Shown piece after piece: positions 1-64,000 of a stretch of 64,000 nucleotides of DNA. Made by a program: the position numbers and the translations under genes. This DNA is from Raja brachyura. Its lineage: Eukaryota. Where the stretch lies: assembly GCA_963514005.1 (NCBI GenBank), contig OY740783.1, positions 24,056,001 to 24,120,000 of the forward strand, in the 5' to 3' direction. Position 1 is the stretch's first letter. Every line of letters starts with the position of its first letter. The notes beneath the pieces are model-generated. The model had not been told where the DNA came from. It saw only the letters and a program-made list of their open reading frames with translations, and searched no databases.

Positions 1-908
1 TACACACATGACTGTGTGGCCAGGTTCAGCTCCAACTCCATCGTCAAGTTTGTTGATGACACTGTGGTGGTGGGCCTGATCTCCGATAAGGATGAGAAGG
101 CCTACCGGGAGGAGGTGGCTGATCTGGCACTCTGGTGTCAGGACAACAGCTCCTCTTGAATGTCACTAAAACTGAGGAGCTGATTGTGGACTTTAGAAGC
201 GCACAACATCCGAGGATGTACACGCCACTGGAGATAAATGGGACTACTGTGGATAGGGTGAGCAGCTTTAAATACCTGTGAGTCCACATCACAGAGGATC
301 TGACATGAACAACACACACTGCCGCACTGGTGAGAAAGGCAAGGCAGCGCCTTTACCACCTCAGGCAGCTGAGGAGATTCAGTCTCTCTGAGGATCCTTC
401 AATCCTGCTACTCTGGGGCTGCAAATGCATCCTGTCCGGAAACATCTCGATCTGGTTTGGCAACAGCACTGCCCAGGACAGGAAGGCTCTGCAGAGAGTA
501 GTGCGTTCGGCTGAACGTACCATGGGAACTATACTCACCTTCCTGCAGGACCTATACACCAGGAGGTGCAGATCCAGAGCCAGCAAGATAATGAAGGACC
601 ACTCCCACCCCAGCAATGGACTGTTCCAGCTGCTACGGTCAGGCAAGAGCCTCCGCTGTCACACTGCGAAAACAGCGAGGATGAGGCGGAGTTTCTTCCC
701 ACAGGCTATCAGGACTGTAAACACTGTTCTCACAAGGGAATAATTACTGTTGTGTCTTTTTTTTTAATGTAAATGTAAATACTGGTTCTGTTCTGTTCTG
801 TTGTTCTGTTGTTTTGCACAATCCCCCAGACATTGCCATTTTCATTTCACTGTACATCTTGTATGTGTATGTGACAAATAAAGTTGACTTGACTTTATTT
901 GACTTGAC
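1..908 (+). mobile_element. Rex1/Babar-type non-LTR retrotransposon, 3' end (RT C-terminus, decayed, runs off window)
   Basis: Frame from base 1 reads YTHDCVARFSSNSIVKFVDDTVVVGLIS (FADD-like RT motif). ORF 330-743 has KARQRLYHLRQLRR...ARMRRSFFPQAIR. The 3' UTR has TTTCACTG...TGTGACAAATAAA and a (GACTT)n tail. Confidence 0.85.
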
Positions 909-3139
909 TACCACTGCGCCACCATGTCCCCCCTAAAGCTCTCATCTTAGCTTGATTTTTTTCAAACACTGTCGGGGTGCCTACAACATTGTTTTGATCC
1001 CAATAGAAATGGTGTGGAATATTTTTTTGATCCAACATTTCTTGCCTGTAGGCATTTAAGAATGATCTATTTTATCAATCGTTCTAATTCTCCTGTGGAA
1101 TACACATTCATGCACTCTGAAGCAAAGAAACAACCATAGGAGCTGACATAGTGACACTTCACCCTCTCCCTTTTCTACTTCAATGATATTGAGTACCATT
1201 TATGTCTTTTCCTACTAGTCCATTTGTAACTGAAAGCTCAGTGGGTATGGAATAAATAGAAATGATCAGATATCCCACTTCATTGGCAAACTCTATATAC
1301 TGAAAAGAAATAAATTCCTGGAAGAACTCAGCAGGTAAGGCAGCATCTATGGAGGGAGACACAAGGGAGACACAAAATGCTGGTGAGGCAGCATCTATGC
1401 AGAGAAGGAATGGGCGATGTTTCGGGTCGAGACCATTCTTCTACCTTCGATTTTACCAGCACCTGCTGTTGTTAAACATCTATGGAGGGAAATGGACAAT
1501 CCATATTGCAGGACGGGACCGTTCTTCAGTGTAACAATCTGCTGGAAGAACTCAGCAGGTCAGGCAGCAACTGTGGAAAGAAATGGACAGATGACTTTTT
1601 GGGTTTTCCTCTACAGCTGCTGTCTGATGCATAAGTTCATAAGTTATAGGAGCAGAATTACGCCATTCAGCCCATTAAGTCTACTCTGCCATTCAATCAT
1701 GGCTGATCAGTCTTTCCCTCTCAACCCCTTTCTCCTGCCTTCGCTCGATAATCCCTGACACCCGTACTAGTCAATTCACTGCGTTCCCCCAGCAGTTTGT
1801 TTTTCATTCAAGATGCAAGTATCTGCAGTATCTTGCGTCCCATATATTGAACCACTGCTGTGCTTTGATTAACATAAGAGCTGAATACTAACCTATTGCT
1901 GAACCAGTATTTAGTAGAATAAAATGGAACAGTAAAGAGCAGCAATATTTTGAACAATATGGTAAAGAGATGGTTAAAGAATGTGCAGTGATTTCCTTGA
2001 TCCTGTATTAAATGTTCCTCACCAGTTGCTGTACATTGACAAGGTGCAGAGTCAGGGAATTGCACACTTACTGTAGCTCAATCCCAGGCCTGTTGTCTCT
2101 TTCGGACCAACAGAATCCTGTTCAATTTTAGCTTGCTTTATCTCCACTGTCACTCAAGCTTTGTTAGTCTTTAATCTGCGCTCTCCAGTTCCACTGCACG
2201 CTAAAGTGCATCAAAGGCTTCTTGAAGGTGCAAATATTCCTGCACAGCACACATGTTCTTACAGAGACCTTCCTCGTAACATTTAATTGTAGGTGAATCT
2301 ACTAATCCTGTAAGAGCACAGATAGTCAGCATCTGCCGAGGGACTTAACACTTTAGGTCAATGACTCTTCATCGGGAAGAGTGGGAAAAAAATGATGTTT
2401 TAAGTTGCACAGAAGGGGGTAGGGAGGCAGGGGAGACAGCAAAGGAAAATAGATAAGCAGCTATTGGTGCTGGCGAAGAGAGGGTGGTGAAAGTTTGTTA
2501 ATCACAGCTGAGCTGCCCAGACATTTTGAAGAGGAAGATGAATGAGAACCGAGGAGAGAGGAGAAAAAAAAAACACATATAAACAAATAAAACTATTGAA
2601 TTGCGAGATACAGAACTTTACAGGCGCTAGAAATGTTAAATCAAAGAGAATGCTGAATACACTTTACCTATCTGGAGGGAGAAAAACTGGATAAACGTTG
2701 CAGTTTGCTGATCTTATGCCTAATTTGGCCAGTTCAGACACAAAATGGCAATTGTGAACCAAGGATTTCTGTGTGCCCTGATGGAAGATGAGACTTTCTT
2801 CATTGATCTTACACTGCAACGATGTCAGAGGCACATGACAGAGTTGTCAGAGTGGGAACAGGATGGAGAGTTAAAGTGACAGGAAACTGGATGCTCAAGG
2901 TCACCCTGGTTTCATGAGTGGTGGCAGGGGACTGGAAGGCTGTTACGATGATTGGCGTGCTTAAACTAGAGAGAGAGGAAAACTGAATATTCACAGGCAG
3001 GTTCATTTAACTTGGGGCAAATGTAATCCATTCCTACATTTACCAAGGCACACATTAATGAGGCAGAAACACCGAGGATTTGTTAAAGGTCGGTTACATC
3101 TGATGAAATCAACTGAATTTGCTGTAGCTTGGTTGATTG

Positions 3140-3450
3140 AATCGATTGAACGTTACAGCATGGAAGAGGCCCTTTAGTCCAACATGTCCATGCCAACACC
3201 CATTCACACTAGTTCTATGTTATGTCACTTTCGCATCCCCTCCCTACACACCCCAGAGGACAATTTATAGTGGCCAGATAACCTACATAACCCACATGTC
3301 TTTGAGATGTGGGACAAAACCAGAGCACCCGGAGGACACTGTTGCGCTCACAGAATTTACATGCAAACTCCACTCAGACAGCATCCATGGTCAGGATCGA
3401 ACCTGGGTCTCTGGTGCTGTGAGACAGCAGCTCTACCAGCGGCAACACTA
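3140..3450 (-). mobile_element. tRNA-derived SINE (HE1/V-SINE-like)
   Basis: Reverse complement of the SINE seen at 4092-4400, with B-box GGTTCGATCC on the minus strand near 3394-3404. Confidence 0.75.
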
Positions 3451-3589
3451 TGTTGCATGGAGAGTGACAAGGTATAAAGAAAGACTTTTAACAAGGACCT
3501 ACAAGGCAAGCTGCTTATGTTGAAACTTTGGATAGGCTGGCTTTTGTTTTAGAATTGTGCAGGATGAGGGGAAACATAATACCTGGAGT

Positions 3590-3725
3590 GTGCAGGAAGG
3601 AATTGCAGATGCTAGTTTAAATCGAAGATTGATACAAAAGGCTGGAGTAATTCAGCGGGACAGGCAGCATCTCTGGAGAGAAGGAATGGGTGATGTTTTG
3701 GGTCGAGACCCTTCTTCAGACAGGA
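3590..3725 (-). mobile_element. Penelope-derived 3' end fragment with degenerate hammerhead motif
   Basis: GCTGGAGTAATTCAGCGGGACAGGCAGCATC...GGGTCGAGACCCTTCTTCAGAC matches the 3' UTR of the Penelope copy at 31802. Confidence 0.75.
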
Positions 3726-4091
3726 ATAATCTTAATACCTGGAGTATACCTAACATAGTCTGGATGAGCCAAATAGTCTTCCTCTATGTTATAAGAAATT
3801 ATGAAGGACAGGAAGTGCCTACTTCCCTTAGCAGAGGAGACATGGGAACATTTTCTAGTAAAGTTCCACCATTTGGGAAGTTAGGCATTGCACTTCCTGA
3901 CATGATTCCCCAAATACTGAAGTCAAATGCCCACTGCATTCTGTGTACATAATGGCATCATCAACATGCATAACCCATATCTTTTGTTTAAAGCTGCAGA
4001 GATGTGATCAAATGGTTACAATTTGCGGTTCACATTATTGACACTCTGTTTGACATAGAGCACATCAAATTGAATATAGCTAGAAGTACAC

Positions 4092-4400
4092 AGGCAGCAC
4101 GGTGGCGCAGCGGTAGAGTTGTTGCCATACAGCCCCAGAGACCCAGGTTCGATCCTGACTACAAGTGCCGTCTGTACGGAGTTTGTTCTCCTTGTGACCT
4201 GCGTAGGTTTTCTCCGATATCTTTGGTTTCCACCCACACTCCAAAGACGTAAAGGTTCGTAGGTTCGTTGGCTTGGTATAAATGTAATTTGTCCTTGTTG
4301 TGTGTAGGATAGTATTAGTGTGTGGGGATCGCTGGTCGGTGCGGACTCAGTGGGCCGAAGTGCCTATTTCCGTGCGATATCTCTAAACTAAACTAAACTA
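4092..4400 (+). mobile_element. tRNA-derived SINE (HE1/V-SINE-like), full length
   Basis: A-box TGGCGCAGCGG, B-box GGTTCGATCC, central body, LINE-like 3' end GGGCCGAAG...CCTATTTCCGTGC and (CTAAA)n tail. Confidence 0.85.
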
Positions 4401-5727
4401 CACAATTTAAATCATGTTGCTGGTGGGCCTGAGTTATAAGGCCAGATTAGCTGTTCCTATTATTGAAGATTTGTGATTATTCCGTTCTTTTAATTTAGGT
4501 CCAGTAACATATTTACCATGACTGATTCTAGTGGGCAAATAATTAGCAGACATGTTACAGGGATTATTTATTATTGCTGCTGAGGATCCATAACTAATTA
4601 AGAGCTATTGTGGGCTTTTCTTTAATGAAATTGCCTGAATTGGGTCAACAATATGGTAAAAGCATATTGATGATCATTTCATGCTTCAGTGGACAATATT
4701 AATGAGCGTTAAACCTGTCGAAGGAAGCTAGTGGATTATTTGAAATTAGAATAGGTGCGTAACCTATGCCATTAATAACATTAAATGATCACTGTGCGGT
4801 TGGTAACATTTAAATATTTGACTGGAAGAGTACTGGAAAGTGTATCCAGCTGGATTATATCGGATGTTAGCTATGGGACTGAAATATGTGCCAATGCTTC
4901 CATGGATATTTTTCACCACCTGTTCAGATAGTTGAGATCTTGTGTATCAATCACAATATGTTCCCCCAACCCCCCAAGCCCCCTTCCCCAGTGGTATGGG
5001 ATCATCCACCCTGTTTCACACCCTGTCTAAGTTTGCTTTCCACTGATGGCGCATCGCCAGAGGCCTGGGTTGCAATCCTGACTACGGGTGCTGTCTGTAT
5101 GGGGTGTGTATGTTCTCCCCGAGACGTACAGGATCATTTCTTGTCCTGATCAGACGTTAATTGGCTTGGTGTCCCTAGTGCGTAGGGTAGCGTTAATGTG
5201 CAGGGATTGCTGGTTGGTGCGGACTTGATGGGCCGAAGGGCCTGTTTCCGTGCTGTATGTCTAAACTAAACTAAACTGAAGTCAATGTGTTATTAAAGAA
5301 ATCTTTCATTCAAATGACAAATTTGAACTGCTAAGTGCAATGACACAAACTAATGTACAGAGAAATCAATGCTCAAAGTGCTGGAGGAACAACGAGTCAG
5401 GCAGTATCTCTGGAGGGAATAGGTGAGTGATGTTTCGGATCGTGACCCTTCTGCAGGTTTCTTCAGGACTGTTCCATGTGTCAGGATCCAGACCCAAAAT
5501 GTCGTCTATGGTTCTGAAGAAGAGACCAACCTCAAGGTTCAAAGATTGCTCAAGATTCAAACAACAGCAGTTCCTGGTGACTGTGATCAATATTTAGCGT
5601 TTTAGAATTACTTCAAGTAACTGCACAGGTCAATTCATAAAGACAAGCCTTCACAAATCCCTTTTGAATGCATGGGAAAGAGTTAAACTAGCTTTTAAAG
5701 GAATAAGCTTTTAGAGGATGCACCGCG

Positions 5728-6340
5728 GGTAGCACAGTGGCGCAGCTGTCAGTTATTGCTTCACAGTGCCAGAAACCAGGGTTCAATCCTGCCCTAGGGT
5801 GCTAACTGTGTGGAGTTTGCACATTATCTCTGTGGCTGCAGGAGTTTTCTTCGGGTCCTCTGATTTCTTCCCAAAGACGGGGCGGCATGGTGGCACAGCG
5901 GTAGAGTTGCTGCTTTACAGTGTCAGCGACTCAGCTTCGATCTTGACTATGGGTGCTGTCAGTATGGAGTCTCTCCGTGACCACATGGGTTTCCCCCGGG
6001 TGCTTCATTTTCCTCTCACAATCCAAAGACGTACAGGTCAATTTGGCTTTGGTAATAAATTGTAAATTGTCCCTAATGTGATAGGATAATGCAAGCTTAC
6101 GGGGATCGCTGGTCAGCGCGTATTCAGTGGGCCGAAGGGGTTGTTTATACGCTCTATCTCTCAGCTAAACTAAACTAAACTAAAAATGTGGGTTTGTAGG
6201 TTAATTGACCTCTGTAAATTGCCACTGGTATGTAGTGAGTGGATGTGAAAGTGGGATAACGTAGAACTGGTGGGAATGACTGACCAATTGATGGCATGGA
6301 TTCAGTGGGCCGAAGGGTCTATTTCTATCTCTAAACTGAA
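5728..6340 (+). mobile_element. Nested SINEs: SINE at about 5880-6184 inserted inside an older SINE
   Basis: The outer copy breaks at CCCAAAGAC and resumes at TGTGGGTTTGTAGG after the (CTAAA)n tail of the inner copy. Confidence 0.75.
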
Positions 6341-6715
6341 TGCTGGAAACATGCAGCAGGTGGGTTTTGGAGTGCTTGAGTGTTTTTATTTCTGATTTCC
6401 AGCATCTGCAGTTTTCTGATATTCATTAATGATTATTTGGGGATTGGTTGATAATACTAATATTCAATGGGGCTCTCTGTGCAGTTAGTCTTTGCCTGCA
6501 TGAAAGGTAAGAATTAAATTGGTCGACACCTGGCTATAAAAAGTCTTGTGCAGGGAGAAATTGCAGAGGCTGGTTTACGTCGAAGATGGACACAAAATGC
6601 GGGAGTATCACAACGGGTTAGGCAGCCTCCCTGGAAAAAAAGAGGAGGTGGTGTTTCGGTTCACAACCCAAAATGTTACCTACTCCTTTTTTGCAGAGTT
6701 GCTGCCTGACCAGCT

Positions 6716-7487
6716 TTGGTAGCAAAAACTGGAAGGCAGATTACTATCCAAATGGCATCAAGTTGGGAAAAGGGGAAGTACAATGGGATCTGGGGTCCTT
6801 GTACATCAGTCTATGAAAGTAAGCATGCAGGTACAGCAAGCAGTGAAGAAAGCGAATGGCATGTTGGCCTTTATAACACGAGGAATTGAATATAGGATAA
6901 AATAGTTCCTTCTTCAATTGTACAGAGCCGCAGTGAGACCTCACCTGGAGTATTGTGTGCAGTTATGGTCCCCTAATTTGAGGAAGGACATTCTTGCTAT
7001 TGAGGGAGTGCAGCGTGGGTTTACAAGGTTAATTCCCAGGATGGCGGGACTGTCATATGCTGAGAGAATGGAGCAGCTAGAAGGAGAGAGGGGATCTCAT
7101 TGAAACATATAAGATTGTTAAGGGCTTGGACACACTAGTGGCAGGAAACATGTTTCCGATGTTGGGGGAGTCCAGAACCAGGGGCCACAGTTTAAGAATA
7201 AGGAGTAAGCCATTTAAAACGGATAGGAGGAAATCCTTTTTCTAACAGAGAGTGGTGAGTCTGTGGAATTCTCTACCTCAGAGGGCGGTGGAGGCAGGTT
7301 CTCTGGATGCTTTCAAGAGAGAGCTAGATAGGGCTCTTAAAAATAGTGGAGTCAGGGGGATATGGGGAGAAAGCAGGAATAGTCCACTGATTGGGGATGA
7401 TCAGCCATGATCACATTGAATGGCGGTGCTGGCTCGAAGAGCCAAATGGCCTACTCCTGCACCTATTGTCTATTGTCTTTTGCCTAT
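6716..7487 (+). mobile_element. CR1 LINE 3' fragment inserted in a Penelope-derived palindromic element
   Basis: LYRAAVRPHLEYCVQLWSP motif (ORF 6918-7103) and (CTATTGT)n tail. 9-bp TSD TGACCAGCT at 6707-6715 and 7488-7496. Confidence 0.85.
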
Positions 7488-7915
7488 TGACCAGCTGAGT
7501 TACTCTAGCATGTAGAATGTCTTCACTGGTGTAATGGATTTGATCCATTCGTAAAAAGTCCTGCCTGTCAATAAAGAATGTAACTGAAGTTATTTATTCC
7601 TTCCAACATGAAAAAGAAAAAAACAATCAATTCCTTACAAGATTCATGTAGTTATGCACAGCAATTGCAGTCAGTTGAGATGATATAACACCAAGTGAAA
7701 AAAAATATTGCGGAGGAAAAAGCAATTAGATATACAACTAAAGACTTTAATGTAATTATGCTTCTTTTTTTCAATTATAAGTAAGAATTGCATGACATGG
7801 GAAGGTATCCTGTTTCACTGCAAATTCAGCTATTTTTCATATTTTGTTGGTATTTTCAATAATCCCCATTCTCCCAAGATCACAAATTAGCCCCAAATTA
7901 TGACAAAAATAATTT

Positions 7916-8140
7916 AGACACAAAATGCTGGAGTAACTTGGTCAGGCAGCATCCGTGGAGAAAAGGAATAGGTTATGTTTTGGGTCGAGATCCTTCTTCA
8001 GTCTGAAGAAGGGGCTTGACCCAAAATGTCACCTATTTCTTTTCTTCAGACTGAAGAAGGATCTCGACCTAAAACATCACCTATTCCTTTTCTCCAGAGA
8101 TGCTGTCTGACCCACTGAGTTACTCCAGGATTTTGTGTCT
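7916..8140. repeat. Fold-back palindrome built from two Penelope 3' ends, with duplicated centre
   Basis: Arms AGACACAAAATGCTGGAGTAACT... and ...AGTTACTCCAGGATTTTGTGTCT are reverse complements. The centre CTTCAG(T/A)CTGAAG occurs twice. Confidence 0.85.
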
Positions 8141-8432
8141 ATCTTTGATCGGTAAACGGGCATTTTCCTTCCTGCACAAATATAACGTAGTCTGACACAT
8201 GGAGCAGTTAAAAAAAAATCATAGTTTAGTACAAAATCGTAACATTTGTTGTGTTATGTTCCTGCACCACCTTTTGTGCACCAACCAATCAAATATTGTT
8301 GTATGTTTTGTGAAGTCTGTGATGTTCAATTTCAGTTCTTTCTGTACTTGACAACCAGAACATTGAACGTTGATTAATTAAATTTCAATTGGACCTGCAG
8401 AGTTCCCATGGGCAAAGCCAGGTCACTCTGAG

Positions 8433-8730
8433 GACGGCACAGTGGCGCAGCAGTAAAGTTACTGCCTTACAGCGCCAGAGACCTGGGTTGGATATTGACC
8501 ATGGTTGCTGTCTGTATGGAGTTTGTACATTCTCCCTCCGACCACTTTAGTTCACTCCGGGTGCTCTGGTTTCCTCTCACACTCCAAGACGTGCAGGTTA
8601 GTAGGTTAATGGCTTTTGTAAATTGTAAAATTGTCCCTAGTGTTTAGGATAGTGCTCATGTTCAGGTGAGCACTGGTCCGTGCGGGCCCAGTGGGCCAAA
8701 GGGCCTGTTTCTACACCTTATCTCTAAAGT
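8433..8730 (+). mobile_element. tRNA-derived SINE
   Basis: Same family as 4092-4400. Confidence 0.8.
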
Positions 8731-8736
8731 GTAATT

Positions 8737-8982
8737 CATAGCAAAAGGATTTGAGTATAGGAGCAGGGAGGTTCTACTTCAGTTGTATAGGGTCTTGGTG
8801 AGACCACACTTGGAGTATTGCGTACAGTCTGGTCTCCAAATCTGAGGAAGGACATTATTGCCATAGAGGGAGTGCAGAGAAGGTTCACCAGACTGATTCC
8901 TGGGATGTCAGGACTGTCTTATGAAGAAAGACTGGATAGACTCGGTTTATACTCTCTAGAATTTAGGAGATTGAGAGGGGAT
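8737..8982 (+). mobile_element. CR1 LINE fragment (host of the nested CR1; resumes at about 11834)
   Basis: Reads YRVLVRPHLEYCVQ...EGVQRRFTRLIPG. It is interrupted at GAGAGGGGAT and continues GGATCTTATAGAAACTTAC at 11834. Confidence 0.8.
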
Positions 8983-11800
8983 ATAACCATATAACCATAT
9001 AACAATTACAGCACGGAAACAGGCCATCTCGGCCCTTCAAGTCCGTGCCGAACAACTTTTTTTCCTTAGTCCCACCTGCCTGCACTCATACCATAACCCT
9101 CCATACCCTTCTCATCCATATGCCTATCCAATTTATTTTTAAATGATACCAACGAACCTGCCGCCACCACTTCCACTGGAAGCTCATTCCACACCGCTAC
9201 CACTCTCTGAGTAAAGAAGTTCCCCCTCATGTTACCCCTAAACCTCTGTCCCTTAATTCTAAAGTCATGTCCTCGTGTTTGAATCCTCACTATTCTCAAA
9301 GGGAAAAGCTTGTCCACATTAACTCTGTCTATCCCTCTCATCATTTTAAAGACCTCTATCAAGTCCCCCCTTAACCTTCTGCGCTCCAGAGAATAAAGAC
9401 CTAACTTATTTAACCTATCTCTGTAACTTAGCTGTTGAAACCCAGGCAACATTCTAGTAAATCTCCTCTGTACCCTCTCTATTTTGTTGACATCCTTCCT
9501 ATAATTGGGCGACCAAAATTGTACACCATACTCCAGATTTGGTCTCACCAAAGCCTTGTACAATTTTAACATTACATCCCAGCTTCTATACTCAATGCTC
9601 TGATTTATAAAGGCTAGCATACCAAAAGCTTTCTTTACCACCCTATCTATATGAGATTCCACCTTCAAGGAACTATGCACGGTTATTCCCAGATCCCTCT
9701 GTTCAACTGTATTCTTCAATTCCCTACCGTTTACCATGTACATCCTATTTTGATTTGTCCTGCCAAGGTGTAGCACCTCACATTTATCAGCATTAAATTC
9801 CATCTGCCATCTTTCAGCCCATTTTTCCAACTGGCCTAAATCACTCTGTATACTTTAGAAATCCTCTTCATTATCCACAACACCCCCTATCTTGGTATCA
9901 TCTGCATACTTACTAATCCAATTTACCACCCCTTCATCCAGATCATTGATGTACATGACAAACAACAAAGGACCCAACACAGATCCCTGAGGCACCCCAC
10001 TAGTCACCTGCCTCCAACCCGACAAACAGCCATCCACCATTACCCTCTGGCTTCTCCCATTCAGCCACTGTTGAATCCATCTTGCTATTCCTGCATTTAT
10101 ACCCAACAGTTGAACCTTCTTAACCAACCTTCCATGAGGAACCTTGTCAAAGGCCTTACTGAAGTCCATATAGACAACATCCACTGCTTTACCCTCATCA
10201 ATTTCCCTAGTAACCTCTTCAAAAAATTCAAGAAGATTAGTCAAACATGACCTTCCAGGCATAAATCCATGTTGACTGTTCCTAATTAGACCCTCATTAT
10301 CCAGATACTTATATATATTATCTCTAAGTATCTTTTCCATTAATTTGCCCACCACTGAAGTCAAACTAACCGGTCTATAATTGCTAGGTTTACTTTTAGA
10401 ACCCTTTTTAAACAATGGAACAACATGCGCAGTACGCCAATCCTCGGGGACTATTCCCGTTTCTAATGACATTTGAAATATTTCTGTCATAGCCCCGGCT
10501 ATTTCTACACTAACTTCCCTCAATGTCCTAGGGAATATCCTGTCAGGACCTGGAGACTTATCCACTTTTATATTTTTCAAAAGTGCCAGTACTTCTTTTA
10601 CTTTGAAACTCATAGTATCCATAACTACTCTACTAGTTTCCCTTACCTCACATAATTCAATATCCTTCTCCTTGGTGAATACCGAAGAAAAGAAATTGTT
10701 CAATATCTCCCCCATCTCTTTTGGCTCTGCAGATAGCTGTCCACTCGGTCTCTCCAATGGACCAATTTTATCCCTTGTTATCCTTTTGCTATTAATATAG
10801 CTGTAGAAACCCTTTGGATTTACTTTCACCTTACTTGCCAAAGCAACCTCATATCTTCTTTTAGCTTTTCTAATTTCTTTCTTAAGATTCTTTTTACATT
10901 CCTTATACTCCTCAAGCACCTCATTTACTTCATGCTGCTTATAATTATTGTAGATCTCCCTCTTTTTCCGAACAAGATGTCCAATTTCCCTTGAAAACCA
11001 GGGCTCTTTCCAATTTTTACTGGTTCCTTTCAACCGAACAGGAACATAAAGATTTTGTACTCTTAAAATTTCCCCTTTAAATGTCCTCCATTTCTCCTCT
11101 ACATCTTTCCCATAAAACAAAATGTCCCAGTTCACTCCTTTTAAATCATCTCGCATCTCGTTAAAGTTAGCCTTTCTCCAATCAAAAATCTCAACCCTAG
11201 GCCCAGTTCTGTCCTTCTCCATAATTATATTGAAACTAATGGTATTGTGATCACTGGACCCGAAGTGCTCCCCTACGCATACCTCCGCCACCTGTCCCGT
11301 CTCATTTCCTAACAGGAGGTCCATCACTGCCCCTCCTCTAGTAGGCACCTCTATGTATTGCTGCAAAAAACTATCCTGCACACATTTTACAAACTCCAAA
11401 CCATCCAGCCCATTTACAGAATGCGTTTCCCAGTCTATGTGTGGAAAGTTGAAATCTCCCACAATCACTACCTTGTGCCTACTACTAATATCTGCTATCT
11501 CTTTACATATTTGCTCTTCCAATTCTCGTTCCCCATTTGGCGGTCTATAATATACCCCTATAAGTGTTGCTACACCTTTCCCACTTCTAAGTTCCACCCA
11601 AATAGCCTCCCTAGATGAGCCCTCCAATCTATCCTGCGAAAGCACTGCTGTAATATCTTCCCTGACTAGCAATGCAACACCTCCACCTCTTGCCCCTCCA
11701 ATTCTATCACACCTGAAGCAACGAAATCCTGGAATATTTAGTTTCCAATCACAGCCCTCCTGCAACCATGTTTCACTGATCGCCACAACATCATACTTCC
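8983..11800 (-). mobile_element. Young CR1 LINE, 5'-truncated inside the endonuclease domain
   Basis: (GGTTATAT)n 8-bp tail at about 8983-9003 and a continuous ORF2 frame. Nested in the opposite-strand CR1 fragment. Confidence 0.95.
9066..11800 (-). pseudogene. CR1 ORF2: APE endonuclease + reverse transcriptase, single in-frame stop
   Basis: ORFs 9855-11861 and 9066-9830 are in the same frame and separated by one TAA (9855-9857). Motifs: [41 protein letters not shown]. Confidence 0.95.
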
Positions 11801-12353
11801 AAACAACATCATACTTCCTCAGATATAAGATATGGATCTTATAGAAACTTACAAAATTCAAATTAGGTCTATGAACATTATTTCAAAAGAGACTGTATCC
11901 AACCTGAGAGTGCAAAAGACAAGTTAAATTATTATGGATGTCTTCAACTAGAATTGTCAAATGGAGGGTTCTTTTCAGGCTCCTGTTTTCAGCCAGAGCT
12001 GTCAGCATTGCTAGAAATAACCTTTACACACCAGTACTTGCTCCCTCAGTAAGGCTCAGTTTGAGTTTGTTCGGGCTTCAAACCTCAAACTTTCCAAAAC
12101 TTTAATTATATTTTGCAGTGCAGAAGAAGCCCATTCAATCTACAGTGCGTCTGCCAGATCTTTGAAACGGCTATTCATTTAATCTAATTTTCTGATTATT
12201 CCTCACGGTGCCTCATTTTTCACTTTTCATAAAGTGTCTTTTCAAAGTTGCTCTTAGATATATAAAGTTATATAGCATGAAAAGAGATCCTGTGGTTCAA
12301 CGTGTCCATGCCGAACAAAATCTACACTATTTCTATTTTGCCTGTCAGACTCA

Positions 12354-13365
12354 TCTCTATACCTATAAAAGTCTCATCTTGTATGTGTGTATGTGTTTTG
12401 GTAATTTCGCCAAAACGGTAGCGCTTAAAATGTTACATATTCTCACCTTTTTCCAGTCCATGCTGTGATCAGGTTCACGCAAGATTTGATTCAATATTTC
12501 ACAAGTTATTGGTGAATAAAATTAAACAAAAAGACAAAACGGCCTTTTTAACCGCCTTTCACACACAGATTCTTCAACCAGCTTCGACTGATGATGTCCC
12601 AATGAGATGGACGGACACCATGGCTTGGGTCAGCACCCGTTTCATACACGCCCGCCCGCAGCCTCGCTCGGGTGCTCGGGTCCACGGCCGCCCGCGGCCT
12701 CGCTCAGGTCCTAGGGTCCAGGTATGCCCGCGGCCTCGCTTGGGTCCTCGGGTCCAAGACCACCGTGGCCTCGCTCGGGTCCACGGGCCCATGGTCGCCC
12801 ACGTCCTCTCACAGCACGGTGCTTCATCCTCATCACCCCTCCTTCCCTTCCTCCCACAGCGCCGTATTCCCACCTCACTGCCCCTCACTCCCTCCCACCC
12901 TCTCTCCCACAACACGGAGCCCTCCCCTCCCCTCACCGCCCCTCCCTCCCTCCCTCCCACACACTTCCAATTGCGGACCAAATATGATTTTAAAGTAATA
13001 CGGCCAACTCTCAACACCGTGGTAAAGGAATTCAATCCCACTTACGGACCAGCTTCTAAAGTTATTCAAGGTCATTCTCCAACTTCACATTCCTGACAAT
13101 AGCTCAGAAACCACAGAGACTTCAATGCACATAGTTCTGAAATTTACCCTGAGCAAGATAAGGACCAAAATTGCAAAGCCTTAAATTTATCCCTTCCACC
13201 ACACATCCCCCCCTCTGCCCAAACACCCCGCTTCCTCCAACAACCCCCCACCCCTGCCAACATAGCCCCCACGCCTTCTCCCCACACCCCCCCTCCCCCC
13301 GCCCCCCATTGCATTGGGGAAACGGGTGAATCCTGGAATATTACGTTGGGGGAGCAGACCTAACG
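12354..13365 (+). mobile_element. Non-autonomous Helitron, 3' end truncated
   Basis: A|TCTCTATACCTATAAAAGTCTCATCTTG 5' end is shared with the other copies. It is followed by a (TG)n tract and CGCCAAAACGG motif, and ends in a partial 3' hairpin arm GCAGACCTAACG. Confidence 0.65.
12652..12786 (+). repeat. GC-rich 36-bp tandem repeat (~3.7 copies) inside Helitron
   Basis: Unit approximately CGCCCGCGGCCTCGCTCGGGTCCTCGGGTCCACGGC. Confidence 0.85.
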
Positions 13366-14184
13366 TAAGACTCAATACATGTCCAAGTCATTTACATGTC
13401 CAAGTGTTTGTTACATGATATCATTGTACTTCTCTCTGCCAGCTCCTCAGGCAGCTCACTCCAAGTACCTGCCACCCTCTGTTCCTTGCCCCTTATATCA
13501 GATGTTACTATTTCCCTTTTCATCTCAGACAAATACCCTCCAGTTTTAGATTTACCTTCTCAGGGAAAAAGAATGACTACTCACCTTTCCTATTCATGTA
13601 CCTGTTCAAATGTCTTGTAAATGTTATTAAAGCACCTGCCTCAGTCATTTCCTCTGGCAGCTTATAAATCACTGCATAAAACTATGTCTCCTCTTCTCTT
13701 GTAACTTTTATTTTTCATCAAATATCTATAGTGGATAATTTCATCATCACTTCTGAAAATCATTCTTCACTATGATTTCCCCCATTGGTCCAAAATGGAC
13801 TAATTTACCCTAAAACGTGAAGAAATTTAACCCTAATGTAAACCCAATGTAAATTGTCCCTAGTGTGTGTAGGACAGTGTTAATGTACGGGGATAACTGG
13901 CCGGTGCGGACTCGATGGGCCGAAGGACCTGTTTCTGCACTGTATCTCTAAATTAAACTCAATCTTCACAGTTGTTTTCATAATTCTAATCCACCCATTA
14001 AAAGTGTCATGCCTCTTGATCAAGTTAATTGGCAGGGAATTTCCAGCAAATATCCCTTTTTTAGTTGGATGTACATGAATAGGCAGGTATAATTTACCTT
14101 GGAACAGTCCAGTGAACATCGTAAATATTTTAAGTGGTTTTTAAAAGTCACTTGATCAAGTGCAGATCCCAACGTGCAGTTGCA

Positions 14185-15615
14185 AGGGGGGGGGGGGGGG
14201 GGTGCAGTATGTCCCTGAGGGTGGGTGAGGGGGGTAGAGAGGGGTGGGGTAAGGGGGAGAGGAGAGGGGAAGGTGAGAGGGGAGGGGTTATGGGGAAGAG
14301 GGGAGGTGGAGGGGAGAGGAGAGGGGGAGAAAGAGGGGTAGGGGAGAGGTGGAGAGAGAGTGGAGGGGGAGGGAGAGAGAGAGAAAGGAGAGGGAGAGAG
14401 GTGGGGAGAGAGAGGGGTGAGAGAGGAGGGAGAGAGATAGAAAGGAGAGGGGGAGAGGTGGGGAGGGAGAGGGGAAGAGTGGTGAGTGAGGGAAGAGGGG
14501 TAGTAGGGAGTGGTGCAAGAGCGAGGGGACGGGGGTGGGGGGGAGATGGGGATGAAGAGGGGTGGGGGAGTGAGGGGGGTGGGAGCGGTGAGGAGAGAGG
14601 GAGATGGAGAGGGGGAGAGGGAGGAGGAGAGGGGGGTGGGGGAGGGTGTGAGAGGGTTCAGAGAGGGGTTGAGAGAGGGGTGGGAGGGGAAGGGGAGAGA
14701 GGGGGAAGAGTGGAGGGAGGGGGAGGAGTAGGGAGAGGGGTAGGGGAGAGAGAGGGGGAAGCGGAGAGAGGGGGGAGAGGGGGGAGAGTGGGGAGGGGGA
14801 GGGAAGGGAGGGGGGAGAGAGGGGTGGGGGAGGGAGATGGGGAAAGGTGGGGGATGCGGGAGAGAGAAGTGGAAGTGGGGAGGGAGGGTGAGAGGTGTAG
14901 GGAAGAGTGGTGGAAGTGGAGAGAGAGAGGGGGAAGGGGGAGTAGTGGAAGAGGGAGAGAGTAGTAAGGGAAAGGGGTGGGGGAGATAGGGAGGGGGGGA
15001 GGGAGAGGGTGGGGGAGGGAGAGAGGTGGGGTGGGAGAGGGGTGGGGGAAGGGAGAGAGAAGTGGAAGAGTGGGGAGGGAGGGGGTGAGGGGTAGGGGGA
15101 GTGGTGGAAGTTGGAGAGGGAGGGGAGGGGGGTGGGGGAGTGGTGGAAGGGAGAGAGGGGTAGGGGAAAAGGGGTGTGCGGGAGAGAGGGGAGGGAGGGG
15201 AAGGGAGGGGAGAGGTGGAAGAGTGGAGGGAGAGGGGTAGGGGGAGTGGTGGAAGAGGGACAGAGGGGTAGGGGGAAGGGGGTGGGAGGGAGTGGTGGAA
15301 GAGGGACAGGGGTAGGGGGAAGGGGGCGGGGAGAGAGGGAAGGGGCAGGGGGAGAGAAGGAAGGAGGTGGGGGAGATAGGGAAGGGGGTGGGAGGAGGAG
15401 GGGGTAAGGGGAGTAGAGAGGGGTGGGGGAAGGGGAGGGCAGAGGGGAAGAGGGGGAGGTGAGAGCAGAGGGGTGGTGGAGAAGAGGGGAGGAAAGGGAG
15501 AGGTGGCAGGGAGAGGAGAAAGGGAGAAAGAGGGGGAGGGGAGGTGGAGAGAGAGTGGAGGGGAGAGAGAGGAGAGGGAGAGAGTGGAAGGGGAGAGAGA
15601 GTAAGGGGAGGGAGT
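14185..15615 (+). repeat. G/A-rich low-complexity tract (~1.4 kb)
   Basis: Plus strand is almost entirely G and A with scattered T, and has dense G3+ runs. Confidence 0.95.
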
Positions 15616-16351
15616 TGACTCCTGTAGAATTAAATCAAACATAATGAAATAATTTAAAAGAAAACGGTGAAAAATGTGGGTGAATTTAGCGGAGTAAATA
15701 ACAGAGAAGTTTTAAAACTGTTAAAAATGCTGTAAATCGAAATAAAGAGAGAATTAAAAAACACGGATTTTTAATGGGTTTTTTTTTAAAGCATTTTTAA
15801 AAATTCTTGTCTAATGTAAATTATAGATAAACAATGAAAATCAGAAAATGAAATAAAATGATCACTTGTCTAAAACAGCAGATCATATAAGCGCAAGGTT
15901 TTTAAACACAATTATCTTTTCAAAACAAATTAAATTGAAAATAAAGATAACATTTGAAAAACACGGCTGTGGAAATCGGCAAAGAAAATAATGGCAAAGT
16001 TTAAAAACAGAAAAGCAATTACCTCTTCAAAGTGGAGTAATGGAGTCCTTTGAAAAAAGAGAGAATATTAAAAAAAATGGGAAAATGTGTGTTAATTTGG
16101 CGGAGCAAATAACGGAGAACTTAATAAAAAGAATTATTCAAATATAAATAAATATTGAAAACATCGTCTCTGTTTACCTTTTGAAAAAAGTGTAAATCAA
16201 AATAATACGATTTTCAAAACGTGTGAAATGAAAAATAAAAAAACGGCAGAAATCCAGCGTTTAGATCGATCGCTGTCGAGAAACGAAGTCCGAATGACCG
16301 TTGGGGAAGAATGTTCTGCAAAAGGTTTCAAAGGCAACGCGAGGCAGCAAT

Positions 16352-16752
16352 GTCACCCCAGTCACATGTGTGGGGGATAGTGGTACAGAGTCCCCCTAGT
16401 CACATGTGTGGGGGATAGTGGTACAGTCCCCCTAGTCACATGTGTGGGGGACAGTGCTACAGTGTCCCCCGAGTCACATGTGTGGGGGTTAGTGGTACAG
16501 TGTTCCCCTAGTCACATGTGGGGGGGAAGTGGTACAGTGTCCCCCCAGTCACATGTGTGGGGGATAGTGGTACAGTGTCCCCCCAGTCACATGTATAGGG
16601 GATAGTGGTACAGTGTCCCCCTAGTCACATGTGTGGGGGATAGTGGTACAGTGTCCCCTAGTCACACGTGGGGGGGGATGTGCTACAGTGTCCCCCTAAT
16701 CACATGTGTGGGGGGAAGTGGTAAAGTGTCCCCCCAGTCACATGTGGGGGGG
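16352..16752 (+). repeat. Minisatellite, 36-39 bp unit, ~11 copies
   Basis: Unit GTCACATGTGTGGGGGATAGTGGTACAGTGTCCCCC(C/T)A. Starts at 16361, 16399, 16435, 16473, 16511, 16548, 16586, 16624, 16661, 16698 and 16737. Confidence 0.95.
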
Positions 16753-18443
16753 GAGTGGTGATGATAGAGGGGAGATGAGAGAGGAGAGAAGAGTGAGGAG
16801 AGAGGAGTGAGGAGAGAGGAGTGAGGAGAGAGGAGGGAGGAGAGTTTGGAGAGAAGGGTGATCATGTGCTTCGACACAGGCTGCGGGGGGACGGGCCGGG
16901 GCTGGAGCTGGGGCAAAGGCAGATGTAAATGAGATCCATTCTGATTGGACATTTGTGAGGGATGGCATTGTGACATCACACAATGGAACGTGCTGGAACA
17001 TCAGGCGGGGGGGGGGGCTGGGGCTGGTGCGAGGGCAGATGTAAATGAGATCCGTTCCAATTGGACATCTGTGAGCATTGGGCATTGTGACATCACACGA
17101 TGGAATGTTTACCAACATTCTATGGGTGAGAGCAGTTTGATTTTTGAAAAATTGGGGGGGGGGGGAGGATTTTATTAAAAATTGTGTACATAAAAACATC
17201 TAAACGTAAAGAGGAGCGCCTTTGGTAATGTACAAGCGTAACGTCTAGTTAAATGTAAAAAACGGCGGTGTCTGAGGGTCCGGTTTTGGCGGAGCAGGGA
17301 ATCAAAGGGGGAAAACGTGGCAGCCGGCAGGTGGACGGATGTCGGCAGACACACACAGAGTTTTAATATAATAGAGATTATCAATTATTTAATATTTGGT
17401 CACTCGGTAAGTGGAAAAATACACTATTGGCAAATATATTATTTGTGATAATTTCATTTTAGGCTGCGCATAGGAATACAAGGAAAGGCAATAAAGAATA
17501 TTGCACTCTCTGATCATGCCGTTTCATCGAATAGTTAATGTTTAATGACGTATAAATAAGTTTGAGCAGAAATCATAAATTTAATGGAAATAGAACTATT
17601 CCAATCCCAGCTGAAACCTGGATTATCTACTATGCTTAAAGCAATAGCCTATATCTATTGTATTCTCTTTACATAACCAATTAAATATTTATTAAAAACA
17701 AACTATTATTAACTTTGCAAGACATGATCGGTACAGGTTAAGCATGCACTGTCCATATTTAATTTCAACGACTATATTCGACTTGAGTTCCAGTTTAACT
17801 TTAACTAATTATTTGCAGAGATCTGATCCTGATGCAATCCTTGTTTCGTTTTCTAAACTTGTTTTTGTAAACCCAGTTCCTTGTTATGAATGTTAATTTG
17901 ATGTGATTCTTTGGCAGAAACAAGTGTTAATGCGGACAGACTAACAATGCCCAGGAGTGCATTTGATACCATGTATTTCTAATAACACTTGCAATGCTTG
18001 CTCTATTTATCTGTCTTGAAATTTATGAACTCCCCTGCTTCATATTCCACTGATTAAAAGAATAGGAGACTCTGGAGTATCAGATGAAATTCCTTTTGAT
18101 TGAAAGTTATGCCTCCAGCACATTTCTTGGATATTTTCATTCAGGTAAACATTTGCTGTAAATCTTGAAAGTATTGAACAGATTTCTCGTGCTTCTCTTT
18201 AGAGTATAAAACCATATTGCAAAATCCATTTACAATTGACTGCAGCTTGCTCCTTGCATCTTGCTTCAACGATCTTCAAATTCTGGGCAACTAAATCAGA
18301 AAAAGTCATTTCAGTTATTTGATGTATGGTATTGCAGAGTTTCAATGGGCTCAATTTAAAGGCAGACAAGATAAAATGGTCACAAGTGCGAAATGGAAGA
18401 AAATACCACCAATTAACCATTTCAAAATTCTTGCAATTCTTGC

Positions 18444-18837
18444 GCAGCAGTAGAGATGCTGCATTACACCAAATGCAGCGCTGGAGACCCAGGTTCGATC
18501 CTGACTACGGGTGCTGTCTGTACAAAGTTTGTACGTTCTCCCCGTGACCTGCGTGGGTTTTCTCTGAGATCTTCGATTTCCTCCCACATTTCAAAGACGA
18601 GCAGGTATGTAGGTTAATTGTTCAAGAAGGAACTGCAGATGCTGGAAAATGAAGGTAGACAAAAATGCTGGAGAAACTCAGCGGGTGAAGCAGCATCTAT
18701 GGAGCGAAGTAGGTTAATTCGCTCCATGTAGGTTAATTGGTTTGGTAAATGTAAACATTTTCCCTAGTGGGTATAGGATAGTGTTAATGTGCGGGGTTGA
18801 AAGGGCTGTTTCCGCACTATATCTCTAAACAAAACTA
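18444..18837 (+). mobile_element. tRNA-derived SINE interrupted by a Penelope 3' fragment (18621-18708)
   Basis: SINE body with B-box at about 18492. The insert is flanked by the 14-bp duplication ATGTAGGTTAATTG. Confidence 0.8.
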
Positions 18838-19651
18838 ATTTGTGAGATATTGAAAAATATGAACCGATGCTTTTGCAAATATGGGTCCTGGTGCTTGTTT
18901 TATAATTTTGCATTCAGCAGAACAGAGCTGCAAGTTTGCAAGGCTTAGTGTGTGGCATCTACCAGATTTTAAGCTGTTGACCTTAAAGGGATTTCTCTAC
19001 CTTACAACCAAATGGCATATTTGATTTCTCTCTAAACTGTGAACCCAGGTCTGTAGGACCCAGGATCTCCCATTTCCCATTTGCTTCGTATTTTCATGTC
19101 TGATAGATTCTGACAGTATGGTAGCTGCCTCATGCTGATGTGGTTCAAACGGAAAGGCTAGATGCCTGATTGATTCCTGCTACTCTTCAGCATTGTGGAG
19201 CAATTATGATTCAGATCCAAGGCTTCTACCTTTTGCCTCAGAGAACATGCTCTTGAAAAGGGCCACAGCCAATTTGTAATTAAAACCTGAGTTACTTCAT
19301 TGATTCAGACTCCCTGTGACCCCTCTATTGACTGTTTGCTCTCATTCATTAATTTTACTCCCAAAATGTATCATCTCACATTTATCCACGTTAGATTGCA
19401 TCTATCACTTTTTTCCCTTTCCACTATTCGATCTACTTTGTTTCTCTGAGAGTTACACTTGCTAATATCTATTAAAGTACTTTTAGATTGTCGACATATT
19501 CACAGAATTCAAAATTACAACTTATGTCCATTGATTGGAACTCACTTGGAACTGTAAACAGACCCCTGGCATTTACTCGCTAAAAGTTATAGGAGGATTG
19601 AGACTGCACCATGAATATGGATATCTTGGAAGTCTGAACTTAGTGGCTAAG

Positions 19652-19746
19652 TGTCTGAAGAAGGGTCTCGACCCGAAACGTCGCCTATCTCCTTCACTCC
19701 TTAGATGCTGCTGCACCCGCTGAGTTTCTCCAGCTTTTTGTGTAAC
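19652..19746 (+). mobile_element. 95-bp Penelope-derived mini-element with hammerhead motif
   Basis: 13-bp TSD CTTAGTGGCTAAG at 19639-19651 and 19747-19759. The sequence equals the terminal part of the Penelope 3' UTR. Confidence 0.9.
19655..19682 (+). ncRNA. Minimal type I hammerhead ribozyme motif
   Basis: CUGAAGA-A-GGGUC(UC)GACCC-GAAA-CG-UC: intact core, hairpin stem II and palindromic ACGU helix III. Predicted cut after C19682. Confidence 0.7.
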
Positions 19747-20658
19747 CTTAGTGGCTAAGATGAGTCAACAATTTGTTGGAGTCAAGACTAAACTCCAGAT
19801 AGAGCTTGGTGCAATTCCACATCAATTACTGGTGAAAACTGCCCTGGAATCTGCACCAGGTCTAACCTGGCAAAGGAAGAGTAAACCTAAACTCATAGAG
19901 TGTCACTAGACTTAGTGGGACCCATTGGGTCCCAGCATCACACGGGAGGGCTGATCCCCAATGCAATATTCTGCATCTCCACCAATTCCAATATTGGTGG
20001 CCAGTGGGGGGGGGGGGGGGGGGGGGGGGGGGCTTTCTGGAGCACTAGTATGGGTGTTGAGGGGTTGAAGGGACTGGTTTCCAGAGGGCTAGTTTGGACA
20101 TTGTGGGCCGAATGGATTCTTAGGCTGGCGGCTCAGTCAATCAAGCCTGTTGTGCTGGCACCTCACTCACTCATGGCTGGTGGGCTGGCAGTTGACTCAC
20201 GGCTATTCCATTTCAAGCATGGTGTAAGGCCACTAAATTCAAGTGCTGTTTCTTACCACTTCAAGCAGGGTGCAAGGCCACCAAATTCAAGGTAGTTTCA
20301 TATCATTTCAAGCAGGGTGCAAGGCCACTAAAGACAGCAAGTCGTGACCTCTCCCTCCTCAATCTTGCAGAGACGGAGCCACACCCACACTTCTTAGTTT
20401 TATAGTCCCTCCCCCCTCCCAGCAGAAGGCCCGTGGCCTTCATGGAGTGATTGACAGGAGAGAGAATCTCAACATTTTTTAAACACTAATAACTCTTTTT
20501 ATTTTTCATCGATGGGAAAAATTCTCAGCACCTGATGAGCGGAGGGGGACTCTGAGTAAAATGGCAAAAAATCACAGCCGTACGTTGTAGCGTGTTTTCT
20601 AAAATCAATATAAAACGCAATTAGGTAGTGGTCAAGAATAGAATTTTAATTATACAGA

Positions 20659-20760
20659 AGGCAACATTAATTAGGCACGGCAAATTTAATGTAGCAAGGC
20701 AAATTTAATTAAGCAAGGCAAATTTAATTAGGCAAGGCAACTTTAATTAGGCAAGGCAAC
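20659..20760 (+). repeat. 19-bp tandem repeat (~5 copies)
   Basis: Unit AAGGCAA(A/C)TTTAATTAGGC. Confidence 0.9.
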
Positions 20761-21053
20761 TTTAGCATTTCCAAACCATAGGCAACATAGCTTTAGCATT
20801 TCCAAACCAAAGGCAACACAGCTTTAGCATTTCCAAACCAAAGGCAACACAGCTTTAGCATTTCCAAATCAAAGGCAACACAGCTTTAGGATTTCCAAAC
20901 CAAAGGCAACACAGCTGTAGCATTTCCAAACCAAAGGCAACACATCTTTAGCATTTCCAAACCAAAGGCAACACAGCTTTAGCATTTTCAAACCAAAGAC
21001 AACACAGCTTTTGCATTTCCAAACCAAAGGCAACACAGCTTTATCATTTCCAA
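20761..21053 (+). repeat. 31-bp minisatellite (~9.5 copies)
   Basis: Unit TTTAGCATTTCCAAACCAAAGGCAACACAGC, period 31. Confidence 0.95.
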
Positions 21054-21384
21054 GGGTTACACAAAAAGCTGGAGAAACTCAGCGGGTGCAGCAGCATCTA
21101 AGGAGCGGAGGAGATGGGCGATATTTCGGGTCGAGACCCTTCTTCAGACTGGTCAGGGATCAGGGAAACGAGAGAAATAGACAGTGATGTGGAGAGATAA
21201 AGAACAATGATTGAAAGATTTGCAAAAAAGTATTGATGATAAAGGAAACAGGCCATTGTAAGCTGTTTGTAGTGTGAAAATGAGAAGCTAGTGCAACTTG
21301 GGTGAGGGGGGGGGGAGATGGAGAAGGAATGTCAGGGGCTGAGGGAGAGGTGGGGAGGGGGAGGAGGCAGTCTGGGTTAACATA
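21054..21384 (-). mobile_element. Penelope 3' UTR fragment inserted in the Helitron minisatellite
   Basis: Same GGGTTACACAAAA terminus as 31802. Hammerhead-like core on the minus strand at about 21120-21147. 8-bp TSD ATTTCCAA at 21046-21053 and 21385-21392. Confidence 0.8.
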
Positions 21385-22176
21385 ATTTCCAAACTATATT
21401 TTCAAACCACATTAAGGGCACTGATATGTGAGTAAAACCACTCACAGTTTAGCAGACATGTGTTCAGTGTTATTCACAGCTCAGACTGAGAGACATGACC
21501 CTCTCGCTCCACCATCTTGCTGAAACTGACTGAGGCACTCAAAACTGTCGGGTTTTATAGTCTCTCCGGAAGGTGCATGGCCTTCAGGAGAGAGAATCTC
21601 AACATTTTTTAAACACTAATAATTCTTTTACTTTTAATTGATGGGAAAAATCCTCTTGTCCTTCGCAGCGGAGGGGGTCTGAGTAAGATGGCCAAAAATC
21701 ACACTTGTAAGTGGCAGCGTATTTTTTCTAAAATCAATGTGCAGAACAACACAAAGTGGTCAAGATCAGACTTTTAGTAATATAGATAAAGTGATGAAAA
21801 CAGGCCCTTCAGCCCAACTTGTCCATACCGGCCAACATGTTCCAGCTACACCTGCCTGCATTTGGTCCATATCCATCCAAACCCGTCCTATCCCTTAACT
21901 ATTTCTTAAACATTGGGATACTCCCAGCCTCAACTGCCTCCACAGTTCGCCAGGAAGAAGGATAAACATAAATTAATTTACAGTCTTTTGGCGTAATTTG
22001 AGCTTCCTTAAAATATTTAATTGTACAAAGGTGTTTTCACAATTAATTTACATTTTTTAGCTCTCATGAAATTCTTTCTTTTAATTACTCAATTAACTCT
22101 TGATAACATTTAAATATTTCTGTGTTCAAGATGTCAACGCTGACAACACATTAGGGTGTGGCTTTGATGACTGTCA

Positions 22177-24606
22177 TCTATTCATTCTATTTGGTATGCG
22201 ATAGCACTATGATTTTCGCCAGCTTACTCACCGTTCCTCTGTGCTGCGATTGCACCAAGTTTCGTTTCGATCGGTGGTCTAATGTAAAAGTTAGCGACGT
22301 TTAAAAAACACGTGTGCACAGATGGATCTCCTCTCCTACCGTTAAGCGCCATGTGGATTGGTCTTTTCTCCAACCACTCCGCGGGATGGTCCGCCTCTTC
22401 CTGCGCCATCACATCTTTATTGAAGCTGCGGATAGCTGGCGGAGGTTTCCAACCGGACACAATTTTTGGAGGGAGCGGAAGCCCGGCGTGGCCCTGCCCG
22501 GCCCGAAACGGTAGATGTCGCCAAACGGAAAGTGGAGAATCTGATCCCGGCAGAGGAGCACGTCCAGCGAGCAGCGCCCGCTGTGAGTTCCCATCGCACA
22601 GTCTGCTCCAGCCCCTCCCCCACTGGTCCCCTTCGCTGGTTCTTGCGCCACTACCCTGTGATACCCTCCTCTCCCCCACAACCTCGTCTTTTCTCCAAGC
22701 TCTCTCCTCCATGCTCCCACAACCCCTTCCCCCCACAACACCCCCGCCCACACCCACCACTCCCCACCTGCCCCCACACCCACTTTCCCCCACAACCCTC
22801 ATCTTTCCTCTGAGCTTTCAACCCCCCGCACCCACACCCGCTCCCCATAACTCCCACACCCCCCTCCGCCTCGTCCTCCACAAACCCCACCACCACCCAC
22901 ACCCACCAACCCACATCTCCCCTGCCCACACTCCCCCCTTCCCCCACACCCGCCCTCACCCACCCCCCCACACCCCCTCTCCCCTCCCCCAGATATCCCG
23001 CCAAACCCCCACAGACTCCCATATCCTCCCCCACCCACCCCTCCTCCCCCCACATCAACCCCATCCACACACCACCACCCCACTCCCCCTCACAACCCTC
23101 CCACCCCAAGCCTCGCGCCACATGGCCACCCCGCCACACAGCGATAGGCCATGGGATCATTAGGCCACGGCAACAGAAGGCCACAGCAGCGCTCCCCCCC
23201 TCTGGCCCCCGACAGGCGCCGCCTGAGGCTGTCTCCCTCCCCTGGCTGCAGGCCGCTCCCCTCCTGACCCCGCCAGTCTCTGCCTGAAGCCATCTCCGTC
23301 CCCCGTCTACAGAACGTTCCCGCCGGCCCCTGCCTGAAGCCATCCAAGTCCCCAGCTGCAGGATGCTCCTATCACCACCAGCCTCAACTTGATGCCATCC
23401 CATCCCAAGCTGCAGGACGCTCCCCCACCTCCCACCAGCCTCCACCTAAATCCGACCTCGTCCCCAGCTGCAGGATGCTCCCCACTGGTCACCGCTTGAT
23501 GCCGGCGGGGAACGGCAGCTGTACGCCACGGCAGCGACTGGCCACGGCAGCGGTCGACCACAACAGTGATAGGCCACAGCAGTGGTCGACCACAACAGCG
23601 ATAGGCCACGGCAGCGGCAGCGGTAGGCCACAACAGCGATAGGTCATGGCAGCATTCTCCCCCCACCGGCCCCTGACAGGCGCTGCCTGAAGCCGTCCAC
23701 CTCCCCGACTGCAGGACGCTCCCCCCACGGCCCCCGACAGCCCCCGCCTGAAGCCGTCCCCCTCCCCCGTTGCAGAACGCAACAAGAGATGCAAGAAGAA
23801 AGAATGGACTGAATAAATCTCATGTTTAACGTTTAAATCGTTGCTATATTTTAAGTTATTCACATTTTAAACTTTAATAAATCCCTTTTCCACTTGCTGT
23901 GCCCGTCAGCTGTGCCTGCGCAGTTATACCTGAGTGGGTGGGAATGGCTGTGCCACCAGAGAGCCGCAAAGAGTGGATGGGGGGGGGGGGGGGGGTGGAG
24001 ATGGAGTGAGTGCAGGACACCCCCCGTCCCCCCTACTCCCACCAGCCCCCCACAGCCCCCGCCTGCAGGCGTCCCCCCTCCCCCGGCTGCAGAACACAAC
24101 AAGAGACGCAACAAGGATAAATGGACTGAATCAATCTCATCTTTAATGTTGCTATATTTTAAGAGTTATTCACATTTGAAGCTTTAATAAATCCCTTTTC
24201 CACTTGCCGTGCCCATCAGCTGCGCCTGCGCAGGAATACCTGCGTGTTCCACGTCACAATGGGAACCCAATGGGCGTGAGTGGCTGCGCCGCCGGAGAGC
24301 CGCTAAGAGTGGATTGTGGGGGTTAAGGGGGGATGAGGTGAGTGCGTGGGGGGGGGGAGGCCAAGAGGCGGAGTGGGGGGGGGTGAGGGGACGAGAGGGG
24401 ATCAGGAGATCAGGAGTGTCACAACAGGAACCCGTCAACCGTGCCTGCGCAGTTAGGGCCGATGGGTGAGTGGAGGAATATTGAACTGGAGGAACAGATT
24501 GGGTTGGGGGAACAGGTGAGTGGTGGAATAATGCGTTGGGGATGGGTTGCGTTGGGGTTCCAGGCCTCCAATGTGGCTTGGACCCAACAGGTCCCACCTA
24601 GTCTAG
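22177..24606 (+). mobile_element. Non-autonomous Helitron (~2.4 kb), GC-rich cargo with internal duplications
   Basis: 5' A|TC at 22177. 3' hairpin GGACC-CAACA-GGTCC (24580-24594) then CTAG|T at 24603-24606. Empty site CTGTCA|TAGAGTCATA is a LINE tail. Internal direct repeat at about 23735-23930 / 24050-24232. Confidence 0.75.
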
Positions 24607-24892
24607 TAGAGTCATAAAATCATACAGCACAGAAATAGACCCTTCGGCACATCTTGTCCATGCTGACCAAGATGCTTATCTAATATAGATAATGCCTGCA
24701 TTTAGCCCATATCACTCTAAATCTTTCATATCCATGTATCCATGAAAGTGTCTTTTAAATGCTGTCAAGGTATTGACCTCAATTACCTCCTCTGGCATCT
24801 CGTTCCATATTCTCACCACCCTTTGAGTAAATAAGTTGCCCTTCAGGTCTGTACTGAATCATGTCTCTCTCACTTTAAACATATTCCTAAGA

Positions 24893-25035
24893 TAGACACA
24901 AAAAGCTGGAGTAACTCAGTGGGTCAGGCAGCATCTCTGGGGAGAAGGAATGGGCGACGTTTCGGGTCTGAAGAACTACTCCAGCATTTTGTGTCTAAGT
25001 TCAGTGTAAACCAGCATCTGCAGTTCCTTCCTACA
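24893..25035. mobile_element. Penelope-derived palindromic element, internally deleted
   Basis: Inverted arms AGACACAAAAAGCTGGAGTA / TACTCCAGCATTTTGTGTCT. Confidence 0.75.
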
Positions 25036-25869
25036 CATATAACTTCATGCTAGTTTGGTGCAGTTATATTAAAATTGTTGCTTGCCTTTCATTAAAGCAC
25101 TGAAAATTGTCGAGTGGTGCCATGAGATACACTGTTGAGCTACTCAGTTGGATCTGATTCGCAAGGTTCAGGTGGTCACTCAAGACAGGATTTACTCAAT
25201 GAAAAATGCATAGGAATCATTATCCTGATTAATATATTTGCGAAGATGTGTCAGCAACATTAAATAATGATCGGTTCACTGTTCTCCACTTCGACGTTGA
25301 AGTGAAAAAAAAACATGAGATGGTTTGAAAGAACAATGCTTTCAAGAGCCTGCATGAGTAGTCCAATTAAAAGCAGAGTGGTTGCACTACACTGAAAACA
25401 AAGCATGGCTTTACAATGTCCTGCTTATGACATGCTTTTCCACTGTTCACTAATTTCCAGTCAGAAAAGTTATTAACCATCATGTTTCACATCAACACCA
25501 GACATCGAAAGTCTTTCCACTGGCATGAAGTTGTCAGCGTGTTTAATAAAAATTCAAAACCTTTGACTCCAATCAATTCAGAACTTGGAACTAATAAGAA
25601 TAACACCTCCAATAAATTATGTGATTAAATCTGATCTGCATGGGCATGTTATGGTAATTTAAAGCAGGTTGTTGCATTCTATGTATCTTTATTAAACCTC
25701 CAGGGTAGATTTCTGTTATGGTAAATAGGGAAGCATGTAACCGTAGCATTTTAATTAGACCAAATTTGCATACATAAATAAGATAAACTACTAGATTGCC
25801 CATGAATTATGGTGCAAATAGTATCAATTGAAGTAAAGTACCATATTTCTACCTGATACAATCATACTC

Positions 25870-26175
25870 TAGAGTTGCTACCTTACAGCGCTTATAGCAC
25901 CAGAGACGTGGGTTCGATCCTGACTACAGGTGCTGTCTGTATGGAGATTGCATGTTCTCCCTGTGACTGCATGGGTTTTATCCGAGATCTTCGGCTTCCT
26001 CCCATACTCCAAAGACGTACAAGTTTGTAGGTTAATTGACTTGGTATAAATGTGAATTGTCCCGTGTGTGTGTGGGATAGTGTTAATGTGCATGGATCGC
26101 TGGTCGCTGTGGACTCGGTGGGCTGAAGGTCCTGTTTCCGAGCAGTATATCTAAATTAAACTAAACTAAACTAAA
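25870..26175 (+). mobile_element. tRNA-derived SINE
   Basis: B-box GGTTCGATCC and (CTAAA)n tail. Confidence 0.8.
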
Positions 26176-29100
26176 TTATCTCTACTTTCTGCCATTCTTT
26201 GGCTAACCAATGCCATTTTTTTCATCAGCTGCTTAATCGTGTTCTGTGCTCTTTTTTATTCGTATGGCTGTATGGTGACCACAAATCTCACTGTACCAAT
26301 TGGTACATGTGACAATAAATGTCTCTTGTTTCTTAATAGCAAGATTTGGAATATCCCAGTAAACTTCTCAACCTCTCTATATCCTTATTTTTAAAGGCAT
26401 TCCTTGAAAGAAAACGCATTTGTCACCTGCCTGATCTCTGTGTAATTTTGGTTGACTGATTTTCCATGAAATATATTGGGACATTTTTACTACATTAAAA
26501 ACATTACATAATTGTTGGTAGCTGCAAGCAAAATGTCCACCCAGATCAATCCATCTCTCATTTGGTGCCTCTCATAGATTAGTTGTTCAGTGGCAGTGCA
26601 ATCTTGTTCTGTACTTCCACCAACTGAAGATCCTGATAGAAATCCACACGGTCACAAGGAGAATGTGCAAACTCCACACAAACAACAGCAAAGGCCAAAA
26701 TTAATCTGAGTCAATGGAGCTGTGAGACAATGGCATTGCCTGCAGTGCCTTATTGAATTGTACTCTGATGTCCTAATGCCCAACCTTCACCCCAGCTGCC
26801 TATACCTGTCTCATACCTCCGTTTTGCTGTCCAGACCCTCAATTTCTCTTGTTTCCTTACTCCCACCTGCCTTGCATGCATGTCCTGAATTCTCATCACC
26901 AAACTTTTAAAAGCCTCCCATTTTCTGGACTTCCTATGCCCACAAACAACCTTCTCCAATCAACTTTAGCGAGTTCCTGTCTAATACCATCAAAGTTGGC
27001 CTTTCCCAATTCAGAAATTGTGGACCTGCCCTGTGTTTATGAACATGAACCTACCCATAACTTTTTTTAAAGTTAGTAGAACGATGGTTGCTGTCCAAAA
27101 AGAGTCTCGCCCACAGACATTTCAGTCACTTGCCTTTCACAATTTCCTAGTAGATGAACCTTTGCCCTCTCCCTTGTAGAGCCCTTTATATATTGCCTGA
27201 TAAAACATCCTCTCCATCCCACCTAAGCCCTTGACACTTTGACAATCCCAGTCTATACTGGAAAAGCGAAAACCTCCTACTATGACAACGTTGTTAGACA
27301 TGCAGTTGCCTGCAATCTCCTGGCATATTTGTTATTCTAATTCCATTGTCTATTTGGAGGCCTATAGTACTTAACTCATATAGCCTCATTGGATGAACCA
27401 TCAGTAATGTCATCTTGGACTACTGCCGTGACATTCTCCTTGATCAAAGAAGCAATACCTCTTCCTTTTTTATGCTGCTCAGTTTCTCCTACAGCACCTG
27501 TACCCTGGAACATTAAGCTGTCAATCCTGTCCCGTTTTCAGCCAGCTTTTCATAATGGCTACATCCCAGTTGCACGTTCCTTGAATTGAATACTTTATTG
27601 ACACATGTGACAGGTCACAGTGAAATTCTTTGCTTGTATACCCAAGGTATGCAAATAGTCAACCATAAAGGGCTTTACAAAGTTACAAATTCCTCCCCAC
27701 CACCCCGTCCCAGTTCCCCTTTTGTTCTCCCCCTCCCTCCCTCATGGCGGTCCCCCCCCACGCCAGCTCCTCCATTGTTCCTTTCCTCTATCCACGCCCT
27801 GAGTTCATCTGCCTCGCCCATTATGTCTAATGCATGAAAATGAATGTGATTCAATCCAACAGTTCTTCCTCACTGTACCAATTGCCTATCCAGTTCCTGC
27901 CTATTATGTCACTGAACGTTCTTTCATCACCTTCCATACTGACTTCCAGCCTTCTCTCCTGCCTCAGTCCCGCATTAGATCTAGTCACCCGTGACAATCT
28001 AGTTTAACCCCACCCGTGTAGCACTAGCAAACCTGCCTGCCAGGATATTGGTCCCCCACCAGTTCAGGTACAACCCACCCCTCTTGTACAGGTCACCTCT
28101 GCTGCAGAACAAATCCCAACTGTAAATAAATCTGAATCCTTGCTCCATCGTTACCCCTCAGAAATGACTGCACATTTTGTTAAACGACTGCTTGCCAATA
28201 CTAATGCAGTGTTTCCTTTGAACTTGATGAATATGTAGTTATTTACCACAAATCTTTGACTCTTGGAGACCAGCTGATGTTCCCTCACCATTCGATGATT
28301 GACATTCTTGCACGCTATTGAGGTGATAAAAGCAGCACTGGTAATTAGCTTCCTCTAAAAACCACCTGTGATGTTTTGGGATACCAACTCGTTTGGGAAG
28401 AAGTTGCTTTACTCAAATGGATGAGAGTCAATTTGGCCATAAGTACCAATGTAACTGATGGAGCTGGCAAAGCAAGGGAACTGGCTAAAAGCCCTTTGGA
28501 TGTGTGAAGCCCTTATCTTGCTTCAGTTCAGAGGCAAATAATCAGACCTCAGGCAGGTGTATAACAGCCTCAGCAGCCAGTCCACCACTATTGACCCAAA
28601 GTTGCCTCTACACAGTATGTATCCCAGCATGTGAACATTACAGTCTTCATCCCTCCTCATAAGTGAAAGGAGCAGAATTAAGCCATTTGGCTCATCAAGT
28701 ATACTCCGCCTTTTAATCATGGCTGATCTATCTCTCCCTCTTAACCCCATTCTCCTGCCTTTTCCCCATAACCCCTGACACCCGTACTAATCAAGAATCT
28801 ATCTATCTCTAGATTCTCCATTTCAGCTACTGTAAAATCAGCATTGGATGTGCTTTCTTCTTTACATCATTGCACATTGCAATTTCCACTGTTGTGTTGT
28901 ATCGCTCTGAAATCTGTATTAATTTCCTTAAATGTCAACCAGGTCGTCTGAACAGTATCTACATTCAAAAATATTCTACAAATTCAAAGTAACACTGCCC
29001 CTAACCCCCTCTCTTTCCCTACTTCCTTCCAACCCAGTTCCATCATCTTCCACCAGCCTGGTCACCCTAATCCTTTCCCCTAATATGTATTCTCATCTCC

Positions 29101-29379
29101 CATCCCGAGTCCTATATTTCTCTTTTATTTCACCTCTTTTACTCCTCCTCACTGTCCCCTTCCACCTGTATTGCTACCTTCAACATTACCTTTCAGTTCT
29201 CCTCTTCTTTCCTTATATGATACCGTTTGTCTCGTTTCACTTCTATCCTTACTCCACGCAACACCGTCTGTCCATTCTCTCCATGAACACTGCCTCACCT
29301 GCTGAGTTCCTCCAGAAATGTGTTCTTTGTTCAAAAATACGTGCCTGTGTTTTTAAATAGAGGCCAATGTCATGCTTAT

Positions 29380-29661
29380 AGTTTAGTTTACTTTAGTTTC
29401 GAGATGCCGCATGGAGACTGGACCTTTGGTTCACTAAGTCCACGTTGATCAGCGATCATCCATACACTAGTTCTATCCTACACACTAGGAATAATTTCCA
29501 GAATTTATCTGCAAACCTGCATGTCTTTCGAAGTGTGAGGAAACTCACGCAGTCACAGGGAGAATGTCCAAATTCTGCACAGATAGCATCTTTAGTCAGG
29601 ATTGAACCTGGGTCTTTTGCATTGTAAGGTAGCAAATCTATCACCACGCCACTGTGCCGCC
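29380..29661 (-). mobile_element. tRNA-derived SINE
   Basis: (TTTAG)n tail at left; minus-strand head GGGCGGCACAGTGGCG at about 29661. Confidence 0.75.
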
Positions 29662-30136
29662 CACTGAGATAAGAGTATAATGCAACAAATAAAAAATTGG
29701 GACCTTCAAACATTTTTTTCACCATCACAGGAGTTATGTTATTTGAAATTGTATTGTGAATTGATATAACTTAATCTTTGTTATTATCTTTACCAAATAA
29801 TACTGAAGGTGTAATTGCTGAACTACTGAGAGAATGAGATATTCCTGGATGCATTATCCATTTTAAAAAATATTGAAAACATTCAGTGACACAAATCTGA
29901 AATTTCAGCACTTCTGGTTTCACTAACAACGTTATATAAACACAGTATGTATTCCTTTCCCAGAATCTCTGGAAACCAAATAACACAATTGCTTTATTAA
30001 ATTACACCCTAGGCAGTAAAAATATTTCCACAAAATGGTGATGAACTTCAGTGTTTGCCAGTTTCTCGTGACTTCAAGAACCATTCTCAGCCAGTTCACA
30101 CTCACAACACAAAGACAAAAGGGGCAGAATTAGACT

Positions 30137-30437
30137 TGGCTTACAGTGCTTATAGCGCTGGAGACCCGGGTTTGATCCTGCCTATGGGTGCTGTCTGTAC
30201 GGAGTTTGTACATTCTCCCCGTGACATGTGTGGGTTTTCTACGAGATCTTTGTTTTCCCCCCACATTCCCAAGACGTATAGGTTTGTAGGTTAATTGGCT
30301 TTGTATAATTGTAAATTGTCCTTAGTGTGTGGAGGATAGTGTTAGTGTGCGGAAATCACTGAGCGGAGCGGACTCGGTGGGCCAAAGGGCTTGTTTCCGC
30401 GCTGTATCTCCAAACTAAACTAAAACTAAGCTAAACT
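30137..30437 (+). mobile_element. tRNA-derived SINE
   Basis: Same family body and (CTAAA)n tail. Confidence 0.8.
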
Positions 30438-30967
30438 CAACGCACTTCTCCTTGTTCTCATCTCAAAAGAGAACAGATTCAATTTCCCTAATAAAGTCGG
30501 GAAATCTCAGCAAGTTCAGGCAACGTGCGGAGAGAGAAACAGGTCACATTTCAGATCAAAGACACTTCATCAGAATAGAATCCAAACTGATTTCCTTCAT
30601 CATTTGCAATAAGAAAACCCTCATATTTTAGGAATTCATATCTTCTGACCCTCTCCAATGGAAATATATCCTTTCTTAAATATTTTTACACTCTTTCCAT
30701 TTAGATAATAATCTGCCTTCTGAAACTTCCCACTGAAGTCCATATTTTCACACTTTACATTAAACTACATTTGCCAAGGTTTTAAGCACCCACTCAATCT
30801 ACTCTTGTCCTGTTGCAGAGTTCAAATATCCTCATTGCAATATGCCTCTCCATCTATTTTCATGCCATTAGCAAAATGTGGACACTATGCATTTTGCTCC
30901 TCGCCCGTCATTAATATAGATAGTAAATGAGAGCCAAAGATTGAAAGCCAAACTCTGTAAAAAAAAA

Positions 30968-31245
30968 AGCATGGAAACAGGCCATGCGGCCCACCGAGTC
31001 TGCGCCAACCAGCAATCACTCGTAAACTAACACTATCCTAAACACTAAGAGACAATTTACATTTCACAGAAGCCAATTAACCTACAAACCCATACATCTT
31101 TGGAAAGTGGGAGGAATCCAGAGGACCCGGAGAAAAGCCATGCAGTGACAGGGAGAATGTGTAAACTCCTTAGAGACAGCACACGTAGTCAGGATCAAAC
31201 CCAGGTCGCTGGCGCTGTAAGGCAGCAGCTCTATTGCTCCGCCCA
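30968..31245 (-). mobile_element. tRNA-derived SINE
   Basis: Reverse complement of the family consensus. Confidence 0.75.
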
Positions 31246-31801
31246 TGTTAACTATGTGATAACAAATGTTAACTCCATTTTAATTCAATTTCCACAATTC
31301 TGTCAGCTATTATTTTGAGTATTATTCCTTCCTGTGTGGCATCTTATCGTATGCCACTCAGAAACCCAAATACACCATATCTACACGTTCCCCTCAGAAA
31401 ATCTTGCTTATTATATCCTCAAAGAACACATGTATATCTCTCAAAAATGATTTCCTTTTCATAAAATCAGATTGAGTTGGATTGATTATTGGCATACATA
31501 TAGTGAATGATCAGATTGGCATTGATATGCCGAATGGACAGTTTTTTTCCCCACGGTAGGGTAGTCTAGATGGCATAGATTTAACCTGAGAGGGGAAAGG
31601 GTAAAAGGGGACTTCAGCTGCAACTTTGCAAACAGAGCTACATGAACGAGCTCCCTGGGGAAGTGGTAGAGGTTGGTACAAGTACAATGTTTAAAATATA
31701 TTTGGACAGGTACATGCATAGGACAGGTTTAGAGTTGTAGATGGATAAATTCATATGGAGTCTGGGATTTACATTCAAAACAAACTCTCTTTAATATATG
31801 T

Positions 31802-32597
31802 GGGTTACACAAAATGCTGGAGAAACTCAGCGGGTGCAGCAGCATCTATGGAGCGAAGGAGATAGGCAACGTTTTGGGCCGAAACCCTTCTTCAGACTGA
31901 TGGGGGATGGGGGGAGGCGGGGGGAAGAAAGGAAACAGGAGGAGGAGGAGCCCGAGGGCTGAGGCAGAGGTAGGAAGGGGAGGAGACAACAAGGGTTAAC
32001 AGAATTGAGAGATTTTGATGTTCATGCCAAGAGGATGCAAACTCCCCAAGCGGAATATGAGGCGCTGTTCCTCCAATTTGCGGTGTTGCTCACTCTGGCC
32101 GTGGAGGAGGCCCAGGACAGAGAGGTCGGATACGGAATGGGAGGGGGAGTTGAAGTGCTGAGCCACCGGGAGGTCAGGTTGGTTAATGCGGACCGAGCGG
32201 AGGTGTTCGGCAAAACAATCGCCAAGCCTCCGCTTGGTCTCACCGATATAGATCAGCTGACGTCTACAGCAGCGGATGCAATAGATGAGGTTGGAGGAGG
32301 TGCAGGTGAACCTCTGTCAGACCTGGAACTGCTTGGGTCCTTGAATGAAGTAGAGGGGGGAGGTAAAGCGACAAGTGTAGCATCTCTTGCGGTTGCAAGG
32401 GAAAGTGCCCGGGGAAGGGGTTGAGCGGGAGGGAAGGGAAGAATTGACAAAGGAGTTGCGGAGGGAGCGGTCTTTGCGGAAGGCAGACAGGGGGGGAGAT
32501 GGGAAGATGTGGCGAGTGGTGGGGTCACGTTGGAGGTGGCAAAACTGGCGGAGGACTATGTGTTGTATGTACCGGCTGGTGGGGTGAAAGGTGTGGA
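31802..32597 (-). mobile_element. Penelope-like element, 5'-truncated: GIY-YIG endonuclease + 3' UTR with hammerhead motif
   Basis: Minus frame not shown in the ORF track reads QRFTCTSSNLIYCIRCCRRQLIYIGETKRRLGDCFAEHLRSVR...PVAQHFNSPSH...RKLEEQRLIFRLGSLHPLGMNI. The 3' UTR has CTGAAGAAGGGTTTCGGCCCAAAACGTT and ends TGTGTAACCC. Confidence 0.9.
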
Positions 32598-33677
32598 CCC
32601 TGGTGTCTGAGGAGTGATTACCTAGAGTCTGAGGAGTGATTACTGCTTAGTATCCAGGCATAGACTCACTTAAGATCACTTTATTCGCAACTGGCCACGG
32701 AGACTTGACTAATGCAGTATCAATGACGTTTCAGCGAGGCTCCTGATTCACGCTTGAGGATCATCTTACATCTTGGACTTATCTTCTGTCGCCCACTGTC
32801 CACTTTGACCCATAATAGAAACAAAGAATTGCTGAGGCTGGTTTATACACAAAGTGCTGGAGTAACTCAGCAGGTCAGGCTCTGGAGAGAAAATGGAACG
32901 ATTCGGGTCTGGACCCTTCTTCAGTCTGGGAGCCTTTCTCACCCATTATTTTTCTCCGGAGATGCTACGTCAACCGTTGAATTACTCCAGAACTTTGTGT
33001 CTCGCTTTAAACCATTGTCTGCCTCGATCCATTGTGTTTCTTTTGCAAGAGGGCGAAAGAGGGTCTCTTAATGTCAACAAAATCGCTTGTTTTGTTTTTA
33101 CTTACAGTTTATCCTCAAAATCATATTTTTTTCCCTTGTTTAGCCTATTTTTATCCATTCCTTTTTAAAGAAATTCTTCCTTTCTGCCTTCGTACATTGC
33201 CTTTTTTTAAGTTGACGATATTGGTTTTTAACCTGAAGTGTTTACCCTCAAATTCTAATTTGGAATTCCACCATACTGTGAGCCTATTCCTTAGAGGTCT
33301 GTAACTACAAGATCTTTTATTAATACTAACTCATTACTCATAAGCACATCTAAAATAGTCTGTGCCTTGTTATGTTCTGTTCTGTTTTGCTTAAGATATC
33401 TAATACCTTATGCACTTCACAAATTCCTCTGCGGTAGTAGATTTGGCAATTTGATTGGAGACACAAGAGACTGCAGATGCTGTGAACTTGAGCACAAGGT
33501 GCTAGAGGAACTCAACAGGCCAGGCACCATTTGTGGTGGGTCTGAAGATAAGTCCCAACGCAGAACTTTGTCTATCTTTTTCCCTTCACAGATGTTGCCT
33601 GGCCTGCTGAGTTCCTCCAGCACCTTGTATTTTTGCCTGTTTGATTTTTCATGTCAAGAGTGTTTTAGTGTCACTAA

Positions 33678-34010
33678 TGGTGATGCAGTGGTAGAGTTGC
33701 TGCCTTACAGTGCCAGAGACCTGCGTTCGATCCTGACTGAACGGGTGCTGTCTGAACGGAGTTTGTACATTCTCCCTGTGTCCTGCGTGGGTTTTCTACA
33801 GGATCTCTGGTTTCCTCCCACACTCCAAAGACGTGCATGTTTGAAGGTTAACTGGCTTGGTATAATTGTAAATTGTCCCTAGTGTGTGGAGGATACTGTT
33901 AGTGTGCGGGGATCACTGGTTGTCGTAGACTCGGCAGGCCGAAAGGCCTGTTTCTGCACTGTTTCTCTAAACTAAACTAAACTAAAATAAACTAAACTAA
34001 ACTAAACTAA
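33678..34010 (+). mobile_element. tRNA-derived SINE
   Basis: B-box GTTCGATCC and long (CTAAA)n tail. Confidence 0.85.
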
Positions 34011-35704
34011 GCTTCCCACTTTCAGGACATGGGAGTTCTTACTTGCAGCAGCACATCAGGTTTGCAAAAATAACAGAACTCAATTAGTCATAGGGTCATA
34101 GAGTCATAGCAGTGTAGAAACAAGCCCTTGGGCCCAACTTGCCCACACTGGCCAACATGTCCCCTAAATAATTCAACAGTTCAATACATTTAAGAAATTT
34201 GTGCAAAGAAAAACCAGTTGGAAGTCCCTAGTGCATCATGGTGGTTCATGGTCCGGAGTTTATTTGGAGTTTGTAGCGTTCAATAGCCTGATGGCAGTTG
34301 GGAAGATGCTGTTCTTGAACTAAGATATTACAGTAGTCAGGCTATTGTATCTTCTTCTTGATTATTCCAATCAGTGTGCAGATTAAAATTACCCAGTCCT
34401 TTTCTTACATGCTTTTGTTCTTTCTTTACCTGTGTCATCTTACTCCCTGTATTCCTTACTTCCCTTGGAACCAATCTCACCTGAATCACTAGTCACCATC
34501 TCACTGATACCTTCCTTGAATAAAAATATTATTCCACATAATTTTCCTTATTGGCTATCCTTTTGGAGTAATGTTCCAAATCCTGGACATTCTGTAACCA
34601 TATCACTGTTACTGCCATAAAATTAAAGTCATTTATTTCTATTTTGCACTGTCATCTTTTTAAACATGCTGCATGTATTCAGATAGCGAGCTTTAAGCTT
34701 TGACTTTTCTTTTACAGTAGAATCCCATTCAGGTTAAATTTTCTGCTGCATGTTCTTGCTTTTAGTCCTGGCATGCTTTGATCTTTCATCCATTCCTTAA
34801 CTAAATACTCTCTCATTCGTTTTTCATCGAATGGACTTCCCATCACTTGAACCTCCTCACTCTACCACCACTGGGAGCAAAAACCTCTCCATAACCTGAG
34901 TTAAATGACACTCCTGAACACAGGTTCCAGCACAAATCAAAAGAAGCCTGTCCCAACGGCTCTCTTTCCCCAGAGATGGTGCCTCGCACATTGGGTTTTG
35001 CTCAAGATCTTAGGGTCGGCAGTTCCCTGTTTCTCTCTCGCACTTTCCCCAGTACTGATGCCAATGTATCATAATAGGGAACCCATTTCTCCTACACTAG
35101 TCTTTGAGCCCTTCATTTTAACCTGTAATCTTATTTACCCTTTGCAAAGTTGCCATATGGCTCAGTTAATAATCCAGATCTTATTAGCTTTGTGGATCTG
35201 TTTTTTTATTTTATTATGCGTTGCTCATCATCTCTCAGCAAAACCTCCTTCATACTCCTGTCTATATTGTTAGTGCCTCAAAGACCATAGCAACTGAATC
35301 CACTCCCTCCCATTCCATCTCCTGCCTTGAAGAAATATTCCAAACACCAACCTTTGGACTTAGAGTCATAGAGTCACGGTGATACAGTGTGGAAACAGGC
35401 CCTTCAGTCCAATTTGCCCACACTGGCCAACACCAGCTACACTAGTCCCATCTGCCTGTGCTTGGTCCATATCCCTCCAAACTTGTTCTATCTCTGTCTT
35501 TGCTGCAGAGTGCAACATTTTACGACCATATTATCATCAATGGCTACTGCATTTCTCTTTAATCCCCGACATGAAGGGCTCTCTGTACCAAAGTCAATTT
35601 GTTCATCCTCCCTGCTGTCCTCACTTTCAGCCAAACTGGGAGCAAGAACCTCAAACCCGATGGACAATTGTAAGGTATGGACAAAAAGGAAGCACTTTGT
35701 GTCA

Positions 35705-36070
35705 GAAGGAACTGCAGTTGCTGGTTTAATCCAAAGATAGACACAATATGCTGGAGTGACTCAGTGGGTGAAATAGCTTCTCTGGAGAGAAGGAAAAGGA
35801 ATATGTGACGTTTCGGTTCGAGACCCTTCTTCAGACTGAGAGTCGGGGAAAAGGAAACGAGAGATATAGATGGTGATATAGAACCAATGAATGAAAGATA
35901 TTCAAAAAGTAACGATGATCAAGAGTCACGAATGGTTCATTGTTGGCTGCCCAAGCAAAATAGTTGCTGTCCCACCAATTTGCGTTTGGCCTCACTCTGA
36001 CAGTGGAGAAGGCCCAGGACAGATAGCTCAGTGTGGGAATGGCAATTGGAGTTAAGGTGTTTGGCAACCT
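35705..36070 (-). mobile_element. Penelope 3' fragment (endonuclease tail remnant + UTR with hammerhead core)
   Basis: Minus strand CTGAAGAAGGGTCTCGAACCGAAACGTC at about 35808-35835. 35975-36060 resembles 32072-32160. Confidence 0.75.
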
Positions 36071-36368
36071 TTGCAGTCACACCTTCCTGTCTATGAACAG
36101 TGATCAAACTCAAGGCAACTGCCCTCCAATCCCGGAAATCGCATGGTGTATAAAACTCATACTCCAGCTCATTGACCCTGAGCTGGTCTGTCGAGCAAAA
36201 TCACATGATGCAGATCGAATCAAGATGAGACATAATAAGGTCCATCAGTTTCCACATGCAGCAGCTACAACAGATCACGTGATTAACCATTTCTATTTAT
36301 TTAGTCAATTATTTTGGATTTAATTTCTTTAAATGTGCAATCTTTAATTGATTTTATTGTATTACATA

Positions 36369-37248
36369 CCAGACCAAGTGGGACCCATTGGGCCAAAGCA
36401 ATAATCCACTACTCAACCGTTCCCCCAACACAACCCGTTTCCACCACTCACCCGTTGCCCCAACGTAACTCGTTCCCTCAACGTAATATTGCACCGCTCA
36501 CCCATAGCCCCCAACTGTGCAGGGGCTGCAAAATTTTGGCACTACCGTGCACCGTTTTGGTGTAGATACAATCACAATCACATACACACACATGCACACA
36601 AGTAAACAAGACAAGACTTTTAATAGTATGCTGTACCGACTGGGACCCGTTGGGTTCCCTGTCACATGGGAGGCCTGGTCACTGAACGCAATCCATTCCC
36701 CCAATGCATTATTCGACAATTCACCCATAGCCCCCACGGGAGGCCTGATCTCCCAATGCAACCGGTTCCCCAACAACCTGTTCCCAAGGCAATATTCCAC
36801 CTCTCACCCATTCCCCAATGAAAGCTGTTCCCCCAATGCAATATTCCAGCACTCACCCATAGCCCCCAACTATGGGGGCTGCTCATTTTGCCTTATTCAC
36901 TCTTCCTCACTTTAAACTGAAAATTCTGTGTACTGTGACTTTAGACTCCCCAAACACTCTCCTGTCTTTTAAAAGTTGCTCGGAGAACAGAGTGTTCTTG
37001 GATGGCAACAATGTTGCAAGGAGAGGCAGCAGGGATTTGGATGCCAAATAACTGCTAAATTAGTTAAAATACAATTTTTAAATTTACAAAATGTGAAATA
37101 ACTTGTGAAATATAATCAATGTGAAGGAAACGATTAGATCGACGACGGAAAAAAGCTGACTGAGGTTCTGCAAAAATGTTTGCGCTACCATGTACTGTTT
37201 TGGCGAATATACCATCACACAGACAGACACACACACACATAGAAACAA
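36369..37248 (-). mobile_element. Two head-to-tail non-autonomous Helitron units (5' end of the second falls in the gap)
   Basis: 3' end CACTTGGTCTGG|T at 36369 with a GGCCCAATGGGTCCC hairpin. An internal 5'-end motif ATACTATTAAAAGTCTTGTCTTG (36607-36629) abuts a second 3' hairpin (36642-36659). Confidence 0.7.
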
Positions 37249-37440
37249 NNNNNNNNNNNNNNNNNNNNNNNNNNNNNNNNNNNNNNNNNNNNNNNNNNNN
37301 NNNNNNNNNNNNNNNNNNNNNNNNNNNNNNNNNNNNNNNNNNNNNNNNNNNNNNNNNNNNNNNNNNNNNNNNNNNNNNNNNNNNNNNNNNNNNNNNNNNN
37401 NNNNNNNNNNNNNNNNNNNNNNNNNNNNNNNNNNNNNNNN
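37249..37440. other. Assembly gap (192 N)
   Basis: Run of N. Confidence 1.
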
Positions 37441-37758
37441 TTACAGGCCTCTTATGCTGCTGCAAGAATGTCATTGTTTCATTGGCATGACGATTAAATA
37501 CTCTTGACTCTTGACTAGCTGTTCTTGTATCACCTGATATTAATTTCTTTGCCAATCAGAAGAGACTGGGAAGAAATGTTCTCCGGGCCCCTACCTACTG
37601 TACTGTAGTGTCATACTTTCATGGTGATAGTTAAATTGTTGGAAGCAATTGTGGTCAGATTGTGAATCATTGCTCTGCCACTAACCCAGTTTCAACTCAC
37701 TCACCAAGCTTTTGTGTCACTGCTCTCTCCAATTGGTTTGTGTTTCCAAAATTCCCAA

Positions 37759-38057
37759 GGGCGGCATGGTGGCGCAAAGGTAAAGTTGCTGCCTTACAGC
37801 ACCAGAGACCCAAGATCGATCCTGACTACGGAGTTTGTACGTTCTCCCCGTGACCGCGTGGAATTTCTCCGTGATCTTTGGTTTCCTCCCACACTCCAAA
37901 GACGTACAGGTTTGTAGATTAATTGGCTTGGTATAAATGTGCAATTGGCCCTATGTGAGTGTACGATAGTGTAAATGTGCGAGGATCGCTAGTCGGTGTG
38001 GACTCAGTGGGCCGAAGGACCTGTTTCCGCGCTGTATCCTTGAATTAAACTAAACTA
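37759..38057 (+). mobile_element. tRNA-derived SINE
   Basis: GGGCGGCATGGTGGCGCA head and (CTAAA)n tail. Confidence 0.85.
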
Positions 38058-39300
38058 AAAATTGTCTTCAAATTCTAAGTGTCTTTGTTCCTTCTCTTTT
38101 AAACTCTCCAGCCTTCTGTTCCTGATCCCTTTGAAACTCATGGAATCTAAAATTTGAAACTTAGTGGGTCCAGCAGCAATTAACAGGGAAGTCCTAAAAG
38201 TCGGGGTGGGATGCAAGGTAATTAGGAGACAAAAGGTATCAATGCTGCCAATAGTCTTTAGCCCAGCTGCAGAGCAGAGAGTTGCGCTTCTAATCCGCAA
38301 CTCCGATCAAAATAGAAAGGGTTATAAATGTATTTCCTTGGGCATGTCTTTCAGTAGTCCTCATAAGTACTGATGGTCAGTCTGCATTTAAAAACAGATC
38401 CAACAGATCTGCCTCCAGCTGCTGTCAGGGCAGACCAGTCTCAGGATGGTTTCTGGAGGCTTCCTGTTTGCTAATATAAAGGGTTCAGTGCACATATCCT
38501 CCTGGGAGTCTGGAATTCAATGCTACAGCTTTCAGCAATAGAGTGGGCAGTGTATCTCCACCATGAAATGTACGTCCACTAACTGCACTACATATTGGGT
38601 GATGAGGTGACCTCTGTCCCCATAAGACCGACGTGGCATTAATCCATTTCCAAGCTATTCTCTGTGCTCCTAAAATTTCCAACAGTTATCCTTGCGATAT
38701 TGTTTAGGTACACATTAATGGTTCACAGCAATGAAAAACATTGATTGGAGATGTTATGGAATTAGGAATCCTGCTTCAAGTTTTACAATTCATGGAACTG
38801 TGCTCTTGATGTACACTGATTCAAGTTTGAAAGGCAGAAAATGGAAAGGGTTAGGTATTGTGATGTGTGCATAGGTATGGTGAAAATATATTGTTTGCCT
38901 GCCATCCAACCAAATCAGATGATACTATACATGAATATTATCCAGCTAAACACATACAAAAGATCGAACAAAGAGAAAAATACCAGATAAAAATACTGTA
39001 AGGCAGCAACTCTACCGCTGTGCCACTGTGCTGCCCAAATATTGACTATTTGGGGCCTGGAGTACAATCACAACAAAGTGACCATTCTCTTTTTATTTCT
39101 CATCTCCACCCATTTAGCCTCACTGGACGATCCCATAATGTGACATCAGACTACTGCCAAGATATTCTTCTTAATCAATAAAACAACCCCCAACCTCCCC
39201 TGACCTCTATCTTGCATGCAACATTTGTATCCTGGAACATTAAGCTACCAGTCCTCTCCCTCCCTTAGACAATGGTCAATAGACAATAGACAATAGGTGC

Positions 39301-41171
39301 TCGTTCATTCGTTCATGTGTCAGACAACATTCTGCCATCGCTTTGCCACAGCCAGTGCCACATCTGTGCCTCTGCAGAGATCATCCGGAGTGCATGCCTC
39401 TCCACTGCGTCAGTAAATGGGCCATAGTCTGTACCTATCCACAGTTGCACTTGTCAGAGTTCGAGAGGCCCCACTTCTTCAGTGTCACCAACGTCCAACT
39501 CCAGTGCGGAGGCGGTTTAGGGCTTTCCAGGTAGCATAAGGCAGGTGGTGTCCTGGTGCCATCTGTTGTTTGGGTTTGGTGCCTGGTACGGTTGGCTCTA
39601 GTTCCATGAAGCTTTTCCGACTCTTCAGCCGTTTCTTGGCATGTTGGTGATTGTGCAAGGGGTAGCGGGGTCTGTGTCCGCATTGAAGCGTTCTGCAGCA
39701 GCTGCCCGATCACGTCTTCGATATGTTTCGTCGATGCCTGCCAGCTCATACAGATGTTCAACCTTTGTCGGGTTCAGGCATCCTATGGTTTTCCTGCAGG
39801 CAGTGTTCAATGCAGAGTCCATGTGCGCATGTTCAGAGCGGCTACAGACAGGGCTTGCATATTCTGCCACTGAGAAACAGAGCGCCAGGGCTGCAGTGCG
39901 GATTAATGTTGGGTCATTTCCAAATGAGCTGTTTGCCAATTTGTCGATGACATTGTTCCGGGTGTTGAACTTTGCTTTGGTTTCCTCAACATGTTGTCGA
40001 TATGATAACGTGCGATCGAGGAACACACCTAGGTACTTTGGGGCTTTGCAGTGTTCCAAGTGGACATCATTCTATCGCACTTGTTGTTGACGTTTCGCAT
40101 CCCGGTTCCGGAGGTGGAAAGCTGTGCTTTGCGTTTTTGTTGGGTTTGGGCGCAGGGAGTTCTGTTGGTAGTATGTTGTCATATTCTGCAGAGCAGCCTC
40201 TAGTACGGTCTCAATTTGTCTGAAGTCTGAGGATTGCGTTGCGATGCATAAGTCATCAGCATACAGAAACAACCTAGTTTTCAGGGTGATGGGTTGGTCA
40301 TTGGTGTATATAATGAACAACATTGGGGCAAGGACACTGCCCTGCGGTAGACCATGCTTTTGACATCTCCAACGGCTGTTCCGACCATTCAGGCATATGA
40401 AGAAGCAAGCGGCGGTTCCCCATCATTGTCATGATGAACTGGACAAGATGAGAGTCCTGTAGTGTTTGTTGCAGTTTGGATTTCATGGTATGGTGGTTTA
40501 CAGTGTCATATGCTGCGGACAAGTCTACAAATACTGTACCTGTGATCAGCTTCCCCTCAAAGCCATCTTCAATGTGCTATGTGAGGTTCAGCAGTTGTCC
40601 TGTTGTTGCGGAATCCAGCCTGTTCAGGTATCAAAACATCGTCTACATCCAGTGTTATGCGGTTCAGTGTGCATCTTTCCATCAGTTTGTATGGGTGGCA
40701 CAGCAGGGATATAGGCCGGTAGCTGCTGGGAAGATTGGCATCTTTGCCTGGTTTTGGTAAAGCAACAACCCTGGATTTCCGCCAGACTCGTGGAATGTTA
40801 AACATCTCCAGCAACCATTCTCATGCTCTGGGACCCAGATGTTGCAGCATTTCAGTTCTGATGTTGTCTAAGCCAGCTGCCTTGTTAGGTTTCATCACAT
40901 TCAGGGCTTTGTTGAGTTCGTCCATGGTGAAAGATTGTATGTACCATCCGTCGTTTCGATTGTTGTCATCAAGAACCTTTGGGGGCGGAGGTTTCTTACC
41001 ACTTCTCTTGCCGTTTAGCAACAACTGGTGTGCAACCTGGTTAGCAGTCACATTTCCACGTGGTTTACTGTGGGTGGGGTCATTACCGACACGTCTCAGT
41101 GTCGCCCAAGCCTTCCTGCTGCTGTGTCGTAGGTCTGTGGTTTCTATTAGCTCCTGCCATTGTCTGCGTTT
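39301..41171 (-). mobile_element. Vingi/Ingi-like (I-group) non-LTR retrotransposon, 5'-truncated, frameshifted RT
   Basis: Fragments LPKPGKD..YRPISLL, LSAAYDTVNH, YTNDQP..YADD, KYLGVFLDRTLSY, IRTAALALCFSVAEY and C-terminal KWG..CNCG..QTMAH. No RNase H. (ATGAACGA)n tail. 7-bp TSD TAGGTGC at 39294-39300 and 41172-41178. Confidence 0.8.
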
Positions 41172-41673
41172 TAGGTGCAGGTGCAGGAGTAGGCCATTAG
41201 GTGCAGGGGTAGGCTATTTGGCCCTTTGAGCCAGCACTGATATTCACTGTGGTCATGGCTGATCATCCATGCTTTTTTATAGCCATCTTTCTGTAATGGC
41301 TATAAAGTAGTCAGTTGCATGTACCTATCCATTTCACTAACCATGCCCTGAGTTCATCCATCTTACCTGTCAGGCTTCTTACAGTGAAATAAATGCAATT
41401 TAATTGAACATTCTTTCCTCGCTCCCTGCCTACCCAGTTTCTATTCACTTTCTTCATTTCACACTGTGCTGATCCATTCCTCAGACATTACCTTGGGTAA
41501 CCCATCAACAGCACCTCAGGAAAGCCATTTGGAAGCTCAAAGAATAGAGTCTCACTTCATGAAGTAAATTAACAGAGCATGGCATGTTATTTAGTTCTTC
41601 TATGTTTGATTGATTTTCACAGAAAACCCGCAACCGCCTTCCTGGTGTTTAGTTCAGTTTGGAGATACGGCAC

Positions 41674-44600
41674 AGAAACATAGAAACATAGAAACATAGA
41701 AAATAGGTGCAGAGTAGGCCATTCAGCCCTTTGAGCCAGCACTGCCATTCAATATGATCATGGCTGATCATCCAACTCGGTATCCTGTACTTGCCTTCTC
41801 TCCATACCCCCTGATCACTTTAGCCACAAGGGCCACATCTAACTACCTCTTAAATATAGCTAATGAACTGGCCTCATCTAGCTTCTGTGGCAGAGAATTC
41901 CAGAGACTCACCACTCTGTGTGAAAAATGTTTTCCTCATCTCGGTCCTAAAGGAATTCCCCTTATCCTTAGACTGTGACCTCTTGTTCTGGACCTCCCCA
42001 ACATCGGGAACAATCTTCCTGCATCTAGCCTATCCAACCCCTTAAGAATTTAGTACGTTTCTATAAGATCCCCCCTCAGTCTTCTAAATTCTAGCGAGTA
42101 CAAGCCAAGCCTATCCAGTCTTTCCTCATATGAAAGTCCTGAAATCCGAGGAATCAGTCTGGTGAACCTTCTCTGTACCCCCTCTATGGCAAGAATGTCT
42201 TTCCTCAGATTTGGTGACTAAAACTGTACGCAATACTCCAGGTGTGGTCTCACCAAAACCCTGTACAACTGCAGTAGAACCTCCCATACTCAAATCCTTT
42301 TGCTATGAATGCTAACATACCATTTGCTTTCTTCACTGCCTGCTGCACCTGCATGCCTACTTTCAATGATTGGTGTACCATGACACCCAGGTCTCGTTGC
42401 ATCTCCCCTTTTTCAAATTTGCCACCATTAAGATAATTGTCTACCCTCCCGTTTTTGCCACCAAAATGGATAACCTCACATTTATCCACATTGTACTGCA
42501 TCTGCCATGCATTTGCTCACTCACCCAGCCTATCCAAGTCACCTTGCAGCCGCCTAGCATCCTCCTCACATCTAACACTACTCCCCAGCTTAGTGTCATC
42601 CGCAAACTTGGAGATGTTGCATTCAATTCCCTCGTCCAAATCATTAATATATATTGTAAATAGCTGGGGTCCCAGCACTGAGCCTTGCGGTACCCCACTA
42701 GTCACTGCCTGCCATTCTGAAAATAACCCATTTACTCCTACCCTTTGCTTCCTGTCTGCCACCAAGTTCTCTATCCACATCAATACTGAACCCCCAATAC
42801 CGTGTGCTTTAAGTTTGTATACTAATCTTATATGTGGGACCTTGTCGAAAGCCTTCTGAAAATCTAGATGTAACACATCCACTGGTTCTCCCTTATCCAT
42901 TCTACTAGTTACATCCTCGAAAAAGTCTATAAGATTCGTCAGACATGATTTACCTTCCATAAATCCATGCTGACTTTGTCCAATGATTTCACCACTTTCC
43001 AAATGTGCTGCTATCCCATCTTTAATAACTGACTCTAGCAGTTTCCCCACTATCGATGTTAGACTAACTGGTCTGTAATTCCCCTCCTTTTTTAAAAAGT
43101 GGGGTTACATTAGCTACCCTCCAATCCTCAGGAACTACTCCAGAATCTAAGGAATTTTTGAAAAATGATCACTAATGCACCACTATTTCTGTGGCTACTT
43201 CCTTGAGTACTCTGGGATGCAGACTATCTGGCCCTGGGGATTTATCGGCCTTTAAACCATTCAATTTACCCAACACCACTTCCCGGCTAACCTGGATTTC
43301 ACACAGTTCCTCCACCTTATTTGACCCCCGGTCCGCTGCTATTTCCGGCAGATTATTTATGTCTTCCTTAGTGAAGACAGAACCAAAGTAGTTATTCAAT
43401 TGGTCTGCCATGTCCTTGTTCCCCATGATCAATTCACTGACTGCAAGGGACCTACATTTGTTTTAATTAATCTCTTTCTCTTCACATATCTATAAAAACT
43501 TTTGCAGTCAGTTTTTATGTTCCGTGCCAGTTTTCTTTCATAATCTATTTTCCCTTTCCTAATTAAGCCCTTTGTCCTCCTCTGCTGGACTCTGAATTTC
43601 TCCCAGTCCTCTGGTAGGCTGCTTTTTCTGGCTAATTTGTATGCTTCATCTTTTGTTTTTATACTATCCCTGATTTCCCTTGTATTCATGGATGCACTAC
43701 CTTCCCTGATTTATTCTTTTGCCAAACTGCAATTCTTTCCATTGCACATCCACTGTCAACCCTTTAAGAATCACTTACCAGTCTATCTTGGCCAATTCAC
43801 GTCTCATACCTTGAAAGTTACCTTTGCTTAAGTTCAGAACCCTTGTTTATGACATAATTACATCACTCTCCATCCTAATGAAGAACTCAACCATATTATG
43901 GTCACTCTTGCCCAATGGGCCACGCACAACAAGATTGCTAACTAACCCTTCCTCATTACTCAATACCCAGTCTAGAATAGCCTGCTCTCTCGTTGGTTCC
44001 TCTACATGTTGGTTTAGAAAACTATCCCACATACATTCCAAGAAATCCTCTTCCTCAGCACCCCTGCCCATTTGATTCACCCAATCTATATGTTGATTGA
44101 AGTCACCCATTATAACTGTTTTACCCTTGTTGCACGCATTTTTAATTTCCTGTTTGATGCCATCTCCAACTCCACTACTACTGTTAGGTAGCCTGTACAC
44201 AACTGCCACTAGCATTTTCTGCTCCTTAGAGTTTCGCAGCTCTACCCATATCGATTCCACATCCTCCAAGCTAATGTCCTTCCTTTCTATTGCATTAATC
44301 TCCTCTCTCACCAGCAATGCTACCCCACCTCCTTTTCCTCTCTGTCTATCCCACCTGAATATTGGATGTCCCTGGATGTTCAGCTCCCAGCCTTGGTCCC
44401 CCTGGAGCCATGTCTCCGTGATCCCAACTATAGCATAGTCATTAATAGCTATCTGCACATTCAACTCGTCCACCTTATTACGAATGCTCCTCGCATTGAG
44501 ACACAAAGCCTTCAGGTTTGTTTTTACAACACTCTTACCTTATACAATTATGTTGACAAGTGGCCCCTTTTGATTTTTGCTCTGAAAACCCACCACCTCT

Positions 44601-44725
44601 TATTCTCTGTTTATTATTTTTTTCTTCTTTTCCCCCTACATGTTGGGTCTGAGTGCTTCCCTTCTCTGCCTCCTGCCTCAGACCCTGTCTACTAGCTTTC
44701 TCTATTTGAGTCCCTCACCCCAACC
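41674..44725 (-). mobile_element. CR1 LINE with near-complete but disrupted ORF2
   Basis: Endonuclease ORF 43847-44506 (LNARSIRNK, ITETW, GDFN, SDHN). RT ORFs 42517-43050 (DFQKAFD, GVPQGS, FADD) and 42250-42501. (ATGTTTCT)n tail at 41674-41702. Confidence 0.93.
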
Positions 44726-44881
44726 CGCGGGTCGCTCCTCCACCGGTAAGTTTAAAACGGACCTAAAGGTGAGTATTTATTAACCTGAGATCGTTTTGCG
44801 GCACTCTGTTGTGCTTTTTGTTACAGAGGACCCCTGTTTCAGGACCAATCTCGAACCAAGTACAAACGGGCCGCTTCGAGA

Positions 44882-46072
44882 TTGACTGCGGAGGACCGCG
44901 GGAATGCGGGCAGTCAGCAGCGGCCGACTTCTCCAGAGCTGCTCGTTGTACAAACGGCAGCCCCCGACTTGACGCCGCAACAGCCCACAGGAGCACCTTG
45001 GACTGGCGACAAAGCCACCCGGAAGTTGGGCAAGCCCATTGACTGGGCAAGATCCGGGCTCGAAGACTCGCTGCCCGCAGGTAGCGACGGCGGTCGATTA
45101 TCCCGCATGGAGCGGATGGTGGAGCAATTGCTCCAATGTGAGCTACTCCAGCAGGAGTCTGGTCACCGTGGGTCTCCTAGCAGGCCCACGGCAGTACCCT
45201 TTACAGGGCTGCCAAATGTCTCACCCTCTTCGTAGGGGAGCATAAGGAGTCAGGTCTGGGCTGACTCTGAAGAGGGGGATTTGGCAGAAGAAACCAATGA
45301 GCTAGGGTTGCAAGAAGAGGAGCTACTCGGGATGGTGTCCAAGTTTGCGATGCCCTCACAGAAGGACTGCCGTTGCAGCCACAGCTGGTAGCCAGTATAA
45401 ATTACCTAACAACTCATCAGCTACAAGAACAAGCTATGAACGACACAACAGCCAAATATCTAGCTCCAGAAAACTGCATCTCCCTCAACGTGTCTGCGGT
45501 AAATAACCCCATCTGTGGAAATATCAGTCCTGGCATTAGGAGCCAGGAAGTTAAAATGCAGAAAATCCTGAAACTATTGGCCTCTGGTATTACAGTTTTT
45601 GCCAGGTCAGTAGACCGGAAAGATATGTCAGAGGAGCAACAGGATGCTCCTGTACAAATTTGAGATCAACCGTTTCAGGAAGAGTGTCATCCGACCTACA
45701 CTAAACCCAAAGTTCGTGGGGTTGTGTAGAACCAGCAGCGCACAGCCGCCTACTCTGTTGTTTGGGGACAACCTGCCCAAACAGGTAAAAGACCTCGACG
45801 AAGAGGCAAAAGCCGTCCTCATGATTAAGGTGCCGGCCGCTACCAGGTCCTCATATTTTCGGCGGCAGCACGCCTATGCATCCACCAGCAGGCTGCGTTA
45901 TCACAGCAAAAGAACAGCTGGTGAAAGCTCGAAGGCCGTACAGCGTACACAAAGGTCTTTTTCAGGCCATGTCCCAGAACGGCCTTCCTGGAAGATGCGC
46001 CAACCCCACACCACAGCGCCTCCACCTCCCAGGAACCAAGGACGGATAAAACCAACACAGCACCACCGGTAA
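44882..46072 (+). pseudogene. DIRS ORF1 (gag-like), disrupted
   Basis: Fragments PENCISLNVSAVNNPI and RKSVIRPTLNPKFVGLC...LLFGDNLPKQVKDL lie directly upstream of RT. Confidence 0.7.
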
Positions 46073-46074
46073 CC

Positions 46075-47578
46075 ATGGAGGTAGGTGGGTCTGGTTGCCC
46101 TCGGAACATAGCATGTGTAACTTCTTCACAAGTTGGGGGAAGATTACACTTATTTAGAGATGCATGGAGTTCTATAACTTCTGATCCTTTTATACTGCAC
46201 AGTATTCAGGGATACAAAATTGAATTTGTTGACAAACTCCTCCTTCCGGTTCAACATGCACCAAGCCGAAAGTTTGTGCTTTCACAAAAAGAGAAAGTGG
46301 AAGGTCATGCGGAACTGTTAAGACTAAATACAAAAGGAGTAATTGAGAAAACCAAACACGAATCTCTTGAGTTTGTATCAAACATCTTCACCAAAAACAA
46401 AAAAGATGGCGGATGCCACATCATTATTGATTTGACACAACTGAATACTTTTGTGCAATACACCCACTTCAAAATGGAAACTTTTGTTACTGCCAAACAA
46501 CTAGTTTCCAAGGGGTACTTCATGGCTTGCATCGATCTGAAAGATGCACACTATTCAGTACCTATTCATGAAGATCACCGCAGATATTTGAAATATATCT
46601 GGATGGGACAGCTATGGCAGTATAAAGAGCTGCCTAATGAACAAACAACAGCCCCCAGACTATTTACTAAAATATTGAAACCAGCATTGGCTTTTCTTCG
46701 GAAACACATTGTCATGGCATATCCCAATGACATCCTAATTGTGGGGAAAACCTTGGAATTGGCTAAATTGGCTGTCACAGCCACCAAGATCCTATTTCAA
46801 AAATTGGGACATCATCCATCCAGCCAAATCCAAGTTCATGCCTTCTGTGACAATGGAATAACTGGGGTTCACGATCGACTCTGCTCATATGACTGTCACC
46901 TTGCCAAAAAGTGACAGACTTGATAGAGGCATGTAACAGCCTTGTTTGTGTCAGTAAACCATCAATTCGGCAGGCTGCCAGGGTAATCGGGAAACTTGTG
47001 GCTGTTTTTCCAGCCACACAATATGGACCTTTACATTACCAACATTTACAAAAATTGCAGCACTCAAACTTCACGCTGGCCATTTTGACAGGCCAATGCA
47101 GCTACCGGCCAAAGCAAAAATACAATTGCGATGGTGGATTAGCAATGTTCGACATTGCTCTAATCCCATCACAGTCACAAACCCTTCGGTTGTGTTACAA
47201 ACTGACGCCAGTGCTCACGGCTGGGGAGCAACTGATACCACCTCCAGTTGTGGTGGTAGATGGAATAAACACGAGTTAACCTTACTTCAGACACTGGGTA
47301 TCAATCATCTAGAGATGTTGGGAGCGTTTCACAGACTTCGGGCTTACTGTTCAGACATGCACCATCTGCATGTTCGCCTACAAATTGATAACACCACTGT
47401 GGTGGCATACATTAATCATATGGGTGGATTTAAGTCGATATCTTGTGATGAATTGGCCAATTCAATCTGGCACTGGTGCATAGAAAGAAACATTTGGATA
47501 TCAGCTACTTACCTTCCGGGTAAGCTCAATACATTGGCGGACACCAGGTCACACATATTAAATGACAACACCAAATGA
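46075..47578 (+). pseudogene. DIRS RT + RNase H, frameshifted
   Basis: VGGRLHLF..W, KKDGG..IIDL..LN, HFKMET, IDLKDAHY and APRLFTK. Catalytic YLDD is decayed to YPND. RNase H motifs TDASAHGWGA, INHLE, IDNTT..YINHMGG and YLPGKLN..AD. Confidence 0.9.
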
Positions 47579-47579
47579 A

Positions 47580-48040
47580 TGTTGGACCACCAGGTATTTA
47601 TTGACATTGTAACTCGGTATGGAACGCCAGATATCGACCTTTTTGCATCCAGACTTAATCACCAGATACCAACATCTGAAGAAAGGTCTCGACCCGAAAC
47701 GTCGCCTATCTCCTTCGCTCCTTAGATGCTGCTGCACCCGCTGAGTTTCTCCAGCTTTTTGTGTAACCAACATATGTTGCATGGGAACCAGACCCTGGGG
47801 TAGTAACGATGGATGTTTTCTCGCTACACTGGGGGGATTTGTTTTTCTATGCATTTCCCCCCTTCTGCCTTATCAGTTGGGTCTTGCGGAAAATTCAACA
47901 AGACTCAGCATCAGGTATTTTGGTAGTACCCAATTGACCTACTCAGCCATGGTTCCCTGTGGTCTCAGAACCATGTATTCCAAAATCCAAACGCCCCACT
48001 TTGCTGGTACATCCTGTGACAGGGGAGAGTCATCCGTGCC
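47580..48040 (+). pseudogene. DIRS DNA N6-adenine methyltransferase-like domain, interrupted
   Basis: After removing 47676-47773 it reads PDIDLFASRLNHQIPTYVAWEPDPG..DVFSLHW, then (frameshift) AFPPFCLISWVLRKIQQD and QPWF. Confidence 0.75.
47676..47765 (+). mobile_element. 90-bp Penelope-derived hammerhead mini-element inserted in DIRS
   Basis: Begins exactly at CTGAAGA. 8-bp TSD ACCAACAT at 47668-47675 and 47766-47773. Excision restores the host reading frame. Confidence 0.9.
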
Positions 48041-48062
48041 ATGACCGAATGAACCTATTGGT

Positions 48063-49012
48063 TTGCAGGATTTGAAAAGACCTCTCCTGGAATTTGGGCT
48101 GTCGGACCGAACCATGAATATCATCACGGCATCATGCAGAGAGTCCACCAGGAAACAGTACCTTACCTATATCAAAAAATGGGAGGTATTTTGTACCAGG
48201 ACAAACACTACTTCCTGGCAAGTCTACATTTCGATGAAGGCTTGAGTTATAGTGCCATCAACTGCGCAAGAAGTGCCCTGTCCTCATACCTGGAACAGTG
48301 GTTAGAACACCATGGAGTAGGATCTCACTCTCTGGTGTCAAAACTTATGAGGGGTATTTTTAACTCAAATCCCCCCAGGCCTCGATGTTCCCAGACCTGG
48401 GATATTGGCATTGTCCTGACCTTGCTCAGAGATTGGGCACCAGCCACGTCCCTTTCACTAACCAAACTCACGTATAAAATGGTGATGCTGATGGCGCTTG
48501 TAACGGCACAGCGGGTCCAGTCTCTGCACAAACTAAGACTGGACGCCATGGCAACATCCCAAAATAAGGTAACCGGTCACATTTATGAGTTACTTAAACA
48601 GAACAGGCCTGGATCATCTGGCCTCAAATTGGAGTTCTTGGCTTATCCCGTAGATAGACGCCTATGCATAGTGACCCACCTTCTACATTACCTGGAGGTC
48701 ACCAAAAGTCTCAGGGGAACGGAAATGGCTCTATTGATAAACTTTAAACATCCTCATCATAGAGTAACTGTGCAGACCATCTCAAGATGGCTTAGGGTGG
48801 TATTAGATGCAGCAGGGGTGGACACTGATGTTTTTAAATCTCATTCTACCAGGGCTGCAGCTACATCGGCAGCAATGATTATGGAAGTTGCTATGGACCA
48901 CATCCTTGCAACGGCGGGTTGGTCTAATGAAACAACTTTCCAGCAGTTTTATAACATACCTGTGGCCACGCCTGAGATATTTGCAGACACTATTTTAAGT
49001 TCTGTATTATAA
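48063..49012 (+). pseudogene. DIRS tyrosine recombinase (one N-terminal frameshift; catalytic domain open)
   Basis: GLSYSAINCARSALS, TAQRVQ (R), HSTRAA (HxxR), AGWS (W) and TFQQFY (Y). Confidence 0.9.
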
Positions 49013-49210
49013 TTTCCCCCGAAATTAGGGATTATTATTATTTGTTAAATAAATACATTATTGTTTTTCAGCACTGTTTCAAGTCTGAAATACGTTAACA
49101 TACTTCCTCCATTGGTTATTATGGCAGTGTGTGAGCATGGACTCATTTCCAGGGCATGAAATCACAGAGCTTTGAAGTCTTCACGTAGTCACTCACGTGA
49201 CTCCGAAGTA

Positions 49211-49484
49211 AAATAGTAAGATTAAAGGAGAACTTACCAGTTTGAAGTTTGATCGTTATTTTATGAGGATTTACGATGAGGAATTACGTGCCCTCTGCTC
49301 CCAACCCTCTATTATGTCAATTGGTATGTTAGTTCTCTTATCTTACTATCGTCAGTCAACTCTACTATCTGTGATTTCACACCGCTGCTTTGAAGAATGT
49401 GGCGCATGCATGCTGGCATCGTAACTCCTCATAAAATAACGATCAAACTTCAAACTGGTAAGTTCTCCTTTAATCTTACTATTT
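49211..49484. repeat. 68-bp inverted repeat: DIRS internal complementary region vs right terminus
   Basis: 49211-49278 is the reverse complement of 49417-49484 with one mismatch. Confidence 0.92.
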
Positions 49485-49551
49485 ACCTTAATTACCCCAT
49501 AAGAATAAGGGGTTGTCCCTTTATTTAAGAATAAAGGGTAGGCCATTTAGT

Positions 49552-49836
49552 TAAGAATAAGGGATAGACAATTTAGGACTGTGATGAGGAGAAACATTTT
49601 CACCTAGAGAGTTGCGAATCTGTGGAATTCTCTGCCATAGGAGGCAATGGAGGACAATTCACTGGATGTTTTCAAGAGAGAGTTAAATTTATCTCTTAGG
49701 GCTAATGGAATCAAGGAATATGGGGAGAAAGCAGGAAAGGGGTACTGATTTTGAATGATCAGCCAAGATCATATTGCTGGCTCGAACGGGTGAATGGCCT
49801 ACTCCTGCACCTATTTTTCCATGTTTCTATGTTTCT
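49552..49836 (+). mobile_element. CR1 3' end fragment
   Basis: Matches 7191-7470; (ATGTTTCT)n tail. Confidence 0.8.
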
Positions 49837-50420
49837 ACAAAACTGCACATCTTTGGAACATGGGAGGAAACCGAAGATCTTGGAGAAAACCCATGCGGGT
49901 TGCACCAGCTTGAGTCATCTCACTACAGTTCCACACAAACTGTGGGCAGCAAAGTGAGGCAGCGGGAGAGTTGCTGCCTTACAGTTCCAGAGACCCGGGT
50001 TCAACGACAGGTGCTGTTGATGCTGATTAGAACTGAAATCAAAGGATTTTCAAATAAAAGAAGTTAACAATACTAGCAGGTACGATGCAATATAATTAAA
50101 TGCAATATAATTCCGCTTCATTTTGCGTGCGCAGGAACCTTTATGAATCAATTCTGCTTTGACTTCTTCATTGTGTTCTGACTTTTGAACTGAATTGAAT
50201 TTCCACTTCAGCAACTGGGTATTACTCATGCAGTTTTTTATGGACTCTTTTAGGAAAGCAAAACACTATTTTTCAATGGTGATTCTGGCTTATATTTTGA
50301 CCGTTAATCAGCTCCTCCCATGTGTAATGAAAACAAAGGGAAACAGTATAAATTTCTTACCAAAGACACCTACCGATGCATAAAGAGGATTCTCCTCACA
50401 CTCATTACAGTTCCACATGA

Positions 50421-50560
50421 AGAAGTCTGAAGAAGGGTTTCGGCCCGAAACGTTGCCTATCACAGTCTGAAGAAGGGTTTTGGCCCGAAACGTTGCCCAT
50501 CTCCTTCGCTCCTTAGATGCTGCTGCACCCGCTGAGTTTCTCCAGCCTTTTGTGTACCCG
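50421..50560 (+). mobile_element. 140-bp Penelope-derived mini-element with two tandem hammerhead motifs
   Basis: 13-bp TSD CAGTTCCACATGA at 50408-50420 and 50561-50573. A 40-nt repeat gives cores at 50427-50454 and 50467-50494. Confidence 0.9.
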
Positions 50561-50594
50561 CAGTTCCACATGATTTATGTGGAATGATGGACAA

Positions 50595-50875
50595 CAAAGT
50601 GAAGCAGCGGTAAAGGTGCTGCTTTACAGTTCCAGAGCCCAGGTTCGATCCTGACTACGGCTGATATCTGTACGGAATTTGGACGTTCTCCATGGGTTTT
50701 CTCTGGTTTCCTCCCACATTCCAAAGTCACGATGGTTTGTAGGTTAATTGGCTTCTGTAAATTCCCTTTCATGTGTAGGATAGAACTAGTGTGTACTCAT
50801 AATCAGTGGTCGGCATGAATTCAGGGGTCCGAAAGGCCTGTTCCCATGCTGTATCTCTAAACTAAACTAAACTAA
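50595..50875 (+). mobile_element. tRNA-derived SINE
   Basis: B-box GGTTCGATCC and (CTAAA)n tail. Confidence 0.8.
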
Positions 50876-51717
50876 AAGAAAATGATTGGCATTAACCAAC
50901 GTGTGTTGAATAGGATAATGAGAGGGTGAGAATAAAATAACTGACGGTAATTTAATCAAGTAGTTCTAGGCTATCAAACATCATGAGAGCATATCTTGAG
51001 TGATTTATGAATATCAACAAAATTTGTAATGAAATGTTCCTCTAAAGTAACAGTGTACTGGTACGGCATGTTGCTGTGACAACAGTAGAAAGACACATGC
51101 TTGATTGATATTCCCTTCTCGGGCCTGTTGTTTAAAATCCTGGCCAGACTGTTTAAGGGACTAACAAGAAATAACTAAGTGTTTACCTCCAGTGGAAAGA
51201 GAAAATAAGAGGAAGAATTATTAATGGTTGGTGCATTGTGACTTTTAGAAATGGACAGCTTGCAGAAGATTGAAGGCTTGTAAAATCACAGAAGTAGAAA
51301 ATAGAATGAAAAGCATTCCTTGCCTATAAAAGATTAATGTCGTTAGTGACTGTGAGATTTTAAAAAAAGTATGGGTCAAACTTACTTGATAACATCCCAT
51401 TTATTTCACATTACCAATTATCTTGAGGAATTGGTGAGTCATTGTCCTTCAGGGGGACACGAATATAAATTGTGTCAGGTTGAGTCAGGTGTAGAAACAA
51501 GGAACTGCAGAAGCTGGTTTACACAAAAGGACCCAAAGGTCATCTACTCCTTTTCTCCCGAGATGCTATATGACCCGCTGAGTTACTCCAGCATTTTGTA
51601 CCTACAGTATAAAGGACACATAGTGTTGGAGTAACTGAATATGTCAGGCAGCATCGCTGGAGAACATGGGTGGGTGATGTTTTGGGTCAGGACCCTTCTT
51701 CGGGCAGTGTGTGACCT

Positions 51718-52030
51718 GTAGAAACATCGAAAAATAGAATATAGGTGCAGGAGTAGGCTATTCGGCCCTTCGAGCCAGCATCACCATTCAATATGATCAT
51801 GGCTGATCATCTTAAATCAGTACCCTGTTCCTGCTTTCTCCCCATATCCCTCGATTCCGTTAGCCCTAAGAGTTATATCTAACTCTCTTAAAAACATCCA
51901 GTGAATTGGCCTCCACTGCCTTCTGTGGCAGAGAATTCCACAGATACACAACTCTCTGGGTGAAAATGTTTTTTCCTCATCTCAATCCTAAATGGCCTAT
52001 CCCTTATTCTTAAACTGTGACCCCTGGTTT
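51718..52030 (-). mobile_element. CR1 3' end fragment
   Basis: Matches 41690-41985. Confidence 0.8.
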
Positions 52031-52964
52031 TGGACCTGGGGTCAGGACTGGGGACTTGAAGGTGATGGCATTCATTGTTCTTCCAAGTATACAGTTTGAT
52101 AATGGAGGGAGATTTTGTTGAAACATCATAGAAAATATTTGCATGAAATGCTGGCCAGGTGTGCTCCAGTGATGGAGATAGTTATTGAGTCTAGGTGCAG
52201 AGCTTTCAGTCAAGCAATTTGGTGTGCCCTGAAAGACGTTGAGGTTGATGACACAAGAAACTCTCCACCTCTGCGGAAGAACCTCAAATCATTGCCTATC
52301 GGTTCCCCCCACTGATGCTGCCAGACTCACTGCGTTACTCCAGCACTTTGCATTTAGTTCAAGATGTTGAGGTTCCTGTTTCGACTCTGACTCTACTTCT
52401 AAGTATTCCATGACATATCTGCCAAGCATTGCTGTTGCTGTTAAACCTAGAAGTTCAGTCACTAATCTCAGTAATAAGCCTCTGACTCTCTCTTGAAAAA
52501 CAATTGCATTAATTTGGTTTACATGTCAAGGAAACTCTTGGTTAAAGGCAGCCCAGGGTTTTCAATGGTAACAATGCACCGCTGCTGATTAAGGATAAAT
52601 GGCTCTTTTTCCTTTTTGTACATTACTCAGTATTTCTGGCACAATCCCAATCACAAAACATTTAGCTCCAATTAATTAAATGAAGGTTGTCTGGGTTACG
52701 TTCAAAACCAGGCAGCTTCATGGGGTCCAGAGTCAATGCTAAGGATCCTCAGAACCTCCTGTGCCTGATTGCAGAGTACTGTGCTACATCTTTTGTATCG
52801 ACTCCATCTGTTTGAAAGGATACCCCCAGTCATGGCAATGCAAGAGATTAGGTTGTGCTGGGTAGATATACAGTACATAGAAACATAGACATAGAAACAT
52901 ACAAAATAGGTGCAGGAGTAAGCTATTTGGCCCTTCGAGCCAGCACCGCCATTCGTTGAGGCAA

Positions 52965-54389
52965 TTCAGCTTTTGATGTAGGGACCCCGCCGGGTGATGG
53001 TAATTCCAGCGGCCGCATCCGCAAACGGGCTGGTTTAAACTCTGCGGCCTGGGGTGGTCGAAGCTTCCGAAGCTCCCACCCTCCAGTCCAATGGACGAAG
53101 CTGTCGTTGCGGAAGCTCCAGAAAACCAGTCACCAACCTGGGATCTGCGAGCTCCCGACGTTGTCGTCCACGGGGCCCGCGGCCGAGCCTCCGAGGGTCC
53201 GAAGTCGGGCCGCCACCACCGCCGCTGCCGCAACACCACCACAGCCCCGAAGGTCGCCCAGCACCGCGTTGGAAAGTCCTGGCTCCGATTTATCTCGGAG
53301 CCTCGAGGCCAGTCCCAGTTGGAGGCCGCCAGCTCCGCAATAGGCCTCAGCACAGACGGAGACGAGGGATACGATAAGAAAAGGTCGCATTACCCCAAAG
53401 GAAGAGACGAAAAAGAGTTTCTTCCCCCCCCACACATACACAAACTAAAATAAACAAAATAAACTAAACAACAGAACAAAAGAAAACAAAAAAAAAAGAA
53501 AAAAACAGACGGACTGCAGGTGAGCCGCAGCTGCTAGGGCAGCGCTAGGACAGGTACATTTATTTGTCACATGTGCCAGTTGGCACAGTGAAATGTGATC
53601 ACCATACAGCCATACAATAAAATAAAGAACACAACACACGATAGAGTTCAACATGAAACATCCCCACAGCAGAATCAAAAGTTTCCCACTGTGAGGGAAG
53701 GCACCCAAGTCAATCATCTTCCTCTAATGTTCACCCATGGTCGGGGCCTCCAGAGCCCTCCGCAGTTGCCGCTATGGGCAGCCCGCCATTCAGGCCCGCT
53801 CGCCGGGATGTTGAAACTCCGACGTCGTAACGGGAGGCCAACCTTGGCGGCTTGGACCTCCAAAACGCCCGCCACTTCCAACTGGATTCAACAGCTCCCG
53901 ACGTCCCCAGGCTGCGCTGGGCGTAGATGCAATGCTGGCGGCCCTCGGCAAAGGGTCCCAGGGGCTCCGCGATGTCAGTCAGCGCCGCCCACGCTGGGAA
54001 CTCCGCGTACCAAAGCGCCGCGATGTTGGAGCAGCGGCCCAACGTTCCTGAGCTTCAAATGGCGATCCAAGTAGCCATCGGCCACTCCACGGTGAATCCA
54101 GCGCCGCGCCGCCGCTGCCGAAGCTTTGGTCCTGTCCCCGGTCTCTGGTAGGAAAGGCCGCTCCGATCCAGTGGTAGGCCGCAAGGAGGGGGGGGCGAGG
54201 ATGCGACTCGGAGAAATAGTCGCATCCTCGCCATGAAGCGACTGGGAAACGGTTCTCCCCTTACCCCTCCCCCCTCTCCCAAATAGAAACACTAAAGAAT
54301 CCCCAAAACAAAACTGTTAGACAAACTTAAATTTAAAAAATAGGAAAAAACGGACAGGCTGTAGGCAGAGGCAGCCTTCAATGCAGCGG
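52965..54389 (-). mobile_element. Two tandem GC-rich non-coding elements, the longer ending in a Rex1/Babar-like 3' tail
   Basis: Units at about 52965-53546 and 53548-54389 share the minus-strand head GCTGC...GTCCGT-T-tract-G-run-hairpin. 53550-53640 matches the tail motif TTTCACTGT...TGTGACAAATAAA at 845-882. Confidence 0.6.
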
Positions 54390-54517
54390 NNNNNNNNNNN
54401 NNNNNNNNNNNNNNNNNNNNNNNNNNNNNNNNNNNNNNNNNNNNNNNNNNNNNNNNNNNNNNNNNNNNNNNNNNNNNNNNNNNNNNNNNNNNNNNNNNNN
54501 NNNNNNNNNNNNNNNNN
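54390..54517. other. Assembly gap (128 N)
   Basis: Run of N. Confidence 1.
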
Positions 54518-55334
54518 GTTGATTATTTGTACCATTGTATTATGGCTAAAATACATTTCCAAGGATAAGCAATGAATTAGCAAAAGGAAAAATACAATCT
54601 CCAAATCCTTTGAACAGATTACCACCATTGTTCAAAGGAGGGTACTTTTAATATGAGGCAGATGCCTTTTTGATCTCTTTGCTGGAGATAGCACTACTGT
54701 CATAGTTAACATTCAACTCATACACTTATTTGTCCTTAATTGAGCATCAAGTAGGATAGAAATATGAAAAATGCATTAATCATTCAGCTATTGCAAGTAT
54801 ATTTATACTTACTTTCTAATTTTAACAGATAATTGGACTCTCGTACCATGCAAGTTTTGTATGGCTTTCAGGTTATCATTTTTATTGTTGACTCATCACA
54901 ATAACTCCAACAGAAACTAATATGCCTTTTCTTTTGGCTTATTCCTCTTAAACTTCATTTTTAAATATTCAGCTTTTCACCGTGATTTATACAATAACTT
55001 TAAACCCCATTAACATTGCCATGTTTTTAAATATTGCAATAGAAATATTAAAAAAAATGTCCTTTGCTTTTCCCATTAGGACAGCGTGTGTTTGTCAAGC
55101 AACTTTGTGTTGTTCACATTAATGGAAAAAATGTTCATAAAATGCAAGTGTGATATATATGGAGCAAATTGTAGATCCAAAGCAATGATTATTTTTCCGG
55201 TCATTCATACTTTGGATGGTATCTGCACTTCCGTGGATTTGTGGTACTTACACTTCTATGGAATTGGTGTGACTTGGCATCAACATTTTTGTACAGGAAC
55301 AACACCTGGCCTGGAATTCTGCCCGCCCTCAGGA

Positions 55335-55735
55335 AGTTAGAGGGTGAAGCAGAGTCTATTCACCAGCTGTTACACCATCCCAAGACCAGTCACATCTTCC
55401 CCATCGTTTTCTACTGTCCGCAGGAACTATGTTGACCCCTTTGTGCACTCTTCCATCCCCACCTACTCACCCTCATCCCCTGGCACGTTTCCCTACAGCC
55501 ATAGAACGTGTAAAGCCAGTCTCTACACCAGTCTCAAGCGTCATAATGGCCCAAACGATCGCCCGTTCATTCCCTCCGCTGATGCTGCCTGACCTGCTGA
55601 GCTTCTCCAGCACTTTGTATTTTGCGTGTATCTCTACATCTCCTGCCTAACCACCATCCAGGAATCTAAACAACTCTTTCAGGTGAGGCAGTGGTTCACA
55701 TGCATGTCACACATCCTCCTCTTTTGCAATTGTTG
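55335..55735 (+). mobile_element. Old Penelope ORF fragment
   Basis: Degenerate match to the reverse complement of 32290-32540 (CACATCTTCCC...CCCCTGGCACGTTTCCC...CAGGTGAGGCAGTGGTTCACATGC). Confidence 0.6.
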
Positions 55736-56290
55736 TCATAGAGTCATAGAGTGATACAATGTGGAAAAAGGCCCTTGGGCCCAACTTGTCCCAGCTACAC
55801 TAGTCCCACCTGCCCACGTTTGGTCCATATCCCTCCAAACCTGTCTTATTCATGCACCTGTCTAACTGTTTCTTAAATGTTAGGATAGCCCCAGCCTCAA
55901 CTACTGTACCTCCTCTGGTGGCTTGTTCCATACACCCACCACCCTTTGTATGTAAAGGTTACCCCTCAGATTCCTATTAAATCTTTTCCCCTTCACCTAT
56001 GTCCTCTGGTCCTTGATTCACCTACTCTGTGCAAGAGACTCTGTGCATCTATACAATCTATTCCTCTCATGATTTTTTACACCTCAATAAGATCACTTAT
56101 CATCCTCCTGCACTCCAAGGAATAGAGTCCCAACCTACTCAACCTCTTCCAAAAGCTCAGACACTCGAGTCCTGGCACCATCCTTGTAAATCTTGTCTGT
56201 ACCATTTCCAGCTTGACAAATGTATATGTTTCCTATAACATGGTGCCTAGAACTGAACACTATACTCTAAAAGCGGCCTCTTATATAACT
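55736..56290 (-). mobile_element. CR1 3' end fragment
   Basis: (CATAGAGT)n tail on the plus strand; similar to 9010-9540. Confidence 0.8.
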
Positions 56291-56914
56291 GCCAGTTGCA
56301 GGACTTTAAAACGTTCTTCCCTGTCCCACTCCACTTTCTTGACCCACTGGTTTCTCTACTCCCTTATTTTTTTTCCACTTCTCACCTTCTCTACTTTTCA
56401 GATTCTAGCCTTCTGTTATCGACATTTATCATCTTTCATCCTCTGTCTCTATTTCCATCCTCCCCTCCCATTACTGGATCCATATATTGTCAATTATGTG
56501 ATATCTTTGAGTATTATATTCACTGACCTGTTATGCTGCAAGCAACAATTTCATTGTTCCGTTATTGGTACACATGACAACGAAACACTCCTGACTCTTG
56601 ATCCAGCACTTTTGTCTACCATCGATTTTCTAGCATCTGCAGTTCCCTTTTAAACACCTGACCTTTGATCCATCTGCCCATTATTGTCCTCCTACTCTGG
56701 ATCCCGCTTCGCCTGTTAACCACCCCCTTCACCTTGTAATATTGGCTATTTCTCCTCTATTATCACAGTCCTGATGAAGGGTCTTAACATGAAGCGTCAG
56801 AGGCATATCTGCCTCCATAGATGCTGCCTGACCCATTGACTTCCCCCCGCAGTTTATTCTTTGCACCGCGAATGAAGGATTGTCTAATCGATGTCACATG
56901 TCACTTGTCACCAT

Positions 56915-58137
56915 GTCTCTTCAAGCCAGCACTGCCATTCAATACGATCATGGCTGATCATCCTAAATCAGTACACCATTCTGGCTTTTTCCCCATATCT
57001 CTTGATTCCCTTAGCCCTAAGAGCTAAATCTAACTTTATCTTGAAAACATCCGGTGAATTAGTCTGCACTGCCTTCTGTGGCAGTGAATTCCAAAGATTC
57101 ACAACTCTCTTGGTGAAAAGGTTTTCCTCATCTCAGTCCTAAATGGTCAACCCCTTATTCTTAAACTGTGACCACTGGTTCTGGACTCCCCCAACATCGG
57201 GACCATTTTTCCTGCATCTATCCTCTAAGATTTTGTATGTTTCTTTGAGATCTCCTCTCATACTCCTAATACAGCGAATATAAGTCCAGTTGACCCATTC
57301 TTTCATCATACGTCAGTCGCGCCATCCTGGGAATTAACCTGGTGAACCTATGCTGCACTCCCTCAATAGCAATAATGCCCTTCCTCAAATTAGGAGACCA
57401 AAATTGCATGCAATACTCCAGGTGTGTTCGCACCAGGACCCTGTAAAACTGCAGTAGGACCTCCTTGCTCCTAAACTCAAATCTTCTGACAATGAAGGCT
57501 TTCTTCACTGCCTGCTGTACCTGCATGCTTACTTTCAGTGACTGATGTACAACCACACCCAGGTCTCGTTGCACCTCCCCTCCTCCTAATCTGACACCAT
57601 TCAGATTATAATCTGCCTTCCTGTTCTTGCCACCAAAATGAATAACCTACATTTATCCACATTATACTGCATCTGCCATGCTTTTGCCCACTCATCCAAC
57701 CTATCTGTCACCCTGCAGCTCCATACCATCCTCCTCGCAGCTCACTGCCACCCAGCTTTGTGTCATCCGCAAACTTAGAGATGTAAAATGTAATTCTCTC
57801 GTCTAAATCGTTAATATATATTGTAAACAACTGGGTCCCACCACCGATACTTGCGGCACCCCACTAGTGCCATTCTGAAAAGGACCCGACTGCCAACCAG
57901 TTCTCTGTACATGTCAATATCCTACCCCCAATACCATGCGCTCTAATTTTGCACCCTAATCTCTGGTGTGAGACATTGTCAAAGGCTTATTGAAAGCCCA
58001 GATACACCACATCCACCGGTTCTCCCTTATCAATTCTGCTTGTTACATCATCAAAAGATTCCAGAAGATGAGTTAAGCATGATTTCCCCTTAATAAATCC
58101 ATGTGGACTTTGACCGATCCTGTCACTGCTTTCCAAT
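56915..58137 (-). mobile_element. CR1 3' fragment (RT region, decayed)
   Basis: ORF 57266-57574 QRDLGV..YRVLVRTHLEYCMQFWSP; colinear with 41730-43000. Confidence 0.88.
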
Positions 58138-58736
58138 CTACTTCTACCTGAGCAGAGACTTCAGACAGTGTTGTACATTATTTTGCTTCACATTGTAAGT
58201 GGTATGGGACCACCAGCAGACAATTCTTTAAGCAATTAATTACTTGGATAATATATGTAGAACAAGCAACGGGATAAGCAATAGGTTCTGCTTTATTGAT
58301 GTCCATTGTCGATTTTGTCCATGTACCAAAAATACCCAAACCTCACTCAATATGGTAGATACAAGGTAGTGCAAAGCTTCCCATGCCAGCTTACAAAACA
58401 AGACACAAAGTACTGGAGTAACTCAACAGGTCAAGCAGCATCACTGGAATAACATGAATAGTTGATGTTTTAGGTCGAGATCCTTCTTAAGTCCAATGGT
58501 GACCATACCTTCACATTATTGCATTGAATTATATCCAAAGCACATGTGATAGATGAGAAAGAACAATTACTAAAACAGAGAGCGAGTGGAAACAAGTTCT
58601 GCTGTTCGTAAGAACAAATGTACATACATCAGTCTTTTGAATATAATAACACGGGCTCATTCATAAGTATATATACGTTCAGAACTACATTTATTTTTTA
58701 AGTTGGTCATGCATATCCAGGAACTCTATATATAAA

Positions 58737-58935
58737 ATACAAAAAGCTGGAGTAACTCAGTAGGTCAGGCAGCATCTCTGGAGAAAAGGACTAGGTGACG
58801 TTTCGGGTCAAGACCCTTCTTCAGACATTAAACATCATCTATTCCCTTTCTCCAGAGACGCTGCCTGGCCCACTGAGTTAATTCAGCTTTTAGTGTCTTC
58901 TTCGGTTTAACCCAGCATCTCCAGTTTCTTCAAAC
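58737..58935. mobile_element. Penelope-derived palindromic element
   Basis: Inverted arms; minus-strand core CTGAAGAAGGGTCTTGACCCGAAACGTC intact at about 58797-58824. Confidence 0.8.
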
Positions 58936-60242
58936 ACCCACTCTATATATAATATTAGGTTGAAGACACCCTTCAGACCTCTTCTTGCCTCTGTGGAGCC
59001 ATCTGCAAGTGCACTGTGATACACTGCTGTGAACATTTTGCTATGTTCCCAGATCTAACTGCAGGCTTGCATCTCCCTGAAAAGCTATTTCTGCTTTTGG
59101 TGCGATGAATGAAGCTGTCTAATGTCTGATAGAGGACCATCCCCCCTCAGGCCCCGCTGCCTGCTCTTTTAGCCTTATTGAAGCCTTTATAGTCAGACTC
59201 AAATTGTTGGAGTAACTCAGCGGGACAGGCAGCATCTCTGGAGAAAAGGAATGGGTGACGTTTCGGGTCGAGACCCTTCGAAATGGATGGTAAATGGAGA
59301 AGCAAAAAAACAAATGATCAATCCAAAGAAAATGTAAAATGGAGAAGTAGAATCATGGCCTAAAATAAATAGATTAGTTATATGTCTAAACAAAAGATTA
59401 AGTACGAATCCTTAAATTGAGTTTCATAGGAACAAATTTGGAGGCCAGTGGAAGAAAATGCAGAGAGGGCGTGGGACAGTGAATTAGAGCTGCAGATGCT
59501 GGGATGTTCACTTGTAGCTTGAGCAAAGATGTTCTTCAAAACTATCGCTCAATCTGCATTTGTCCTTCCCCGTCTAGAGGAGATAGCATTGTGAAGAGCA
59601 TATTCAGTAAACAAAATTGTAAGAATCGTTACTTATTTCAGGTTTTGTTTGCGCTCTGCTATATTTTATCCATTCACAAATAAATTCTTAGCATGAATGT
59701 TCACATCAAGTGTCGATCTTATATTTATGAAACATGAAAGTGAATGTCAGCATCATTATTTGGTTTTATTAGTGCTACTTTTCACAAGTGCAGCAGCTGA
59801 CTTACTGCTTCTTTCACAACGTAATAAATGTATCGACCGGTTTCAAGTCATCCCTGACAGCCTTCAAGGATTCTGGTCACCACGGATTAACGTGTCAAAA
59901 GACCATTGCCAAGATGATCTTTGTGACAATATGTCTTCAATGCTCTTTTCACAAGAATAGTACCCTTCAGTCTATTAAGCCCAAACATAGAAACATAGAA
60001 ACTAGGTGCAGGAGTGGGCCATTCGGCCCTTCGAGCCAGCACCGCCATTCAATATGATCATAGCTGATCATCCAGAATCAGTACCCCGTTCCTGCTTTCT
60101 CCCCATAATCCCTTGATTCCATTCGCCCTAAGAGCTAAGAGTCAGTAAACACCCATTAACATGAATCCCAGTTTATTGCCCCCCTCCCCCACTACTCCCA
60201 TTTCCATCAACATCCCTCAGATATTCGTATTTATTGGACTTT

Positions 60243-60545
60243 GCTTTAGACTTTAGAGATACAGCGTGGAAACGGGCCCTTTAGCCAAACGGGTCCACGC
60301 CGACCAGTGATCACCCTGTACATGAGCACTATCTTACACACAGGGGATAATTTACAATTTACCGAAGCCAATTAACTTACAAACGTGTACATCTTTGGAA
60401 TGTGGAAGGAAACTGGAGCGCCCGGAGAAAGCCCACACAGTCACAGGGAGAATGTTTAAACTTTGTACAGACAGCACCCGTGGTCAGGATCAAACCAAGG
60501 TCTCTGGTGCTGTAAGGCAGTAACTCTACCGCTGTGCCTCTATGC
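60243..60545 (-). mobile_element. tRNA-derived SINE
   Basis: Reverse complement of the family consensus with a (CTAAAGT)-type tail. Confidence 0.8.
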
Positions 60546-61397
60546 CTCATTCATCTATAGAGCAAGAGCAATTGGCAATGGACATTTAGCCAATATCACC
60601 TCCGTGAGGTGAGTGTGAGGGGGGGGAGGGAGAACAAAGGAGGACCTTGCGTGGGATACCTTGTCACTTTGTCAGTGTCCTTCATGTGGCAACTCTTTGC
60701 ATACCAAAATTTTCACTGTGAATTATCATCTGTGACAATAAAGTATTCATTCATTCATTCATTCATTCATGTCTTCAGGGTTGGGGGAAAAAACAGAAGC
60801 ACAGAGAGGAAACCCACCCAGTCAGAAGGAGAATGTGCAGTATTTAGCAAGGCAGCACTGGAGATTGGGATTGAATTTGGGTTGCTGGAGCTGTGAGTTA
60901 CCATTCTGCTAGCTTCACCACTGCGTCAACTTGGCAACTTAAAACACCCACTGAAGCCAGATTGTTTTTGAGATAGCACAGAACTGCAATCTAATTACTT
61001 CATTCAATATCCTCTGTTTTGTTTTTGACCTTGTCCTGCAGAACAAGTCTCAGGTCCTTTCTGGGCTGGTTTGGAGAATTACACAGACTCTCCTTGACTT
61101 ACCTTATGTTATTGTCGGACTTTTGCAACCCCAGAGTGAGCTAAGGTCAAATACTTTTTTCTTTATTTGATAACTTAGGTGGACTTCCCACAATGTTTAC
61201 ATTTTTTTTCCATTTGACAATCATGACTGAAAATCGAAACTGCTTTGATGTTAATGATATATATTTCATTATTATTTCCCTAAATTTACATAAAAAAACA
61301 ACAAAAAGCAACAGTTTTAACGTTTTGGAAGAATCATCAAATCTTATTTTAAGTTCTTTACATTTAAAAACCCACTCGGATAGGAAAGTTTAGAATG

Positions 61398-61785
61398 ATC
61401 ATAAGATCATAAGTGTTAGGAACAGAATTAGGCTATTCGGCCCATCAAGTCTACTCCGCTAATCTATCTCTCCCTCCTAGCCCCATTTTCCTGCCTTCTC
61501 CCCATAACCCCTGACACCCGTACTAATCAAGAAGTTAACTATTTCTGGCATAAATATATCCACTGACTTGGCCTCCACACCCTTCTGTGGCAAAGAATTC
61601 CACAGATTCACCACCCTCTGATTAAAGACATTTCTCCTCATCTCACTAAAAGAACGTCCTTTAATTCTGAGGCTATTACCTCTAGTCCTACACTATCCCA
61701 CTAGTGGAAACATTCTCTCCACATCCACTCTATCTAAGCCTTTCACTATTCGGTACGTTTCAATGAGGTCCCCCCTCATTTTTCT
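61398..61785 (-). mobile_element. CR1 3' end fragment
   Basis: (GATCATAA)n tail on the plus strand; body similar to the other CR1 3' ends. Confidence 0.75.
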
Positions 61786-63217
61786 ATGGTATGGGCAAAA
61801 TGTAAGCAAATGGGACTAGATTTTACTGTAGATGGGCTAACTTGGTCGGTATGTACATTAAGCCTGTTTCCATGCCGTATGACTCTGACTGTAGCATTTA
61901 TATGACAGACATAATATTTATGAACTAGGCAACTGTTTGTTTTCAGTGGCAACTTTTGATTTTGTGTTCATTGTTCTCTCTTTTTTATTTCATTCCATGG
62001 TCCATTAAGATCTAGCACGTATGCTGTACAGCACATCAGTGGAGACTAATAACAGGATTTTTATGTGAAACTAAGTTGAAAACAATATATATTTCCAAAT
62101 AGTCACAATGTAAAGGTCCATACCTCCAAATTTCCATTTAGTTATTTTCATGAAATATATGTTTCATGTTTTTAATCTTACTTCTTAATGTAGTGTGTTA
62201 AAGTACAGCTTTAGCAAATAGTCATAACATGCCACCTCTTTCTATGATACATTAACTAAAGTATTACAGAGAAGGGTCATTAGGCAAGATTGATGAAAAA
62301 ATAAATTAAGGTATGTTCACACTAAATTAGAATGATAGCATTAGCTTTCAAGTAATTTGTCACATATAATGTTTTCTTGATGAATGGTCTCTGGCAAACT
62401 CTTGGAACAAATGTAAATGAAAGAGCTAAATAATACTTGTGCGTCAGAATCTTTGCAGTGGCACTTTGAAAGTCCACTTTGCAGTTTGTGATTACATTGA
62501 CAACAGTTTTTATTGTGCATATTCATGAGATTAGGAGACCTGTTGGGAGTTTAGATTCTCTAGAATTTGCTGGTTGTTTTGTTTCACACAATTGGCATGT
62601 CACCTTTAATCTTCAACTATTTTTTAACGGTTTGCTGGGCTTGCACACTAATTGTCCATTAAATTAACTAAAGGCTTGGCAATTAAGAGTGCAAGTAGCC
62701 TTTTGACATGGGATGATTGTTCGCTGAATGTTAATTAATCTCTCGCTACAAGAAAGGGAAAAAAAACTAATAATCGAGAATTATTTCATCGGTAGTAAAT
62801 TCCCTTTGTGAGAACTGAAATAGATAGAATGTTCCATGATATACTTTCTTATTTTTCCATTTGGTCTTTTTTGCTTTCCTTTAAATGCAATGTATCTAAT
62901 TAGATTTTATAATTAAACGTCCCTTTCTGTGCTCCTCTGTTTTGTTCTCAAAATGTAAAACTCCTTGTTTGACATAAGAACATTTTGATGGTTGGTTGTG
63001 ATTGCCTGTTTTGCTTTACAAAGAACCAGCATGGACTTGATGGAATGAATGGCCAGTTACTGTGCTGTAATGATCCGGTAACTCGAAGATGCGTAATACA
63101 GTAATCTGATTTGAAACAAGTTGAAGGTTAAAATGAAATAATGTGTATGGGACATCAATGAATGCAATGGTTTGTCAACAACACATGCTTTGCTCTGACT
63201 TAAACATTGGCCAGACA

Positions 63218-64000
63218 TTGTGACTAGTGGTGTGCCTCAGGATTCAGTGATGGGTCCATTAATGTTTATCATCGACATGAATGATTTGGATGAGAACATA
63301 CATGACAAGATTAGCAAGTTTGCACATGATACAAAAGTGGATGGTTTTGCAGATAGTGAAGATGGTGAAAAATTGCAGCAGGATCGGTTGATCAGTTGTC
63401 CAGATGGGCTGAGGGATGGTTGATGGAATTTAATACAGTGAAATGTGAGATGTTGCATTTTTGGAAGTCTAACATGAGCACGACCTACACAGTGAATTGT
63501 AGGGCAATGGGGAGTGTTGTAGAGCAGAGGGATCTAGGAGTACAGGTGCATGGTTCCTTGAAGATTCAGTTGTAGGTGGATAGGGTGGTCAAAAAGGTTT
63601 TTGGCACATTGGCCTTCGACAGACAGCGTATTGAGTACAGAAGTTGGAAGGTCATGTTGCAGTTATGTGAAACGTTTAGAGTATTGAGTTCAGTTCTGGT
63701 AACCATGTTGTAGGAAATATGTTGTCAAACTGAAAAGGGTACAGAATACATTTACAAGAATGTTGCCAGGACTAGAGGGTCTGAGCTATAGGGAGTGGGT
63801 GAGTAGGCTGGGACTCTATTCCTTGGAGTGCAGGAGGATGAGGGGTGATCTCATAGATGTGTATAAAATCATGAGAGGAATAGATAGGTTGGTTAAGAAG
63901 GTTCAATCTTTGGGCGTTAATGGCGGAGTAGCAAGATGGATTCAACAGTGGCTGAATGGGAGATGCCAGAGAGTAATGGTGGATGGCTGTTTGTCAGGTT
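63218..64000 (+). mobile_element. Decayed CR1 RT fragment, interrupted at about 63887 by a younger CR1 that runs off the window
   Basis: TSGVPQDSVMGP..ISKFAHD at 63220. 63887-64000 closely matches the reverse complement of about 10018-10130. Confidence 0.85.

Follow-up and report, generated by a model that had tools for sequence, protein, structure and literature searches.

Three short insertions in a 64,000-nucleotide stretch of Raja brachyura DNA (contig OY740783.1, positions 24,056,001 to 24,120,000; this whole stretch is the window, and all coordinates refer to it) each begin at or just before a hammerhead ribozyme core, which raises the question of what kind of element they represent and what sets their shared start. 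Copy A is 95 bp long (19652-19746), begins 2-3 nt before the core and lies between 13-bp target-site duplications (TSDs) at 19639-19651 and 19747-19759. Copy B, of 90 bp (47676-47765), carries 8-bp duplications (47668-47675 and 47766-47773), and copy C, of 140 bp (50421-50560), carries 13-bp duplications (50408-50420 and 50561-50573); all three insertions and their TSDs are on the plus strand. Counted to the CUGAAGA motif, the starts lie 3 nt (A), 0 nt (B) and 6 nt (C) upstream. A preliminary description of the window had reported these insertions, their coordinates, their TSDs of 13, 8 and 13 bp and their starts 0-6 nt before CUGAAGA, all of which we reproduce. Its list is accurate for the three copies but represents only three of the five young copies with a whole module (A, B, C, D and E), since D and E were omitted.

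Shuffling of the flanks equalled the observed TSD match in 1 of 5000 trials for copy A, 68 of 5000 for copy B and 0 of 5000 for copy C, and a chance origin of the duplications is rejected for A and C on these counts. Random pairs of complex 30-nt windows gave a 13-bp match in 64 of 12654 cases and an 8-bp match in 300 of 12654, and the same control without filtering gave 118 and 748 of 19800, respectively. On these counts the 8-bp TSD of copy B is weak on its own; the insertion is confirmed independently of TSD statistics by the DIRS-like reading frame that it interrupts. Copy B lies between the reverse transcriptase (RT) frame (45925-46914) and the tyrosine recombinase frame (48053-49012) of this coding region, and its flanks join in a single frame with a Pro-Thr pair duplicated. 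Its host is the remnant of a DIRS-like retrotransposon (45925-49012, plus strand) with RT, an RNase H-like region and a tyrosine recombinase. Copy C has two hammerhead cores 40 nt apart, with C3 at 50427 and 50467 and both ending in GUU, and is built as a 40-nt head-to-tail duplication of the core plus a 94-nt unit. Abutting the left TSD of copy A is an 8-base match to the element's own start (19631-19638, plus strand), which may reflect annealing of a cDNA end or chance. Elsewhere, the window holds long LINE-type frames with endonuclease and RT domains (9066-11882, minus strand), with similar fragments near 42517-44539, and degraded RT-like frames on the minus strand at 39602-41229, one piece of which has no Pfam match.

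The reading of the motif as a minimal type I hammerhead (CUGAAGA, an extra A, GAAA, a palindromic ACGU and UH) holds with corrections. In copy A the predicted core occupies 19655-19682 (plus strand), with C3 at 19655, an extra A after A9, a 4-bp stem II and the palindromic ACGU. Type I hammerheads cut 3' of H17; the GUC of copy A ends at 19682, and the predicted cut falls after C19682. Whereas the core motif given in the preliminary description stands, its five-pair stem II does not: a fifth pair would give a 2-nt loop, which is rejected by the energy model, so that stem II has four pairs closing a 4-nt loop. The order CUGANGA, stem II, GAAA, palindrome and UH, together with the extra base after A9 and the G10.1-C11.1 pair, is present in copy A and in both cores of copy C; in copy B, A replaces G at 10.1 and breaks this conserved pair. 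In an alignment of 16 copies, 86% of stem II is paired and all changes in it are one-sided, and no covariation rises above that of shuffles, the percentage paired being reached in 257 of 500. Stem I is at most 2 bp long (two pairs, 69% of cells paired in the same alignment), and the helix I of 4-5 bp expected for minimal type I hammerheads of Penelope-like elements (PLEs) is absent. A search of Rfam at E up to 1 returned no hammerhead but only hairpin-driven miRNA-type matches below their cut-offs. RNA folds of the whole module are no better than those of shuffles (z -0.07 to 0.18), and the predicted folds do not adopt the hammerhead.

Motif scans for the hammerhead module gave 0 matches in viral contigs, metagenomes and prokaryote genomes, and looser patterns gave three loci of another family and three phage loci, none of them usable. 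The other repeat family (L001:339, L002:601 and L003:38) has a similar core with an 8-nt palindrome in helix III and a 4-bp stem I in two of the three loci, all three of which extend upstream of the core. Hammerhead-like cores upstream of start codons in viral contigs (L004:1001-1025, L005:1001-1025 and L006:1001-1025) are unrelated to the window.

The identity of the insertions is indicated by longer copies that close with the same module. Copy D is a 331-bp insertion (21054-21384, minus strand) consisting of the module and 237 nt of upstream element sequence, flanked by an 8-bp TSD (21046-21053 and 21385-21392); its core lies at 21147 on the minus strand, 85 of 90 bases are identical to copy A, and its 3' end falls at the same base. 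All four public runs that were aligned contain the empty site of copy D, as a joint from 21045 to 21385 that skips 339 bases. Copy E (31804 to about 32601, minus strand) is a 5'-truncated PLE of about 800 bp in which an RT-thumb/linker region, a CX4CXXC motif, a GIY-YIG domain with one in-frame stop and a 100-nt UTR precede the module and the same 3' end. Its core, at 31895 on the minus strand, belongs to a module 83/90 identical to that of A, and the copy continues about 700 nt further upstream, being truncated before the RT core; a TSD was looked for in copy E and none was found. Copy F (35691-36071, minus strand) is older and retains the C-terminus of GIY-YIG, the UTR, the module and a tail. 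The module and tail of copy F form an open frame of 48 codons (35691-35834, minus strand) with no protein match, and the end of this tail is complementary to the inner 3' end.

Pieces of copy E match a shark protein (P0004) at 63% identity over 105 amino acids and, for the other piece, at 66%. P0004 carries GIY-YIG above and RVT_1 below the Pfam cut-off, while the GIY-YIG piece of copy E alone reaches E=0.022, under the cut-off. Skates supply the three best of 16 protein homologues, which by themselves make a skate or near relative the likely host. Scans with P0004 for full-length loci yielded none. The CX4CXXC of copy E fits the CX2-5CXXC zinc linker preceding the endonuclease, which is named as a feature of Neptune-type PLEs (PMC8557442). 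Since longer copies that encode GIY-YIG terminate in the same module and the same 3' end, copies A, B and C almost certainly represent the hammerhead-bearing terminal module of a Neptune-type Penelope-like element and not a separate retrozyme; the linker motif and the homologues point to the Neptune clade as the probable assignment. The link to a Penelope-like element drawn in the preliminary description is thereby borne out, the module being colinear with the 3' end of the longer copies that encode the endonuclease.

A profile search of the window recovered 38 module fragments, which with some flank amount to 3173 bp or about 5% of the window. Copy G (58736-58939, minus strand) has a module starting at -2, after an inverted arm, and a 13-bp TSD (58940-58952 and 58723-58735), and copy H (3590-3732, minus strand) has 11 extra bases ahead of a module that starts at -2, together with a tail and a 13-bp TSD. 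At locus I (7907-8150) opposed modules meet in palindromic junctions centred on the upstream edge of the core. Copy L (18620-18725, minus strand), a young copy flanked by a 13-bp TSD and bearing a 36-nt 3' tail, begins at +33 to +38, which is downstream of the predicted cut, and is a counter-example to the shared start. Tails occur on F and H as well as L, inverted arms on G, I, P and S, and TSDs measure 8-13 bp, so that a fixed 3' end, an optional tail of 30-40 bp, inverted 5' arms and variable TSDs are all present. The inverted arm of copy P (32939-33009, plus strand) starts within 2 nt of the predicted cleavage position, and the other arms start elsewhere.

The pair of 3' ends 36 nt apart, the inverted arms and the variable TSDs fit the described structure of PLEs (PMC8557442, PMC11167929). 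The truncated copies and solo pLTRs of Neptune-clade EN+ PLEs (PMC8557442, PMC8969392, PMC3846280) share with the copies described here the GIY-YIG domain with its zinc linker and the terminal-repeat hammerhead, and also the fixed 3' end, the optional 30-40 bp tail, the inverted 5' arms, the partial tandems and the variable TSDs. These papers describe 5' truncation as frequent, and a sharp 5' pile-up at the hammerhead edge is not reported in their passages on it. Nor did we find such a pile-up in the open-access texts and passages that we consulted.

The hammerhead likewise resembles the minimal type I motifs of metazoan PLEs (Cervera and De la Pena 2014, PMC4209133) in its CUGANGA core, the extra base between 9 and 10.1, G10.1-C11.1 and the palindromic 15.2-16.2. 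The motifs in that paper are mostly single and come from truncated PLEs, an origin that was thus already known. By comparison, helix II is 4 bp here and helix I at most 2 bp, as short as the 2-bp helix I given there for D. virilis; two supplementary files of that paper contain no shark or skate entry. Metazoan non-LTR retrozymes (PMC7229834; bioRxiv 10.64898/2026.07.22.740005) share the type I hammerhead, a PLE origin or dependence and dispersed monomers, are present in one chondrichthyan genome according to the same two sources, and have a PLE origin in animals that was already known (bioRxiv 10.64898/2026.07.22.740005). They differ in having tandem repeats, a hammerhead per unit and circular RNA, whereas the short copies that begin at the core (hereafter stubs) are single, shorter than most retrozymes and colinear with the end of a PLE. 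Retrozymes are recognized by at least two full tandem units, but A and B are single and C repeats only 40 nt; they are also recognized by a unit bounded by the cleavage site, but the 5' ends observed here lie 28-34 nt upstream of the predicted cut. The discrete, non-coding, retrozyme-like unit proposed in the preliminary description is therefore set aside, given the colinearity with longer endonuclease-coding copies, the ends about 30 nt from the cut, the lack of full-unit tandems in the window and a stem I of at most 2 bp.

Having established what the stubs are, we turn to where they begin. Only copies in which a TSD or an inverted arm defines the 5' edge were counted, which prevents divergence of the UTR from mimicking clustering; offsets were read by eye. 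Nine of the 15 independently bounded copies (A, B, C, G, H, I, P, R and S) start at -4 to 0 from C3, the offsets of I and P being ambiguous within that range as each has a palindromic junction, and the other six start at +2, +8, +14, +16, +33 and about -237. Excluded from the count were six copies without a TSD that continue, or seem to continue, upstream (E, F, T, Q at 55547, X at 29260 and one at 2377), nine old fragments with no independent edge (59280, 58491, 30573, 52271, 51707, 1529, 1605, 1365 and 7488) and the inverted arms themselves. For a uniform 60-nt range the clustering has p = 6e-7, or about 7e-6 corrected for 12 windows. The clustering of 5' ends is real, yet copies that run upstream are also common.

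The native upstream edge of the core, read in copy D at 21144-21152 (minus strand), is an initiator-like YYANWYY (A at 21150) whose bases can also be read as a pyrimidine tract with a YAG acceptor-like site. YYANWYY is the initiator consensus, and a pyrimidine tract followed by YAG is the splice acceptor consensus. With its A at -3, YYANWYY is present in D, E and F and absent in T and in the inner unit of C, against a background of 0.013 per base. A TATA-like motif about 30 nt upstream occurs in F and in the contig majority for D, and not in E.

Four of 23 listed public runs (X1, X3, X15 and X17) were aligned to copy D, contributing 43385, 46765 (with 74% of X3 covered), 5028 and 4040 contigs, respectively; X15 and X17 were guessed to be RNA and treated as DNA-like evidence. 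The results concern the best 24 of 1052 rows for loose ends and the best 12 of 276 rows for joints. Among the rows listed, a sharp 3' loose end lies at 21058 in 193 (X1), 157 (X3) and 38 (X15) contigs. Loose 5' ends, among the rows listed, lie at 21151 in 64 (X3), 30 (X15) and 14 (X17) contigs, at 21150 in 24 (X15) and at 21149 in 10 (X17), while none of the six rows listed for X1 falls at 21149-21151. The non-random 5' ends suspected in the preliminary description are therefore seen both in nine of 15 bounded copies in the window and, as loose-end rows at 21149-21151, in three of the four runs. The consensus of the largest of these rows, at 21151, is rich in G, and subfamilies with another UTR are probably their source or part of it; on the cDNA strand the loose end at 21149 in X17 starts with A (agreement 0.41) and that at 21150 in X15 with T (0.36). 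The summed contig depth of the first UTR bin relative to the core bin is 0.45 (X1), 0.51 (X3), 0.62 (X15) and 0.59 (X17), which is not a copy number but a sign that copies running upstream are common.

Nine of the best 12 of 276 joint rows leave 21149, 21150 or 21151 for 21080-21117, and all nine of these, among the rows listed, start with a non-native C on the cDNA strand, equivalent to a G before the edge. The listed joints all come from X3, their strand and kind are not shown, and the side to which the extra C is assigned is our interpretation. The inner junction of copy C lies 7 nt past the predicted cut, which corresponds to 21111-21117 on copy D, the target of most listed joints. If the listed joints are direct repeats, two-core hammerhead dimers with cores 38-40 nt apart form recurrently.

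From the observed colinearity with GIY-YIG copies, the module with its fixed 3' end, the TSDs and the clustering at -4 to 0, we judge the chances to be about even that the shared start before the core marks the capped 5' end of an RNA, and that RT starts inside this RNA and runs off at the cap. The GIY-YIG domain would nick the target, and RT would initiate either at TGTGTA or where the tail ends, as in vitro work on an anole PLE has shown. Where the module stands at the front of the transcript, RT would begin about 90-130 nt from the RNA 5' end and the cDNA would stop at the start site; such a cDNA could be integrated as a stub, fold back to give an inverted arm or jump to give a repeated core. 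A module at the back of a read-through transcript would instead give long copies such as D and E, and the hammerhead would be a passenger here, with its cut falling about 30 nt downstream of the edge. We favour this reading because of the initiator-like edge, the extra G at three positions and the repeated restarts in copy C and locus I. In L1, an untemplated G has been interpreted as the mark of a cap (PMC6425141), and promoters and start sites of PLEs have been located in the pLTR (PMC2377424, PMC8557442). In the anole Poseidon element PAc (Frangieh et al. 2024, PMC11167929), reverse transcription is initiated within the RNA, at two positions downstream of the hammerhead that are separated by one tail length, product length is set by the template 5' end and cleavage is dispensable. 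The copies described here share with PAc the two 3' ends a tail apart downstream of the hammerhead, and PAc provides the in vitro counterpart for a product length that depends on the template 5' end. It differs in belonging to the Poseidon clade and in an ORF that begins in stem II, and its genomic 5' ends and start site are not mapped in the main text. Against a capped end, copies A, G and H have a T immediately before the -2 edge, where a G stands only in S, and B and C have no single extra G. The A and T that begin the loose ends in X17 and X15, and the lack of ends at 21149-21151 among the six rows listed for X1, also speak against it.

Splicing accounts for the edge in another way, since a splice acceptor can be read in its bases: the pLTR would contain an intron that ends at the YAG before the core, and the stubs would be exon 2 with a few bases of a short exon 1. 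A pyrimidine tract and CAG precede the core in D, E, F and T, and TG in A, G and H and AAG in C, before the acceptor position, are possible exon ends. A parallel is the D. virilis Penelope intron, which ends at the 5' end of helix I (PMC4209133); there the start site lies 46 nt before this 75-nt intron (PMC4209133, PMC2377424), an arrangement that speaks against a capped end and favours splicing in that element. In the window, however, A, B, C, G and H share no constant exon-1 sequence longer than 2 nt, the extra letter moves with the edge at three positions as a fixed exon would not, and PLEs are known to retain introns on transposition (PMC8557442, PMC2377424), which makes splicing a distinctly improbable source of the stubs. 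It is also unlikely that the cDNA stalls or is released at the near-palindrome on the edge of the core, the stubs then being 5'-truncated copies of long templates that mark no RNA end; the same grade applies to its variants, in which snap-back, a bound protein or microhomology joining acts at a truncation hot spot. The palindromic junctions of locus I and copy P are centred on the edge, the 3' end of the D cDNA pairs back into the element in a predicted DNA fold, and inverted arms with palindromic junctions have been ascribed to self-priming (PMC3846280). But none of A, B, C and H carries an inverted arm, the predicted fold-back is missing in E and takes another form in F, the whole-module RNA folds no better than shuffles, and the extra C in nine of nine such joints, among the rows listed, is left unexplained. 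The long copies D, E and F pass through the edge, which is therefore not an absolute stop. Stalling at a hairpin, which the preliminary description had held against its own proposal, is rejected for stem II, since the 5' ends lie beyond that stem, which had already been copied.

It is very doubtful that the stubs form a separate non-autonomous, retrozyme- or SINE-like family with its own master copies, mobilized in trans by the PLE protein. Copies A and B match at 88 of 90 bases and are closer to each other than to D; non-autonomous derivatives of pLTRs have been described (PMC8557442); and with an internal promoter such as that of D. virilis Penelope (PMC2377424) a stub beginning at the start site could be transcribed. 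Yet the stubs belong to several subfamilies that differ in age and match long copies from those subfamilies, the window contains no tandem arrays of full units, the unit ends away from the cut site and the core of copy B is damaged. That hammerhead self-cleavage defines the 5' end of the mobilized RNA is least compatible with the geometry, and we regard it as extremely improbable, even though the motif has the features of minimal PLE hammerheads and the anole hammerhead cleaves with protein help (PMC11167929). The predicted cut after 19682 is 28-34 nt downstream of the observed ends, and cleavage as their source is rejected on this ground; none of the 15 bounded copies starts at +28, the start of L being at +33 to +38. 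Moreover, the stubs contain the core that a 3' cleavage product would lack, so cleavage does not set their 5' end, and the anole element inserts without cleavage, with no RNA-seq reads starting or ending at the site (PMC11167929).

The stubs thus represent a known kind of element, and the regularity of the 5' edge is the part that is undocumented and testable: many genomic copies display a sharp edge at the ribozyme, from which the location of the template 5' end can be tested, and this edge argues against cleavage setting the ends of these copies. The finding bears on how PLEs build their pseudo-LTRs and inverted arms and on the role of the hammerhead. Extending the capped-end reading, we tentatively suggest, as a possibility short of a probable one, that PLEs make a strong-stop-like cDNA, in which RT primed on target DNA would start about 90-130 nt inside a capped RNA and run off its cap at the hammerhead edge, the product then integrating, folding back or jumping template. 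If this is true, one step would explain stubs, inverted arms and partial tandems. If, in addition, the promoter is internal, as in D. virilis Penelope, the 95-bp stub would combine a start site, a ribozyme and the point at which RT begins, and could propagate itself as a minimal Pol II retroposon.
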